In this document: positions 1 to 64,000 of the stretch, piece by piece
Layout: each line of letters opens with the position of its first letter
How positions within the stretch are numbered: the first letter of the stretch is position 1
Origin: Blasia pusilla
Lineage: Eukaryota
Assembly (NCBI GenBank): GCA_050084515.1
Contig: CM114271.1
Coordinates: 49,538,001-49,602,000, forward strand
DNA: 64,000 bases
Reading direction: 5' to 3'
Made by a program: the position numbers and the translations under genes
The notes under the pieces: model-generated
The model's input: only the letters and a program-made list of their open reading frames with translations
Told to the model about the DNA's origin: nothing
Database searches by the model: none

Positions 1-662
1 GATGTGTATGCGTACGACAATTGTCACGACTGTTAGGATGGATCGGTGGGATCTAGCTGAGCGTCTGCATGAGTAGCGGAGGACACGCCTAGGAGGTCAA
101 GGATGACCTGTTGAGGCCCTGAGAAACCTGAGAGAGCAGGTTTCCCCTTCGTTTCGGCTCATTTGGAGCCATATAGAGAAATTTTCAATTTCATGTAAGT
201 TTATATATTAGGAATAGTTGACTTTCCACTTTGGGAAGTGACCCTTGACCCGCTACAGCAGGTCAAGAGCCAAGGATGTGACCAACGAGCATAGGTTACG
301 GTTGAGAGGGCTTGGGAGAGGGAAGGGGATATACCTCAAGGAGAGAGAGCTTGAGAGCTCATTCTCTCTTTGTTGAACCTCTTGGCATAAGGCGGCGGAG
401 CTATGGTCCCTTGCCTTGTGAGTGTAACCCAAGTCTATCATTAGGAGAGTGGGTTTGGTTTGACATGAGAGAGAGTGCACACCTTTGAGAGCTATGGTGT
501 GAGATGGTGTAGAAAGATATTGGATCTTTCTTTAATTGGAGATATTTTGGTACTTCTTGCCTCTGTGTATGGATGCCATGAGTTAGCATGGAATTGTGTG
601 TGTTTGTCTGTGTGTTTGATCACAGCAATGTATGTTGTGTAGTGATGTGTATGCGCACGACA
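1..662 (+). mobile_element. 3' terminal repeat block (end of B1, AT spacer, A2, B2) of a Ty3/Gypsy element nested in the pol of the next element
   Basis: ...GCGTACGACA(19)-AT-TGTCACG(22)...GCGCACGACA(662). Homologous along its length to 3536-4302. Sequence immediately after 662 reads QIHQFRRNYRSCFSFSMHDLG, the pre-RT pol of the host element. Confidence 0.8.
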
Positions 663-3360
663 CCAGATACATCAATTCCGTAGGAATTATAGGAGTTGTT
701 TTTCATTTAGCATGCATGATTTGGGTATGCTAAAGGGCACAAGGATCCATATTGAGTTGTCTAGCGACACGTTGATCTTCCGACGACCTTACAGGTACAA
801 TGATATGGAGAGGGCTCTGATTCAGAGTAAGAGCCAAGACTTGATTGGAGCAAGATTAGTGGAGATGTCACATGGAGAGTATGCATCTACCATTGTCATA
901 CCCGCCGAGAAGGATGTGCATGGCAACTGGACAGATACGTGGATGTGTGGAGACTACCAACCAATCAATCGGCAAACAAAGTCTGATAGGTATGTTATGT
1001 CCACTCCTGAGGAGATTTTTGATGCTATTGGGCATGCAAAGGTCTTTAGTTCATTGGATCTTTGAGCCAGAGACCATCAACTGCCTAGCAGATTGGAGGA
1101 CATGCAAAAGACGGCACTTTGGGCATTGATCCTCACAGGAAGGATTGCTTGTACCAGTGGCGTTTCTTACCATTTGTGTTAAAAAACGCTCTAGCTGAGT
1201 TTGAGAGGGTCATGGATAGGATCTTGGCGGATCTAGATTTTGCAAGGTGTTAAATTGATGACATTGTAGTCTTTAGCGCCGCGGTTAAGGAACATAAGTG
1301 TGGCGCTTGAGAAGCATGAGCGACATCTAGAAGAGGTGTTTTGACGATTGCAGTTACATGGGTCGAAGCTACATCCAGGCAAGTGTAAGTTCTTCTACTA
1401 CCAGATTTAGTACCTTGATCATATGATATACCGAGATGGCCTTGGTGTGCAGTAGACCAAGGTAAAGGCTATTTCATGAATTCCATGCCCTACAGATGTG
1501 AGTCGAGTTCGTACATTCATGGGATTGCCAAAATTCTATCAACCATACATCAAGGGTTTCAATTCAATTGCAAAGCCTCTAATCTTGTTGACCAAGGTGG
1601 ATGACAAGTGGCAGTGGGGGGATGAGCAGGAGAGAGCATTTCAACTACTCAAGGACAAGTTGACGTCCGCATCCATATTGAGGATCAATCAGGGGACGTC
1701 TTTTGCAGTTGCACATAAATTGGAGCATTTTGGGGCTTGCAGCGGTGCTCACCCACCATGACGATGATGATAGAGAGGTCGTGGTGGCTTACGCTAATCG
1801 ATTGAACAACATTGCACAGGCAAAGTATAGCTTGTATGCAGGTAAGTGCTTGGCTACAGTATGGGCTGTTGCGCATTTCAGGTGTTATTTATTCGACATA
1901 TGGCCAAGATATTCACGAGGATGGAGTAGTCTTGGAGTATGTGTGTATTGGCAGCGTCGCAAGCACAGCGGGTGCTAGAAAGTAGGATCGAATCTTAGAG
2001 CGAGCCAGACGGTTCCGGTGAGAGGGAACACAAGTGTTGCGAGTTTGGAAGGATGGTAGAGTACGTATAGTGCCTCATCCTTCATAGAGAGCACGGTTGG
2101 TGTGGCATGCCCACAAGGAGTTGGATCATTTTGGAGTGAAGTGGACGTACAGCTTGCTCCAGATACAGTATTGGTGGTGAGGCATGTAGATTGATCGATG
2201 TTCAACACATTGTTGTCCATGGTGTGTGATTAGGTCCGAGCATCGTTTAATGCTTCAACTCCAAAATTTCATCCACTTCTGATCATGGTTTTAGGTTATG
2301 GATGGAGTTTGGATTTTGCATGACCTTTACTTTTTATGGAGCGCCATAGTTGTTATGTGTTGGTGTTGGTCGAACACTTTTCGCAGTGGATAGAGTTGGT
2401 TGCTTTGTCTGACAAAGCAAATGAGAGAGTAGTATATGCATTCCTAGATAGAGTGTTAATTTTTTATGGCACATCAACTGAGGTGTTGACAGACCAAGGT
2501 ACGGAGTTTTGCGGGGAGTTTCAGGCCTTAAGTGATCAGGTGTTGATCAACCATCGCACCACTTGGCGAGATTTTCTTGAGCCGGATGGACTAGAAAAGA
2601 GGGTTGTGTAGACAATGAAGACTCGAAGAGAGGTTTACGCAAGTATGGATTGCAGAGAGGTCACCTAGAAGATTGGGACCTTCAGTTGTCATGGTTGGCG
2701 ATGGGATATAGATTCAACACGAAAGCCTCCCTAGCCTCTTTCTCACGGATTGTTGCTTTATGGCTGAGAGCCATATTTTCCTACTGCCATTTGTGGAGAT
2801 GTTGGTGAGGTGTTGAACCTTGATGGCCTTTATGTATGGATGCAAGTATTTTCTTAGAGGGATGAGTTGTTTCCGAGAGTGATGCCCATAGCGTCTGAGA
2901 ACTTGGCGATTGCACAACATCGGGATACGTTGAGGTATGTGACTATTCGGGAAAGGTGATTATCAACCTACTATCTGGAGGTTTCACTAGCTTGGGAGAC
3001 TATTTCTACTTGCAGCAGACGACACCCACGACGTGGGATATTACTACGAGGTGCACCATCTTGAGAGTGCATGAGGTTTTTCCGTCTAGTATTTTCTTAT
3101 TAGAGGGACGCGATGGTATGGTTTGGAAGGACCATGTGCGTAACTGTGCGCCATTTCACCTTCCTAACATTGGCAATATAGTTGATCTGAGCTTAGTAGT
3201 AGTTCCTACATGCTTGCGATATATATTGTGTGGTTCCGCCGGTGGTGCAACCACTATACTAGTATGTGATGGATGTTCAAGATGATGGCATATGGCATGT
3301 ATGATACCACCTCTCACTAGGGTTCTTGGGAGATGATGGATGTGCCCTAGATGTACCTAG
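663..3360 (+). pseudogene. Ty3/Gypsy pol pseudogene (RT, RNase H, integrase, C-terminal PHD finger)
   Basis: ORFs 712-1065, 1498-1761, 1703-1978, 2336-2611 and 2956-3285, broken by stops and frameshifts. Confidence 0.9.
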
Positions 3361-4302
3361 GTAGTTATAGATTCCGACTTGTGTCTGTGACATGGATGAA
3401 AAGAAGGCGACTAACGATGGGGCCATATGAGCACCTCGATATTTTGCTTAGCGTCTTAGAGATGTATGTCATGGTAGGTAGGGATTGATGGTTGTCCGGA
3501 GTTAGAGGGACCTAATCACCAACTACGGGAGCAATTGGAGATATTTTGGTACTTCTCGTCTCGTTGTGCGGATTTCATGAGTTAGCATGGGATCGTGTGT
3601 GTTTTTATGTGCATTCGATGACACTGATGTATGTTGTGTAATGATGTGTATGTGCACAATAATTGTCATGTATTTTAGGATAGATCGACGAGATCTAGTA
3701 AAGAGTATTCGCAAGTAGTGAAGGATAGCCTCAAGAGGTCGAGGACGACTTGCTAAGGCCACGTGTAACCTGAGAGAGCAGGTTTTCCCTTTGTTTCAAC
3801 TCATTTGGAGCCATATATAGAGACTCACTATTTTGGGTAAGTTTCCATCTTGAGTATAGTTGACTTTACACTTTTGGAAGTGACCCTTGACCCGCTACAG
3901 TAGGTCAAGAGGCAAGGAGGTGACCTACGAGCATAGGTTACTGTGGAGAAAGCTTGGGAGAGGGAAGGGGGTATATCTCCAAGAGATAGAGCTTGAGATC
4001 TCATTTTCTCTTTGTTGAACTCTTGGCATGAGGCAGCACTCCAATGATCCTCCTTGCCTTGTGTGTATAACCCAAGCCTCTCATTAGGAGAGTGGGTTTG
4101 GTTTAACATGAGAGAGAAAGAGAGAGAGTTGTGCATATTTGTGAGACCTTGTGATGGAGAGATCCACTTGATTTATTGGAGATATTTTGGTAGTTCTCAT
4201 CTCGATGTCTATATGCCATGAGTTAGCATGGGATTATGCGTGTTTGTATGTATTTTTGGTGACAACAATGTATGTTGTGTAGCAATGTGTATGCGTACGA
4301 CA
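663..4302 (+). mobile_element. Degenerate Ty3/Gypsy element, 3' part (RT-RNaseH-integrase-PHD plus B1-A2-B2 repeats)
   Basis: RT fragments (RRPYRY, MCGDYQPIN, FSSLDL, C*IDDI), RNase H, integrase (VEHFSQWIE, LTDQGTEF) and PHD remnant. Collinear with the element at 28636-38376. B1 ~3536-3661, A2 from 3664, B2 ends 4302. Confidence 0.9.
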
Positions 4303-6900
4303 GCAATAAGTACGAGACAACTAAATTATTGTCAAGTCTTGGACTGAATCAAAGTTCCATTTATGCTTGCCTTGATGGCCACGTGCTCTTTAGAGGAGAG
4401 CATGCAAATCGATCGAGTTGACTAGTATGTGGACAACAAAGGTATAGAAATGCGGGCAAGTCCATCCAGCCTACAAAGGAACTGCGCCATTTTGAAATCA
4501 TTCCTACGTTGAAATGGATATGTAGGAGCCCAACGATTTCAAAGTTGATGACTTAGATAGCCAAGAACAAGAGTACAGATGGCATGCAATGGCATGCAAC
4601 GGCACATTGGAGATTCATCGACCAAAGATGGCCAAAGTTTGCAAGTGAGACAAGGAACGTGCAAGTTGGCCTCTCAATTCATGGGGTGAATCCATTCGGA
4701 CACAAGAACAACGTATATTCTTGTTGGCCTATAACCTTGCTCAATTATAACCTCCCTCTGTGGTTAGCTACAAAGAGGTTTTTTTCTTATTGGTTTTGCT
4801 TATTGTGGGCCCACAATCTGCTCTTTCTAGCAATATAGTCGTTTGGATAGCTCCTGTTGTGGATGAGTTGAAGTGCTTGTGATACAAGGGCGTTTGGATC
4901 TATGATGTATTGCAACGAGTCGGTAGACTAAACCCATTCAGACTACAAGCCCAATTGGTATTGACTTTGGGAGATTATCCAACCCAGGGCATGATTTCAT
5001 GTCAGACCGCAAAGGGGTATTCGACTTGTACTGCATGTGGCCCCAATTTTACTAGTGAGCATTCCGGACCTCTGAAGAGCATAAAATACCTTGGACATCG
5101 GTGTTTCCTCCGACTAGATCACCCTTACATACATAGGGCATCACAAATAGTTCAATTCAACAACGCAAGAGAGCTTCGTAGTTCACCTCCAGGAGTCAGT
5201 AAAGAGGAGATTCTGGATTGGGGACACTAGAAGACCATGTACGACATGGAAAGAGGCACGGGTGAGGATTACCAACATGGAGTTGAAGGCCAAGATATGG
5301 AAGCTCCAAATGCTCAATCGGATCCGGGCTTGAGATATGGTGTGAAATGACATAGCATATTTGATGTGGAGTTGGACTACTGGCGGATAATCTAAGTCAC
5401 CCATCCACTCATAAGCATAGTCTATTCTTCTGAACACCATATGCTTACAAGAATTGAAGCTAGTGGTTTATCATCCATGCATTCTCATGATTCTCATATG
5501 TGGTGCAACAAGAATTGGACCCTAGCAAACACAATCTAGACATAATGCACATTGAGAAAAATGTATGTGAGAACCTATTGAGGTTCCTTTCTGGGGAGAA
5601 AGACATAGCAACAGTGCGATTGGATTTCCAATAGAGGAGAATACGATCTCAATTGTGGTTGAAGGATGATCACTACATACCAAATGTGGTATTGAAATAC
5701 CAGGCACCTTATGTTTGCACAAATACAAAGTGGAAAATGTTTCTTTCTAAGCTTCATTCTTTGAAAGTTCTGACCGACTATGCATGTACCCTCAAAAAGT
5801 ATGTAAGAAACAAGAAACTTGGTAGTATGAAGACACACGATGAGCATGTGCTTATGCAATAGATTCTGCTTGTATGCCTAAGGGGATTTATGTAGAAGCC
5901 AGTTTGCAATGCAATCATGCGATTGTGCAAGGTGTTTGGTCGTATATGTGTGAAATTTTGGGATTCTGAAGGCTTGGACAAGCTTAAAGATGATGTGGCA
6001 TAATTGTTGTGCGATTTGGAGATCCATTTTCCTCCCACTTTCTTTGATGTGATGAATCATCTCATTATCCATGTTGTGGAAGAGCTTGGAGAGTATGGGC
6101 TTTTTTATACTAGGTGGATATTCCCACTGGAGCATTTTATGAAAGTCTTGAAAGACCAGGTTCTAACAAGATACATGCTTGAGGTCAGCATGCAATATGT
6201 TACATTTCTCATGAAAATTTGGATATTTGACAAATTATTTGGCGGGATTTGAACATGTGAAGGCCAGGATATGGCAAGCTGAGGAAGATGAAGGAGTGAT
6301 AAGTGAAGTTCTTTAAGGCAAAGGTTCCCCATTGCAATTCTCAAGACATATTTAATTTGGCAGATGGCTCATGAATATTTGTTGCAAAACACTAGTATAA
6401 TGCAACCATGGTGGTGGTGAGTAAACCTTCCCTCACTCAAGCCTACATGATGTTGCATTTATTTGGGTAATTATCTTGTTTTAATGTCGTTGCTCATCAG
6501 ATCTCGATGAGCTAATCATGGCATGACCTCTATGGAAATATGATATGGAGAAAAGTGCACATATTGAGGACGGTGTTGGGGGCTTTCCATCATTCACATA
6601 ATGGATTCAAGGGGCAATCCGAGAGCATTTTGTACTACACCCAAATAAGTACCGGGATGTCTACCTTACTTCATTGTAGGTCCGACCTTACTAGCAAAGT
6701 GACGGTTTCTTACTAGCAAACTTAGGCAAATGAAGCCTAAGTGGTCTGAACCTTTTGTATTCCCTAGTCAAGTTGAACATGCCTTCTTCCTAGATGTAGA
6801 GGATTCGCCCAGATGGCGTCTAGTGTGCCACAAGCAGACGAGGAATTGTAGGGTATCAAGAAATACATTGGAGTTCAGTTTAGATGGCCATGGGGCTTTC
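4303..6900 (+). pseudogene. CACTA/En-Spm Tnp2-type transposase pseudogene, interrupted upstream by the Gypsy element
   Basis: IYACLDGHVLFRGEHA, WRFIDQRWPKFASETRNVQVGLS..GVNPFG..YSCWPITLLNYNLP (Transposase_21-like), LDIMHIEKN, LEIHFPPTFFDVMNHLIIH (DUF4218-like), EPFVFPSQVEHAFF (DUF4216-like). Confidence 0.88.
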
Positions 6901-8089
6901 GAAGCTCCTAGTAGAACACTTCAACCTGTCATAGCTGTCAGTAGTCAATACGTACCATTGAGATTGCAGAGGAACTTAATGATGCCATGGGTTCATAAAG
7001 AAATGTTTGTTTGGTGTGTTTTGTCATTGGGCATGGGTTCATGGGACCTGCATGTTGTTTGTTGTGTGTAACGCATCAAATATGGTATTTTTGTCGAATA
7101 CGATGGAAAATGTGAATGAAATGTGTGACCTTGTGGAGGTATGCGCCGCTTATGTGGATAGACGCCTTAAGGAATTTGCGGAAGAACTGAAATAGAGGGG
7201 TGTTGAATTGTACAGTTTGACATATTGAGCATTCACGTTTGGTAGTTTATGAATGAATCAGAAGCATTGTGCTTAATTCATTTTCTTTAAAAACTTGTCC
7301 TCATGTGCAGGGCGGAGGCTTGGCAAGTTCGTACTCCATCTCTTGCGAAGAGAGCAAGGTTGCATATAGATAAAGTTCGTGTCTGTGGACTTATGTCCGT
7401 CCAATGGAAGGACTTGTCTGTATGGGCCCCACCTTCCCCTTCTTTTTCATTCCCCTTACTTGCCTTCGTGTTCCATACTCCACCATTTCTTTCTCCCTCC
7501 ACCTCCACTCCCTCCTCTCTCATTGCTCCTCTCATCCTTGCCTTGCCTTCCATTATGGACTAAAATTATGGGTCCCATCTCTAGGAACCCATATCCGTGG
7601 ACATGTCCAAAAAATTTCGTTGTCATGTCGAGAGTCTTTCTTCAAGTAAGGGAAGGCCTTCTAGCTGCGGCAGACGTGGTTGATGCAAGGTGAACTCTCT
7701 AAGAAGTTCTCCTTTTCCAATAAAAAACTATTATGTATACTCTCCATTCTCTCACAAGAGGTATCAAAAATGGAAGTGTCGAGGCGATCACTTCTTCGTA
7801 ACATCGGACCCCAAAATTCTTAACTATAAAATCCCTATAAATTACTTTACGCTTGTACACGAGGAAGATAGCACAACTAGTGTTAAACCCTACTTGAGCA
7901 AGCCTATTGACGTCCATGGATCACTATATAAGGATATACAAAGTACAATCCCATATCCTTCCATATGTGACGATAGGAAAAATCACCGGAGTTGGAGATT
8001 GCATGACCTCGTTCATGAACGCCTCCCCAAAATGATAAACTAAATAGCAAGTGAACCAGTGTCTATCTACAAAGAGTATCTTGATATGG

Positions 8090-8847
8090 TAAGGATTGAG
8101 GAAAGGAAAGTCGGGCATAACTCGAGCTCCACCCCTATCCATGCTTGACAGACATTCTCTATTCTCCTCAAGAATGGGCTTTGGCGGAATTATTCTCCCA
8201 AGAGGGTTAATCTACTCTCATTGGGAAAATAACAAGCCAAAACATTCACTATTTTAGTATGAATAAACTCCTCTAAGGTGACTAGCCTCTCATCTCCACA
8301 TACACCACACTCTAGAAACCTCTCGAAGAATAGATCATGGTCAAGTTACTCTACCAAGAGGGGATGATCCACTGTCATTGGAAGAACAAGCAATCCCAAA
8401 GCCATGCACTCAAGAGTGACACGAGAGACTCAAGATGTGGAATAGAAGGTGATGAATCCTTGAAGGTCCCTCCTCTTTATATACTCACAAGGGATCCACA
8501 AGAGTACGAAATAGAGCTAATCTTATTTTGTGCCACATGGCTTCCTCTCAAGGCTTAGCCAATTACATTTTGACACAAGTAGATTTCTTCTTATCTCTTC
8601 CAAAATATCTTCTTTTACCCACTTGATATTTTCCAAATTACCCCAACTAACCTAGCCACCAACCAAGATACTCTTGCTTTTCATTAAAGCATCAACCTCA
8701 CTACTTTACTTTTATTAAGTCATATTTTATTTATTATCTCTTTTCCTAAAGTTGGGCTCGCATAAAAGAGGCACCATAAAGATTTAAACATGGGAATTTT
8801 CTTTTCCTAAGCTAATTTATTTAATAGTAATAAAACTCTATCCAACA
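8090..8847 (-). mobile_element. Possible solo-LTR-like insertion inside the CACTA element
   Basis: Non-coding block ending CTCTATCCAACA (TGTTGG start on - strand) with a TATA-like motif. Left end and TSD not resolved. Confidence 0.3.
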
Positions 8848-9239
8848 ATTAATGAGAAAGGAGTTTACACACTGGCTGATTTTACTATACGACACCGTTT
8901 TTGTGCAACCATGCAAGAGAGACACTCTCCATTGTGGACCGAACAGCACGAGCTCTCGATTGCTTGGAAAGATATTGCAATCGATGGCAAAATCTGCTAA
9001 CGATATTGGTGCTCATACCGGAGGTGAGGAGTCTCCAACTTGTAATCCAGACTTTGTTGCAGACTTTGGTAAAGACGATCACTCAGGGTTAGATGAGCTT
9101 GCGGCTCCTAAGAGCTTGTACCATCAACTGTTGGGGGGAGAAGAAGTAGGTAATTTCCATGTTTTAATTGGAGTGAATCAATGTCTACAATTGTGTCCAT
9201 ATGTAGGAGCATTTCAAAGGGACCGTCTCTAATTGGTAG

Positions 9240-11897
9240 TATGCATTGGAATGGCAAAAAAGGACCGTTGAGGGGAAAAGTAATTGGGCAAGGGATGTTG
9301 CATTTGGGTGTGTAAATGATATTCATAGTCATGGAAAACATCAAGTGGGTGTACACTATAGTGGACAAGGACAAGTTGGTATGTCTCAAGATGGTACAGA
9401 TGGACCTTATACATGGAACTCGAAGCCAATTTTATTCCACTGTGGATATTGTCCAACGGGGCGAGGGTGGAATAGTAAGAACCTATCCATTTTCATTCTC
9501 CAATTTCTCTTTTCTTATATTTCATAGGAAGCTGGTGGGAAGGTTTTTTGATGTGTATGTACACTACTTTGACATATATGTCACGTGTAGACCTTGTGTA
9601 GGGTGGATTCTCCAAAAACAACGAGGGAGATCTTCATGCAGTGCGTGCCAAATATTCAAGATCGGTTTGGCACTAGCAATGTCCTTTATGGACTCGATAA
9701 CAGCATTCCAGTCATGTGTGGAAAAAACCAATGGTTCATTGTATTGGCTCAAGGAGTGCAAATGACACATGGTACCGGTAATACCAAGTCACGTTTCGTG
9801 AAGTATCTTCCCTATATGGACAACTTCTTCCTTGTAGATTCAGTCAGATTGTGGAACTTATAAGTGACATCACATCAACGTGGAAGTCTCCTTGTAGGCA
9901 GATAGATTTGCAAAGTGGGATGGATGCTTGACTTAAGTGTATCATGTGTGGAGCAAGATATACGACTCTAGGCTTACGAAAGGCAAGTTTAGGGACATCA
10001 TACACACCAAACTCAGTGATAGAGAGTAGTGTGGTGACAAGGGGATGAAGGTTGGCAAAGTAGGTGTAAACAGGTCTAGTTGGATCACCACAACTTCATA
10101 AGGAAAGAATAGGTGGCAAGCAGATTTCATAGCAGAGGTGTTGCGATGGCTTGACATCTCCATTGTGAATTTTTCAGACCAACACTCTAGTGATTGGAAT
10201 TCAATGTTGAGGGATATTGCGACTAGATGTTAGTATGTTGGAATTGATGGAAATGGATTAGTTGTTCCATGTTTGGAGGAATATGCACAACGATTAGTGC
10301 AGACGGAGAGATTTAGATTAATTTAGACATGAAAGAAGTTGAAGGAGGCAAGAAAGTGGCCCCACCACCTCTTGTAGAACCCAACCAATGGAGGAGATTA
10401 CTAGCCCACTTCATGAGCAAGAGTTTGAGGAAAAAGAGTGAGCAGATATCAAAGGCACGGGCAATGGTGGCCAATCCAAACCCTGTAGGAAGAAAAGGGA
10501 ATGCACCAATTGCAGAGCGTAAATACATCATATAGTTTTGGATTGGGTCGGTGTTTGATAGACTGAACTTGGTTGGTGTAACATGTGTTGTAGAGAAAAG
10601 TGAAGGGGCAAACCCCTACTAAGGCGCAAGCAAGGGTGCAGGTACATGAGGAAGCAAAGAACCAAAGAAATCATGGTACAACTACAATGTCCAAGCAAGT
10701 ATTTTCATCTAGTTGCTATAGAGTTGAAATGACTAGGTGTATTTCCAATACATACCTATTGATATAGACTGAGATCTGAATCTTGTGTTTCAAGCTATAA
10801 GATCATCTGAATGACAGAGATCTCTGCACGATTAAAGTCCATGGAGGAGTTTTTTCGTGAGTTTGTGACTTACAAAATTGATCGCATGGATGTATTCTCC
10901 GCCGCTTGGACGTGGTAGAGGCAAGCATACAAACTGCTTTTTCCAATTAAGAAGAGAATGTCACAAAGTTGATGGAATTTATTTCCACGAGGATATATAG
11001 GGTCCTAGGAAGAGATCTCCAAATCCAAGAGGAAATGAATTCCATTACCCATACACTAAGCCATTGAGTGTATCCTCTCCTCATCCAATCATTGGACAAT
11101 CTTCAAATCCAAATAGTGCGTCCTCTCCAAAGCTAGTCACTATTGTGCCCTCGCCTGCAATTCTTCCACATGTTGCAAAGGATGTTCATACAGTAAGTGG
11201 ACTAGATACTATTTTTGGCATTGCACCAATTGGTCTAAAGAGAAAGGGAGGCACAAAAGAGATTAATGCTACTATCATTGCAGATTAACCAATTTGTTCA
11301 AGTATGTGAATTGAGAGTGATGTTGTGCACTGTACTTTGAAGTTGATGAAGAATCATTATCTATTTCAAAGGGTAGATAATATTTTTGTAATTGTAATTG
11401 TAGAGAACATATATGAAGCCTTAACCATTCCAGGAAAATGGCAAGGTAGGACATCGTAGAGATGCAATTTGGAGGCCACTAAATTTTTAGAGGAGAATGA
11501 GGACAGTCCAGGGATGATGGGGAGTGGTGGAGCAATGGAGCAAGATAATGTGGATCTTTTGCAAAAGCCAATGGTAGTGAGAAAATCAACACTTAGGAAG
11601 AGGACCCGAGAGGCTACCAAGCCAAGGCTCAAATTTGTTGTGTCTCCGTTGCAGTAGTTGATGTCATGTGAGAACCCCTTAGTGGTTGTAGGTTATGGGA
11701 GCTTGCATGATACTTGCTCTACCTTTCACGGACAAGAGATTCTATATGGGCATTGTGTTGTCCATTTGACACAGGTTTGCAAGAAAATTTATGTTTTGCC
11801 ATTTCCAAATGTGGTTGACGATCCACCACAAATTTATGTTGGAGATGCCCTTGATAGTGTAGTTGCTTTGAGTGAGGTCATTCAAATGTACTTGTAA
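9240..11897 (+). pseudogene. Decayed second CACTA ORF (TnpA/Tnp1-like)
   Basis: Fragmented ORFs downstream of Tnp2. 11658-11897 (VVVGYG...HGQEILYGHCVVHL...LPFP...VGDA) resembles the En/Spm Tnp1 C-terminal domain. Followed by short imperfect repeats (CAAATGTACTTGTAAATTC) at ~11880-12080. Confidence 0.55.
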
Positions 11898-12529
11898 ATT
11901 CTAGTCTTAATTTTAAGTTATTCACAAGGCGGTTTTTTTAGATATATAGTCATTCATAGGGGAGTTTTGTATTTCAATTTTGACTGTGGCAATTCAAATG
12001 TACTTGTAAATTCATATCTTAATTTTGAGTCATTCAGAGGGGGATTTTGTACCCCTCTGAATGGAAATTAAAATGTACTTGGGCCTTATTTGAAGTCTAT
12101 GTTTTTCATAGAAAAACAAGCACTTCTGAGTGAAAACTGATCATATGCTACAATAGATGTGGGTTGGTACAAATATAATGTGTATGTATGATTTCACATG
12201 ATGTTGGTAGCATTAGGACTGGAATTATAGCAAAATGGCTTCTACATGTTTGCAGGATGTAAGAGAAGTGTTGATAAGAGGGTATGTAGGAGAAGGCAAC
12301 CATCAAGTCTACCTAGATTCATATTTATTGGTAGTCATGGATACAAAATGGACTTAAATGCCAATATACTGTACATGATTTTATTAGCAATAAAGCAACC
12401 CTGTCAAACATAAATGATTGGCTATAGTTGATTATGTTACTTGCAGATATGTTTTGCATATTGTCATCAGTTATATGATAGGATTGTAGAATGACATGGA
12501 CAAATCATTTTATTGACTCACAGTCATTC

Positions 12530-13377
12530 TTTTGATAGTCTAGACTCTAAAACGGAATTAGCGCTCCTAGAGGTCCCAATTGCCCAATGCACCTCGAACG
12601 AGTTTCAAGTCGGACCCAATATCTAAGTCATAGGTCAAGGTCCAAGGTTTATATCCATAATTAATCCCCTTGGACTTCGCTTAGTGTCTACACCTCAAAG
12701 CCAACCTCTCGATCCATCTTGTACCTTTGGTTCACCCCCACGGTTCTCCAAGGTGGGTTTGGATCCAAAGCTCCCTTGGAGAACCTTCCCCTTATATATA
12801 CTTCTAGAGATCTCCATCCCTCCCTACCTTTGGGAAAGTCCTCTTAGACCAATTCTTCTGGCCCTCAATCCAACTATCATTTTGATAGTTTAAGGGTGAT
12901 TTCTCAATCTCTACGCATGCGTTTTTCTGGATCCTTAGTGCGTTGAAATTTTCTTCTCCTAATCTTTCCAACGCCACCTTATTTATCTCAAACATATCTT
13001 GGGTCTAGCCATCATGACTTCAAACGCAAAGAACCCCAAACCTTTAGTTAAGCTCCAATTCCCTTGGCGTCCAACTCTTATGGGACTTAAGCATCTATCA
13101 AGTCTTGCTTGGTGTTTGGTATTGTTCTACTGGGTCATGACCAGCATCACTTGAGACGCCTAAAAAGACTCGCGTCTCGCTTACAACTCATGTCTCATTT
13201 TAGAGACTCTGACGCGTTTCCCTCCAAGTGTGAGCTCACTAGAGTTCTGACGTTCCGCATCATCGCACGTTTGGCTACGAGGATCGGGGAAATCACTTAC
13301 ATCGCAAGGGTGAGATTTTGACACTTCCCGTCTCCCTTCTCAAGCTTTGCGAGCCACACTCCATAGGATGGATTACA
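12530..13377 (+). mobile_element. Solo-LTR-like repeat, with an inverted copy at ~45150-45900
   Basis: Shares blocks such as GGTCAAGGTCCAAGG, CTCCCTACCTTTGGGAAAGTCCTCTT and CCAACCTCTC with the reverse complement of 45600-45870. Has a TATA-like motif and ends ...TTACA. Confidence 0.6.
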
Positions 13378-14310
13378 AATGTGGTGACTTGGTCTACAAA
13401 TTATAATGTGATTGAAGGAGATTGGGACTTGAAATCGGTGGCACTCCATGAGCATCTACAAAAGCAATTTCTTACCATTCTTTGGAGCAACCCAAATACA
13501 AAAAATGACTATCATCAACTTCATATTAATCCCATACTTGTATATTATGAATAAGACTACCTACTTGTGGGGATCTCCAGTTTCTTGCCTCATTGTACGG
13601 CACGGAATTAGGTCTCATAGACTAGGCATCGAAAAAGGACGTTGATTTAACATTAATAGAAATGCACGAATTTGTTTGTTATCTAACGTAGGAAATATCG
13701 AAGATGAAGAACACATATTTGATAGGAAAAAATTAGACTAGCTCATAAAATTAATTTGGGGAAATTCAATTCTTTATCATAGTTAATGCCTTATGTTATT
13801 ATTTAAGAATATTATTTTTCATAGCTAGAATGCTCTGCACATTAACTAGGATTCGGCTTTTCCTCATTTGATATTTTACTTATAATGAACTTTTTAGCCT
13901 TTTGACACGTGAATCTCATGGGCTTGATCTATTTAAGAATTATTTATCATCGGCCGCTTTAAGATTACATCAAAACATGAATTAGATGAAGTGCCGGTAA
14001 GTAATTAACACATGAAAACCTACAAATGAGAATCGCGGATTCTTAATACAACTTCTAAGAGGAAGAGTGTGTTGCATGTTGTTTGGTTCCATCGCATTGC
14101 ATGATATTAAACATTGGCATACTATTCCATAATGTTGTGCCCCCCATGTACCACAATTGTCTACCATAGCATGGTTCTATGAATCAATGTAGGGCCTCTA
14201 AGGCGGGTGGAGAAGAAAGTAACTAACATATACATATGACGCATGGATAATCTAGATGATCAGGAAAAAAAAATTTGTACAAGCCATAATTATAAAATCA
14301 CCAAAATACA

Positions 14311-15192
14311 TCTATATAATAATGGGCGATCACATATGCACGATACGACAAGATAGCGGATCAATAAGACAAAATATGCAACATCTTTTTGTTTCTTAGC
14401 CTTGTTAGACGGGCAGAAATAGAACAAAGGAAACAAATAAGGATTTGAGTGGAATATATATCAATCAATTCATACTTATTTTAATATTATAATGGGTGAT
14501 TATAAATATTAATAAAATATGATAAATAACCAAAATTTTAGAGTTTTTATTTCAATTCATAATTGATGAAAAATATAATAAAATTTTAAGAGAGGAATAG
14601 ATTTTTTAATTTTATGGTAAAAATAAAATTACTTAGCATATTGAGATATCATTTAAATTTGAATGGAGAATTGTAATTATTAAGAATAGTGAAATGTTAT
14701 TATTCTTTTAAGATTTTGGAAAATAGAAATCTGAATGGAAATTTTGAAATTTGAGGTAAATAATATAATCATTTTTTGATAATTTTATCAACTCACAATA
14801 TCTTGGGATAATAAATTTGCATGGAAAAGTATCTCATTCAACAAAATTAATTAAGATTTTTATTAGTAAAGATTATTTTGGTGGAAGAATGGAAGGAGAG
14901 AATAATTATTATTTGAGCTTCTACCAAAGAGTGAAATTATTTAGAGGAGATGGGTGTTATTTGAAGATGAAATTTTGTTACTCTTTTAAGATATAGTCAG
15001 AATTATTCTTAAATTTTAAAATTAAATAAATTTACACATAACTTTAAAATTTTATTATTACTATATTTATTAAATCTATTGGATAAAAAACATTTCGTAA
15101 TAAAAAAAATTTTAATTTGCTTGCAATATGATTAATGAAAATTCTTCAAATATTTTTTTATGTTCCGTACTCCGCACGGGTACCTTTCTTGG
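14311..15192 (+). mobile_element. Non-autonomous Helitron-like element
   Basis: A|TCTATATAATAAT 5' end, very AT-rich body, 3' hairpin CCGTACTCCGCACGG followed ~10 nt later by TTGG|T (degenerate CTRR). Confidence 0.55.
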
Positions 15193-16358
15193 TTTTTATG
15201 TGGGTCTCATGATTTCTACTATTATGTTATGTGAGGAAGATATTTTCGCCAATCCCTCCTTTCACAACTAATGACTGCGGACCCCGTAATCCCGTGCGTC
15301 CTGCCTTCCAAGAAAACCCATAGCTCTCTTCTCCTCGTACTAGATTGCCACAACTTAGTCCACTCTTTCTGTACTTTTCTTGTTTGGAATTATGGTCACC
15401 TGGTTGGCCAACGAAGTAAATAAAATAGTTACCTTGAGCACTATATAAACTTATTTAATCATGACTAGGTTCCCATAACCTCTAATTTTGGATAATCAGA
15501 AATGGTCAAACATGGCTTGGTACCTCACAATCAGAACATAATAAACCTGAAAAAGGTTAAGAGTTATCCTATCCAAAGGCTTATTAATAATTGCTTCCAA
15601 CAACCTTGAAGAATAAGTTGCACATCTTGACATTAGAAGTCCTGCGGCACAACTGGCCGTATTAATGTTTCAACTTAGATCTTTACCTCTAAGTTTTACA
15701 AAGACATGAACTGGGCATTTTCTTGCAGACATCAACAATCGTCCTGCTAGGTTGCGGACCAGTAGGTAACAGTAGACCAAATTTGTGATTTCCAAACAAT
15801 TTGCAGCTACACAAAGATTATTTCAAATAATACCACTACTGTAGGGCTCACGCCGGTTCTGCCTAAGGTCCTCCAAGTAATACTAAACTCAAATCCTCCA
15901 AATCACCAACTCATGTTTCACCCTTGGATGACTCACAAGAACTCAACACTCGCGGAATGATAGACCTGTCAATTCAGCAAAAGTCACAGGCTGCAATGTC
16001 TGATGGGTGGAGGCAAACTGGGAGTGCAAAATACAACTGACCCGATGAAGGAGTGAGTATGGAACTACTTACTGCCAGGGAAACTCTCAGTTATTAGTCC
16101 TGAAAGCATATTGACACATGAATTCCTTGCGCACGAGTTCTTCCATCCAAAGACCCTTGCCCGCTTGATGACACGGAAAGAAATAGAGCTCATTTATTAC
16201 CATTCTCCAAAGACTTTCTTTATACTCGAGTACTAATGAACCAACTAAGGCGGTCTTATGAGGGAATACCTTCAGTGGCATGTGCTAACTGTTGATCTGA
16301 GAACTTCAGGCCTTTCATCCTTTTAGGTCTTTCCTTCCAGTAAGTTCTTAAGTTTCTT

Positions 16359-19300
16359 TCATTGACGGATTCCAACTCGGGAAAGAACTTCATTTACAAT
16401 AGCCTCCAGAGATTTCTCCTTACCACCTTCGTAACCCGTACGAACTAAAAAGAACCAAATACTAATCAAAACCAACAGTAACATCAGCGAATAAATTTGC
16501 CAACCTGTAAACAACAAACACAAGTTAGATCAAGCAGAATGCAAGTAGGGGATTCAAAATGTTGAAAGTTGCAATCCTAATAAGCTACACATTAACTTTA
16601 CTGTACAATAAAGGTACGAGCATAACAAAAACAATACAAACAAAAGAGACTTTAAGCCGGAGGTTCTTGACATTTTCTTTTCTTACAGTCGGCAAGTGTT
16701 GATTCACATAAGAGGACATTAACTAAAAATCCTCAAAGAGATATAATTCTAACAGTATCACCTTCTCGCTTTGACGGTTTGGAGATAATAGTCACACGAG
16801 CACTGGAGTCACCTGAAACAGACGCCAGAGCTCTGCAGACAAAGTACAACTTACACTCAATTATCTAGCTGATTAGACTTTTTGTACTCCTCTACTAGCT
16901 CTACACCCTAAACCCTAAATCACCACGAAACTTACAAGGATCAAATTGAAAGACTAGCTGGTGGGCAAAACAAACCCATACAGACCTGCTATTTGGAGAA
17001 AAACCCATGGATGTCACAAACACCATATGAGCATTCTTAACCCGCTGAAGTACCACCAAATTCTTCGCATCAACAATGCTAACATCTCCTTCTGTTGTTC
17101 CACTGAAACGCACAACCAAAATCTAAAAACTGTTAAGATGTATCTTCCATTTGTAGATCAAAGTTGAGCAGAGAATCTAACATTCCCAGCAGACCATGTT
17201 AATAGATTACCCATATGAAGCTGGAACTTGTGTGGTTACTATGAATAGAAGAGGGTTCAGACCAAGCCTTGGATGCATGTGTCAGAGCAGTATACCAGTC
17301 CGGATACCAAGCCCCATCCAGAAGGCAGAAACTACTGTGCTCTCTCATCAAGCATCATCTCCAGGAGCACATTCACGATGAAACCCATCCCACTATAGTA
17401 GTCCAATTCACTACCACATTTGTTGGAGAAAAGGAGAATGACCATGAGTGAAAGGTTAATGAGAAGACTGATAAGTTAAAGCACCTTGGGAATAACCAAC
17501 AAAGGCATTGTAAAATAAACATCGGAACTCCAGCAGAAATAACGGAGAGGGAGAGAACATACATGCCAAGAAATCTCCCGTCAGGGCTAATACTGAATGC
17601 TGAAATTGCCTCGTCACTCAATTTCCTGCTCATAACTTTCTTCCAATTGGTTGTGTTCCAGACTGCAATCACTCCCTTCCCAGCTGCACACAGTAAACAG
17701 AACAGTAATAATGAATTCAACAGTCAGGACATTTGCAAGCTTGTACATCCTTCCATGGTGTCAAATTGCAACTAAGAGTCTTGATTTATCGATGACAAGA
17801 ATTTTTTACCAAAAAGTCACAAAGATTGTAAGGTAAGTTGGCGACAAACAAAATCATCTATATAATTATGAGAGAACAGCCTCTTGATTTGCAAAATCAA
17901 GAAGCTGGCTTACAAATATCTGTAATCAACATATATCCTAAAGATAAGTCTTCATCTAAATTCCTTTAAAAACTGAGTGGCAAAATTGAACTAATAAAAT
18001 CTACCAGCAAATTAATCATTTCCAAGCAGTACAGTACCCATGCAACAAAAATAGAGTAAAGAACATGTGTCTTGACAAAAAGGTGCAACTGACTATGTAC
18101 CACAGAAATGCATCTATTGGAGGGACATACATGGCACTGCCAGGATTATGACACCCACAAAATTTTCCTTACACTGAGTTTGTTTGAGAATAACCTAATC
18201 ATCTCATGGAATGAAAAGAGGGGCATTTTAGCAGCAGGAAAAGTCAATACAGAAAGCATAATGTAGTTTGACATTTATCTGCTAGTCAAAACGCCCACCT
18301 TCCATCAGAGTTACGAATAGAAACGGTTTGGTCCCATCTCTTGAAAACCGACAAAAACCAAGTATTCCACCCTGTAAGAACAACAAAGAAATCACATTAG
18401 CTTCCTGGAACATCAGATATCCGCGTCAACACTTGAATTTACTCTCTACAAAGAAAATGGAATAAGTGTAAGCAATCCTTGATGTATCTAGCCTAACAGC
18501 AGGAGCTTCACTGTAGCTAATCAACCTTCTCTTCACGATCTAAAAGAGAATGGGATTTCATTTAGTACTTGTTGGGAAATGGATAGTAAGCATCGTGCAT
18601 ACACCCAAAGTTGAACCGAAAAACTAGTGTAATACCAGGGTGTATGCAGACATTATAACACTATTGAGTTCACCATTATAGTCATACTTCACGAAACCAC
18701 ACCCTTCCATTCAAAGTCTACCTCCTTCTGTATTCCGGTAGACTTGTATCTACATTGACTAAATTTTCTGGACATCATGAGATTAAATGATCTGTTTCGG
18801 AAAGAAAAATTCATCACAAGAAAACTCCCATAGCTCAGACAACAAGAAGAAGAGATTTTGAACAAAACATCTGAAAGTCATATGACCATGTTCTGTTCCC
18901 TGGAGGTCATAAGGGCCTTGACATACCTTTTCAGAGGATAAAGTGGCTATAGCAGATGCTTTCAATAGATCCCACACCCGACATGGACCATTTTCTCCAG
19001 TTGACACCAGCAAAGAACCATCCAAGCTGTGACATAATTACACCACGATCCAATTATTGTCCTAACACCTGGGAGAAAATTCTTCAGGTCAACACATCAG
19101 AATTGTTTTGTACTCACTTCTTGAACTGCAAATACAAAAAATTGGGGTGAACTACTACGACTGTCCAGACATGCAGAATCAAACTAAGTCGCATCACAGA
19201 AAGTCTGAGTGTTCCGGCAAGTCACTTAACTATCATGGCAAATGTTTCATGCAGGTTGGAAACACCTATCATAACCTCCATTTTGTAAGTGTAGGATCAT

Positions 19301-21142
19301 CATCATAATTATCATATCATCAAGTTCATCTCCAAGAGAGGTGGTAAGCATTTGTACAACTTCTGAATATATGATAAGACCAACCCCAACTTTCACTCAG
19401 GAAAGGAGAACTGTACAGATTGAAAGGATCCAAAGATAAGTGGAGGAGACAATGTGGTGACCCTGATCCACATGGAAGTTTCCTTACTCATCCACCACAA
19501 CTTGAACATCTGAACATTGACAATGGAGATCGCCAAGAGATCTGGAGTTGCATCCAGCTAGAGTTCCATGCTCCCAAGAGCAGAGACTGAGTGTCAAACT
19601 CTAATTGAGAAGAGGATACTGTTCCACTTCAAGCTTTCTAACCAAACTGTCAGCACCTAAGTAGAGAGTGTTGGAAGAACAACAGCCATGTGAAGTGAAA
19701 TCTTCACAAACTGAGGTAAAAGTACCTGAAATCTAGGTCTCTAATGGACGCATGTGGACGTGCCTGGTCAAGTACTAGCCCCAAACTAGGCCATTCAAAT
19801 ACACGGAGCTGTCCATCCTGCAAGTGGTTGAGTGAAGTTGTTTCAATTTACAACATCAGGACAATGAATAGAAATTACAACGAAAGAGAAGGATTAAAAG
19901 AAACCAAAGTTTATCCTGGTGCAACAAAAGTGACAGCTCAACTTCATCCCACCTCCCCTCCTGTGGCCAATCGAGTCCCGTCTGTACTAAACACTAGACA
20001 GTTTTGCTCGCCCACATCTTGCAAAGGTAGTATCTCCCTCTTTGAGAATTTCAGTTTGAGTTCTTCTTCAGAACTCAATTCCATAATCCTGCAAATAAAG
20101 TGGACCAAGATGATGATGGTGTGCACAGCTCACGTGCAACATTTTCAATTTGGATAGCCTACAAATTGACAACCTGTGAGAACGAAACGTCCAACACAGA
20201 GCCTCAACTCCTTGTAGCTTACGAAACTGGGAAAGAAATTTGTAGTGCAGCAAACCTAGGATCTCCTTCCCCATGGCAATAACAAAGATTTTGATTAAAG
20301 GTGTTTAATAACACCTTGCACAGAAGCAATACCTGCAATGTTTGGATACGGAACAAACAATCTCATTGCTACCCGGGTGTACTGCCAAACGATAGGGTGG
20401 ATCATCATCCGTGGAAAGAGTGTGTATCTGTTAAGAAGACTAGAGAAAGTTAATTCCCAATTTTGCAGTTGTCCGCAAGAATTCTGCCAATATCTCCATT
20501 TTAGAAACGGAAAAAACCTTCTATCTACACCTCTGCATTCCAATCCACGACTGAAACACTTATCTTCATGAAACTAGTTCCAAGCCGTAATCCTATTACT
20601 ACTAGCGAAAACCACTGAAGCAATTAGAACTGGAAACTAAAGACATGATAAGCTCTGTCCTCCGTGGGAGTGAGCAATACTCTCTATACGATACAATTAA
20701 GCAGTCCAGTTTTTAAATTCTTGAATTTCTACAGTTGTCATTTCCACCTGTTCCCTACTATCAGTCACTAGGACCCGGATTGACTTGAATAATTCGGTAT
20801 TTTCGGCAATACAGATCCTCAAAATGATTGCAAAAGGTAGAAAAAAATTCCATAACGCCAGACAGAAAGACTCACCGCTTCAGATAGCACATCCATAGCG
20901 AAATCGTAACTAGCGAGCACCATATTATTCATCAATCCACTCTTCCGATCCCCTCCACCACCTCCGAACACAAGATGTCCGATTCCAGCACCATCTGGCC
21001 CGTCGTTGCTCGGCTCCACAACATTCCTTCCCCCTTCAACCTTACTCGAAGGCTTCGGAGCGACACCAGCCGTCCACGCAGCGCAAAAAAGCGGTAAATC
21101 ATACTTCCTCGAGCACGTCAAATATTTTTTTCGCCTACTCAT
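16359..21142 (-). CDS. SEC12: SEC12-like (STL2P-type) WD40 guanine-nucleotide exchange factor for Sar1, 10 exons, C-terminal transmembrane helix
   Basis: GT-AG exons at approx. 21142-20876, 20427-20333, 20089-19953, 19818-19727, 19027-18927, 18372-18299, 17685-17564, 17103-16986, 16833-16762, 16505-16359. Motifs YDLPLFCAAW, GGGGGDRKSG, PPYRLAVHP, FSTDGTRLATGGE, HMVFVTSMGFSPNSR, TM IYSLMLLLVLISIWFFLV. Confidence 0.9.
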
Positions 21143-22949
21143 TTCTTATAGCTTCAAAAATTCCTAGATCTGTTCAGATGCAGATCTGTCCGTGACCTCG
21201 AGTGAGCTCAATCCATCTCGCAAGTGGAACAATTACAAAACATCGCTGCAAACTCCTATTACATCATCCATCGATTGCTCCAAACAAGTCAGTACATCTC
21301 GCACATTCGATGTCTCCAGTAGCTCTGACTCTGCGCTGCAAATTCAACCTCCATATGCTTCAATTCCCCCCTGATTCGCCTCCTTCAATTCAGTTCTATC
21401 TTGACCTTCGCGTCGTCCTACTCACTCCTGCTCGGCTGCGGGCCATCATCAATCACCCCCACGCCCAAGCGCTCAAGCAAGTGTGATTTGAACTTTTACG
21501 TCACCCTGAATGGTCCCGCTTTCAACTCTGTCAATATACCCCCCGCCCCGGATATACCAGGGTTAGGGCTAGAATCCCTTCGTAGGCTCGCTAAAGTGGC
21601 GATCAGAGCCTAAGAAATCCATGATCTCGACACAGTTTAACGAAAGCTGAGTAGAGTAATGGGGTCGATTAAAGTAGTAGCCTGAGCCTAATATATCCTT
21701 TTTTATTTTTTATTTTTTTTCGGATGATGTTGATTAAGTCGTGTTAACAGTTCCTACCTCCGCCACGCTTCCAGTACCTTCCACACGCCCCAAATAGTGA
21801 CGTGGCAGTCCAACTGTGCAATGCTACCCGCAGTGTCCAATGAGAGAACGTGTCACACCTCAAAACCGCGTCAAGACTTTGTGTGCCATTAAAGATGGCT
21901 GGTGATTGAAGTGAGGCCCAAGGTATTTATTTTTGGGTAATAATGAAAGGAAGTTGAATTATCATATTTTGTGAAGCATTCATTTCTGCGTAAAAGAATA
22001 AGAGAATAATGCATGCTGAATGTTGGAAGAAAAACAAATATTAAATTTGATTTGAGTTCTAGCTAGTTGTCCTACCTTAAATTGTAGTAGTACAATTTTA
22101 TAGTAGTGGTCTCATTGCCTTAATTCATTTCGACATGTGTCACTCATTCACTGAAATTTGCTTATGAAATCTTTCTTAATTTTATTCTATATTAAGCAGA
22201 AAAGTAGAATGAGAGGAAGTTTTCGGTAGTTATTTTGTTTTTCATTTTTCATTTGAAAAATTTTTTTAATGTTTTAATTTCATGCCAACAAATTATCGGA
22301 AAAAGTAGATGTTAAGTTAATTTTGGATGGAAATTTAATTCATATTTTGGTAAATTTTGGGAAAAGATAATACAAAAATTTTGAAACAAGAAGTTTCTTC
22401 AAAATAATTTTAAAAATTATTCCTCTATTATTTTTAGTTTTCAAGTTTGATTGGGAGAAAATGTTCATCTCTATTTTGGGAGAAAATTTGATAAAATGGG
22501 AGATTTTATTTTTTATTTATTGGGAAAGGAATAAATCTTATTTCCCCAATTAATCAAGGAAAATAATGAATTTTTTAAAGCCAAGTTAGATGCATTATTG
22601 AAAAAATCTACCTTTATTATTTTATTATCATATTTTTGAATGTTAAAATCTAGAAAATCATCTTGTGTCCAATAATTTCACATTATCATCCTCCATATGT
22701 GAGTCATTTCACTCCCAATCATCTCAACCAATAATCACACACGCAAACAAATTTATTGGTAATGCCTATGATTAAACAAAGTTTGTGGTTAGTAGGTGTA
22801 GGGTTATGCCTCCCATCTTAGGAAAAGCTAATAAATGCAAGAGTATGCTTCTTTGGTATGGTTTTCAAAGATCTGAGAATTAGGGAAAGTGGGTTGTTTG
22901 GAAGTTTCACTACCTCCAAAGTCTGATTTCCCTCCCAATCAAATTCATC

Positions 22950-25900
22950 TTCATTCAAGTTTTGTTCAATGTGGGAGAGAGCTTTTTATAAGCTATGTAA
23001 CCCAAGGATTCCATGAGTGTTGCAAGAGAAAATAATGGAGTGGACATCTTTTGCCACTAAGACAGAGGTAACCATTCATACTCATTGATTTGACCATTCA
23101 TGTCCGTAAATGTGCATTTCATTTTATTTGAATATTGATTCTCACATTGTGTCATTATGTTGTTGCTTTGGAGGGCTTAGGAGTAGAACTAGAGGAATCT
23201 CTCCATCCCTGAAGGTGCCCAATAACATATTGAACACATCTTCTTCAGCAATCTACAAGTGTGAGCTTTAACCACTATGAGTTTCAATTCTAATGAGCAA
23301 AGGTTCTCCCAAAAAGAGATTCATACCTTGCTCTTTCTCTCTTAATAAACTCTATGGGAGCTATTTTGGAGGCAAATTTTCCTCCAATTCATAAACACCT
23401 CAGCATGATATTGCAAACATTACACTTACAACCAACTCTGCCTCGGAATACCTTTTAGTAAACTCTGGCAACTCCTTGAACTTATTAATGGAAATGCTTA
23501 GGCCTTTCCTCTCAGCTTCAAGAATTCCTTGAATCATAATAGCTTACCCCAATGAAAAGTTTGTGTTTTCGGGTGCCACCTATTACACCAGATATAAGCT
23601 TGCCTCAAATAGAAACTCCAAAATCACGTAACTATGCATAGCATCGAAAAACCATCTAGTGAGGTATATCCTGTCTCTCTCTCTCCCAAGCACTCTCCCC
23701 AATGATGATCCTCTATGCACAAATATTACCTCAACAATTCTAATCCATAAAAATTATGTCAAGGGACACCTTCCCAATGAAAAATTCAACACGGCCTAAA
23801 ATAGGAAACATACCTTGATTGACATTTTCCTCAAAATAACCCCAAATAAGTACTAATTCTGGGATAATTTGCATACATTAGTTCTCTACTTCCTCAACAT
23901 GTCATCTTTTAACCTATAAGTATCATCACCCAATCTCTTTGAGTACACCGTGCCGATAATCTTTTTTTTAACATAAAAGACATGATACACATGTTGGTCA
24001 TCATTCAGTTCATCTAATTAGGATCTCCAAAAGACAATTACAAAATTTTCCTAATATCCAAATATAATTACATTGGAAGAATTGTTAATCCAAGAATACA
24101 TAGGGTCCTCATTTCCTTGGTTTATGGGTGCCAATACCAAGCGGGTTAAGCCTTACCTCCTAAAATTGGACAATCCATACATGATCTCCCAGAATTCAGC
24201 CAATGCTAACATGTGCAATGATATGGGTAGCAGGTCATGCGTTAATTAGTTGATGGAGGTCGTAGGTCTCATTCCCTTGCCCCAACTGCTTGCATTCTCA
24301 TCTACAAAGGCCGACCCCAAATATGCACCATATTCTATGGCCATTCGAGTAGAATTTAGCTTTCCACATAAGATATGTCTCTCCATTCTATTCAGAATCT
24401 ATTGTGTAGGTGACCTATGCACCTTGCCATCTTCCTCCTCAACCATCTACACCTTCACATGCACATCCATATGCTTACATGCTTATTTATGAAAATCTTG
24501 TTGGCTAAACAAACGGTCCACCAAAAAGTGCGTCATATTGCCCTCAATATGTATGGAATCTTCCAAGTGTTGTATCAATAGGCCTTGCATGGTAAACCAT
24601 CAATTTAGATTTCCTTGAAATAAGAAAGATGGAATTGCAATGATGATTCAACAATATATACTCCAAGATTCATGACATGAATATTCATGTAGTGAGAAAA
24701 TCCTCTCTTCCTTTAGCTACTTGTAGACTACTATCCACATATGTATGTCTTTTATGAGCTGAAACATTCCTTTTGCCTTGAATTATTTTTTCAATGTTTC
24801 CAAAGGGCACAAGAGCTCATATGTATACCAAGATTCTTGCACAATATACTAAGTGTGTGTACTCGCACACAAATAAGAAAATATGTTGAGGCATGACCCT
24901 CGCTTGATTCCACAATCCAAGCAAGGAAAGTCGCCTCTATGCATACAATCTTCCTGCACAAACCAATCTACGTAGAACAAAGCAAATGAGACTTCAACGT
25001 CACCCATTGACGTTGATGACCACTACTCTTCTAGGTCCACCCTCATGGGATGTTCATGAGGTAAATATTGGTTTCACTTGGGTATATGATGGTCCTCAAC
25101 TCTCCACAATAAAATGCCTCCAACCTAGGTCCACACGTTGGACATGCTAACTTACCTAAAGCCTACAAACTTGATACGTATCCTTAACTTATAGTCAAAA
25201 GTCAAAGTTAGATGATATAAAGTGTGTAGTTTTGATCCACTTCATAGACTTGCATATTTTTATAGACATGCATAATGTGTCACAGGGATATGGAACAGTC
25301 AAGAATGATAACCATGTGCATCATGTATCGTCCATAGTAGTATGGCCCTATGTTTAAAAATCAGGGTTTTTATTGACTTCCCAAACACGATCAATCCCAC
25401 AAGCAAGAAACCTCTCTTCACAACTAGCCAAGGTGGACGGTTAGGGTTCATGAACAAAATTGGCCAAATTGAATAGGATTGTCATGTAAGATCATAGAGA
25501 GACATTCTATCAGTTGCCAAGCCTAGTCACACATTCCGTGGCTCCACTCACCAATCTGGGTAGGTGCTCTCCACATAGGAGTGAGCTAGAGAGTTGACCA
25601 CCAAGCGCATCACAACATCAATGACCCTAAATCACACCATCAACTTATTCAATGACACATGGAACTCGATACGTACGCAACAATGGTGGAATGATGGGAA
25701 ATCGATAAAGAAATTTTCAAGGCACATCTCCGACTCCTTACATGTCATTTTGGTATCATGTGGCTCAACAACGTGGCATAAAAAATAAACCTCAAAGATG
25801 ACCCATGTTTGCAATATAAGAATTGGTCATAAGGGCATGCACCTATGGTCTCATAGTCTAATCCTCAATATCTCAATGATTGTCATATTGTTGATCTAGA

Positions 25901-26400
25901 GTTCAAGGACGAATCCCCCCCCTCTACATACTATATAATAGTAGAAGTATATCATATAATATGCAAAACAATGAATCCATAAGTATGTTTGATATCACTC
26001 ATATAAGTTTAGAATGAGCAAGATTGTTGTGACAACGTGAGATGTCCTAGCACTGTTGTATAACAAGCTAAGACTCACACATCCTCATCAAAACGGTCTC
26101 ATGGTGCATTGGACTCTTGGTGGAGAAGTGGTCATGTCATGGAGGAAGTCCTCCATCCAGTCATCCAAGAGGTCATCAAGGACATCATGTGGACGCACTT
26201 GGTCATCTAGTTGGTCATTATCTAAATGAATGGCATCATCGATGTACCCTCCCATGTTGTAACTCCATTTTAACGCAAGCATATAAAAAAGTTGTGACTC
26301 AATTGCAAAAACATCCCCGAACAAGGATGAATCAGTATCCTCCACCATGAATAAACGCTCCAACTCGTGATGTTTGTAAGATTATGAAAGCCTCTAGAAA
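22950..26400 (-). pseudogene. Heavily decayed CACTA Tnp2-type transposase
   Basis: Minus-strand remnants: GLAT..YSIWPILFM..PPWLVVKRGFLL (~25400-25540) and LLIQHLEDSIHIEGN (~24540-24590, cf. HNLDVMHIEKN). Many stops. Confidence 0.65.
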
Positions 26401-28635
26401 GAAATTGTAGCAAAATTGGAAAAAACTTAGCTAGCAATTGGAAACCCAATGAGGAAGTTTATGCAAACATTCAAAAGCATACACGAAGCAATTTTTTTTG
26501 CTTTATTTAACATTTATGAACAAAGGTGATTTACATTTATCATCTTGGTCTTTTCCATTCATAACTAGCAAAAATCTCCTTGCCCATGTCTATGGTTTTG
26601 GTTGCGATGGTGGAAATGAAAAAATCCTCATCCCATCGCAAACCAAAAAATTGTGTCTGCCCTCTACGTACTCCCACTTGGCATTCCCATCATTACAAGG
26701 ACCATATGATTGAATGTACCCACCTATGTTATTGCAACGTATGAAGTCATCGTCTATATATCGTCGATGGCGAGAGTTGCACATAGTAGTAGCATGTAAG
26801 AACAAGAGATACTTTGAGAATGACGAAGCTGCATGGACAAGCTCCAGTTAATCCTTCCATGTAGTATGTAAGTATATGGGACCAAAGTACGAGAATAAGA
26901 TGAGCTAGTCATCCACATCACATCCCTTGAAAAATACTATTCTATTGAGCACAAACACCCCAATACTAGTTTTAAACCTAAAGTAGATTATTTATCTATG
27001 TATCTGATACCCCATGATTCTATCGACACACCAAATGGTAGATGGGCATCCTAATGGGATCGCATTGCACTCAATGTAGTACTCTATTGAATAATCTCTA
27101 AATTGCAATTGCACGGGTTCATGTATATTAGGTACCATGCGTAAATCCTTTTGGATCTAGACCCAAGATCAAGTACCTTTGGAAAGGGATCTATAAATCA
27201 AGGGTTGATGTGAGATGCTCACTCAAACAGGGTTAATCAAACTCAATCTCAAAGGGAGGGAGGGAGTGGGACAGAGATTCGAGAACCAACTTTATAGTAT
27301 CACGCATAAGTGTACATATATCCACCCATGCATGTTGTCATGAAGGGTTGCATCGAGGGGTGTGTTAGATGATTTATTTATTTTTACATTCTTGTGTGAT
27401 TGTGCAAACATACTAGGAAGGGCACATGCACGCACCTGCATGTAGCCATATATTCAGCCTAGTGCCTAAAAATTGCAAAAAATCAAACCAAAAAAAGGAA
27501 GTCGTCTAAGCATTATTTTTTATGTTAATTTTTTCCTTTCTACTATGAACTAGAGGGGGTATTGGGGGAGATCCTTCATGGATTAGATACGAGAATCCAC
27601 CACATGTGGACAATTATACCCTTTTTTCAAGGGCCATAGCTCAAATGGGGGTTCCTTTGATCCAAAGTCAGAGGGAGGAGGTCGAAAAGACGTTCCATAT
27701 TTGTGTCAAGTGTTGTGGATCACAATCTCAAATCCACAACTATATGTATGGAGGCACATTTTCATGTGTGGCAGGAGAAGTATCACCTTCACTAATCTAT
27801 GGATGTTCCTAAAGTTGATGTTCCACCATATCGGGGGACATAGCGAGGGTGGGTTTGGAGATAGCTAATGGTGGGTTAGCTACAACCAACGAGGCAATGA
27901 CAACACCCCCAATGGAGCACAGGCATATAAGAGCTCGGACCATGAGGAGCCTCATGTTAGAAACTTCAAGATTCCCAACTACCGATAAGGCAAAGAAGTT
28001 ATCTCACCTCATCTACATGCATGTGTGTGAGTAGCATATGTTTGTTAATAATAAGTGGCTTGATACGACCCCCATGTATCAATAAACATCTAGAACTTCA
28101 TTATTGCAGAGTTCTAGAAAGGCGTAGAAATATCTATGGAGTGATCTTGAGGTACACTTCCGATCAATGTCATAGGGAGTGGGCACCAATTACAGATCCT
28201 TGTAGAGACCAGGTTGACATGCAACAATTGGCAAAGGCGCAATGTTTGCATCTAAAGGTGCAAGCGAGACACTTCTTCAACCAAGGGGGAGTAGATGTAT
28301 TTTGATATACATTGAGAGTATGTCTTACCTTATAGGAAAAATAGAATTTACAAGGTAGTTCATGTTATATACCGTTTAATTACTATGATGTGTCTTTAAG
28401 GTTTAACTAACTATGTGGGTGGATTGTGTAGTTCAAAGTATGGAGAGTATCTGACTCCCTAGATCATGTATGATGTGGCAAGTTTGGAAGATCCGAGATA
28501 ATGTCTTTGCTAACCAAGATGTTATAGCATCCATGGTTAATTACTAGCACTAGAATATTCATGTTATAGTCTGATGTTTAGGTTACTTTAAGGTTGTTGA
28601 AACTACTAATAGTTGTTGGTGCCTATTGTGCAACA

Positions 28636-28769
28636 TATCGTGCGCATACATATCGCTACACAACATACATCGCTGGTCACATCTACACCACACAACACCG
28701 ATCTTCCCCACATACGGGTCGATCCACACATGTACAAAAATCAACTCATACATATACGTGGAGATCACA
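28636..28769 (-). repeat. Terminal repeat segment B2
   Basis: Direct repeat of 29249-29382, about 4 mismatches in ~133 bp. Confidence 0.95.
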
Positions 28770-28772
28770 AAA

Positions 28773-29246
28773 AAAAATAAAGAGTAGTAAAAATGGCACA
28801 CCCGGCCTAAAACTCCACTCCTCAATCTACATCGGCATATCGAGCCTCGTCCACCTTGTGCTATCAAGGAATCCGGACGCTAGCACCCTAGTCCTATCTC
28901 ACACACATACAAGGGAGGTGCTCCAACGGCCCAACATGTTGGCTTAGGAAAGCCATCTTCCTCTCTTATGCAGGGTTGGGAAGAGCCAAAAGGCTCTTCC
29001 CCTAAAGATAGCCCTCCCCTTGGTAACATGCGCGCATAGGTTACCAGGGGCGAGAGACCTGGTCAACAAGTCACCCGGTTGTAAAAATCCTCAAAATGAA
29101 AGTTGTCAGAAATGACGTTCCTGACACAATGGACCTATCCTCAACCTCATATGACACCGTGGGACAAAGTTACACTCAACATAGTCCGCTGGCTCCTGCG
29201 CCCTATCCATGATAGATCTCGGCCTATCGGCTATTCAGATGTGACA
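28773..29246 (-). repeat. Terminal repeat segment A2
   Basis: Direct repeat of 37897-38376. Begins TGTCACA on the - strand. Confidence 0.95.
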
Positions 29247-29248
29247 GC

Positions 29249-29384
29249 TATCGTGCGCATACATATCGCTACACAACATACATCGCTAGTCACATCTACA
29301 CCACACAACACCGATCTTCCCTACATACGGGTCTATCCACACATGTACAAAAATCAACTCATACATATACATGGAGATCACACA
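29249..29384 (-). repeat. Terminal repeat segment B1
   Basis: Begins TGTGTG just after the PPT and is joined to A2 through a 2-nt GC spacer (29247-29248). Confidence 0.95.
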
Positions 29385-29385
29385 A

Positions 29386-29396
29386 CCGCCCCCCTA
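29386..29396 (-). promoter_or_regulatory. Polypurine tract (plus-strand primer site)
   Basis: TAGGGGGGCGG, 1 nt upstream of the TG that starts B1 and ~70 nt after the pol stop. Homologous ACGGGAGCA precedes B1 at ~3525. Confidence 0.7.
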
Positions 29397-29462
29397 GCTG
29401 GCAGTTGGATCCCCCCAACTCCAGATAGAAAATATCACATCTCTCTGACATGATCTACTACC

Positions 29463-30776
29463 CTAGACACATCTCTGACACATCCATCGTCCCATGGGAA
29501 CCACATCAAGAGGGGGGGTCAGACATGACATATGCCACCCTCGAGAACAACCATCACATACCAACATGGTGGCTGCACCCCTCACAAATCCGCACAACAT
29601 ACACCTCAAGCCTGCAGGTACCATTGCCAAGCTTGGATCCACCGTCCCATCTACGTTTGGAAGATGACATGACGCACAATTGCGCACATGATCCTTCCAA
29701 ACCATACCATCCCGTCCCTCCAACATGAGGACTCCGGTCGGTAATACCTCGCGCACACGTAGGATTGTGCACCCTATAGTGACATCTAGCGTCGTGGGTG
29801 CCACCTGCTGTAAATACACGTAATCTCCAGGATGAAACCTCATAATCCTTGGACGATAACCTCCTCCATGAATGGTCACGTACCTCAATGTATCTCTATG
29901 TTGGGCAATAGCTAAGTTCTCAAAGGCCATAGGCATAACTCTACGAAAAACTTATGCCCTCTAAGAACATGCTTGTACCCACACATCTGGATCATCAAGA
30001 TCTAACACCTCCGCCAAGTCATGTCGAATCGCTGCAGGTAAATCTGGCTCTCTCCCAAAGAGCAAAAAGTACGGTAAAAATGACGCCAAGGATGCATGCC
30101 GACTAAAGCAATAACCCATAGCCAACCATGGCAACTGTAGGTCCCACTCCCTCAACTGTCCCCACTGCAAGCCATACTTGCGCAATCCTCTCTTCACCGT
30201 TTGTACCACTCTCTCCGCCAACCCATCCGCCTCACGATGATCTCTGGACGTGGTGCGGTGATCTATCAATGCCTGATCACACAAGGCCTGAAACTCTCCC
30301 CTGAACTCGGTACCATGGTCAGTCAACACCTCCGCCCGTGCACCAAAGTGACTAAGCACACGATCTAGAAACGCATAAGCTTTTCTCTCGCTCGCCTTGT
30401 CTGGTATTGCCACAAACTCTATCCACTTGGAGAAATGTTCCACCATGACCAACACGTACCTATGATGACGTCCCGTCAATGGCAAAGGTCCCGCAAAGTC
30501 TAAACTCAACCGATAACCTAAACCCATAATCGGCAAAGGATGTAACTGCGGAGTGGGAGCATTGAAGGATGCTCACACTCTGTCACATACCATACATCTG
30601 GCCACAAACTCTTGTACCCCAGTATGCATGCCGCGCCACCAATACTGAACCTGGAGTAAGCTGTAAGTATGCTTTACTCCGAAATGTCCCAACTCCTCAT
30701 GGGCATGTCGCAGTACACGTGCTCGCTGGGAAGGATGAGGTACCATTCGTATCCTACCATCTCCCCATACCCGCAA
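29463..30776 (-). pseudogene. DDE integrase (HHCC, core) with C-terminal PHD finger
   Basis: HAHEELGHFG...CMVC; SLDF, LTDHG, LAER catalytic triad; terminal CMLC-x11-CDGC-x4-HMSC-x14-CQRC (C4HC3). Confidence 0.93.
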
Positions 30777-30821
30777 AATGTGAGTCCCCTCCCACCTGAA
30801 CCTAGGATCCGATCCCGCTCC

Positions 30822-32539
30822 CTAGCACTCAATGTACTCGCCAATGCGCAAGAACTCCACAACCTCCACGTCGTCATGGATATCACGACCACCTGCCGCC
30901 TCCTCACTAACCTCCGGATCTAAAGACTCATTATCCAACCCCACCACTGGAGTCATCACCTGTGGTTGACCTGCCATAGTCAACCAACAAAGATAGGCAG
31001 ATGCATGCCAACTGGGCACCATCTCCTCATCACTCTCTCCGTGCCATCGAGCTCTTGTGTCGTCTCTCTGACTCGGACATGGGTTACGACTCAACCCATC
31101 CGCATCCTGGTTCAGCCGACCTGGCCTATGAACCACCTCAAACTCATACTCTTGTAGTAATAGAGCCCACTTGGCAAGCTTTTCCGTAAGCTTTTCGGAC
31201 TCCATCAACCACCTCAATGGCTGATGATCAGTGATAAGTGTGAAAGGGTTGCCAAATAAATAGCACGTGAAATGTGCCACGGCCCACACTGCAGCCAAGC
31301 ACTCTCCCTCATAGGAGCTGTACTTTGCCTCTGCAATGTTGTTTGATCGACTCGCGTAAGCCACAACGAACTCCCTCTCCTCGTCATCCCTCTGAGTAAG
31401 CACTGCTCCTAGACCCAACATGCTCCAATCCGTATGTAACTGGAATGGGCGACCCCTAACCGGTCTCTGTAAAATGGGTGAGGACGTCAACCTGTCCTTG
31501 AGCTCATGAAATGCTCGCTCCTGATCATCTCCCCACAACCACACCTGATCAAGTCTCGTCAACAAGGTCAAAGACTTTGCGATCGCACTAAAACCCTTCA
31601 CATACCGTCGATAGAAGTTCGCCAGTCCAAGAAATGCTCGGACTCGACTCACATCCAGTAGGGCGTGGAATCGCAATAGCCTCTACCTCCAAATGCTGAA
31701 CGCCTAACCCACTCGGGTATATGGTGTGTCCCAAGTACTCAATATGCTCTTGAAAGAATGCACTTGCTGGATGTAACTTCAGTCCATGTAATCGAAATCG
31801 CTGAAACACCTCCTCCAAGTGTCGCTCATGCTCCTCAACCGTGGAATCAAGATAAGAATATCATCTATGTAACATCATTACAAAAATCCAAGCCAGCCGT
31901 AATCCTATCCATCACTCTCTGAAACTCTGCAGGTGCGTTCTTCAACCCAAATGGTAAGAACCGCCACTGATACAAGCAATCTCTCCCGAACCGATCTATC
32001 CCCCAGAATGTTGTCTTCTCCATGTCCTCCAACCTGATAGGAAGCTGATGATAGCCGGCACGGAGATCTAAAGTACTGAAGATCTTTGCATGCCCTACCG
32101 CATCAAATATCTCCTCACGAGTAGGCATGGCGTACCGATCTAACCTCGTCTGTCAGTTGATAGGACGGTAATCTCCACACATCCGCCTATCCGTCCAATT
32201 GCCATACATATCCTTCTTCGTCGGCATGACTGTGGCAGATGCATACTCCCCATGTGATAACTCCACAAGTCCTGCCTCCAACAAGTCCTGACTCCTGCTC
32301 TCAATCAAGGCTCGCTCCATATCAGAATACCTGTAGGGTCGACGAAAGATGGGCGTATCACTAGCCAACTCAATCCGTATCCTGGGACCCTTCAGCGTAC
32401 CCAAGTCTCTCATACTGAAGGCAAAACAACTGACATGCCTTCTCAGAAACCTATGAACTCGCCGTCGCTCTCCTCCTATCAACTTGAGACCTATCACAGG
32501 CTCCCAAGTCTCCATCGTGACCTTACTCGGAGAGGACAC
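30822..32539 (-). pseudogene. Reverse transcriptase and RNase H (frameshifted)
   Basis: RRPYRYS, RMCGDYRPIN, FSTLDLRAGYHQ, LPFGLKNAP, CYIDDI (shifted frame); RNase H LHTDWSMLGLGAVL, YSSYEGECLA, ITDHQPL. Confidence 0.95.
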
Positions 32540-32829
32540 AACCTCCGGCTTTGGTTGCTATGTAGCAACCCTAGCCACCTCCGCAACAACCACTCCACTT
32601 TGACCTCCTACACCATGCTCCACTTCCGAAAAATGAACATGTGCTACTCTAGCCGCCTTTGCACTCTCTGCTTGAATGACGTCCCAGGAAGTCCATGGGT
32701 GCCTATCTCTCCTCGTCTCGTCCCCAACCAATGCCTATACAGACCCTGTAGGCAATGGTCCAACTCGTGGACGTGACGGCATGGATGACACTCGCATCCG
32801 TCTTTGCTCAGCCATACCTAGGATGACTA

Positions 32830-33832
32830 TCCATGTGACAGTTGAGGTCCATTGCCTGCCCCAACACCTGTCTCCGGGATGCCTCAGTCATCCCTGGTAC
32901 CGCCGTAGTACCGGTAGTGAACCCCATGGCGCGTTCGCGCTCATCTGTTGTAGGCTCCTCCAATGCTCTGGTCACCTCATCCCAAATCATGCTTGGCCCT
33001 CCCTGACGAAAGGCATGGGATGCTGGGAAGCTGGGAAGCTCACCAACGTAGGTAAGGCTGCCCTCAACTCCCCCACCCTAATGGCCATGGCCAACGGTGG
33101 TCTATCATCCCGTGTCACCACCTAAGATTGACACCCTGAGCCCAAAATAGCATCCACTGTGAGATGTGGTGCTCTTTGGGCCCCACCGTATGCTCGACTC
33201 AGTACCTTTGATGGTATCAGGTTCGTCCACCACAGTCGTTGACGATGGGCATGTGACCCAACTCTCGCTGCATCTAACAACACATGAGGTCCCAACCAGG
33301 ACTTCACCTGATGTACACTCGTCATCACACGTGCACGAGTGTCTCCCAACAATGGCACGTTCTCCAAAATGTACGATGGAGAACATATCTGACTCTCCTG
33401 CAAGTGTCGTACTACTTGCAGCATCTCCCAAAACATCCCTGAACTCGGATCCTGCAATTCAAATACTCGTCCAACTGATGAATGACCCTGAAATGGCCAT
33501 CCAAAAATCACCAAATGAATGGTGCCAACTTTATCCAGATCCTGCGCCCCCACCAAAGAGATGTCGGCAGGTAGCGTATGCTGATATCCCCGTACTGCAG
33601 ATACCGGCAACAACTCATGATACCTCTGGACCAATCTCGCCACGTGACGTAATGATACTCGCCGTGCGGTCTCATCTCTCTCCACATAAAGATACCGATG
33701 CACCCGTATGCCCGCCTGCAATAGTGCAGCCAATCCGGTGCTAATCCCTCGGAAGAGATCTAACACCCTTACACCCTCCTCTCGGCACTGCCACACAACG
33801 GGTGTGGTATTCAATGGGGTCAACGTCTCCAC
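32830..33832 (-). pseudogene. DNMT3-like C5 cytosine DNA methyltransferase domain within pol
   Basis: Motif I RVLDLFRGISTG, II YLYVE, IV LVIFGWPFQ (PCQ with Cys to Phe), VI ILENV, VIII HAHRQRLWWTNL, IX ERERAMGF, X RRQVLGQAMD. Broken by TAG at 33122-33124 and an 8-bp duplication (GCTGGGAA x2, 33022-33037). Confidence 0.93.
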
Positions 33833-33991
33833 TCCAAGAGTCCGATTGCCACGTGACTCTCGCTGCTATGGGATAAAAACATGACTCCATGCCTGCCTCA
33901 CGAGGTCGTCGGCACTCCTCTGTAGCTCTCAAGTCGTACCCCACAATGGTGAAGAGGCCTCGCCAACATGGGAAGAGACACCCGCCATGGC

Positions 33992-34737
33992 CTATCTCTC
34001 CGTGGGACTATCCGCTACTGGGACATCCTCCGCATGTGCCTTCCCCGCCAACAACTCTCCTAGCCAGCTAACACTACATGTGAAAGCTGCCAACGTGGTC
34101 ACAGACTCGCCTCGTGATCGACCACCTTGTCCCGCAAACTGCACGGGTAATTGACTCATCCGGCCGTCACCTGACCGCCATCCTGGCTGATAAGCAACGG
34201 TCTTCTCCCAGAAGTCTAGGATGAATCCTAGGGGATATAACACTGTACTCCCCACCAACACATCGTACGACTCAACTGGTGTCGTAATCGCGCGCAGCGC
34301 ACCATAGCACTATCTATCCGTCGATGCTCTAGCCTGGACTCGACAACAATCTCTTGTCGAGTCATATATTGAGTGGGTGACACCCCCCCAATCGAGGTCT
34401 GTATCTGGAAGGGACAAGGCTCAATGTCGGCCTTCCGTAACCCCAACGCTAAACACGCCGCCTTCCCTAACATCAAGGGTTGCGCTCCCGAATCAAGTAG
34501 GACGCGCTGCGGGTGGTATACTGTCCTCATCGGACTAACCAAGAAAAATACTCCATCTCGGTTATCCAGTAACACTACTCCAGGTGTCACCACTGCTCGC
34601 TCTATGGCCGGTCGAGCTGGCATAACTACTAACTTTGCCGCCGCCTCATGCCATGATTGTGTGGGGAACGTCTCGATTACCGACTCTGAGGGTAAGTCCA
34701 CCACCTCCTCAACTACATATGAACAAGAAGCAGTCAT
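33992..34737 (-). pseudogene. Aspartic protease region
   Basis: VLLDSGAQ active-site motif; C-terminal DVLVGSTVLYPLGFILDFW after a frameshift. Confidence 0.88.
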
Positions 34738-34899
34738 CTCTCAACGCTCACACAATGTGGCGGCTAACCGGAACACCTCAGCTGGTCCAACTCCCAACGT
34801 CGCCAACTCTATGGCGGAAAATAGTGGAGTCTGACTCACTCTGGTGGCCACCTCCAACACTATGGTCGACACTGACTCCACTCGAGCCAGCATAGGAGT

Positions 34900-36626
34900 T
34901 GTCACTCCAACTCCTCGTGATGTCGACGTAGGTGCCTGAGCTGAGGCACCGCTGGTCGTCGAGGAACCATCGATGGTGTGTGTAGTGCCTCCGACAATGT
35001 GAACGACTGTGGAACCCTGGCCTGCCGCCCATCGGTCCCCTCTGGTGGGTCAATCTCAACTCCACCTCTCGATGGCTCGGTGCCTCTCGCAGCACCCCGA
35101 GTCACCATTGCAGCTGCCTCAACCTGGGCTGCACTACACATAAATCCCATACTAGCGAGATCCTCACCCTGGTCAGGGTAAGAGGTAGAAGTTGGAGTCA
35201 CACTAGCTGCTCGCAGCTCCGTGCCTTCCCTAAGCTGCATCATCGACATGGCAGCAATCCTCTGCTCCAACGGATCGATGCGTGAAAGGAGTGCTAGCTC
35301 TGGTGCTCCTGCTCCATCTCCTCTGGCTGGTGGTGGTCCTCTACCACCACGTCTAGGAAGAACTCCCCGACCTCCTCCAAGACGACCGCCCCCAGGCCCT
35401 CGGCCTACCTCTGGACGTGCCCCTCGGCGAAGGTCAAAACATCTATCCCTAGTGTGACCATATCGGTGGCAATGGTCACACTAGTGCTGTGGTGGGCCAT
35501 CCTCTTTGGTCATGAGCAATCGGAGGCGTTGGTGGTCCTCTCCCATGTTGTGGGCAGTTTCTCTGCCTATGGGCCCCTCCACACATCCAACAAGACCACA
35601 TCGGTCCCTGTTGGGCAACATATGTAGGTACGGGTCGTTGCCTCATAGGCTCACGGTACCCGCCCTGCTCTCTAGGCACACTAGCCCGCTCTTGTGGTAC
35701 TGGTGCTTGTTGTGGCACCTGTGGGGTCATCGTCGCTCGTGGACCCGTCGACTCTCGAGAAAATCCAGCGGGCACTACCTGCTCCTCACTCATGTTGAGC
35801 TCAATACGCTCAGACAACTCAAAGACCACCTTCAATGTAGGCTTCGCTGTGTGAATCAACACCGCATCTCGGACTCTCCTCCGTAGTTCTCAGTCCATAA
35901 TCTCGTACCAATACTAGATTGACTATGCCTCAGTCACTCCAAACGTAGCAATGATCAACCTCCTCATGCGTGTGAATGCCTCTCTCAGACTCTCACCCGA
36001 TTGTTGCTAAAAATCCTGTAGACTCTTCACTTTTTTGTGCACGCATGGGAGCTCTTCCCCAACCGCCGAAGAACTCCTTTGTGGGGCTGGTGGGTGGCCC
36101 TCTACCGAGAGGTCTCGCCACATCGCTTTGTCTCTCACCGCCCTCCTCTCCATCTAGTCTCCGGGCTGATGGTGTGGGTCTCTCTCCTTCCACAATCCCA
36201 TCATATGCCTCGCGACCACTAGTGGACACATACCCTGTAGCCCAATACATCCCTCCAGGCATCGATCTCTACTGAATATAGTGATCAAAACTCCATGTAG
36301 TCATCCATCGCAGGACCCTCCAAGTGCTGGAACAACCCCTTCCATGCCATGAAAGGGTTGAACCGTGTCGGGGTCTGTATCTCTTGGAAGTCGCACCATG
36401 TGTCGAACTCTTGGATAAAATCATCTAAGTCAATGGTGCCCACTGCACCCGAGAAACGACGCATGCCCCGATGGCCCATGTCGCTCATCTCCTGCCAAGT
36501 ACTACGATCTCTGTCTGCGATCTCATCACCAGACCCAGTGTCCAGTGATGACGATCCAGCCACGGATGGATGTCGAGGTAGCTCCTCACTGGTAACCCCT
36601 CGATATCTCACTCCACTCCGTGTCAC
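34900..36626 (-). pseudogene. gag with two zinc knuckles
   Basis: FSGAVGTIDLDDFIQEFDTW...HLEGPA retrotransposon gag; CWMCGGAHRQRNC and CDHCHRYGHTRDRC knuckles; RGG-rich tract. True start may lie further upstream. Confidence 0.85.
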
Positions 36627-37882
36627 ACCACTACTACTGCTCGCACTACCCCGTTCTTCCGAACCCTGGAAGAATGCAGTGATGACAAACCCTATCTCAC
36701 CCGCTCAAGCACTCAGACTCACCGCGAGTCTCCCATACTCCTCACTAGCTTACCTATGCTAACATCAATCTCGTGATGTCATACCCGGCCTCACGCACAC
36801 TCAACACTCGGGCTCACCATGAGCCTCCCAATTGACTCACCTAACCTAGCGATACTCTCTCGGGTCATACACGCGACCCCTACTCGGCAACCGCCGTATA
36901 TCCGCCAACATGCTACACATGAACATAATCTACACTCGTCATCATCACTGCACCCACCTAGCACCAGCAACTACCCGATACCCAACACTCTCAATCACAC
37001 ACGACAAGTGCCGGAAAAGGGACTCGAATGGGTAACCTGATCAGACCCTCCAACTTGCTGCACCATCAACATGCACTCCTCCACGTGATATGACAATCTC
37101 CGCAACACAACACTCTCCTTGACCAACACGTCGATCCTCCCGTCAATAGATGCGGACAACCCGTCGGCATCATGCGCACTGCCCCTCCATCGTCAACTCT
37201 CGCAACGCCCTGTCGCGCCCCAAAAACATCATGTCACGCAAACATCTCCGTCCATCCCCACACGCGGCATGTAACCTGACTCACCGTGGTCTGGCTCCAC
37301 TCCAACCACGTATACCTTGTCCAACCACGTGAACATGACCCCGACCACATCCAGATTGTCAACGATGTCTGCCCGACTGACCACGTCTGTCCATGCCCTA
37401 CCACGTTCGCCGGACCGACCTCGTCCGTCCTACCACATTGGAGGGGGGGTAATCTGGCCCGCGGCCCTATGCGGCCCCTTGGGCCCTAAATGCCGGGAGG
37501 GGGCCTCCCCAACTTTTGGGGAGGGTGCAATAAATTGGGGGGGTGCACGCCATCGCGGCCCGCTGTCCGCTCGTCCGCCCGTCCGCGCCCGCCGACCTAA
37601 ACACCCATCAGCGCCCCCAGTGGCTACAAGCCGTAACTCTCTTTTCTTCTCTCTCTAGACACCCTCACTCGCGTACACCCGACGCCCACTCCGTACTACA
37701 CTCTACCGCTGTCCCCAATCCTTGTGCACCAACAAAATCTGAGAAAAACGGATAGCGCTTCTGCCCACGGCCTTCCAAACAGAAAAATGACAAACACCCA
37801 CAACACACGCGTCTCCAAGGGCTCTCCACCAAGGCAACTGGCCTGCCTACCTGCAAACAAGGAATTCCCACCATCCCCCTGA

Positions 37883-37893
37883 CATCTTTCTCA
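37883..37893 (-). promoter_or_regulatory. Putative self-priming primer-binding site (11 nt)
   Basis: TGAGAAAGATG directly follows the ...TTTTACA end of A1 and is the exact complement of 38071-38061, which lies 31 nt downstream of TATATAA. Confidence 0.75.
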
Positions 37894-38376
37894 TGTAAAA
37901 ATAAAGAGTAGTAAAAATGGCACACCCGGCCTAAAACTCCACTCCTCAATCTACATCGGCATATCGAGCCTCGTCCACCTTGTGCTATCAAGGAATCCGG
38001 ACCCTAGCACCCTAGTCCTATCTCACACACATACAAGGGAGGTGCTCCATCAGCCCAACATGAGAAAGATGGCTTGGGAAAGCCATCTTCCTCTCTTATA
38101 TAGGGTTGGGAAGAGCCAAAAGGTTCTTCCCCTAAAAATAGCCCTCCCCTTGGTAACCTGCGCGCATAGGTTACCAGGGGCGGGTGACCTCGTCAACAAG
38201 TCACCCGGCCGTAAAAGACGTCAACATGAAAGTTGTCAAAAATGACGTTCTTGACACAATAGACCTATCCTCAACCTCATCTGACATCGTGGGACAAAGT
38301 TACACTCAAGATAGTCCGTTGGCTCCTACGCCCTATCCACGATAGATCTCGGCCTATCGGCCACTCAAATGTGACA
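37894..38376 (-). repeat. 5' terminal repeat segment A1 (TG...CA, 483 bp)
   Basis: Direct repeat of A2 with TGTCACA...TTTTACA termini. Not preceded or followed by a B copy. Confidence 0.95.
38096..38102 (-). promoter_or_regulatory. TATA box of the retrotransposon promoter
   Basis: CCCTATATAAGAG on the - strand in A1; CCCTGCATAAGAG at the same position in A2. Confidence 0.7.
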
Positions 38377-41300
38377 AACATGACATGTCTCATCCAAATG
38401 ATTGAGTGCTTGCGTCACTTGGGTTGGATCCAATTGTGGAATTGGACCATTTAGATGAGAATGACGCCTCCTACAATGAGGAGGAGGAGGAAGAAGAAAA
38501 GGAATAATATGATGCAAACGAACTCAAGAATCGCCTTGCTGAGCAAATAGTTACGCTTAGGCATAGCATAAGCTCATCCTCGAGTAATGGAGCAAGTGGG
38601 CCCATTTGTAGTAGACACCACATGGGTTTTGGTAGTATCAGTAATAGGGGTATAATTGGTGTGTAGTTACATGCTCTAGTAGTGTTCAAAGGCACTTCTT
38701 CAAGTGCTGTACCTTCTATGAGTCTAGCATAACCTTGTCCACATGGAACATTAGGTACATGGCCCCAAAGTAGATAGAATAAGAACTAGTGTAATTTTTT
38801 TTAATTTTATGTCTAGTTTGTAACTCATTTGTGAGTATCAAACATACCTCATTTGCAAGTATGCAACTACATTTTGAGTACCGTTCAAGTCATTGCAAAT
38901 GTATTGCAACTAAGTTGTGGGTAGTTGCGATTGAGTTTCGAGTGTAGTAAACTGGAAGTTTAGAGTTGTAAGGAAGTTGCAATGTGTGGTTCAAAATCTT
39001 AGCCATATGATATCTTTCGGTTGATCTATGATATCTTGCGGTTGCTTAACCACTATATTGTGACTAAATTTGAGCTTTTGGCACTTGCAAGATAGTTGTG
39101 AATGTGGTAGTGTTAGGATTAGCCAATGTCCTTAATAGAGTAGATTGGTACTAATAATGGAGGTCTTTATTTTGGAAATTGAGATTTCTAAGCAAGCTTC
39201 AATTTTCTATTCATTTAGGCATGTTGAGATTTATAAAAATCCATTATCTATAGTAAAGGGGCATAGTTGCAAAAAAAGACTTGTTTCTCAATGGAGGAGA
39301 TGAGGAAATTGGGAGAGGAAATCATCATCTCAAAGATCTCAATGGAAAATGAGACAAAATAATGCCTTTTGCAAAGACAGTCATAATGATTATGTAACTC
39401 TGTGTCACTACATTGTATCAATCTACTTTATGCCACCACATGTATCCAAATTATCTTCAATATAATATCAATAACTACCACATCAAAATCCTACATTTTA
39501 TATAATGAGAGAATTGTCCATGGATTTGTGCATCTCTCGACATGTGGGTGCTAAGTTGCTCTACCAATCAATAATGAATATAATATTATGTTCACATTGT
39601 GAGTGACTATCTTTCATCGCCTACAATAGAACGTGATAGAAGCATCTCAAGTAAATATAGAATCTAATAACTCTAACAATATATGGAACTAAATATATAG
39701 GGATAAGCCTATTCACAACTATATTGTAGTATCACAGATAAATTATATGAGAGATAATCCAAAAAAAGAGGTTTGAGTATCTATTCATGAGCATATCACC
39801 TTTCCAATGCAAGGGTGGACATGAGAAAAACTTTAAGCTAATATTTCCATTGGATATGATGCCTAACTCTAAACTCTACCACAAAATAAACTTTCCTCAA
39901 AGATGACCACCCTATTGATCTTAGAGAGCTAGAGAGAGAAAATGTTGAATAATTTCCCTACCCTTTATTATATTAGCGTCTACATGCGCTCTTAAACAAG
40001 ACTATAAGAACACCAATTTTGACAAATATGGTGAATTACAAAATTTATAGGTTTCTAACTCACTTGAAAAATAGAATTTCCTTAAAGTTGTGCTTCTAGG
40101 TAAAATTATGACTTAAGTTCATTTAATTTGAATCAAAATCTTTCCCACAACAACAAGTCCAATTCTTTATTCCACTCATTTTCATTTGCAAGTAATTGAG
40201 TCTCTTTTTTCCAAAAAGGATTAGAGTAGGAAGCTAAAATGTTCCACAATAGATTAGTTTATTTTTCAATTCTTCTCAATATCTCGTGCGTACGATGGCC
40301 CAAGATTCATTAAATGACAAAATTTGGCAAAAATGACAAATTTCCAAAGACCTTCTTTTAGTCCTTCTTATAGTCATATGTACTTGCATTAATAGAAGGA
40401 AAAATGGCTTGTGTTATGATTCGTGAGAAAAAAAGTTGTTGTTGCCAATTGGATGGTCATTCCTTGGAAAACCCTACATCATGAAGTTCTCACGAGGATG
40501 GGGGTCATCAATCAAACTTTGTGCCATTAAAATATTGATATATAATAGTTGGAGCATGAAATTAAATGACATCATCGAGACTTGCTATGCATGGTCACAT
40601 ATATGTTGGAAAAGTGAAGAACAAGATTGCCTTCACCTCAATCGTATTTGAATGTAGACTGAAGGTTATGTGTTTAGGTTCTGTGAAAATGGAACTTAAT
40701 TTATAATTCTCTCTAAGCCTTCGTCATCTAGTCGTGGTGTCAAGGCTCCAATAGGCTAACTCAAAGGGACCCAATTAGAACTTGAGGTCTTATTCGGCCT
40801 TGATCTTCCTAAGGAGGAATAATATAATATGGTTAGTTGATGTGGGTAAAGTCCTCATGGTCGTGGCAAAGCAAAGTTTGTAGGAACTAAATTATTCTAT
40901 GACTTGTATAGAATGGTAGTTGTTGAAGGTTGAATACGGTGAGATATCTCAAACACCTCCGTGGACGGATTAGAGAAAGGATACACTATGTGTAAATCCT
41001 AAAATCTTTTGGCTTGACAACAACTCATACCGTCAGAATTAGATCTTAAGAGCCAATTGAAAATCATTCGGAACTCTATTTCCAATTTTCTCTAACCCAT
41101 CGTCTCAGAAGGAGTTGTTTCACCTCTAGAGCAACTCCTATCACCATAATACAATCTTAAGAGCCAATTGAAAAACATTAAGAACTCTAGTTCCACATGA
41201 GCTTCGACCAATAACCTATCCTCAAAGTATTTGGAAGTTCCTCTTGGCGGTAGCCCTTCAATTGCCCACAGAAGGAGTTGTTCGAGCTCCATGTCACTTA

Positions 41301-43183
41301 AGAATGTTAGCATTTCATGTGAGTACAACCAAAGGGTTTTTTTTCAAAATTAAAAAAGAGGTTAATTATAAGTAAGTAATTAGTTGGAAAAGGGCTTGAA
41401 CAAAATTTTGTTGGTCCAATTATAATATAGGGTCCAAATAATTGGTTGGTCGATACATACGATTAAAATGTACTATGGGGAACTAAATATCCCATATTGG
41501 GTCATGTCATTTTCTTGTTAGTCATAATAAATCAAGAAAAAATATAGAAAAAAATAAGAACAATTATGCATGCAATTGCATAATCCATGAACCATCCATT
41601 TTCTTGAATGTATAAGTAATGGTAGTATTTGGATACGTGAAGTTGGTAGACTTGTGAGTGTCTAGTTTCTTTCATACTCATTAAAAAATCTTTGTCAAGT
41701 CATGCATGGAAGCATGAGGATTTGGCTGAATTTTTTTTCATGGGAAAGTATTGTTTCAAAATGAACCTAAAAATAAACAATGACAAATACAAAGTTTAAA
41801 TCATAACTCACATTGTGAGTTATTTTCACAAGATCTAAAGCGTTCATTAAATCTAAATACAAGCAAGAATACTCTCCTACGGCTACAACTTTAAGATCCA
41901 TCTAATGGTGCAATGTGATGTTACAAGTACATAAATATAAGAAAATAGACTTAAGTAAGGGGAAGGATATTCCATGAGGGTTGAACCTCCAAAAGCCTCC
42001 AAAATTTTCTAGCACATACATGGGAGGATATTCAACATGCATGAATTATCTAAGACACATTGGACCTCACGTGAATGAATTAAAAATGACAAATGCATTT
42101 TCTTTGATGATCTCTTTCTCCATCCCTACAATTCCAAAACAAGATCTTAAGTGTTGAATTACCTTATCATACAAACATGCACAATTACTCAAGGTTTCAA
42201 GGCAATGTAACGGTGAAATGTAAGTGGATGTTAGTAAAAACTACATAATGCGTTATAAGAAACCAATCACTTAATTTCACTTGTCTATCTTAATGCGTGA
42301 TCTATTGGTGAAACCATTTTTTTTACAATTAGATTACCAAGATGAACGGAGAGTCTTGCAGAAGGTCATATAACGACTTGAATTAGGGCCAAGAGCATGG
42401 CGGCTTGAGGGTGAAGCTCCAAGAGGGAGAATTTGACTGTAAGATCTAGAGGAAAGAGTGTTGTAATTGTGAAAGAGCAAAATGGAAACTCAAAAGACAC
42501 AAAGAGAGACCTATTGAAGCCCTTGACAACTTGGCCTGCAAAAAGACCAATTAGTGATGTACTTTGTTGCTTAATTGGCATTGATAGGTAGGAAATGTCA
42601 ATATCCTTTCTTATGCATATTATTATTTGATAAATTTTTTTCCTCACATTGCTCTTGTTGATACTTTCTGATGGCGTTTTCTTTTAAAAGGGAGATGCCT
42701 CACATCAAGAGTCAAGAGCAAGCCCTACTACATTAGGGAACTTAGTGTTTCTTCAATGACACTCGATTGTGGCTTCGAAGTGGGCTCATGATTTTGGAGG
42801 AGGAGATACATGCAAATTGAAGCCTAGAGCGGAGAGGTAGAGACGGTTGCAAACACCTTCAAGTATGCAATATCTATCTTAAAAGGTAATCCTTCTAAAT
42901 TTTAACTAGACCGACACGTGCTTTATGCTCCTAATTACTACCACTAGATGCTTCTTGTTACCCTGTTTGTTCCAAATCCTTATCTCCCCTTTAATTTGTG
43001 AGATTGCTCTCTAAAAAATTCCTATTATTCCGCTTTGTTCCTCCCTCCCCCCCTCCTCCTTCGCGCTTACTTATCTCCTCCGCTAATTAGTTTGCCCACT
43101 ACGAGGGCTTTGACATGACTTGATCAATAGAGGTGAGACTTGTATTGAGGGCTCTTGAGTGCAAGTTGCTTGGGTTGTGAGAA

Positions 43184-43197
43184 GCTCTCTCTCTCTT

Positions 43198-43271
<74 letters not shown>
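43184..43271. repeat. (CT)n / (CTTT)n microsatellite
   Basis: Directly visible dinucleotide run. Confidence 0.98.
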
Positions 43272-43294
<23 letters not shown>

Positions 43295-44792
43295 TTGCAG
43301 ATTGCCAAGAGTGGAAGCAATTTTTATCTTTTTTTGCATTAACCGACCCTCAAAGTGGATGGAAAGATGCTTGCATCTAAGGTTGAAATCATATAGATCT
43401 TTCAAAATTTCACGTCAACTTCATCGAAAAGAATGATTTTCTAGCAGCCAAGTGATAATGTTATTTTCTTCTAAGCAAACATCTTGATTTTTTCAAGGAA
43501 AAAAAATTCTCACCACATCTATACCCATACGTCAAGGGAAAGAATCCCAAACCATATAAACTAGGAACCTTTTCTAAAAGGATAAAGCACTACATGTTCA
43601 TCTGATTTTTTTTCTCGACGGGAGATTAGTTTTCATACAAAATCAAGACATTCCACCATTTCTCATGACTGATTTCTAACAAACATGGAGAGCTTGAAAT
43701 TCACTCCAATTGTTGTGCTAACCCGCTTACACTCCATAATTTAAATGTATCGTTTGCAGATATAGTTGGAAATGCATTGGGTTACTCCCCTCTCCACAAT
43801 ATCGTTGTATAAACTGAAGAAAATTTGCTAAACATAGGGAGAGAAAACCTATCATCCAACGCGTTTACTCATTTATAATTCACTCAATCAATTTATTGAA
43901 TATATTGGCACATGATCAATCAAGGTGGTGATGATAAACCGTTAGGCTTGAGGTCAACAGTAGAGGCCCCCTACATCTTGCAATTATTGCGAGACTTTCA
44001 TTCAATTTAAAAATCTAAGGAACAACTAAGTTTTCAATTTATACATACCCACATATAATTGAGTGATTCACCTTATTTCCTTTCCATATGAGGTAATTTA
44101 GCACCTTATATTTCACTTCTGAAAAGAAATTCATTTCATTTAGAAGAGAATTTCCTCATATAGCAATTAATAATGAAGATTATGCTTATGGCCTTTAGAG
44201 TTTCAAAATCTACACTAGCTAATTCTAAACATGCATGTAGGGAGGAATATAAATTTTCATGCATTGAATTTGTATATATCGTCAATTATTATTGATGGTA
44301 ATGTGTGAAAAATGAGAGAAAATTTAATTATGGTTCACATATAATTGCAAAGAAATATCCTCATAGATCATATGAAACACCTTTCATGATTTTTTTTCTT
44401 ATCATCCACAGGACTTTTTGTGAGTGTAAGTTGGAAGTGATGGCATAAGGTTGCTTTTCTACCTTATAATTGAGGGCTCATATATATTCGGAAAACATTG
44501 CATATAAATGAAATTTCACAATGATAGAAATGGGAAGCTCTATGAAAATTGGGGAAAATATAATATCTATGGATATTTCAAAATAGAATTCTTCCCAAAC
44601 ATCACTAAAGATGAAGTTTTATATTTAAAGGAGACTTCGCATTGGGATAAAGTCCTACGAGATTATATTAGAACATAAATGCATAGTGAACTTGCAATCT
44701 AAAGGTTTCTTTACTTTGAGAAAATATGATAAGAGATGATTTCATGGAGATGCATGATATTCTAAGTATGAAGAACTTGGTATTATTGAATA

Positions 44793-45150
44793 TATCATGC
44801 GTAAACATATTCCTACACAATATAATCATGATCACTATCCACACACACATAAATATAAGATATCATACTCATCCTTGATATCATCACATATAGAAGATCA
44901 TGTGCCAATATATCTCCAATAAATTTCAAGGAATAATAAATATGTAACATACACTTCATATCTCTTCGATGTCAAACCAAACCCACTCCTTGAGTGTGTG
45001 AGAGGCTTGGATTACTCAAAAGGGCAAGGAAGACCATAGTTCCACTGTCTCATTAAATAAATTTCAACAAAAAGACAATGAGCCCTCAAATTCACTCTCG
45101 TTGGAAATACCCTTTCCCTCTCCCCAAACTCTCTAATTGGTGACTTGTTG
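44793..45150 (-). mobile_element. Decayed partial solo A-B repeat of the Gypsy family at 1-4302
   Basis: Reverse complement of the B end, ATATCTCCAATAAA and GTCAAACCAAACCCACTCC blocks. Truncated where the 45150-45900 repeat begins. Confidence 0.6.
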
Positions 45151-45900
45151 TCGTGACCCTCATAACCAAACATGAGAAATGGTGGTAAAAACCCTAGTGA
45201 TTTTCACACTAGAATATACGTCGAGAAAAAAAAATCAGCATCAAAATCTCTCCAATGAGATATGAGTTGTAGAAGCAAGACGCGAGCCTTGTTTGGTGTC
45301 TCAAGTGATGATGGTTGCGACCTCGTAATGTCAAGTAAGACTCGAGAGGAGCTAAAGTACCCCAAGAGTTGGGCATCAAGGGGATTGCAACTTGATTTCG
45401 AACTTGACTAAGCGTTTGGGTGTTCTCCGTGTTTGAGGTCATAACGGTTAGACTCGAGATGCATTTTTTAAGAAATAAGATGGCGGTATAAATGTTATGA
45501 GAAGATGATTCCAACGCAATAGAGATCCAAACAAACTCATGAGTAGAGATGAGAAGTCATCCCTATGCTATTGGAATGATAGTTAAGTTGAGGGCCACAA
45601 GGAGCAGCCCAAGAGGACTTTCCCAAAAGGTAGGGAGGGGTGGAGATCTCTAAGTGTAGATATAAGCGAGAGGGTCTCCGAGGAAGTTTGGGACCCGAAC
45701 CTCCAGCTTGGGGAATTATATGTGGGTATAGGATGGATTGAGAGGTTGGCTTTGGGATGTGGACACCAAGCCAAGTCCATGGGGATTAACTATGGATATC
45801 GACCTTGGACCTTGACTTGTGACTCAAATATTTGGTCCTATCTAGAGACTCGTTCGAGTTCTATTGGGTCTTGGACTATTAAGGAAGTTTGTTCCAAGTC
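45150..45900 (-). mobile_element. Solo-LTR-like repeat, inverted copy of 12530-13377
   Basis: Shared sequence blocks in reverse complement. Confidence 0.6.
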
Positions 45901-47044
45901 TTGAAGAGCTTGCTTGTGTTCAAGAGTGTGAGCTTAGGTTGGTATTTGACCTCACCTAGATGTGTTAAGCTCGAAGGATAAGTTCATAACTTGGGAGAGG
46001 CAACTCTAGTTGACCCAAATAATGGCTAATGTGAGTGTGTTTGAGTACAGATCAATAAGAACAACATAGACTACTAAATGCTAGCTTCAATATATGAGCC
46101 TAATGTTAAAGAGGAGTAGGCACACGACAACTGTGCACACAAGTTATCTTCTTGGCTCTTGACTTGTAGTTGGGGGTCAAGGACTACGTTCTAATGAAAA
46201 TGGGAAGGAAAATATGGTTAAAATAGGATATTATTTGAAATAGCAAGTTCTTAATATATGACTCCAAATTTTTCCAAAAAAAGGGGAATTTTTTTCTCTC
46301 AATTTACCATGGTCCTCAACACGTCATCCTTGACTTCTTAAGATTGTGTTTCGACCTCCTCCTAGGCACCATATGGATACTTGTTTTGGTAGGAGCTTCC
46401 ATCCAAGCTTCGGGAAATGCAAGGTATTACTGCAGGAAAGTTCACATATTTCAAATCTTGTTGAGAAAAAAATTTCTCCTACGAATGTAGCTATCTTCTT
46501 ATTTCTTGGCCAATCATGTTTAGCCATGCCACGTAACATTATTTAGTACTAGATAAAGTATAATAAATTCCATATCATTTATATAAAAAATAGCTAAAAC
46601 TTTTGTATGATCATTCCAAAATTTACACGCGTATAACATTTAATATTTATTTTAAAAATATTTGTAACTACATTTAGTTGTACCAACTAAAGTTAGTATT
46701 TATAAAAGACATGCCCTTATTTGGAAATTATTAGACTAATAATTATCCAAATCAAATTTATTAGCAATATAATACTAATGCTACATCATTTTATATGTAG
46801 TTTAATGTAGTTGTAAGATAAACTGACGTATGACACATCAATATTTGAGGTCTGACTAGTTGTAAATATCCTAGTATTAAAATTTTATATTTCCTTCTAG
46901 TGCGGGATAAGCCGTGATGCATTTTTTGCCATGATTCAAGTTTGAGCTAAGAAATCATGTGGGACACACATTAAGAAAATAACCAACACACTCAAGTATG
47001 GGTGAATGACTTGGGAAGAATGGTCGAGGCGTACGGAAGAGGGT

Positions 47045-47656
47045 TGTCGTGCGCATACACATCAATGTCATCGAATACACAAACAAACAAGATCCCACGC
47101 TAACTCATGGCATCCAAACACGATGATGATCGAATACTAAAATATCTCCAATAAATCAAGATTCTCTCTCAATAAGATCTCTCACAAGATGCTCTCTCTC
47201 TCTCTCTCATGTCAAACCAAATCCATTGTCTTAATGAGAAGCTTGGGTAACTCACAAGCAAGGAGGACCATAGCTTTTCTGCCCAATGCCAATAGGCTCA
47301 ACAAAGAGAAAATGAACTCCAAAGCTCTCTCTCCTTGGGAATAACCCAATCCTTCCCTCTCCCAAATTCTTTCCACGGTAATCTATGCTTGTAGATAAAC
47401 TCCTTGGCTCTTAATCTGTTGTGGGGTCAATGGACACTTCCCAAAATGGAAATATAATTAACTCCACTCATAATTATAACTTATCCGAAATAATAAGTTG
47501 TTATAGATAGCTCCAAATGAACTAAAACAAAAGGAAACCTACTCTCTTAGCTTACATGTGACCTCAACATATCATTCTAGACCTCTTGAGTTATCCTCCA
47601 ATATCCTCGAAGGCTCTTTATTATAAACTCATCCATCCATTTTGAAAGACATGAAA
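47045..47656 (-). mobile_element. Solo A-B terminal repeat of the Gypsy family at 1-4302
   Basis: Starts TGTCGTGCGCATACAC (reverse complement of the B end), is collinear with 22-662 and ends CATGAAA (degenerate TGTCATG start). Flanks GGGT/GGCT form an imperfect 4-bp TSD. Confidence 0.8.
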
Positions 47657-47940
47657 GGCTTCATAGGAAATTGTATGCAAGTGGGAGATTCTACTACATA
47701 TGTTAAGGCAAATGATGTTGGAGGTGCAAGGTATGTATGTGGGACCTTAGTTCAACCCCACGGTTGAGTTCTTTTGCATGACGGGGAGAACTACTTGGGG
47801 GCTATGATTGAAGCTTTATCAACAATCAAGAGAGAGCCCGTAGGTAGCTTATATATGCATGATTTGCTTGGTTTGGGCTACTTGAGGAGTGATTGAGGTG
47901 TACATAGTGCAATCTGGATATAGAGCGTTAGACCACCAAA
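47657..47940 (+). pseudogene. Gypsy gag fragment (continues on the - strand from ~52800)
   Basis: ESP*VAYICMICLVWAT*GVIE..GYRALD aligns with ESLREAFTRMRRLIIATFGVTE..WYEIMD of the full element's gag. Confidence 0.6.
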
Positions 47941-50262
47941 AGTGATAAAGATCTCTCGTAACATGTGCGTTTACAAAAAGCAATGACTTACAGAGATTAA
48001 GAAATTTCAGAAATGGCATAGCCTCCTTCACAAAGAAGTATTCCCACTTGAACAATGTTAGGAGGGCTACTTCACAGGTTCTGTTTGTGGTTGCAATGAC
48101 ATTGGCCATCGACTTCTTACCTCCATTAGCAATCCATGAGAGCTTAATATGCTCATCGGACTTGGCATGGTCAATGAACGCCAAGACTTTGCAATTAATT
48201 GCCCATCTTTAGCAAAAGCACTCTTCCCCTTCCCCTTCCCCTTCCTATAGACTTTACAAAAAATCCTACCAATAACTGAATCATAATCGATCTAGTCATA
48301 CATTGAGTACCACACATCCTTCCAAGCTATGCGACTTTTTTCAGGTAAGGCTCCACTACTACCTAACGTAGGTTGTTCAACTTTATCATCAGATTATCCA
48401 AATAATGCAATAATATCTCGCATATCGTTTTGAGGTCCCTTATCTAAGAATGGACTCATTGTCTTATGTCTCTTGGCCATAATAACCAGTGAACTAGAAC
48501 ATGTGAATCAATCTCTATCTAAATGAGCCCGAAATCATAAAACGTTTTAAACAAAGACCCATCTATGGAAGCAAATTCTCAACAAAGGCTTATGCAAAGC
48601 TTGTACAGAGAGGTAGCTATGGAAGAAATGCAACATGTGTAAATCTCCGAAAGCTTGAAACTCCTTCCCCAAGAGGACTTCCAAAAAGTGGAAGGAGGAC
48701 TTCCAAATACTGGGCACTAGGCAGCGGCTGAGAGGTTCTCCGGGAGTCGGAGACTTAGCCGAATCTGTAGAGTAACAAAATTTGAGAACAAAATTTGAGA
48801 AAGATTGATCGGAATCGCGAAGCTGTGGAGACACGGCACAAATGCGGGGCGCTACCAAACTTCCTTAGAGCTGGACTATCACAAAGCCGCACAGCTAAGA
48901 GAGAACGGCACCGCTGCGGAGTCCAGGTGAACAACCTGCACAATCACGAAACGGAGTCACGAAGCCCAACCTGGAGAACACCCTAGCTCCGCGCTCAACA
49001 AAGCCACAACTTTGTGAGGAAGAGAAGTTGTGGGCTACTGTGGAGCTCACGAAAGCCAGAATTTTGTAACTACGCAGACGAGCTGCGGATTCAGGGAGCC
49101 AATGTGCTGATTCGGGGAGCCAACGAAGAAGAGCTACGAAGCAAAGACAAGCTACGGAGCGGAGCAAAAATAGCTGGGAAGTGCACAGATCTGCTGCACA
49201 CATACATACTCGCAGATTCGGGTAGAAGACAACCTGCTTCAATGCAGGACCGCTGCGGACTGCTACAAAGTCGGCAAGAAGACAATGATGATCAGTTGCG
49301 GACAAAATCCTTCCCACAAAACATATGCACTGTCGTCGAGCAGCAAAGTCAGGGAGAAGCGGACCTGCGGAGTTGGAGAGTGAGGAGTCATGACTCCAGA
49401 CTCTAGAGCATAGCAAAGATCTATGCGTCGTCGAGGAGCAATAGAGTCGCGCCCTTTGGGAAGAATCGGAGTTGCAGAGAGACAGAGACTCGGAGTCGGG
49501 GAGCAGCAGATTGAGCGGAGTCGGGGATTGAGAGGAGTCAGGTAGTAAGGAGTCCACACTCGAGCGTAGCGAGTATGTGTGTTACGCACCTGTGCAACGT
49601 TGTCGAGCATTAACAGAGTCGGGACAGTCAAGCCTTTCGGGGAGAATCAGAGCTGCGGGGAATCGGAGCCTCAAAGTCGGGGAGTTGGAGTAGCGGACTG
49701 AGTGTAGTCGCAGAGAGAATTGTGAGGAATGAGCTCGGGAGGGCTCATTCCTCACATGTACTACCCCATGGCCCCACACCCCTATCACCCAACCCTGATG
49801 TCTCTTCCTATCTTGGGCCACCCCTCTTAAATCTTCACTTGAAGCCGTTAGATTTGAGTCAAACAGCTACAACCTTATGAGAAAGAGCAAAGGGCTAGGG
49901 TTTGGAATCCTTCCCCCAAATTTGATGGTGACGATCTGCTACGTCTTTGTAATTCTCATCCAACCATCCGTCGTCTCCTCAAATCCCCTTGCCACGTAAG
50001 CTTGAAAATCTCTGGCCATCAAATTCAAATCAGTAGTATTCCGGGAGGCTTATTTCAGTGAGCCGTCCGCTTATGCTGATTTCTGACGGACGGCGGCTAT
50101 ATTCCGGCGACTCCCTTACGGAATGCGGATACTTTCCGTCATTCCCCTAGTGGCACCGTCACTTTCCGGAATGGCTCTGTCACTCGCCGGAAACCCCGCA
50201 AGAACTTTGCTCACCCAAACGGAAAATCACAAAAGTGCCGGCTAGCACTACTCGCAACCCTC
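47941..50262 (-). mobile_element. 5' half of a hAT transposon (inverted)
   Basis: Reading frame from ATG ~48480: WKDVWY..IDYD..IFCKV, HAKSDEH, LFKWEYFFVKEAMPFLKFLNLC..DLYH (ZNF862/ZBED-type N-terminus). GC-rich subterminal region ~50040-50260. TIR and TSD not convincingly resolved. Confidence 0.7.
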
Positions 50263-52559
50263 GATCTGTGATAAAATTGTCCCAAACTCGAGAGTTTTGA
50301 AAGTTGGGACTCCCACACCGTCACATTCCAAACCACAACATCAAGGACTAGAGTGTTGCCCGAGCTATGCACGGGTCATGGATGACATTAAATTTTTGAA
50401 AAAAAAATCTACCCGTTCCCTTCCCAACATGGGACTACTACATTGTACGAACACTACACTTGTCCTCGCCTCTAGGCCCGTTGGATTGCTACAATCTATG
50501 GCTGATATTGCAAAAGGAACAGTTCTCGGTTACCTGAAGCACTGGCACAAGAAAAGACGGTCCGCGCCACCGACTGGCAACAATAGGGGGTGTCAAAGAT
50601 CACCCCGGATAGAATTTCCCGCGTGAAGGTGTTAGGCCTGGGACTAACCCCTATTTTATTCGGTAAGAAGAGGGGGGAGACGAATTGACGAGTCCGGAAC
50701 TGCAGACCTTTATATTTATGATCAGGAAGTTCAAGGAGACAGGAAGAGCGGGGAATTCTAAGTTTCTCAAGAGCACCAGAATGAGGAGTTGAGGAGATAC
50801 TTGTTTATGAGGTGCCAAAAACTTGGATGGGACCATTCCGAGTGTCAAAGATTCCCCTATCCGGGAGATCTTTGACAACCCCTAATGGATGGGCTTACCG
50901 CGCAATTTAGGAGTACAGTATCTGATCGCATCCCAACAAACCTGCTTGGGTCCTGACCTAGCTTTTGGGTTGCTATCTTAATCTAGGTGGGCATCATTAC
51001 GTCCCCTTTCTTTTTCCCTTATCATTCTATTCACATTTAATTCCCTTGTGTTGACATGTGTCAACACGAGAGAGGCTATGAGAGGACATGTGTTGACCGA
51101 AAGAGGAGGGATTCTCTAACCCCATTTTGTTAATAGTTTAGATTGTGCAAGGAGCATGAGTGTATGGAATAGAGCACACTTTCTATTAGATAGCCAACCA
51201 AATACAATGCGCTTTTAATATTATCCAGCAAAACAACACAAAGGATAACTAACGCACAATGAGTTGGCAGCTCCTCCATGTGACAGGTTGCCACCTACCA
51301 CGTGTCACTAGACTCCACCAATGTTGAAGATGTCTACCTTGCAATCATCTCCCCATCAAGAGAAACCATTACAAGATGCAACCATGCTATATAACTTTTA
51401 ATTCTTGTGATTTCCTATTGGGAACACCTCTAATGGACGTACACCAAAGCGGTCATATTCACAATAAAAAACAAGGGTGCACTTCACACCGATATTGCTA
51501 CCCCCAGAAACGTCTTGCAATAGATCTCCTCATAAACTCGCATACTCTCCATCGACCAATCTACCACATCACAAGATGTACTCAAATCGCACTCACTCAC
51601 CTCCTCCTTACCTTCGTCGCCCTGGATAATGCGAAAGATAGTGGCAATTGCGTCTTTCAAACAACCTCATCATTTAGGTGGGCTTGACTCCATAGCAACA
51701 CCTCACCACAACATCGGCCTATCGCCAACTTCCACATTGGCCACTCAATGCATAGTGGATAACATAGTTATCTACTCCTCAAGAGTGGCAATCATGGTAC
51801 AAAGATCAACGTCTGCCACAACATTTCTATCACCTTTTGGAGGTGGTGGAGTGCAACCATCAAAATACCCATTTCCACAACAGCCGCTAAGGGGCCCAAC
51901 ACCATGACTCCTTCCTCCATCTAGCCCATCACAAGGCGCCAACGCTACACTAAACCTAATATTTGGGTGGAGATCCAAGCAATGCTCAACGTTGTCACTT
52001 GAAGGTTGATAATGGTTATACCACATGAATGGAGTAAGCGTTGCTAATCCCTCTATTTCTTATGTGTCTAGAATTCTATTAGTTACAAGAGTGACGTCAT
52101 GAAGATCCCTGAAAAGCAAGCTCGCTCGCCATCTATGACCGCCCCCGTCGGGGGGTCTTTTTTTTGGGTTGGGGGGAAGAGTTGTAAACACATTGATTTT
52201 GTGCCTATTTAGTTGAAGCCATGTTAGGGTTTCTTGGTCATTATGCGCGCGCAGCTTTAGGCTTGAGAGGGAATCTTCGAGAGCTTGCAATGTACAATGT
52301 GTGCAGATTTCAATAAAGTGACTTGAGAGTGTTTGATCGTGGATGTAGCTTCCGCATGGGAAGTGAGCCATGTACATCTCGTGTGATTCATATGAGTGAT
52401 TGTCCAATTTCTTCCAACACCCTTACCCATGGGCTTTGGCATCGCCCTTTCACCCTAATATTGATAACACTCTTATTGTTGATGAGCACCACCGAACCAC
52501 AAGTCTAACAACTCAGTCCTACCTTTGATTGTCATGCTATAGATAGAACGACTCTAACT

Positions 52560-52800
52560 AAATATAACAAGTGCACGTGGGCCATCTTGACCCCTCAATT
52601 AACCTATCCTCTCAAAAGATGCACAATGCGATGATCTTGTCATCTTTGGTACTATGGCACTTTTTGGCTCCCTCGGGAAGCCATAAACCATCATGTGCTC
52701 TAAGATGCTGTTAAGCTCAATATGCTCAAACACTTGAAACACTTGCTCTAGAGTTGGCTCCTCGATAAGGGTTATCAAAATAAAATCTACCACTTGCAAT
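52560..52800 (-). pseudogene. Gypsy gag fragment, continuation of 47657-47940
   Basis: EPTLEQVFQVFEHIELN matches KPTLKVVFELSERIELN in ORF 35476-35862. Confidence 0.7.
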
Positions 52801-55753
52801 TGAGTTGCAATGAAATGTCTAATTTCATAAGCCCAGTTCTATTGAGAAGAACTCTTTCAAGAGTTCAGGCTTCTCCCTTTTTTGGTATTATGATTGATGA
52901 GTCCACAGACATATCTGCTACTAGTCATCTAGTTGTGTTTGCCACTTTCATTGAAGAGGGACAGACAGAGTGTTGTTACTTCAATGTGAATCAAAGTCTT
53001 CTAATGTTATTACTGAAATGTTGTTGCAACTCACCAAGGATGGAGGGTTGGAATTCTCCAAAATTGTTGCCTTTGGCTCTGATGGTGCCTTGACAATGGT
53101 AGGTATCCAGAAAGGGGTTTACCTTTTGCTTCACAAATGAAACCCCCTATATTCTATCTGTTCATTGTGTTGCTCATTAGACAAATCTTGCTGCTTTGTG
53201 TGCTACAAAAGTTGCTAATTAGAAGGCAATCTCTAATGAAGTAGATTCCATTCTCAATGCTGTTGCTAGTTACTCTAGGTGGTCCTCCAAAAGGAGAACA
53301 CTTCTATCCACTTTGTAGGAAAAGTTCAATGATTCCAAACGAGTGATGAAGAGGTACCATAAAATATGCTGGTTATCTCGATGGCAAGCCGTTTCCACAT
53401 TGTGTGATTCTCTAGAATCGGTGTTGAGTTATGGTAGGGATATTTCTCCTCCGGAGGATGATGAGAATGCTGCTCATTTATTTAACAAATTAAGATCATT
53501 CCAAATGATCTATCAATTGTATTTTCTAGCTGATATCCTTTCCATGTATTGGAAAATCTTGCAAATTTGAGCAAGATTTTCCAATACAAGTTTGTGGATG
53601 TTAGCTCTATAGGGAGCATTGTTAATTCTGAGATAGCTTCCATCACTATGAATTTTGTGATGGAAACACATGACTTGAATGCATCGACCTTCTCTGAAAA
53701 CATAGGTTATCACATTTTACCTGATTTTGGGCCTCCGGGTGGCTATCTTCGCAGTTTATAGTATGAGATAAGGGGTAAAAGGTTCCATAGTATAGAGATG
53801 TCTCGAGATCGCACACGTAGGGATTTGGAAGTTGCATTATTCTTTCAAAAAAGTTTTGCTGAAAGTATATTTTCAACTTTACAAGATCGATTTTGAGATA
53901 ACCATCTTATTACGGCCTCTACAGATATGTCTCAATTTTTTTCTGGTCATTGAGACTATCCACGTGTCCTCCAACACGTGTTTAGGATAACTTGGTAATC
54001 CCACAACTGATTTTATTATCTTTCTACAAAAAAATTTGTTTTTGGTGGTAGAGTATTCCTAATCCGGGGTTATTTGCTCCGCTTTTGAAGTAAGGGACAG
54101 TGGTTAATCCCCCATCCCCCCCCATCCCCTCTCCCCATCAGTAATAGATTGGCCACTTGCCCTTACCCTTGAAGTGTGTTGTTATTCCATAATATTTTGT
54201 TTTTTTAAAACAATACCGGTAAACTAAGAGCATCTAAAGTCAAGATTGAGGTTATAGAGCCCGTGCGATAATTTATTGCTCTAGTAGATAGTGCTTTGTG
54301 AAAAATGTATGGGTTTAATTTCTTGGATCTTTGCTTGATGAGGGCCGTAACGAAAATGATCCCAGTTGTACGGTAAAAAAATATTTTTTGGTTGCCAATT
54401 ATAAGCAAAGTTTATAATGTTATGTCACCGGAATTGGGCCATTATTTTTTAGTACTGAGTATTTTCGTTACGTTAACTAACAAGCTGCGCCCTTTGGCTG
54501 TTTCACTTTAATTTTTTTTGTTTACTATGTCTTTCTTTGGTATTTTGTTTTGCTACATTTCTTCTTACTTTTCCAATTACAACGTATTTATCAACTCCTG
54601 GTAATTTAATAATATTTCCCCCCTCTCATGGCCGCACACTAGTTGGTGCAATGAAAATTCTAAACCCCTTACACATGCCTTCTAGACATGTGGGATTGAA
54701 TAGCTGGGGCTGTAAAGATTTAGATGATTTGTGTGGTTTCTTTTGAGCTCAATTACCTCTTAGAGGTAAGTTGCAACTTGCTTTGATTAACTCTCCTATT
54801 GTGAAACAAGAGTTTGAGTCTTTCAAAGTGATGGCTACCCCAGAGTGGAAGGATCGCAACTTTAGGGACCTATGGGCTATGGTAAGTTGGAGTCCCTCTT
54901 TGCAATGTAAATTTTCAAACTTGTTGATTTTAGCAATAATTGCTAGAGTCCAATGTATGAGTACTGCCATTTGCGAGAGAGCTTTCTCCATTCAGAATAT
55001 GATCAAGAGCAAATCTCGCAATGGGTTGTCTACAAAATACTTAGATGCTATTTTGAGGATTGCCTTAGAAGGACTTTCCTTTGATTACGAGGACTTTTTG
55101 GGTGAGTATGTTGTGTTATGGAAAAAATATACCCATTTTAGATATCTCTTTGCTAGTCCAAAAAAATATCTATCTTCATAGGTAGAAGTAGACAACACTG
55201 GAGTGTCTATTAATTAGGATGCTTTGATTTTGATTTGTTGGTTGTAGGGCTCTTTTAGAATACTTGGAGCTTTGGGGCTCCAAGTATTCTAGAGGGGGAG
55301 GATCCTTGGCTCCCAACTGATGGGAGGAACCAGGTTCAACTCCTGCCAATGATATCTTACTAAATGATATGTGATTTACTACCAAGTGACATGAGGTGTT
55401 TGAAGTTTAACTTTTTTAGAGTGTTGGAAGTTAGGTTGCTTAGAATGTTGGAGTGATGATAGCGAATGAATGGGAAAGAGAGGACCCTAGTTGCTGGCCG
55501 AAAATTTACCGACAAAATTTTCAACGGCCGGATTTTTTCTGGTGACTTAAAAAAAACCAGAAACTCTCCGGTGACCCGAAATTGGGACGAAATTTCGGGT
55601 CAATTTCTTTTTAATTTTCAGAATTTCACGGATTAAAATGGAAAATTATCAGAAAATTGACCTGGAAAATGAGCCGATGACGTTAAAAAAAACCGGGTAA
55701 CTGTATATTACCAGTAATCGCCTGGCATTTCAAAAAAATCTCCCCGAACCTTG
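52801..55753 (+). mobile_element. 3' half of the hAT transposon (transposase pseudogene with a ~0.7-kb unrelated insertion at ~53910-54640)
   Basis: FFGIMIDESTDIS, SDGA.TMVG, VHCVAH, WLSRW, dimerization domain STAICERAFSIQNMIKSKSRNGL. GC-rich subterminal repeats and CCGAACCTTG end. Confidence 0.85.
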
Positions 55754-55763
55754 ATTTGGGAGA

Positions 55764-55907
55764 GTCGAAACTCATTTTGATCCGCGTAAAATTAAATGGA
55801 AAGAATATGCGAGTTTGGGAGCGTGGGGGTGAAAGTTTAGGGTTGGATGTGAGACGTGGGTCGAAACTCATTTTGATCCGCGTAAAATTAAAATGGAAAG
55901 AATATGC
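55764..55907. repeat. ~47-bp direct repeat, two copies
   Basis: GTCGAAACTCATTTTGATCCGCGTAAAATTAAA(A)TGGAAAGAATATGC at ~55764 and ~55860. Confidence 0.9.
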
Positions 55908-57190
55908 CGGGCATTTCTAAAGGACGGGCTCGATAAGTCTTCACAACTCAGGAATTCCGATCCGAACGTCATTGACGAAATGGGTGCTAGTGCGGATGTT
56001 CATATGATGAAAGGAGTTCACTTGAGGGAAGTGAAAAGGAGCCATATGAAGGTAGTTCCTTGAGAAACTCATGACAATATTCCTACAATTGATCGAGGGA
56101 TATGGCAGAGATGCAAATTAACTTTGTTCCGTGAGGTTTACATGACGAAAGTCTGTGACACGGTTGTAATCCGATTGAGTTAGCTGAATCTCAGAATCTT
56201 GCTGGCAGTTGTGAGTTCTCGAATGGCGACTCGCAGAAGTGCACTTCCCGGAATGAACTTGCCCCCTAATCCCTATGGAATTGTTCGGGATCTCGGCTTA
56301 AATCCTAATTTAAACCGAGATCCACTTTACAGTACATCACAACGTTTCCCTTGTTCAATTGCCAACATTCAACGAATTCAGTCTGATTCGTGTTCGCGGA
56401 GTAATTCTGAGAGAATAGATATTAACGTGATAAGGAATTTGGATTACTTGCGCCTTGGGAATCTACGAATCTCTTCGAACGCGCCCAGGCTTCCTATTCA
56501 ATTTAATATTTAGGCTACTGTTTGCTTTCCCACTTTGTGGCCGTAACCGCTTGATCCATCTGCGGGCAAACGCCACGAGGATGTGAAAGGATCGGTGGTT
56601 TTCGATCGTGCCACACTTCGCATCCAAGAAAACATGACTTGGATAGCACCTCCCAATTTTTTTTTCTATTGAGGCGGATGAATCAAGACATCTCAAAATG
56701 CAATCAGTTTGAAAATTCCAGCGCAGGAATTGAATCAGACTCGGCCAGTACACGTGGAGTGTATGGAATACACGAGGTTCAAATCTAGAAATAAGTGTGA
56801 TACGCATGAAGTTCATCGCGAGGCTGGGTGGATTGTTGAGGATCCGGGAGTACTTTCAATTCTACTGACCGCAATCCTACCTCACAGTATTTGCTTCTCT
56901 TTGCTCGAATACAGAGTGACGTAATTCTCATCACTCGGTGCTTTTGCCAACAGAATACCCCAAGGCCCCGATACCAGAGTATATTCCATTACCCGCTGTA
57001 TCCGGGGCAGAAGGCATTTAGTCGCTTTTCATCGACTGGAGACTTCAGACGCAAAAACCAGGAGATTTAAGAAGAGCTGCTGCTGTGCTGCCCCGCTAGT
57101 ACTGGAGTGTCACTGATCCAAGCCTATCCAGTGCGGTCGCGGTTTGAGACTTCGGAGCTGTCGTGGTACGATTGGCTGTGTTTGACAAAT

Positions 57191-59853
57191 ATGAAGCCAG
57201 CTGCGTTGAAGGGAGCACCCTTGCCCTATACTCCAATCAAGACGGTGCTTCTCGTCATTGGTACGGTCTAAATCCAAAAACGCGCTCGTCACCTGACGAG
57301 TTCTAGATCCTTACCTTGCCCGGTGACGTGCTCTCCTCTTTTTGTTCGTACGTGTTTTGAAACTCGGGGAATTTCGATTCCTTGTTCCAGCTCCGTAAAT
57401 TTAAATGACGGACTATATTGAGGCAGATTGGAATGCACACTTGGCTGACGTGTGCGTGGTATGCAGCACTCGAGGCAGAAGTGGCGCCCTTCGTGAAGGC
57501 TTTGAAAATTGCAGCGGATAATGATTCAGTGTACGTTTTACTCTCACTATGTTCGCGGTTAAGAAATTGTTGAGAGGACTCATTGGCATCACTACACTGT
57601 GCATGACCCGATTTCACCTTATGGCTGGAGAAAGAAATTAGCTGGCGAGCTGAATCGCAGGTCAATAGCATAGCTTCAACGTGTAGTGGTGCGCAACCGT
57701 CCTGCTTTCAAGGCTGCCAGAATCTTGCCGTGGACTATTGTGACAGTCCACAGTTTTCATCAGAGAAGAAATGTTTTAATCGTCCCACAAATTTAACCCA
57801 GTATATGATGCGCTGGAGACGTTCTTTTCATTTCCACCCTTCCATGTATCCCCGCAGTAGTGATAAAACTGTCTCACCAGATCCTTCCGCGGCGGGATGG
57901 AAGACTGTAGCGAGGGAGTTGAACCTGTTGTGTATTCGGCAAGGTACCTAATTCTGATAGAGTTCGTAATATAATTGTTCAGATTCCCAGCTGCTGTACC
58001 CTGGGTCAAGCTTTCTGGAACTTATGAGGGGATCCAAGTGCACGTTGTTACGCCAGGAACTGACAGTGTTCACGGTACTTTTCTGCACATTCTCAATTGA
58101 GAAAGGTGCCCCTGTCGTTGAGTTTTAACATTTGTTACCTGTCTTCGATGAGACTTTACAGTATGATAGGAAGATATGCGCGGCTGGTTCTGTTGTGTGT
58201 CAGGTGTTGACGCTGTAGGGACCGTGCCAGCGGCGATGTTGACCTTTGCATCGATCCAGGCTCTTAAACCAGACCTGATCATAAATGCCGGAACTGCTGG
58301 TGGCTTCAAGGTGAGAAGCTCACGTAGTTCTTCGCCTGTGATTCGAATCCGCAGGTCGAAGAAAGTTCGAAAATGACCGTGGAACTCGAGTGTCAGGATG
58401 AGATGTTTTGCAGATCTGATCAGAAAGACATTGCAAGCTCATTGTGAGTGTGTGAAGGTGGTGTAAGATGGCGGTAGTCGGACATAACTATTTCTTGTGG
58501 TAAATATGGTCAAGGAACTGTCAACATAAAGGAAGTGGATAGTCTGCTTGTTCATCGGATTCAATCAGGATGACCTTCACTCTACTAATAAGAATGGGTT
58601 AAATAGCTGGTTCCTCCATCTCTAGGGCTCCTCAATCTTCTTGTTGTGTTCACCATGTTCGTGAGATATAGGATTTACTAAATGAATTTTATGTGCCTCA
58701 GGTGCTTGGTCTCAGCTGTTCATGCTTTTTGTGCAACGGAGAATATTTGTGAATGATTCTTTTTCTTCTGTGTGCTTTCAGTCAAAAGGGGCTTGCATTG
58801 GTGACGTTTTCCTGGTCACAGAGAGCGCCTTCCATGATCGGAGGATTCCTATTCCAGTAATTATCCGACTATGTTTTTCCTATTTGAGTCAGTATCGCTT
58901 CTTGTCTCATTGAAGATCATGCAGCCAATCTCTACTGTCGCCAAGGTTTGTTTTGATTTGATGGCAGGCAAACAGTTTGTATTCTTGTAAACCCACATCT
59001 TTGAGAGCTTAGATGAAAATCATGCTTGGTTTGTGTCTCGACTATTCAATCTCTACCATTCGACCAATTTGTGAGTGGCTTAGAATTGGCCATGACTACA
59101 GGGATATACGCAGTATGGTGTTGGGGCTCTGAAAGCAACTCCTGTTACCAAATTGGTTGATGCGCTTGGGTTCAAGGTGTGTTTCTGAATGTGTCGATGA
59201 GGTTTGAACAGGGCCTTGGCTGGGACAGTTGTTCCAATTACATGGAAGCATGGTCTCCTTTAGGCACACCCTTGTTTCTCTCTAGGAAGAATTGTTATGC
59301 TGCCCAAAACTGCAACGTTTGTAGCTAGCTAGGGTTTAGGAATAGCTGAGTAATTTTTCAATGTTGGCTGCAGGTTGGTTGTTTAACAACTGGTGATTCT
59401 CTTGACAAGAGTACTGATGACGAACCTATGATGAAGGCCAATGACGCCACTGTGAAGGATATGGAGGTCAGCAGAAAATCCAGTCTCAAATGTGTGTTTT
59501 TTGTGCGGTTGAAACACTTGCCCAACTCTCACACTGAGAGTGACTTGTGTCACAATTGTGGTATGGATTACTGGCCAGCCAATGCTGTCAGAGATTGTAC
59601 TAGTTCTCTGTTCACTGACACAGGGTCCCTAAATTTATCATTGCCACAGGGTGCTGCAGTGGCTTATGTTGCAGATATGTTCAGCGTGCCTTTGATCTTA
59701 TTGAAGGCAGTCACGGATATCGTGGATGGCGGGGTTGCCACAGATGAGGAGTTCTTACAAAATCTGTCACTAGCATCTTCAGCCCTTGAGAAGTCACTCA
59801 TTGAAACTTTGAATTATCTCGCTGGCAAAAGGCTCAGTGACCTTCAGATTTGA
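57191..59853 (+). CDS. MTN: 5'-methylthioadenosine/S-adenosylhomocysteine nucleosidase, 8 exons
   Basis: GT-AG exons at approx. 57191-57260, 57467-57530, 57983-58074, 58204-58310, 58782-58856, 59102-59177, 59374-59466, 59650-59853. Motifs GVDAVGTVPA, PDLIINAGTAGGFK, FHDRRIPIP, TGDSLD, KDMEGAAVAYVA, KAVTDIVDG. Confidence 0.93.
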
Positions 59854-60596
59854 AGGACAACACCCGAAACTCTCAAGTCTTTTATCCAACGAAGAGTACC
59901 TCCCAAGAAGGCTGTTTTGATTTGGTATCAGTAATTTTGTGTCGCACAGTATTTTAGGGGACCTTGAAAACTACTAAAATTGCATGTGGATACTTCTTGA
60001 CTGGTCGGTGATAAAAGATATGTTGCAGCCATCAGATCCACTTGAGAGGGAAATCTACATCCTTAGTGACCAGGTTTTCTGGGCAGAGGAGTATGGGCAT
60101 CAATCTGGGATCACAACTAATCACTTCGGAGTGACAAGATCTGAGACAATATTTGTGTTGTCAACGTCTCTAATCTACGAAATGTCCATTTATTAAGTTT
60201 TTAAATGGCAGTGTCTGTCATTTGATTAAAAAGGTGAATGAGCTCCGACTGTATGGATAAACAATGTGGATACTACTGGGTTAGCTGCTGTTACATGTGT
60301 AATTGGATCCAGGCACGGAAATTCAGTATATACCAAACACCACTTCTTTGTGACCTTGTCATTGCAGAGGCTTTCGTTGAAGGTGTTTAATATTGTCTGC
60401 GGTTTTCATGACACTTATAAAGGTAGTATCTTCTGCTTGGGGCGATTCGCCACAATCTGTCATTGCTTTCCAATTTGTTCTCGGGTGTAAGGCTGGTACT
60501 GATAAGGCTGGTCAGTAACATCTCCTCAGCTCAGTCTCTACTTCGACTCGCAAATCTACTAGCTATTGAGTTTACCCTGTAGCAAGTGTAGAACTC

Positions 60597-60634
60597 AAGA
60601 GAGATTAGCACATTAAGATGTGCTAATCTCTCTT
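60597..60634. repeat. Perfect 17-bp inverted repeat with a 4-nt loop
   Basis: AAGAGAGATTAGCACAT-TAAG-ATGTGCTAATCTCTCTT. Confidence 0.9.
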
Positions 60635-61690
60635 TCATTCCTCACAGGTGGGTGGGTTTTGTTGTCGATACCACAGAAGTATGTTTCTTCCAATGGAAGT
60701 AGTTTTGAACCTAGAGCCACAGCCCAACTGAGATCTTTACCCTTACGCCCCAGAGGTCTCTGAGAATGGCTATATTCACGTTTCATGTCAAAGTTTCCTA
60801 GACTTTTTTTGTAGCATTAGATTGCTCCTTGCAAAAGACAGCTGCAAAAGCCAGCTGAGCGAGTGGGTGATCATGCATTGTTGCCCCTGCACGTGCATTG
60901 AGATATCAGGCTGCACTCAAATTGTAGGGTTTGTTTTCTGTTGATCATAATTGTACCTTATAATCCAGTGTTGATTTGTGTAAGTATCAAGTCCGGACTC
61001 ATCTCGTACAAATTGAATCATGAGTTTTTTGCGCAAGTAATAGCTTTCTTGCTTCCACATCTTTGCAGATTGAAGGTGCTTGTGGAAATTGAACATTCGA
61101 TGAGTATCACAGTTTTAGTACAGTAGCTTTTCTGGTAATACAAGTACTAGCTTTCTTGGTTCCACATATATCGCTTTAGGATAGCGATTGGACTCCAGCT
61201 GCCTCCAGCACTCCAACTGCTGGAGAGGGAGAGAAAACAACATAGCTCTCACACCCAATCCCCATCGCTCGGTTCCAACAACATGCTCTATATAAGTCGA
61301 GTTGCAGGTGCTGGTACTGAGCAGGGAGTCGCAACCTGAACAAGAGAACCTACTTTATGTTAACTTGCCAGTTGGCGCTTGACAGAATGATCATACTTCA
61401 GTTCCTGGAGTCCCATCGCGTCAAGACGAAAAGCTCTCGATGTAATATACAGAGAACAAACGGAACTCCATTGCTGGAATCACTGTGTTCCTACGAAGAA
61501 TCACTGCCAGAAAGAAATACATTTGGGTTCAAATATAAAGGATGTCACTCTGCCGTTCCCTGCTACCCTATCTACAGCCGGAATCATCTGCCTTCTGGGC
61601 TTGGCTCATAGTCGGGCAGCAAGCAGTGGACCACGTCCAGAAGAATGCACATTCTGTGATGCAGATGACAAGATAGCAAATAAGGCTAGG

Positions 61691-62176
61691 TTAAGTAGAT
61701 AGTGGATCATCGATGTCAACAAGATTGATGGAGCTATCGTCTAGAGAGTTTGCCACAACTGCAGCGTCGATGGCATCCGCCACTGCCTGATTGTTTCTCC
61801 CAATGGCTTCGTCGAGTGGAGTTCGATCGTATCGATTTAGTGCAGCTGCATTGGCACCTCTGGCGATGAGCTCTTCGACTACGGGAATATGACAATTCAG
61901 AGCCGCATAGTGAAGAGGCGAATTGTCATCCAAGTTCTTCACATTCACGTTGGCTCCGTGCCCAATTAGGAACTGCACCACATTCAGATGTCCATTTGCA
62001 GCTGCCATGTGCAGAGCAGATCGACCTTGCCCATCCTGTGAATCTACCAGGACTCCTTGACCTAACAACGCCGCCACGTCCTCCAGGTCTCCATACCTTG
62101 CTGCTTCTAGAAATTCAGCCGTGAGCGGTGCAGTGGATACGGCTTCCTGAAGCCCTTCTGCCGATGGTACCGCCAT
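61691..62176 (-). CDS. Ankyrin-repeat protein (Yar1-like), 161 aa, intronless CDS
   Basis: FLEAARYGDLEDV, GRSALHMAAANGHLNVV, NSPLHYAALNCH, RTPLDEA; intact ORF. Confidence 0.9.
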   Translation of the reverse strand: MAVPSAEGLQEAVSTAPLTAEFLEAARYGDLEDVAALLGQGVLVDSQDGQGRSALHMAAANGHLNVVQFLIGHGANVNVKNLDDNSPLHYAALNCHIPVVEELIARGANAAALNRYDRTPLDEAIGRNNQAVADAIDAAVVANSLDDSSINLVDIDDPLST

Positions 62177-62598
62177 GGCAGCCAGCTATGGATCTTCGAA
62201 GATCACAGCATGCACTGAGACGGTCTAATCAGTTACAGGGTAGGTCCTTATCTGCAATAGCTTATCTGCCTGAGTCGTCATAAGAAACACCAGAGCAGCC
62301 CATGAGCAACAGCTTGCTTTACAAGACGAGCTGAGCACAACAGATTGCAAAACATTGAGGACCTGTCTGCAATGTAAAAAGCAAATTGCTCCGACGACTG
62401 GGTAATGTCGTGGACACATCACATCACCCAGACTATTCATCCAGACATCCCCAATGCCCAGGTGATTTCGACTATAATGGGAGCGAGACAAGGTTAGTCA
62501 AATCTTCCGCGCGGAGAGGTGGAGGTGCACGGATAAGAGTCTTCAAGTGGGCAGACTAGTAGAGCTCTGGGCGGGTCAAAGCGTTTATTCATACCCTC

Positions 62599-62602
<4 letters not shown>

Positions 62603-62630
<28 letters not shown>
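62603..62630. repeat. (GA)n microsatellite upstream of the ankyrin CDS
   Basis: Directly visible. Confidence 0.9.
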
Positions 62631-62634
<4 letters not shown>

Positions 62635-63009
62635 TGGAGATCATACTTATACTTTCAGTCGTGAATGTTCAAGAAGTTCCTGGACTCGTCTTCCATCCGA
62701 CGACGGCAGCACAGATTTCAATCGATGGGGCGACGACAAGCTCCCTGTGGCACCCAGATCACACGGAGAGTTTACACTCTGTTCTCTCATCATAGTAGCT
62801 CCCGTTGAAACCCACACGAAGGAAACCACATCTTTGTCCTTTTTGGCTCACTCTCGCGTTGGCATCCAAAGGGGCAAACCATAGCTGACTAAAACGGGAT
62901 CGGAAATTGCATAACATGCCGCGATTAGAGCCGGATCCCATGAACGGGTGTTTGAGGTAGTGGCGACTTTTTTTTTTTAACTTCGATACTAATATGTTCA
63001 TTTTATTAT

Positions 63010-64000
63010 AGATTAAACCTCAAAAGAAGACAAAGAGAGGTAATAACATCTCAAAAGAGTAGTCAGAAAATGCATAATGGAATGCAAAAAATGGCAACTA
63101 GCCAACGCAAACACGACTCAACGAGCTACACGATTGATAGCTTCAAACAAATTTGACAAGAACACAAGTGGTTGGTCATTTGTGAATGGACGACGAGGTG
63201 AGCGACCCCCCACCATCTTAGCATGACGTATCAATGCCAAGGCATGTGCACATTGTAAGGCCACTGAGATGCATTGCCGAAAATAAGTAGTAACTACAGA
63301 GAGAGAAGGACTACTTGAAGGGGCAAGGTGATGATTCTAGAAGGAGTGATGAGCACATGTTTTCAGGAAAGTATCAAAAGATACATGTAAATGACCAAAT
63401 ACTTCCACTGCAAAAAGAATAAATCCATCAGTTGCATGTCTCATATCATAACTTAACTCCTTGATTCTTGCTGCAGCTTCAGCCGCCGAACCTTTGGTAT
63501 GTGCGACTGGAAACACCAAGTTAGAACGTGTTGGATCAGCAACCACCACATCACCTAATGTCCGAAAGCCACCTCGAGACATAACAAGATCCACTCTCCA
63601 ACGAGAGGTTGCTTGTGTGGTTGAAGGTAGGACATGGAGTTGCTCTTGCCCAACGGTGTATCCTGCAGTACGAGCCACCGATGCTACCGCCTCTCTAATG
63701 ACATCATGTATGGCCGTTCGTTCTCCACCATGTGCACATCGGAGAATATGGATACCCTTGGAATCAATGGGATTCCCGCGTACAAAATTCGGCACACCTA
63801 ACAAAGAAGGATGGGGAAGTTCAAGGCGAGACCGCAAAGCTATCGAGAATATACTCTGAGGAAGACGAAATGGAAGAATGAGAGGATTTGTAGTAAGCCA
63901 CGCCCCCGCTCCGCTACCTGCACATGAATGTAGACGAGCTCGTTGAGCGTCAGAGGATGCCTCAAAGAGAATGCTCGAAAAGTTGATTTGATGCAGATTC
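63010..64000 (-). mobile_element. 3' end of a non-LTR retrotransposon with restriction-like endonuclease (CRE-like)
   Basis: AGAWL..P, HILRC..GGERTAIHD, RVDLV..GDVVVADP, A..K..Y, FAVEVFG: zinc-knuckle remnant plus PD-(D/E)xK-type RLE. Runs off the window edge. Confidence 0.8.

What the first reader, a model, noticed from the sequence alone, without database searches (positions are those of the whole stretch)
28636..38376. Circularly permuted, split LTRs (A-internal-B-A-B) in a DDE-integrase element, suggesting integration through an internal att junction
Seen: the order on the element strand is A1 (483 bp), internal region, PPT, B1 (136 bp), GC, A2, B2, with an AACA duplication outside. The PPT abuts B1 and the PBS abuts the end of A1, so the reverse-transcription LTR is B+A (TG...CA). 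The integrated ends, however, are the start of A and the end of B, the two sides of the internal junction GCACGATA-GC-TGTCACA (GACA-AT-TGTCA in a relative). The A2/B2 join is imprecise: about 5 nt lost and the A-run extended. Known: split direct repeats typify tyrosine-recombinase elements (Ngaro/PAT/TOC1), which lack DDE integrase. CA-short spacer-TG junctions are the substrates of IS3/IS30-type DDE enzymes. Inference: a two-LTR circle is opened by a 2-nt staggered cut at the internal junction, giving ends like processed retroviral ends. That would be a non-canonical LTR-retrotransposon cycle, which standard LTR finders would mis-annotate. I cannot confirm that it is undescribed.
Basis: partly seen in the sequence, partly recalled or inferred. 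Interest (0 to 1): 0.92.

Follow-up and report, generated by a model that had tools for sequence, protein, structure and literature searches.

The report
Gypsy retrotransposon with split, permuted LTRs
This is a dead copy of a bryophyte Ty3/gypsy retrotransposon that carries a DNA methyltransferase and whose repeats lie in the order A-genes-B-A-B, which means its ordinary DDE integrase must join ends that lie inside the repeat made by reverse transcription.

Summary
On the minus strand, 38376-28636 reads A1 - gag/PR/DNMT3/RT/RNaseH/integrase/PHD - PPT - B1 - GC - A2 - B2, flanked by a 4-bp duplication.

It is a family trait, not an accident:
- A second family in the window has the same 3' end.
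- Among 80 related metagenome loci, 16 distinct loci end B.NN.A|B and about 23 end in a single B.
- All 15 distinct 5' ends start at A, and none has a conventional B+A LTR.
- 4-bp duplications flank 5 of 5 complete A-int-B-A-B copies.

A self-priming PBS after A1 and a conserved PPT before B1 show that reverse transcription makes the LTR B+A. The TG...CA inverted ends lie at the internal CA-NN-TG palindrome. The A|B join is exactly U5 end plus U3 start.

Its mirror product A-B-A-int-B was never seen.

The layout is not undescribed. A 2018 paper noted DIRS-type repeats in the Gypsy-Dnmt3 elements of Klebsormidium, without giving a mechanism.

The parts
38377..38380 (-). 5' copy of the 4-bp target-site duplication (TGTT on the element strand, AACA on the plus strand)
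   Evidence: same 4 bases at 28632-28635
37897..38376 (-). A1, 480 nt, starts TGTCAC. Holds TATATAAG at 38102-38095 and the putative transcript start and self-primer segment at 38071-38058.
37883..37896 (-). PBS for self-priming. These 14 nt directly after A1 are the perfect reverse complement of 38071-38058, which starts 31 nt after the first base of the TATA box.
   Evidence: 0 of 2000 random 25-nt windows of the element have a 12-nt or longer perfect complement in A1; the same arrangement with other sequences occurs in related loci
34902..36704 (-). gag region in several broken frames. Two CCHC zinc knuckles were read by eye in ORFs 35476-35889 and 34902-35480.
   Evidence: translations; no Pfam hit, so this rests on motifs read by eye
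34228..34740 (-). probable aspartic protease (LLDSGA motif read by eye)
   Evidence: no Pfam hit
32808..33865 (-). C5 cytosine methyltransferase domain of DNMT3 type, in two broken ORFs
   Evidence: PF00145 E 3.6e-6; all 29 PDB sequence hits are DNMT3A/B/C; 52-67% identical to polyproteins of Marchantia, Calypogeia and Sphagnum
30822..32557 (-). reverse transcriptase and RNase H, in broken frames
   Evidence: RVT_1 E 4e-11, RT_RNaseH E 3.8e-34
29961..30821 (-). DDE integrase: H2C2 zinc finger (30573-30821) and catalytic core (29961-30572), separated by a stop codon
   Evidence: Integrase_H2C2 E 6.3e-17; rve E 2.5e-12
29463..29951 (-). integrase C-terminal region ending in a PHD finger
   Evidence: PF00628 E 3.8e-10; about 80% identical to liverwort proteins, 204 hits
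29386..29425 (-). conserved polypurine-tract region (..AGCTAGGGGGGCG) directly before B1
   Evidence: the same motif lies about 178 nt after the PHD end in most family-M loci
29249..29385 (-). B1, 137 nt. It is the start of U3 of the RT-made LTR. Its last ~40-45 nt are conserved across families and it ends CACGATA.
29247..29248 (-). GC spacer of the internal junction CACGATA-GC-TGTCACA, the abutted integrase-type ends
   Evidence: GACA-NN-TGTC in relatives
28773..29246 (-). A2, 474 nt, with a 6-nt deletion in the self-primer segment
28636..28772 (-). B2, 137 nt. The A2|B2 join is U5 end plus U3 start, and this copy has lost about 5 nt there.
28632..28635 (-). 3' copy of the 4-bp target-site duplication
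1..4304 (+). Old relative family (about 71-73% nt identity in pol). Order: B'(end, 1-19)-AT-A'(22-531)-B'(532-661), then RT-coding sequence from about 678, then PPT-B'(3531-3660)-AT-A'(3663-4171)-B'(4172-4304).

Best explanation
The stretch is a decayed copy of a bryophyte Ty3/gypsy-type retrotransposon of the Gypsy-DNMT3 kind, with gene order gag-PR-DNMT3-RT-RH-integrase-PHD.

Shown:
- The integrated form is A-int-B.NN.A|B.
- It is bounded by TGTC...GACA-type inverted ends and a 4-bp target duplication.
- Conventional LTR copies do not occur in the sample.

Strongly implied:
- Reverse transcription is canonical. It is self-primed at a PBS abutting A1, as in Tf1, and plus-strand primed at a PPT abutting B1.
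- The cDNA therefore carries LTRs of the form B.NN.A.
- The tips of these LTRs are not integrase-type ends.

Inferred:
- The DDE integrase recognises the internal palindrome CA-NN-TG, which is two abutted ends.
- The U5 end of the cDNA must first be joined to the U3 start, as a two-LTR circle or a tandem-LTR cDNA. This creates the A|B join.
- The integrase then cuts 3' of CA on both strands of the palindrome in the LTR that lies upstream of the genes. That gives recessed CA-3'OH ends with 2-nt overhangs, and it inserts A-int-B.NN.A|B.
- Copies of the form A-int-B arise in one of two ways: the same cut on a one-LTR form or on both palindromes of linear cDNA, or later B1-B2 recombination. These copies lack a 3' R and should be dead on arrival.
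For: Layout and ends
- Window copy.
- The second family in the window has two B.AT.A|B 3' ends.
- The A|B join recurs in many contigs of DNA run X1. The joints 29385>37896 (3 contigs) and 29386>37897 (5 contigs) show it, as does the loose end at 29386 in 37 contigs.

Survey of 80 loci fetched by the integrase/PHD region (576 of 600 matched stretches confirmed, best 80 kept)
- 21 loci (16 distinct) end PPT-B.NN.A|B-flank.
- 28 loci (24 distinct, one ambiguous) end PPT-B-flank.
- 19 loci (15 distinct) show a 5' end, and all are flank directly followed by TGTCATGACC or TGTCAAGAAT. None has a B in front.
- 0 of 34 loci without a B pair show an LTR-type repeat between the upstream and downstream sides.

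Target-site duplications
- A-int-B-A-B copies: window TGTT, L029 AAGG, L053 AATC, L068 (same locus as L025) CATA, L078 CATA. That is 5 of 5.
- A-int-B copies: perfect in L007, L008 and L018; 3 of 4 bases in L002 and L049; 2 of 4 in L028.

Reverse-transcription signals
- The 14-nt PBS abutting A1 is complementary to the site that starts 31 nt after the first base of the TATA box.
- The same arrangement with a different sequence is seen in 11 of 16 family-M loci (9-17 nt perfect) and in L078 (13 nt). This is covariation.
- The conserved PPT abuts B1.
- The A|B join equals the U5 end that abuts the PBS plus the U3 start that abuts the PPT, in both families.
- 3 of 14 distinct family-M joins carry extra PPT-side letters or a U5 deletion (L011/L015, L063, L032), as end-joined cDNA tips would.

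Enzyme
- rve and H2C2 domains are present.
- The DNMT and rve domains lie in one Sphagnum protein, P0025.

Precedent
- Foamy-virus and HIV-1 integrases cut the palindromic LTR-LTR junction (abstracts of PMC1180852 and PMC1905944).
Against: - No circle, cDNA end or enzyme activity was observed. The intermediate is inferred from integrated copies only.
- A two-LTR circle holds two identical palindromes. A random choice should give A|B.A-int-B as often as A-int-B.A|B, yet it was seen at 0 of 15 distinct 5' ends. This needs either a built-in asymmetry or fast collapse of the A-B-A form by A-A recombination, and neither was tested.
- The A|B join is nearly constant within family M (11 of 14 distinct joins read TTTT(C/T)-A(G/A)-TT(G/A)T(G/A)G). 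That would also fit a join inherited through a read-through RNA.
- Transcript ends were not mapped. The RNA reads laid (788 and 789) are few, mostly from other copies, and show no clear start or end in A or B.
- All copies examined are old (repeat identities 81-96%) with broken frames.
- The survey is anchored on the PHD region, so solo A|B copies could not be counted.
Confidence: 0.55

Rival explanations
1. Same end recognition, but no ligated circle. Reverse transcriptase itself makes the A|B join, by switching from the U5 end of its template to a U3 start. This gives a linear cDNA with a tandem LTR on the 3' side only. Integrase then uses the outermost A-start and B-end sites for A-int-B.A|B, or the two sites nearest the genes for A-int-B.
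For: It would explain why the A|B join is always downstream of the genes (0 of 15 distinct 5' ends have A|B.A). It would also explain why A-int-B copies are common. In family M the PBS start and the U3 start share one to three letters (A, or AGT in L053) at the join, which could serve as microhomology.
Against: The window family shows no shared letters at the join. Both 3' ends of a finished cDNA could switch in the same way, so the asymmetry is not automatically explained. No data on cDNA forms exist.
Confidence: 0.2
2. DIRS-like logic. The genomic RNA runs from A1 into B2, so the A2|B2 join is inherited. The missing outer parts are regenerated from the internal B1.A2 copy, and a full-length circular or linear cDNA with A-start and B-end is made and then inserted by the DDE integrase.
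For: The layout is identical to that of Ngaro/PAT/TOC1-type elements. The paper on KnitGypsy-Dnmt3 calls it DIRS-like. The A|B join is almost constant within family M. RNA reads cross the B.NN.A junction of related subfamilies (loose ends at 29241 and 28638).
Against: A PBS abutting A1 that covaries with the presumed transcript start, and a conserved PPT abutting B1, are what a canonical two-jump reverse transcription needs. Such a reaction would not copy B2. No priming site lies beyond B2.
Confidence: 0.12
3. The layout is secondary. Conventional LTR elements were rearranged after insertion (nested or tandem insertions, deletions), or the locus is an assembly artefact.
For: This copy is old and broken. 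The relative at window 1-4304 is truncated or nested.
Against: The same junctions, to the base, recur in 16 distinct loci from independent contigs, in at least three diverged families, and in other contigs of two DNA runs. The 4-bp duplications sit outside A1 and B2 in 5 of 5 copies. No conventional copy was found.
Confidence: 0.02
4. Integration is done by a tyrosine recombinase supplied in trans by true DIRS-type elements, and the DDE integrase is idle.
For: Split direct repeats are otherwise known from tyrosine-recombinase elements (12 papers listed).
Against: The 4-bp target duplications and TG...CA inverted ends are marks of DDE integration. That DIRS-type elements make no duplications is recalled, not checked here. 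The integrase and PHD region is the best conserved part of the polyprotein, about 80% identical between liverworts, against 52-67% for the DNMT. No recombinase domain was found in 20 ORFs.
Confidence: 0.02

Closest known systems
KnitGypsy-Dnmt3 of Klebsormidium nitens (de Mendoza et al. 2018, PMC5890265; section 9 and the Fig. 4 legend read, supplements not seen)
   Same: A Dnmt3-type methyltransferase sits inside the pol polyprotein of a Gypsy-type element. [quoted passage not shown]
   Different: The host is different: a bryophyte, with closest proteins in Marchantia, Calypogeia and Sphagnum. The main text read here says nothing about target duplications, the CA-NN-TG palindrome, the PBS/PPT positions, a PHD finger or A-int-B copies. 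Direct sequence relatedness to the Klebsormidium elements was not tested.
Tyrosine-recombinase retrotransposons with split direct repeats (Ngaro, PAT, TOC1, kangaroo; DIRS order)
   Same: The repeat order A1-int-B1-A2-B2 is identical.
   Different: Those elements encode a tyrosine recombinase. That they make no target duplications is recalled, not checked here. This element has a DDE integrase with an H2C2 finger, no recombinase domain and 4-bp duplications.
Integrase cleavage of the palindromic LTR-LTR junction of two-LTR circles (foamy virus PMC1180852; HIV-1 PMC1905944; abstracts read)
   Same: A retroviral-type integrase cuts an internal palindrome made of two abutted LTR ends and yields 3'-processed ends.
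   Different: In retroviruses the palindrome is created by joining the cDNA tips. Here the palindrome lies inside the RT-made LTR, and the joined tips (A|B) are not integrase-type ends. The integrated copy is therefore circularly permuted.
Tf1/sushi-type self-priming Ty3/gypsy elements (Tcn1 clade in plants; passages of Neumann et al. 2019, PMC6317226, read)
   Same: The PBS directly after U5 is complementary to the presumed first bases of the transcript instead of to a tRNA.
   Different: Those elements have ordinary LTRs and chromodomains. The words Marchantia, methyltransferase and PHD have no occurrence in the main text of that survey. RT phylogeny was not tested here.
IS3/IS30-type insertion-sequence circles and tandem dimers (recalled, no call)
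   Same: A DDE enzyme acts on two ends abutted with a 2-3 nt spacer.
   Different: Those are DNA transposons of bacteria with no reverse transcription. This is a likeness of mechanism only.

Membership tests
Ty3/gypsy (Metaviridae) LTR retrotransposons | pol order PR-RT-RNaseH-integrase, with an rve catalytic core and an H2C2 finger | tested here: met
   RVT_1, RT_RNaseH, rve and Integrase_H2C2, in that order on the minus strand. The protease was read by eye only.
Ty3/gypsy (Metaviridae) LTR retrotransposons | two identical LTRs at the two ends, each bounded by TG...CA, with the target duplication outside them | tested here: not met
   The ends are A-start and B-end. A is at the 5' end only, and B.NN.A|B is at the 3' end. 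0 of 15 distinct related 5' ends have B+A.
Ty3/gypsy (Metaviridae) LTR retrotransposons | PBS next to U5 and PPT next to U3 | tested here: met
   The self-complementary PBS abuts A1. The G-rich PPT abuts B1.
Ty3/gypsy (Metaviridae) LTR retrotransposons | short target-site duplication (4-6 bp) | tested here: met
   4 bp in 5 of 5 A-int-B-A-B copies, and perfect in 3 of 6 A-int-B copies.
DIRS-order elements with split direct repeats (Ngaro/PAT/TOC1) | repeat order A1-int-B1-A2-B2 | tested here: met
DIRS-order elements with split direct repeats (Ngaro/PAT/TOC1) | encodes a tyrosine recombinase and no DDE integrase | tested here: not met
   No Phage_integrase hit in 20 ORFs of both strands. rve and H2C2 are present.
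DIRS-order elements with split direct repeats (Ngaro/PAT/TOC1) | no target-site duplication (recalled property) | tested here: not met
   4-bp duplications are present.
Gypsy-DNMT3 retrotransposons (KnitGypsy-Dnmt3) | Dnmt3-type C5 methyltransferase within the Gypsy pol polyprotein | tested here: met
   PF00145 lies between PR and RT. All 29 PDB hits are DNMT3A/B/C. Relatives carry DNMT+RT+RNaseH (P0011) or DNMT+rve (P0025) in one protein.
Gypsy-DNMT3 retrotransposons (KnitGypsy-Dnmt3) | DIRS-like repeat structure A-coding-B-A-B | tested here: met
   stated for KnitGypsy-Dnmt3 in PMC5890265
Gypsy-DNMT3 retrotransposons (KnitGypsy-Dnmt3) | common descent with the Klebsormidium elements (RT or DNMT phylogeny) | not tested
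   No Klebsormidium sequence was among the 25 hits, and none was fetched.
Tf1/sushi self-priming group | PBS complementary to the 5' end of the element's own transcript | tested here: inconclusive
   Complementarity and covariation are shown. The transcript start was not mapped (one search gives no start in A).

The most novel reading that the evidence does not exclude
A whole clade of streptophyte Ty3/gypsy elements has moved its integrase recognition ends from the tips of the reverse-transcribed LTR to an internal CA-NN-TG palindrome. Integration would then obligatorily pass through an LTR-LTR-joined (circular or tandem) cDNA that the integrase opens like a restriction enzyme. That would make two-LTR-type junction forms productive intermediates rather than dead ends. 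It would also be a DDE-integrase counterpart of the DIRS/Ngaro cycle, and one that standard LTR finders cannot see.
Probability: 0.45. Interest if true: 0.82.

Novelty: new member of a known kind. Interest (0 to 1): 0.66.

Why it matters
- If the inferred cycle is right, a retroviral-type integrase here uses an internal palindrome as its normal substrate. Circular or tandem-LTR cDNA, usually regarded as a dead end, would then be the productive intermediate.
- That would bear on the old question of whether integrases act on LTR-LTR junctions in vivo. It would also bear on how the split-repeat layout of DIRS-type elements arises, since the same layout now appears with a different integration enzyme.
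- Practically, LTR finders that look for two identical terminal repeats should miss or mis-annotate these elements. The family is very abundant in this genome: 134,873 contigs of run X1 were laid on it.
- The main text of the plant LTR-retrotransposon reference survey read here has no occurrence of Marchantia, methyltransferase or PHD.
- The element also carries a DNMT3 domain and a PHD finger, so it is of interest for transposon-host epigenetic interplay.

Tried and rejected
- Whole genome: none is held, so copies could not be counted in the source genome.
- The search of earlier findings by relatives and by genome returned nothing.
- Sequencing runs: no RNA holder was listed.
- The lay showed only 24 of 2236 loose-end rows and 15 of 62 joint rows. 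Flanks at A1-start and B2-end in the source organism, and hence its duplications and solo copies, could not be surveyed. Depth there is not a copy number.
- Dating the relative at window 1-4304 by repeat identity failed. All B' copies are 76-83% alike, so a nested insertion and a deletion could not be told apart.
- I tested whether the part of A upstream of the presumed transcript start diverges more between A1 and A2 than the downstream part. The result was inconsistent: the upstream part is lower in 2 of 5 elements, higher in 2 and equal in 1. The idea was dropped.
- A possible solo A|B in L060 (581-899, minus strand) could not be resolved, because the A start is not recognisable.
- Literature:
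  - 'split direct repeats' + retrotransposon + integrase gave 14 papers (12 listed), all on tyrosine-recombinase elements or reviews by title and abstract start.
  - 'KnitGypsy' gave 1 paper and 'Gypsy-DNMT3' gave 2.
  - Marchantia + retrotransposon + DNMT3 + Gypsy gave 3 papers. One was opened and proved irrelevant.
  - I found no paper that gives a mechanism for this layout in a DDE-integrase element, but supplements were closed and subscription journals are not held.
- Rejected readings: assembly artefact, secondary rearrangement and tyrosine recombinase in trans (see rivals).

Full report
**1. The observation**

The repeat finder on 27000-40000 gives three direct-repeat pairs. They place, on the plus strand, B (28627-28772), A (28773-29239) and B (29240-29385) side by side, with a second A at 37897-38369.

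Read on the minus strand, the order is:
- flank TGTT
- A1, 38376-37897, starting TGTCAC
- internal region
- a G-rich tract ..AGCTAGGGGGGCG
- B1, 29385-29249, ending CACGATA
- GC
- A2, 29246-28773
- B2, 28772-28636
- TGTT

A1/A2 are 92.3% alike and B1/B2 are 96.4% alike.

**2. What the element encodes**

On the minus strand the broken frames give, in order:
- zinc-knuckle gag and a DSG protease motif, both read by eye with no Pfam hit
- C5 DNA methylase, PF00145, E 3.6e-6
- RVT_1, E 4e-11
- RT_RNaseH, E 3.8e-34
- Integrase_H2C2, E 6.3e-17
- rve, E 2.5e-12
- a PHD finger, E 3.8e-10

None of 20 ORFs of 82 aa or more, on both strands, hit a tyrosine recombinase. All 29 solved-structure matches of the methylase are DNMT3A/B/C.

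The closest proteins are polyproteins of the liverworts Marchantia polymorpha and Calypogeia fissa and of Sphagnum. Identity is 52-67% for the DNMT part and about 80% for the integrase C-terminus/PHD part. Relatives carry DNMT with RT/RNaseH (P0011) or with rve (P0025) in one protein. The host is therefore most likely a bryophyte, and the element is a Ty3/gypsy-type 'Gypsy-DNMT3' element.

**3. It is a family trait**

*In the window.* A second, old family (71-73% nt identity in pol) lies at 1-4304 on the plus strand. It shows B'-AT-A'-B' twice, and each ends at ..ACGACA followed by unrelated sequence. The perfect palindrome GACA-AT-TGTC sits at the B'/A' junction.

*In the source organism.* Laying two DNA runs on the element shows a very abundant family: 134,873 contigs of X1 and 9,637 of X3 were laid. 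Many contigs carry the A|B join. Joints 29385>37896 and 29386>37897 occur in 3 and 5 contigs, and the loose end at 29386 occurs in 37 contigs. The family's join is ..CTTTATTTTT directly followed by GTTGTGTGATC. The window copy lost about 5 nt there.

*In other genomes.* An alignment of the integrase/PHD region fetched 80 loci from metagenome contigs (576 of 600 matched stretches confirmed, best 80 kept). I classified every locus in which the end of B1 and at least 12 further bases were visible and removed duplicates by the 120-nt flank.

| Class | Loci | Distinct |
|---|---|---|
| PPT-B.NN.A\|B-flank | 21 | 16 |
| PPT-B-flank, i.e. A-int-B | 28 | 24, one (L061) ambiguous |
| Truncated or rearranged B.A... 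forms (L013/16, L042/50, L051/54, L055, L056/57, L069, L077) | 11 | not counted |
| Contig ends too early, or no recognisable B | 20 | not counted |

At least three diverged families share the layout: the window's two families, family M and family N.

Nineteen loci (15 distinct flanks) show a 5' end. In all of them unrelated flank abuts the A start, and none has B.NN in front. None of the 34 loci without a B pair has an LTR-type repeat between its two sides. Conventional B+A LTR copies were therefore not found.

**4. Target duplications**

Complete A-int-B-A-B copies have TGTT (window), AAGG (L029), AATC (L053), CATA (L068, the same locus as L025) and CATA (L078, where the last base of B2 is C or missing). 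That is 5 of 5.

Complete A-int-B copies have TGTT (L007), ACTA (L008) and TACA (L018) as perfect duplications. L002 and L049 match at 3 of 4 bases, and L028 at 2 of 4.

The integrated ends are short inverted repeats, TGTC(A/G)(T/C)G...C(A/G)(C/T)GACA. This is the TG...CA signature of DDE integrases.

**5. How reverse transcription must run**

The 14 nt that directly follow A1 are the perfect reverse complement of a segment of A1. That segment starts 31 nt after the first base of TATATAAG. None of 2000 random windows of the element has a 12-nt or longer perfect complement in A1.

In family M a different PBS (ACTCAAAGAACT..) directly after A1 is complementary to the site 29-33 nt after that family's TATA. 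It is 9-17 nt perfect in 11 of 16 loci. In L078 a third sequence pair does the same over 13 nt. This covariation argues for Tf1-like self-priming.

A conserved PPT (..CTAGGGGGGCG) directly precedes B1. So U5 ends at the end of A and U3 starts at the start of B, and the RT-made LTR is B.NN.A.

Its tips are AGTTGTGG.. or GTTGTGTG.. at one end and ..CATTTTC or ..TTATTTTT at the other. These are not inverted repeats.

The A|B join is exactly U5 end plus U3 start in both families. Of 14 distinct family-M joins:
- 11 read TTTT(C/T)-A(G/A)-TT(G/A)T(G/A)G
- 2 carry one more PPT-side letter (L011/15, L063)
- 1 (L032) lacks about 20 nt of U5 and carries CCGAG, of which CGAG matches the letters next to the PPT

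**6. Mechanism**

*Shown.* The ends used for insertion are the two halves of the internal CA-NN-TG palindrome. The insertion makes a 4-bp duplication. The inserted DNA contains a U5-U3 join downstream of the genes.

*Inferred.* The cDNA tips are first joined, as a two-LTR circle or a tandem-LTR cDNA. The integrase then cuts 3' of CA on both strands of one palindrome and inserts the permuted molecule.

It has biochemical precedent. Foamy-virus and HIV-1 integrases cut the palindromic LTR-LTR junction (abstracts).

The A-int-B copies are the predicted by-product. They could come from a one-LTR form, from cuts at both palindromes of linear cDNA, or from later B1-B2 recombination. These origins could not be separated.

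*Against the simplest version.* A circle has two identical palindromes, so A|B.A-int-B should be as common as A-int-B.A|B. It was seen at 0 of 15 distinct 5' ends. Either the intermediate is asymmetric, or the A-B-A form collapses quickly by A-A recombination into A-int-B. The second idea would fit about 23 A-int-B against 16 A-int-B-A-B loci, but it is untested.

A DIRS-like route, in which A2|B2 is inherited through a read-through RNA, is a weaker rival. The PBS and PPT positions point to ordinary two-jump synthesis, which would not copy B2.

**7. Expression and state**

788 and 789 RNA read mates were laid at 90% likeness or more, from two raw-read runs of the same species label. Most had the first mate on the plus strand, which in most stranded libraries means sense to the element. 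Most were 90-95% alike, so they come from other copies. Some cross the B.NN.A junction of related subfamilies. No transcript start or end in A or B could be read.

The window copy and the examined relatives have broken frames. Their repeat identities are 81-96%, so all are old.

**8. Comparison with what is known**

Split direct repeats are reported for tyrosine-recombinase elements. [quoted passage not shown] 4c legend).

A 2026 preprint only mentions streptophyte Gypsy-DNMT3 (passages). No other held paper contains 'KnitGypsy' or 'Gypsy-DNMT3'. The plant LTR-retrotransposon survey PMC6317226 predicts self-priming for the Tcn1 and TAR clades. Its main text has no occurrence of Marchantia, methyltransferase or PHD.

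I found no description of the duplications, the palindrome, the self-priming PBS, the A-int-B class or a mechanism. Supplements were closed and subscription journals are not held.

**9. Verdict**

- The implied integration pathway remains undescribed and testable.

Noticed in passing
window 37883-37896 and 38058-38071 (minus strand); L029, L074, L002, L007, L078 and others: The PBS directly after A1 is complementary to the presumed transcript start about 30 nt after the TATA box. The sequences differ in three families, so this is covariation. It points to Tf1-like self-priming, which the plant survey read here predicts only for the Tcn1 and TAR clades.
   Followed up: yes
window 29249-29290 and 28636-28677; window 624-661, 3626-3660, 4259-4304; B ends in L001-L068: The last ~40-45 nt of B (..ATGTATGTTGT..GCACGACA) are conserved between the window's two families and the metagenome family M, while A is not alignable between families beyond its first bases. 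This is far more than the few bases usually needed at an integrase end, and its function is unknown.
   Followed up: partly
window 37322-37668: This bin of the 5' untranslated region has almost no depth in either DNA run (0.61 and 29.9, against thousands elsewhere). It is private to this copy, either an insertion or a strongly diverged stretch.
   Followed up: no
window 1-700: A complete B'-AT-A'-B' end abuts RT-coding sequence of the same family at about 662-678. Either one element is nested inside another in the same orientation, or a large deletion runs from the 3' repeat block of an upstream copy. The window starts inside it.
   Followed up: partly
window 4883-5230 (+): An ORF fragment matches Transposase_21 (tnp2, CACTA/En-Spm type; E 1e-14), just downstream of the old relative.
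   Followed up: partly
window element; L029, L053, L068, L078: B1/B2 are more alike than A1/A2 in 5 of 5 complete elements (for example 96.4% against 92.3% in the window, and 95.7% against about 88% in L053). Most differences are transitions. The cause is unknown: composition, conversion, or A copies that were not identical at insertion.
   Followed up: partly
L013 3361-3878 (same locus as L016): A2 ends at its normal U5 end and is followed after 2 nt by an inverted partial A (positions 1-190) instead of B2. This is a rearranged copy or an aberrant cDNA product.
   Followed up: no
L032 about 2665-2700: This A|B join lacks about 20 nt of the U5 end and carries CCGAG, of which CGAG matches the letters that normally lie next to the PPT. 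It looks like an imprecisely joined pair of cDNA tips.
   Followed up: partly
L042 1542-1817 and L050 3322-3602: These are deletion derivatives. The PHD end is followed directly by the 3' half of A and then B, so the PPT, B1 and the first half of A2 are missing.
   Followed up: no
L060 581-899 (minus strand): An A|B block lies in the opposite orientation with no recognisable B in front. It may be a solo A|B, but the A start could not be defined.
   Followed up: partly

What the first reader, a model, noticed from the sequence alone, without database searches (positions are those of the whole stretch)
32830..33832. Ty3/Gypsy retrotransposon carrying its own DNMT3-like cytosine methyltransferase between protease and RT
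Seen: C5-MTase motifs occur in order inside pol (DLFRGISTG, GWP[F]Q, ENV, HRQRLWWTNL, ERERAMGF, RRQVLGQ). The MTase frame continues from the protease C-terminal frame, interrupted only by TAG/TGA stops explainable as C-to-T changes. Known: the wording closely parallels the animal DNMT3 catalytic domain (VLSLFDGIATG, HRARYFWGNL, ERVFGF, RQRLLGRSW). DNMT-bearing retrotransposons have been reported from dinoflagellates and charophyte algae (de Mendoza et al. 2018, recalled), but I know of no characterised land-plant example. Inference: the MTase is made as part of the polyprotein, packaged in the particle, and could methylate new cDNA or insertions, so the element would set its own epigenetic state.
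Basis: partly seen in the sequence, partly recalled or inferred. Interest (0 to 1): 0.93.

Follow-up and report, generated by a model that had tools for sequence, protein, structure and literature searches.

The report
Dead liverwort retrotransposon carrying DNMT3-like methyltransferase
This is a broken copy of a very abundant liverwort jumping gene whose family encodes its own DNMT3-type DNA methyltransferase; such elements were described in a green alga in 2018, so this extends a known oddity to land plants rather than founding a new one.

Summary
On the minus strand, 38376-28636 is a 9.7-kb Ty3/Gypsy-type element reading gag, protease, C5-MTase, RT, RNase H, integrase, PHD finger. The MTase passes Pfam PF00145. 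Its family's closest solved relatives, by sequence and by fold, are only DNMT3A/B/C.

This copy is dead. The family is not dead:
- It has roughly 10^3 copy-equivalents in this genome, with the MTase region as deep as gag.
- It gives sense-strand RNA reads.
- Intact relatives exist in Marchantia, Calypogeia, Sphagnum and metagenomes; the catalytic Cys and ENV are invariant in 29 of 29.
- dN/dS on the MTase is about 0.1.

The host is a liverwort, judged from a flanking ankyrin gene. The repeats are A-coding-B-A-B with TG..CA ends and a 4-bp target duplication, as published for KnitGypsy-Dnmt3 of Klebsormidium (de Mendoza 2018).

One detail I did not find in print: a conserved in-frame UAG-CAR-YYN stop separates Gag-PR-MTase from RT-RH-INT-PHD. 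The MTase would therefore be made at Gag stoichiometry.

Verdict: a new member of a known kind. The land-plant occurrence was not found in the searched literature. Self-methylation remains an inference.

The parts
38377..38380 (-). Upstream copy of the 4-bp target-site duplication (TGTT as read on the minus strand)
   Evidence: TGTT lies directly before the 5' TGTCAC end and directly after the 3' CGATA end. Locus L020 has an analogous 4-bp duplication (CATA) at the same element ends.
37897..38376 (-). Repeat A1 (5' terminal repeat, begins TGTCAC)
   Evidence: 92.3% identical over 480 bp to A2 (28773-29246). DNA depth is about twice that of the internal region. Reads running past 38376 continue half into repeat B and half into diverse flanks (agreement 0.54).
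36489..37896 (-). Leader between A1 and the gag ATG. The stretch 37192-37678 is shared by few other copies.
   Evidence: sequence; the bin 37192-37678 has about 62x depth against about 1000x elsewhere.
34902..36488 (-). gag with two CCHC zinc knuckles, degraded by several frameshifts
   Evidence: tblastn to Marchantia P0002 residues 9-494 falls in alternating frames. ATG at 36488-36486. CWMCGGAHRQRNC and CDHCHRYGHTRDRC are seen.
34228..34740 (-). Aspartic protease region (LLDSGAQP)
   Evidence: ORF. (alignment to P0002/P0011). No Pfam hit in this copy. PF13650 is seen in the intact relative L026 and in the precomputed domains of homologs.
33866..34227 (-). PR-to-MTase linker, same frame as PR, with in-frame stops at 33992 (TAG), 33929 (TGA) and 33866 (TAG)
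33122..33865 (-). MTase N-terminal three quarters. Motif I is FRGISTG (Gly to Arg), motif IV is GWPFQG (catalytic Cys to Phe), then ENV and RLWWTN. It ends at TAG 33122-33124.
   Evidence: PF00145, 27.1 bits.. (E 5e-94 to homologs).
33022..33037 (-). 8-bp tandem duplication (GCTGGGAA x2 on the + strand) that shifts the frame
   Evidence: sequence; 750 of 967 DNA reads of the family lack these 8 bases.
32808..33077 (-). MTase C-terminal part in a shifted frame: motif IX ERERAMGF and motif X RRQVLGQAMD. A 2-bp loss near 32836 returns it to the main frame.
   Evidence: 621 of 956 DNA reads have GA inserted behind 32836.
32561..32807 (-). Poorly conserved tail after the MTase (in-frame TAG at 32735)
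   Evidence: In the L026/L037 pair the tail has the highest dN/dS of the element (0.40).
32552..32560 (-). Conserved in-frame stop with readthrough-type context: TAG CAA CCA. It separates Gag-PR-MTase from RT-RH-INT-PHD.
   Evidence: the same stop sits 70-77 codons before the RT motif in 18 of 29 motif matches (13 TAG, 5 TAA), and CAR follows in all 18. In the intact L026 the two ORFs are in frame and separated by this one codon. The UAG_CAR_YYA consensus is taken from PMC3542737.
31588..32557 (-). Reverse transcriptase
   Evidence: PF00078, E 4e-11..
30822..31682 (-). RNase H
   Evidence: PF17917 E 3.8e-34, PF17919 E 4.3e-32
29961..30821 (-). Integrase (zinc-binding region and rve core)
   Evidence: PF00665, E 2.5e-12..
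29463..29951 (-). C-terminal extension of the integrase, ending in a PHD finger
   Evidence: PF00628, E 3.8e-10, residues 117-161. The same domain follows the integrase in L026 and in metagenomic polyproteins.
29247..29382 (-). Repeat B1
   Evidence: 95% identical to B2. Its last 35-40 nt are conserved in the second copy in this window (92%) and in L020.
28773..29246 (-). Repeat A2
28636..28769 (-). Repeat B2. The 3' end of the element reads ...CGCACGATA (GACA in L020).
28632..28635 (-). Downstream copy of the 4-bp target-site duplication (TGTT)

Best explanation
Window 28636-38376 (minus strand) is an old, inactivated insertion of a Gypsy-DNMT3 retrotransposon in a liverwort genome.

The family's intact design has two reading frames. 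ORF1 is Gag (CCHC), aspartic protease and a DNMT3-type C5 cytosine methyltransferase. One conserved in-frame leaky stop (UAG-CAR-YYN) follows. ORF2 is RT, RNase H, integrase and a PHD finger. Split direct repeats (A-coding-B-A-B) flank the coding part, the ends are TG..CA, and there is a 4-bp target duplication.

Shown here: the architecture; DNMT3 likeness by sequence and fold; family-wide presence of the MTase; invariance of its catalytic residues; purifying selection; high copy number; and sense transcription in this species.

Inferred: most ribosomes stop at the UAG and make Gag-PR-MTase, and a minority read through to make the RT-INT-PHD fusion. The MTase would then enter particles at Gag stoichiometry and methylate the element's own new cDNA or insertion. 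The PHD finger would steer integration by reading histone tails. The copy in the window itself encodes nothing functional.
For: Architecture and Pfam domains. PF00145 scores 27.1 bits in the degraded copy.

DNMT3 likeness:
- All 25 PDB sequence hits of the Marchantia homolog are DNMT3A/B/C.
- A profile of 18 family members gives DNMT3A/B/C at E 2e-16 to 8e-13, then M.HaeIII at 3e-7, tobacco DRM at 4e-7 and DRM2 at 4e-4.
- An AlphaFold model of the intact L026 domain has pLDDT 94.1. All listed Foldseek hits are DNMT3A/B/C, with target-normalised TM of 0.78-0.84 against the isolated catalytic-domain chains.

Family feature, not a private insertion:
- DNA depth over the MTase is about 1025-1100x. 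gag is about 1000x and the single-copy flank about 1.3x.
- Homologs with the same order occur in Marchantia, Calypogeia, Sphagnum and 80 metagenome loci.
- One TSD flanks the whole element.

Selection:
- AGWPCQGH, ENV and EReRAMGF are invariant in 18 of 18 sequences. Cys, EN and the motif VIII/IX residues are invariant in 29 of 29.
- dN/dS of the MTase is 0.117 at dS 0.27 (L026-L040) and 0.09-0.11 for L037 pairs.
- The window against 4 loci gives 0.10-0.15, with saturated dS.

Leaky stop.

Repeats: (L020 has the same A..B-A-B).

Transcription: 3 of 3 RNA runs cover the element with a first-mate strand bias of 10:1 or more, which fits sense RNA. The MTase bins reach 3.6-10.6x.

Host: the flanking ankyrin ORF is 61-68% identical to Riccia, Marchantia and Calypogeia proteins and 52-56% to ferns and angiosperms.

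Placement: the MTase tree puts the window in a 100/99 clade with Marchantia and Calypogeia.
Against: - This copy lacks the catalytic Cys and is out of frame, so it shows nothing about activity.
- I could not see whether other copies in this same genome keep PCQ.
- Only 2 of 80 metagenome loci have an uninterrupted MTase. Close copies within one source give dN/dS of 0.40-0.79, so most genomic copies are relics.
- The only published assay of a Gypsy-Dnmt3 MTase domain (K. nitens, in yeast) detected no methylation; the authors call it inconclusive.
- Readthrough is inferred from conservation and context alone. 11 of the 18 contexts end in CCC, not the canonical YYA.
- RNA depth is not normalised, and most RNA reads are under 95% alike to this copy, so the transcripts come from other members.
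- No tree with canonical DNMT3, DRM, DNMT1 or K. nitens sequences could be built.
Confidence: 0.85

Rival explanations
1. The MTase domain is kept by the family for a job other than DNA 5mC. It might methylate the element's RNA (as DNMT2-type enzymes act on RNA). Or it might act without catalysis as a binding or adaptor module, as DNMT3L does.
For: The K. nitens Gypsy-Dnmt3 domain gave no DNA methylation in yeast. The domain sits in the Gag-PR ORF next to RNA-binding CCHC knuckles.
Against: All catalytic motifs (PCQ, ENV, RxR/WTN, motif IX) are invariant in 29 of 29 sequences, which argues against a non-catalytic role. By sequence and fold the nearest relatives are the DNA enzymes DNMT3A/B/C, with DNMT2 only at E 6e-3. 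The yeast result was inconclusive because human DNMT3B also failed there.
Confidence: 0.1
2. The MTase in this locus is a private accident: a host DNMT3 fragment or another element inserted secondarily into one Gypsy copy.
For: None found.
Against: DNA depth over the MTase equals that of gag, at about 1000 times the flank. The same PR-MTase-RT order is seen in Marchantia, Calypogeia, Sphagnum and metagenome loci. The MTase is in the same frame as PR and RT. A single TSD lies at the element's outer ends.
Confidence: 0.01
3. The in-frame stop between the MTase and RT is not read through. RT-RH-INT-PHD would be made some other way, such as from a spliced or subgenomic RNA or by reinitiation. Or the stop is simply a shared inactivating mutation.
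For: RNA depth is 3-10 times higher over RT-INT than over gag-MTase, which would fit a second, shorter RNA. 11 of 18 contexts end in CCC rather than YYA.
Against: The stop is at the same codon in clades only 31-36% identical in ORF1, and CAR follows in 18 of 18. In the intact L026 and L037 it is the only interruption, and ORF2 is in frame with no ATG requirement evident. A shared inactivating mutation cannot coexist with dN/dS of 0.06 in ORF2. The higher RNA depth over RT-INT is paralleled by higher DNA depth and probably includes reads from related MTase-less families such as the second copy in this window.
Confidence: 0.15

Closest known systems
KnitGypsy-Dnmt3 of Klebsormidium nitens (de Mendoza et al. 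2018, PMC5890265; I read the abstract and passages of sections 6, 9, 10 and 11)
   Same: A Gypsy-type domain set with an intronless, non-rearranged Dnmt3-type MTase inside the polyprotein. The repeats are arranged A-coding-B-A-B 'as in DIRS'. The MTase is under purifying selection (they report Ka/Ks < 0.2; here about 0.1). The host is a streptophyte.
   Different: The host here is a land plant (liverwort), with relatives in other liverworts and in Sphagnum. Copy number here is about 10^3, whereas the paper stresses few copies in K. nitens. I could not see their figure or supplements, so the domain order, the leaky stop and the PHD finger in K. nitens are unknown to me. No K. nitens sequence was available for a direct comparison.
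SymbioDIRS-Dnmt3 of Symbiodinium (same paper)
   Same: A Dnmt3-type MTase in a retrotransposon polyprotein, with A-coding-B-A-B repeats. Its MTase domains methylated CG de novo in yeast, the only functional precedent.
   Different: Those are DIRS elements with a tyrosine recombinase. The element here has a DDE integrase (PF00665), TG..CA ends and a 4-bp TSD.
Metagenomic and green-algal polyproteins ordered RT-RNaseH-MTase-integrase-PHD (e.g. P0195, P0218; 'pol' of Scenedesmus sp.)
   Same: The MTase is 35-42% identical to the bryophyte one and keeps all catalytic residues. The integrase is followed by a PHD finger.
   Different: The MTase sits between RNase H and integrase in one long ORF, not between PR and RT. 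It forms the other side of the MTase tree (95/82 split).
Chromoviruses (Ty3/Gypsy with a chromodomain after the integrase) and PHD-bearing algal elements such as REM1 (cited in PMC6673714 and PMC8557442; the REM1 paper itself is not held)
   Same: A chromatin-reader domain fused to the C-terminus of the integrase.
Type I leaky stop of tobamoviruses (UAG_CAR_YYA; PMC3542737, passage read) and gag-pol UAG readthrough of murine leukaemia virus (recalled)
   Same: An in-frame UAG followed by CAR-YY(A/C) between a highly expressed upstream product and the polymerase.
   Different: The recoding site here lies after PR and the MTase, not after Gag or a replicase core. Readthrough is not demonstrated.

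Membership tests
C5 cytosine DNA methyltransferase (Pfam PF00145) | Profile score above Pfam's gathering threshold | tested here: met
   27.1 bits against a cut-off of 22 for window 33865-33122; 51.1 bits for the intact L026 ORF1.
C5 cytosine DNA methyltransferase (Pfam PF00145) | Catalytic Pro-Cys (motif IV PCQ) and motif I FxGxG in this copy | tested here: not met
   The window has GWPFQG and FRGISTG. The family has PCQ and FGGISTG/FAGIGTG. Cys is invariant in 29 of 29.
C5 cytosine DNA methyltransferase (Pfam PF00145) | Motifs VI (ENV), VIII, IX and X present in the order I-IV-VI-VIII-IX-X | tested here: met
   Motifs IX and X are in a shifted frame in this copy.
DNMT3 clade | Closest to DNMT3 rather than DNMT1, DRM, DNMT2 or bacterial enzymes, by sequence and by fold | tested here: met
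   (25 of 25 PDB hits are DNMT3A/B/C). (DNMT3 at 2e-16 to 8e-13; the next best hit is 3e-7). (all listed Foldseek hits are DNMT3A/B/C).
DNMT3 clade | Placement inside DNMT3 in a tree with canonical DNMT3, DRM, DNMT1 and bacterial references | not tested
   No named reference sequences could be obtained. The tree holds element-borne domains only.
DNMT3 clade | N-terminal PWWP/ADD reader domains of canonical DNMT3 | tested here: not met
   The MTase is preceded by the protease. The only reader-type domain is a PHD finger after the integrase.
Ty3/Gypsy LTR retrotransposon | Gag with CCHC, then PR-RT-RNaseH-INT in that order, with a DDE integrase | tested here: met
Ty3/Gypsy LTR retrotransposon | Two identical LTRs | tested here: not met
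   The repeats are A1 ... B1-A2-B2. The same is seen in L020 and in the second copy in this window.
Ty3/Gypsy LTR retrotransposon | TG..CA termini and a short target-site duplication | tested here: met
   TGTCA...CGA(C/T)A with a 4-bp TSD in both the window and L020.
Ty3/Gypsy LTR retrotransposon | tRNA primer-binding site and polypurine tract | not tested
   No obvious TGG... site next to A1 was seen by eye. No tRNA set of the host was available.
Gypsy-DNMT3 (KnitGypsy-Dnmt3 type) | Dnmt3-type MTase inside the polyprotein of a Gypsy-type element, with A-coding-B-A-B repeats | tested here: met
   published description read.
Gypsy-DNMT3 (KnitGypsy-Dnmt3 type) | Sequence kinship of RT and MTase with the K. 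nitens elements | not testable with these tools
   No protein named Klebsormidium appeared. The supplements of PMC5890265 are closed.

The most novel reading that the evidence does not exclude
In bryophytes, including the model Marchantia, a large and still transcribed Gypsy family makes a DNMT3-type enzyme as the C-terminal domain of its major Gag-PR product, upstream of a conserved leaky UAG. The methyltransferase would then be a stoichiometric particle component. It would methylate the element's own cDNA before or at integration, and the integrase's PHD finger would choose the chromatin. With about 10^3 copies, such elements could also write part of the host methylome.
Probability: 0.25. 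Interest if true: 0.75.

Novelty: new member of a known kind. Interest (0 to 1): 0.48.

Why it matters
What retrotransposon-borne DNA methyltransferases do has been open since 2018. The only Gypsy-type example came from an alga that is hard to manipulate, and its enzyme gave no signal in yeast.

The same kind of element turns out to be abundant in liverworts and mosses. Copies in Marchantia polymorpha have long open Gag-PR-MTase frames and intact catalytic motifs. That puts the question into a genetically tractable land plant.

The conserved stop codon between the MTase and RT yields a concrete, testable prediction about how much enzyme is made and where it goes. The window's own copy is a relic and matters only as a pointer to the family.

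Tried and rejected
- Whole-genome search of the window's assembly: none is held.
- Earlier findings of this scan: none for this genome.
- Naming the relatives: two cluster look-ups gave almost no names apart from Scenedesmus 'pol'. No Klebsormidium protein surfaced, so the direct comparison with KnitGypsy-Dnmt3 could not be made.
- Literature on land-plant Gypsy-DNMT3: searches, and passages read, found no paper describing such elements in Marchantia or other bryophytes. The supplements of PMC5890265 and PMC12344493 are closed and may list them.
- REM1 paper: not held.
- The look-up of sequencing runs listed no RNA holder by index. The RNA evidence comes only from the laid raw reads.
- A second, 71-73% similar element at window 646-3285 was checked for an MTase. 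None is there, and RT follows directly on a B-A-B repeat block.
- Strict search for uninterrupted MTase ORFs in the 80 loci: only L026 and L040.
- PBS and PPT were not identified.
- The idea that all stops are C-to-T changes is rejected: only 1 of 6 is clear.
Full report
**What is at the coordinates.**

A stop-to-stop ORF at 33865-33122 (247 aa) reads ...VRVLDLFRGISTG...VIFGWPFQGHS...YILENVPLLGD...AHRQRLWWTNL... A second piece, in another frame (33077-32808), carries ERERAMGF and RRQVLGQAMD. Pfam PF00145 (C-5 DNA methylase) hits the 247-aa piece at E 3.6e-6, 27.1 bits, against a curated cut-off of 22.

Around it, on the same strand, the order is:
- gag with two CCHC knuckles (36488-34902);
- an aspartic-protease region with LLDSGAQP (34740-34228);
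- the MTase;
- RT (PF00078), RNase H (PF17917/PF17919) and the integrase core (PF00665);
- a PHD finger (PF00628) at the very end (29951-29463).

tblastn with a Marchantia homolog runs as one segment in a single frame from the protease through the MTase to 32669. The RT ORF is in that same frame.

**State of this copy.**

It is dead.
- Motif IV is PFQ instead of PCQ (codon TTT), and the first glycine of motif I is Arg (CGA). Both are transversions relative to the family's Cys and Gly.
- In-frame stops lie at 34310, 33992, 33929, 33866, 33122 and 32735, all TAG or TGA.
- Only the stop at 33122 aligns to a glutamine in the Marchantia protein, so it alone is plainly a C-to-T change.
One is an 8-bp tandem duplication (GCTGGGAA twice, 33022-33037). 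The other is a 2-bp loss near 32836. Together they throw motifs IX and X out of frame and back again.
- Reads of the same species show that both are private to this copy or a minority: 750 of 967 DNA reads lack the 8 bases, and 621 of 956 carry the 2 extra bases.
- gag is broken by further frameshifts.
- The two A repeats are 92.3% identical and the two B repeats 95%, so the insertion is old.

**Element borders and repeats.**

Read on the minus strand, the element is A1 (38376-37897), the coding part, B1 (29382-29247), A2 (29246-28773) and B2 (28769-28636). This is not a pair of identical LTRs.
- It is the A-coding-B-A-B arrangement that de Mendoza et al. describe for DIRS elements and, explicitly, for KnitGypsy-Dnmt3 (PMC5890265, legends of Figs 1e and 4c).
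- It is a family trait. A metagenome locus (L020) has the same layout.
- The diverged second copy in this window has it too.
- In the genomic reads, those running past the outer edge of A continue with a consensus that matches the start of B at agreement 0.54. That is expected if half come from B1|A2 junctions and half from flank|A1 junctions.
- The ends read 5'-TGTCA...CGA(C/T)A-3'. They are flanked by a 4-bp duplication in both the window (TGTT) and L020 (CATA), which fits insertion by a DDE integrase.
- One duplication surrounds the whole element, so the MTase has no target duplication of its own.

**Is the MTase a family feature?**

Yes.
- With about 1 in 100 of a whole-genome run laid at 85% likeness or more, depth is about 1000-1600x across the element. 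It is 1025x and 1102x in the two MTase bins and about 1000x in gag. The mean over the 5.3 kb of right flank is about 1.3x. That amounts to several hundred to a thousand copy-equivalents, with the MTase in essentially all of them.
- Protein searches find the same gag-PR-MTase(-RT) proteins in Marchantia polymorpha (many gene models, 60-67% identical to the window's ORF, with GWPCQG intact), Calypogeia fissa and Sphagnum.
- A scan of metagenome contigs returned 312 confirmed relatives, of which 80 were kept.
- The exhaustive representative search gave 1364 proteins at E <= 1e-3, many of them 1000-3400-residue polyproteins.

**Host.**

A complete ankyrin-repeat ORF in the flank (61691-62185, minus strand) is 68% and 65% identical to Riccia proteins and 61% to Marchantia and Calypogeia. 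It is 56% identical to a fern protein and 52-54% to three angiosperm proteins. The window therefore comes from a liverwort other than those. In a tree of the MTase domains the window falls in a 100/99-supported group of seven with Marchantia, Calypogeia and two metagenome sequences.

**DNMT3 or not.**

- All 25 solved-structure sequences hit by the Marchantia protein are DNMT3A, 3B or 3C.
- A profile of 18 family members scores DNMT3A/B/C at E 1.8e-16 to 8e-13. The next hits are M.HaeIII (2.9e-7), tobacco DRM (3.8e-7), M.HhaI (1.3e-5), DRM2 (4e-4) and DNMT2 (6e-3). DNMT1 is not among the 60 shown.
- The motif order is not rearranged, unlike in DRM.
- An AlphaFold model of the intact domain of locus L026 has mean pLDDT 94.1. 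All Foldseek matches listed are DNMT3A/B/C catalytic domains, with target-normalised TM of 0.78-0.84 against the isolated catalytic-domain chains.
- I could not build the tree with canonical DNMT3, DRM and K. nitens sequences, because no named references could be brought in.

**Selection.**

- In 18 gag-PR-MTase proteins, only 31-36% identical overall between clades, the invariant columns include A-G-W-P-C-Q-G-H, E-N-V, R..W-T-N and E-R-E-R-A-M-G-F.
- With nine further polyproteins added, mostly of the other domain order, the catalytic Cys, E-N and key residues of motifs VIII and IX stay invariant in 29 of 29.
- Nei-Gojobori dN/dS of the MTase domain is 0.117 between the intact loci L026 and L040 (dS 0.27). 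It is 0.09-0.11 against L037 (dS about 1.5). For comparison, RT gives 0.06, integrase 0.03, gag 0.10 and the tail after the MTase 0.40.
- The window's ORF against four bryophyte-type loci gives 0.10-0.15, with saturated dS.
- Against this, close copies from one source give 0.40-0.79, and only 2 of 80 loci have an uninterrupted MTase. Most genomic copies are relics, like this one.

**A conserved stop codon after the MTase.**

In the intact locus L026, ORF1 (1369 aa) holds CCHC, Asp-protease and DNA_methylase. ORF2 (1047 aa) holds RVT_1, RNase H, Integrase_H2C2, rve and PHD. They are in the same frame and separated by exactly one codon, TAG. L037 and L001 show the same pattern. The stop in L061 does not sit at the homologous position.

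I searched all loci plus the window for the RT motif FxRPYR and looked upstream.
- In 18 of 29 matches an in-frame stop sits 70-77 codons before the motif: 13 TAG and 5 TAA.
- It is always followed by CAA or CAG, and then by CCC (14), CCA (1), TTA (2) or TCA (1).
- The window has TAG CAA CCA at 32560-32552.
- Of the other 11 matches, one has the motif displaced by an indel. Six belong to a distinct clade in which my pattern hit elsewhere. Four are degraded or lie at a contig edge.

UAG_CAR_YYA is the consensus of the type I leaky stop of tobamoviruses and other plant viruses (PMC3542737, passage read). About fifteen independent gene calls also end after the MTase, at 1228-1451 residues, with no RT.

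I infer programmed readthrough. Gag-PR-MTase would be the main product, and the RT-RH-INT-PHD fusion a minor one. Nothing here demonstrates readthrough, and CCC is not the canonical third codon.

**Expression.**

Three RNA-seq runs of the same species label cover the element.
- Depth is 18-56x over RT-INT, 3.6-10.6x over the MTase and 1-12x over gag.
- First mates lie on the + strand at least 10 times more often than on the - strand. In the usual stranded libraries that means RNA of the minus, sense strand.
- Most RNA reads are under 95% alike to this copy. Where informative, they mostly lack its two frameshifts: for the 8-bp duplication, 5 of 5, 0 of 9 and 1 of 3 reads lack it in the three runs. 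For the GA, 4 of 7, 6 of 6 and 2 of 2 reads carry it.
- The transcripts therefore come from other members. Depth is not normalised, so this shows presence of sense RNA, not its level.

**How it probably works.**

Shown: the architecture, DNMT3 kinship, selection, abundance and transcription.

Inferred: the MTase is translated with Gag and PR and enters the particle as part of the Gag-PR-MTase precursor. It then methylates the new cDNA or the fresh insertion, which is the self-methylation idea of de Mendoza et al. The PHD finger on the integrase reads histone tails to pick insertion sites, by analogy with the chromodomain of chromoviruses.

Why self-methylation would pay is open. The one published test of a Gypsy-Dnmt3 domain (K. 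nitens, in yeast) found no methylation, and the authors call it inconclusive because human DNMT3B also failed there. A role on RNA or a non-catalytic role is not excluded, but it fits poorly with the invariant catalytic residues.

**Comparison with what is known, and novelty.**

The kind is published. KnitGypsy-Dnmt3 has a Gypsy domain set, a Dnmt3-type MTase in the polyprotein, A-coding-B-A-B repeats and Ka/Ks < 0.2 (PMC5890265). A 2026 preprint already speaks of 'streptophytes (Gypsy-DNMT3)' (10.64898/2026.05.21.726589, passage read). PHD fingers are a known accessory domain of green-algal elements (PMC8557442, PMC6673714, passages read).

Points I did not find in the searched literature (passages):
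- the occurrence in land plants;
- the high copy number;
- the conserved stop that places the MTase in the Gag-PR frame.

The figure and supplements of the 2018 paper, which I could not see, may already show the domain order and the stop. I therefore file this as a new member of a known kind. It is of moderate interest, mainly because Marchantia makes the open functional question testable.

Noticed in passing
window 1-4305, + strand: A second, related element, 71-73% identical in nucleotides over RT-INT. RT, RNase H, integrase and PHD (646-3285) are preceded directly by a B-A-B repeat block (1-658) and followed by another (3534-4305; the two blocks are 79% alike). No gag, protease or MTase lies between. 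It is either a 5'-truncated copy abutting the 3' end of another copy, or a deletion derivative.
   Followed up: partly
window 28636-28675 and 29247-29287; window 623-660, 3626-3668, 4259-4304; L020 17226-17261 and 17680-17715: The last 35-40 nt of repeat B (...ATGTATGTTGTGTAGCGATATGTATGCGCACGA..) stay 84-92% identical between elements that are otherwise about 72% alike. They are also recognisable in a metagenome locus from another organism. This suggests a cis-acting end sequence, such as an integrase site or a priming site.
   Followed up: partly
window 37192-37678: A GC-rich stretch of the leader has about 62x depth in genomic reads where the rest of the element has about 1000x. It is either a copy-specific insertion or a fast-evolving segment.
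   Followed up: no
proteins P0195, P0218, P0204 and others: A sister group of polyproteins (metagenomes; also 'pol' of Scenedesmus sp.) carries the same MTase type between RNase H and integrase, in one ORF of about 2000 aa, again with a PHD finger after the integrase. The MTase has therefore moved within the polyprotein or was captured twice.
   Followed up: partly
loci L045-L077 (for example L048 near 3509, L061 near 14194): A third clade, 29-34% identical over PR-MTase only. It shares the string AGGTAGGTGTAAGAC just before an FxRPYR-like motif. Its structure was not resolved.
   Followed up: no
window 4883-5230 (+), 52752-55181 (+): Other transposon remnants: a Transposase_21 (tnp2/CACTA-type) fragment (PF02992, E 1e-14) and a hAT dimerisation domain (PF05699, E 3e-5).
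   Followed up: partly
window 61691-62185 (-), 59350-59853 (+): Host genes. One is a complete single-exon ankyrin-repeat protein, most like liverwort proteins. The other is an exon-like ORF with a weak match to the phosphorylase superfamily (PF01048, 22 bits, below the cut-off).
   Followed up: partly
protein P0232: A fragment of this eukaryotic element family is deposited as a protein of a 'Spirochaetia bacterium' MAG. This is probably contamination of that bin.
   Followed up: no

Follow-up and report, generated by a model that had tools for sequence, protein, structure and literature searches.

The window (the whole stretch of DNA that was analysed, 64 kb in length) carries a retroelement on its minus strand that runs from 38376 to 28636 and has its direct repeats laid out as A-internal-B-A-B. 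The 5' terminal repeat, A1, spans 480 nt (37897-38376, minus strand), begins with TGTCACA, ends in ...CTTTATTTTT and shares 92.3% identity over 480 nt with the second copy, A2 (28773-29246, minus strand). The first B repeat, B1 (29249-29388, minus strand), begins with GGTTGTGTGATC and ends in ...CGATA, as does the 3' terminal repeat B2 (28636-28772, minus strand). The two B copies were found to be 96.4% identical, and the consensus for the end of B in related elements is ..CGACA, compared to CGATA in the window. Directly 5' of B1 lies a polypurine tract (29389-29398, minus strand; CTAGGGGGGC). The tract adjoining B1 is also given as AGGGGGGC, and it is kept as AGGGGGGCGA in three related elements (L006, L010 and L011).

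The element is bounded on the plus strand by AACA, at 28632-28635 on the left and at 38377-38380 on the right. Read from the sequence, this is a 4-bp target duplication, or one of 5 bp (AACAT) when the final A in B is counted with it. A related element, L024, consists of A-internal-B only (A at L024:5774, B ending at 14413) and has its own target duplication, TACA, at L024:5770-5773 and 14414-14417, with the identical 4-5 bp ambiguity. L011 likewise stops at B (L011:3474-3600), and the second A-B unit is absent. The duplications around the A...B termini fit an integrase-mediated insertion of a molecule that begins where A begins and ends where B ends. These same two ends, A start and B end, also occur fused inside the element. 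At the B1/A2 junction (29241-29253, minus strand), ...CGATA is followed by GC and TGTCAC..., forming a near-palindrome. This pattern (CGACA, two nucleotides, TGTCAY) was encountered at two further places in the window, 15-27 and 3657-3669, and in five relatives (L001:8655, L006:7000, L010:14599, L020:15122 and L036:6967). To judge from its composition, the B/A junction looks like two integrated termini fused head to tail.

The internal region (29399-37882, minus strand) encodes a degenerate polyprotein with many stops and frameshifts. From the translations, we recognized a gag region with CCHC knuckles at about 36704-34905, a protease motif at 34740-34231 and reverse transcriptase motifs at 32557-31860, all on the minus strand. 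A Pfam scan of 14 ORFs from this region gave matches in four of them, comprising a Dnmt3-like DNMT between protease and reverse transcriptase (33865-33125; C5 DNA methylase PF00145, 3.6e-6), RNase H (31682-30825; RT_RNaseH, 3.8e-34), integrase (30821-29964; rve, 2.4e-12) and a PHD finger (29951-29466; PHD, 3.8e-10), likewise on the minus strand. When the methylase ORF was compared with solved structures, all 29 of the 29 matches were to DNMT3A/B/C (best 1.2e-6). The integrase region's C-terminal end holds the PHD finger and no chromodomain. Intact relatives show the domain order PR-DNMT-RT-RH-INT-PHD. The proteins most closely related to the RNase H ORF were from liverworts (70-72% identity), with charophyte algae, including Klebsormidium, at approximately 46-50%. 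A fish protein was 48% identical in the RNase H region, which is only a hint on Tf1/sushi kinship. From the proposed primer site to the first gag motif that can be recognised, there are approximately 1.2 kb of G+C-rich sequence (36705-37882), in which no domain match was found.

Two standard classes were considered and set aside. A canonical LTR retrotransposon would account for the primer-site position, the polypurine tract and the target duplication, but the ends of the element are A (5') and B (3'), which are different repeats. The DIRS order does not suit an element with an rve integrase, and a tyrosine recombinase was found in none of the 14 ORFs scanned. On its sequence, the window element is classed as a degenerate Ty3/gypsy-type element of KnitGypsy-Dnmt3 architecture. 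An initial sequence-only reading of this DNA had described a plant LTR element with A1 (38376-37897) as a canonical LTR. Its retroelement with a self-pairing site was confirmed, and the LTR label gave way to a Dnmt3-carrying, gypsy-type element in which A1 is the A part of DIRS-like split repeats.

A second, related family, 71-79% identical, was encountered in pieces at 1-661, 666-4296, 44795-46342 and 47059-47654. It comprises an A'B' unit at the start of the window, a plus-strand element that is truncated at its 5' end and ends B'-A'-B', and another two A-B units on the minus strand, of which one is interrupted by an insertion (45155-45868) resembling 12583-13285. No A-to-internal junction of this family (A' and B' at 1-4296 and 44795-47654) is present in the window. 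B' opens with 10 nt that complement part of A' (3968-3977 / 4171-4180). This match overlaps the TATA box, is perfect in only one of four copies and is probably not meaningful.

Inverted-repeat arms at the end of repeat A

On the plus strand, positions 37883-37896 read catctttctcatgt and positions 38058-38071 read acatgagaaagatg, forming a perfect 14-nt inverted repeat with no extension on either side. In element orientation, the upstream arm is CATCTTTCTCATGT (38058-38071, minus strand), the proposed RNA 5' end and self-primer. The downstream arm is ACATGAGAAAGATG (37883-37896, minus strand), which adjoins the end of A1 and is the proposed primer-binding site. When the 14-mer was searched with at most one mismatch, two matches were found in the 64-kb window, namely both arms, compared to 0.09 expected, and at least two matches were reached in 0/100 shuffles. 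In a test anchored on the repeat, the k-mer directly after A1 was matched against all 480 nt of A1. It was complementary over 14 nt, a length reached in 0/5000 dinucleotide shuffles of A1. The complement that had been claimed within the repeat for the segment following it is therefore real. An unanchored inverted-repeat search in 18 loci, covering the stretch upstream of the coding regions, returned 0-11 hits of at least 9 nt per region, which is background level, and all tests were thus restricted to those anchored on defined repeat ends.

The position of the arms relative to other signals agreed with the initial description as well. A TATA box, TATATAA, lies at 38096-38102 (minus strand, read 38102-38096), and the upstream arm, read 38071-38058, begins 31 nt past its first T. 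From this spacing, the upstream arm is predicted to sit where a TATA-driven transcript should begin. The absence of a TGG-type primer-binding site after A1 was upheld, the first TGG lying 23 nt from the end of the repeat, and the 64-kb window contains no tRNA genes.

We compared public DNA and RNA reads and contigs carrying the same species label with positions 37400-38500. Repeat A was found to be extremely abundant, and both DNA and RNA depth collapse outside 37881-38376. Beyond 38376, the loose ends of the DNA reads were heterogeneous (agreement 0.43-0.48), as expected of genomic flanks, and those of the RNA reads were B sequence. Reads in which A runs on into B part from the window sequence at 37896, with the junction CTTTATTTTT|GGTTGAGTGATC in minus orientation, so A ends at 37897 and the whole 14-nt downstream arm lies outside the repeat. 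The 14-nt pairing first noticed thus stands in full, but its terminal ACA, which had been taken as part of the LTR, belongs to the arm. The area around the arm showed the highest word depth in the whole repeat, and no variant at 5% or more inside either arm was among those listed.

The second copy of the repeat is damaged at this place. In A2, the arm position (28931-28942) reads CCAACATGTTGG, 6 nt shorter than in A1, the upstream arm is gone, and the TATA box has become TGCATAA. The altered segment is a perfect 12-nt palindrome that arose from a 6-nt deletion and one substitution. No such 6-nt arm deletion at 5% or more was among the variants listed from the family reads and contigs, and the arm loss in A2 looks private to this copy. 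Given these family data and the divergence of approximately 8% between A1 and A2, the loss is most plausibly a sign that this copy has decayed. With that divergence, many stops and a damaged A2, the window copy is dead.

In predicted RNA folds, the stem between the two arms closes the leader of the window element in both the minimum free energy (MFE) and the centroid structure (MFE -67.9 kcal/mol, z -2.56). The arm stem likewise closes the folds of the L010 leader, and the whole of that leader (z -0.33) is no better than shuffles. In the L010 model, it is the stem that is notable and not the whole leader.

Pairing in related elements

A profile of DNMT-carrying polyproteins led to 80 metagenome loci. 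Self-comparison of the 31 loci of at least 7 kb revealed both repeat copies in only a few. A readable junction between A and the sequence after it was available in six elements, comprising the window element and five metagenome relatives (L010, L006, L001, L005 and L024). Two loci, L020 and L036, were left out with only 82 and 221 nt of A after the junction, and four others (L029, L077, L056 and L061) were left out with no usable A/post-A junction. The end of A in the relatives, ..GACATTTTC, was set by the A2/B2 junction of L006 and by the junctions between polypurine tract and B1.

A perfect complement of 10-16 nt in the same geometry was found at four of the six readable junctions. In these cases, the first arm lies 165-188 nt ahead of the second and 26-36 nt past a TATA-like motif. 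The window element pairs CATCTTTCTCATGT with ACATGAGAAAGATG over 14 nt (0/5000 shuffles). The longest match was that of L001, with 16 nt (GACATTCTTGTCAAGT / ACTTGACAAGAATGTC), arms 172 nt apart and a position 26 nt past TATAAT. L006 pairs perfectly over 12 nt with its own A2 (AGTTCTTCGAAT / ATTCGAAGAACT; 0/5000 shuffles), and with its own A1 at 9 of 10 positions, where an 8-nt match was reached in 19/5000 shuffles. L010 has 10 perfect nucleotides (TTCTTTGAGT / ACTCAAAGAA; 10/5000 shuffles), and its A2 carries two mismatches in the arm. Weaker pairing was found in L005, with 8 of 10 positions paired (TTATTTGAGT / ACTCAAAGAT; 541/5000 shuffles). L024 showed no pairing (3004/5000 shuffles), having lost the first arm in a 14-nt deletion and kept the second. 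Another copy from the same organism as the window, seen in four RNA reads, retains ATCTTTCTCATGT and has a different downstream sequence. Together with the four junctions, it bears out the complementarity in other copies.

The arms were found to change together. Between L010 and L006, two pairs differ in both of their members, with UA replaced by CG and GC by AU. The arms of the window element and of L001 are unrelated in sequence, and each pair is still complementary. In a covariation count over the four alignable sequences, 75% of the cells were paired, compared to 28-40% with the partner slid. The corresponding shuffle control with these four sequences was not significant, the observed number of both-side changes being reached in 207/500 shuffles, as is expected with n = 4 including one broken member. 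Covariation of the two arms, put forward as a check in the sequence-only reading, is accordingly visible in the two both-side changes but not in the formal control.

In none of the examined lineages does the downstream arm begin with TGG. In contrast, two unrelated gypsy elements from the same set of metagenome loci, L016 (6991-7200) and L059 (327-500), have classical TG..CA LTRs with TGGCGA.. 2 nt after the LTR, which by its sequence is a tRNA-type primer site. In L006 and in RNA reads of the window's organism, the A/B junction consists of the base before the second arm joined to the base after the polypurine tract. This composition places the start of the minus strand at the arm.

Priming of reverse transcription

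Because the complement stands at the primer-binding position, its arms vary between lineages, it does not begin with TGG, and the A/B junction puts the cDNA end at the arm, we prefer self-priming of the Tf1 type. It is the best explanation of the 14-mer after A1, and we consider it probable on the sequence comparisons given here. The self-priming originally proposed for this element is thereby supported. Transcription would start approximately 31 nt past the TATA box of repeat A, at CATCTTTCTCATGT or close to it, and the 5' segment of the RNA would fold back onto its complement 175 nt downstream. Cleavage of this RNA duplex by the element's own RNase H would then release a 3' end as primer for minus-strand DNA, with the last base of A as the first templated base. 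For the plus strand, the primer would come from the polypurine tract ahead of B1. B and the upstream part of A would act as U3, and the portion of A from the arm to its end as R-U5; A1 by itself, we infer, comprises part of U3 plus R-U5.

The RNA data around the predicted start have to be read with the repeat structure in mind. Sense depth was approximately 30-38 on both sides of 38071, and neither a pile of read starts nor a depth step was reported there in RNA-seq coverage that is confounded by the transcribed A2 and by solo A-B copies. Separately, a set of RNA reads (13 in X19 and 7 in X20; consensus agreement 1.0) joins a 36-nt piece of A, 38034-38069, to unrelated sequence on both sides, and this piece begins 2 nt inside the upstream arm in element orientation. 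These reads could derive from a chimeric transcript or retrocopy that marks the RNA 5' end, or they could be a coincidence.

The strongest of the other explanations, which we nevertheless regard as unlikely, is that the arms form a conserved stem that closes the leader and serves some other function (packaging, dimerisation, control of translation or assistance in strand transfer, for example), with a different primer starting the minus strand. Such a stem is predicted in the RNA folds, covariation as such indicates pairing and not priming, and the A-internal-B-A-B layout means that replication is not fully canonical. What tells against it is that the arm holds, with respect to the end of the repeat, the very position that a primer-binding site has to occupy, that no other candidate primer site adjoins A, and that in two lineages the cDNA end, as placed by the A/B junction, falls exactly on the edge of the arm.

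A host RNA, whether a fragment or half of a tRNA or some other small RNA, might instead serve as primer, the match to the repeat being secondary. Half-tRNA primers are known in plant copia lineages, according to the available text of PMC6317226. However, the site varies by lineage (ACATGAGAAAGATG, ACTCAAAGAA, ATTCGAAGAA and ACTTGACAAGAATGTC), with the upstream arm varying alongside. A site that differs between lineages and starts with TGG in none of them is a poor fit to a conserved tRNA 3' end, and we hold a host primer to be improbable. Chance, or a local indel or duplication artefact of one copy, could draw on the shortened palindrome CCAACATGTTGG in A2, but it is a most remote prospect given the 0/5000 shuffles, the same feature in independent relatives, the peak of word depth around the arm and the family variants listed, among which no such deletion reached 5%.

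Known elements and a possible origin of the split repeats

To our knowledge, self-priming has been established experimentally only for fission-yeast elements and is predicted for few plant clades. Tf1 reportedly uses an 11-nt primer that is released by an RNase H cut. The window element resembles Tf1, Tf2 and Tj1 (fission-yeast Ty3/gypsy elements of the Tf1/sushi group) in that the site after its 5' repeat complements the segment predicted to form the 5' end of the element's RNA and lacks the TGG start of a tRNA-type site, with arms of 10-16 nt in the present set compared to 11 nt in Tf1. It differs from them in having split A-internal-B-A-B repeats where they have two identical LTRs, in possessing a Dnmt3-like domain, in carrying a PHD finger in place of a chromodomain, and in being known from sequence alone. 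The complementarity of the primer-binding site to the element's own mRNA 5' end is the criterion for self-priming of the Tf1/Tj1 type in the available text of PMC4600332.

Among plants, the accessible portion of the survey by Neumann et al. 2019 (PMC6317226) gives self-priming as predicted for 12% of the elements covered, including the Tcn1 clade of mosses and clubmosses and the TAR copia elements. As far as that text goes, these cases share with ours the type of predictive evidence and the setting in green plants. It contains no mention of Marchantia, liverwort, Klebsormidium, PHD or methyltransferase, and on that basis the present lineage and architecture lie outside the survey.

The architecture itself has a described counterpart in KnitGypsy-Dnmt3 of Klebsormidium nitens (de Mendoza et al. 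2018, PMC5890265), which, in the part of the article available, combines a gypsy-type Pol and an embedded Dnmt3-type DNMT with A-coding-B-A-B repeats, 'the same as that of a DIRS retrotransposon'. All of these features are present in the window element, namely the gypsy-type PR, RT, RNase H and rve, the Dnmt3-type methyltransferase inside Pol and the A-coding-B-A-B repeats. In contrast to KnitGypsy-Dnmt3, the nearest relatives of the window element are liverwort proteins and not those of Klebsormidium (approximately 50% in RNase H). It was noted that liverwort (Marchantia) proteins with the same RT-DNMT combination exist. Since the available text of PMC5890265 contains nothing on a PBS, primer binding or priming, the priming signature, polypurine tract, palindromic B/A junction and target duplication are additions to it. 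In the literature searched, the name KnitGypsy turned up in PMC5890265 only, and no paper was found that combined self-priming, retrotransposon and Marchantia or that described priming for this lineage. The mechanism is known, as are the lineage and architecture, and the link between the two appears to be new. Maintained through compensatory changes, such a signature would extend the mechanism to a separate and unusual group, the Dnmt3-carrying gypsy lineage of liverworts and charophyte-like organisms.

The element shares the A-internal-B-A-B layout, with an internal B/A junction corresponding to joined termini, with elements of the DIRS order (Ngaro, PAT-like; SymbioDIRS-Dnmt3). DIRS-order elements use a tyrosine recombinase and are not known to generate target duplications, whereas both an rve integrase and a duplication of 4-5 bp are present in the window element. 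Under self-priming, the start of the cDNA (the end of A) and that of the plus strand (the start of B) are fixed, and neither of them falls at an end of the integrated element (where A starts and B stops). With this mismatch, the hitherto unexplained combination of DIRS-like repeats with gypsy domains becomes a testable matter of circular intermediates and of internal cleavage by integrase.

Canonical reverse transcription from the primer-binding site and polypurine tract would yield BA-internal-BA and not the observed A-internal-B-A-B, so an extra step has to be assumed. A tentative candidate, which we would put forward as possible though doubtful, is a permuted LTR, in which a circular cDNA intermediate is reopened inside one LTR. 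Self-priming at the end of A and polypurine priming at the start of B would give a linear BA-internal-BA cDNA, and the joining of its ends into a circle would create the A/B junction. Integrase would open this circle at the near-palindromic B/A site (..CGACA NN TGTCAY..) in one LTR, and the product would be an integrated A-internal-B-A-B with a 4-5 bp target duplication. Retroviral integrases are reported to cleave palindromic LTR-LTR junctions. If the permuted LTR is correct, it would explain DIRS-like split repeats in an element with a DDE integrase and would make circular cDNA an obligatory intermediate of integration. A one-LTR circle, or cuts at both sites, would give A-internal-B and A-B units. 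The A-internal-B forms of L024 and L011 could reflect one-LTR circles, double cutting or simply recombination between B1 and B2.
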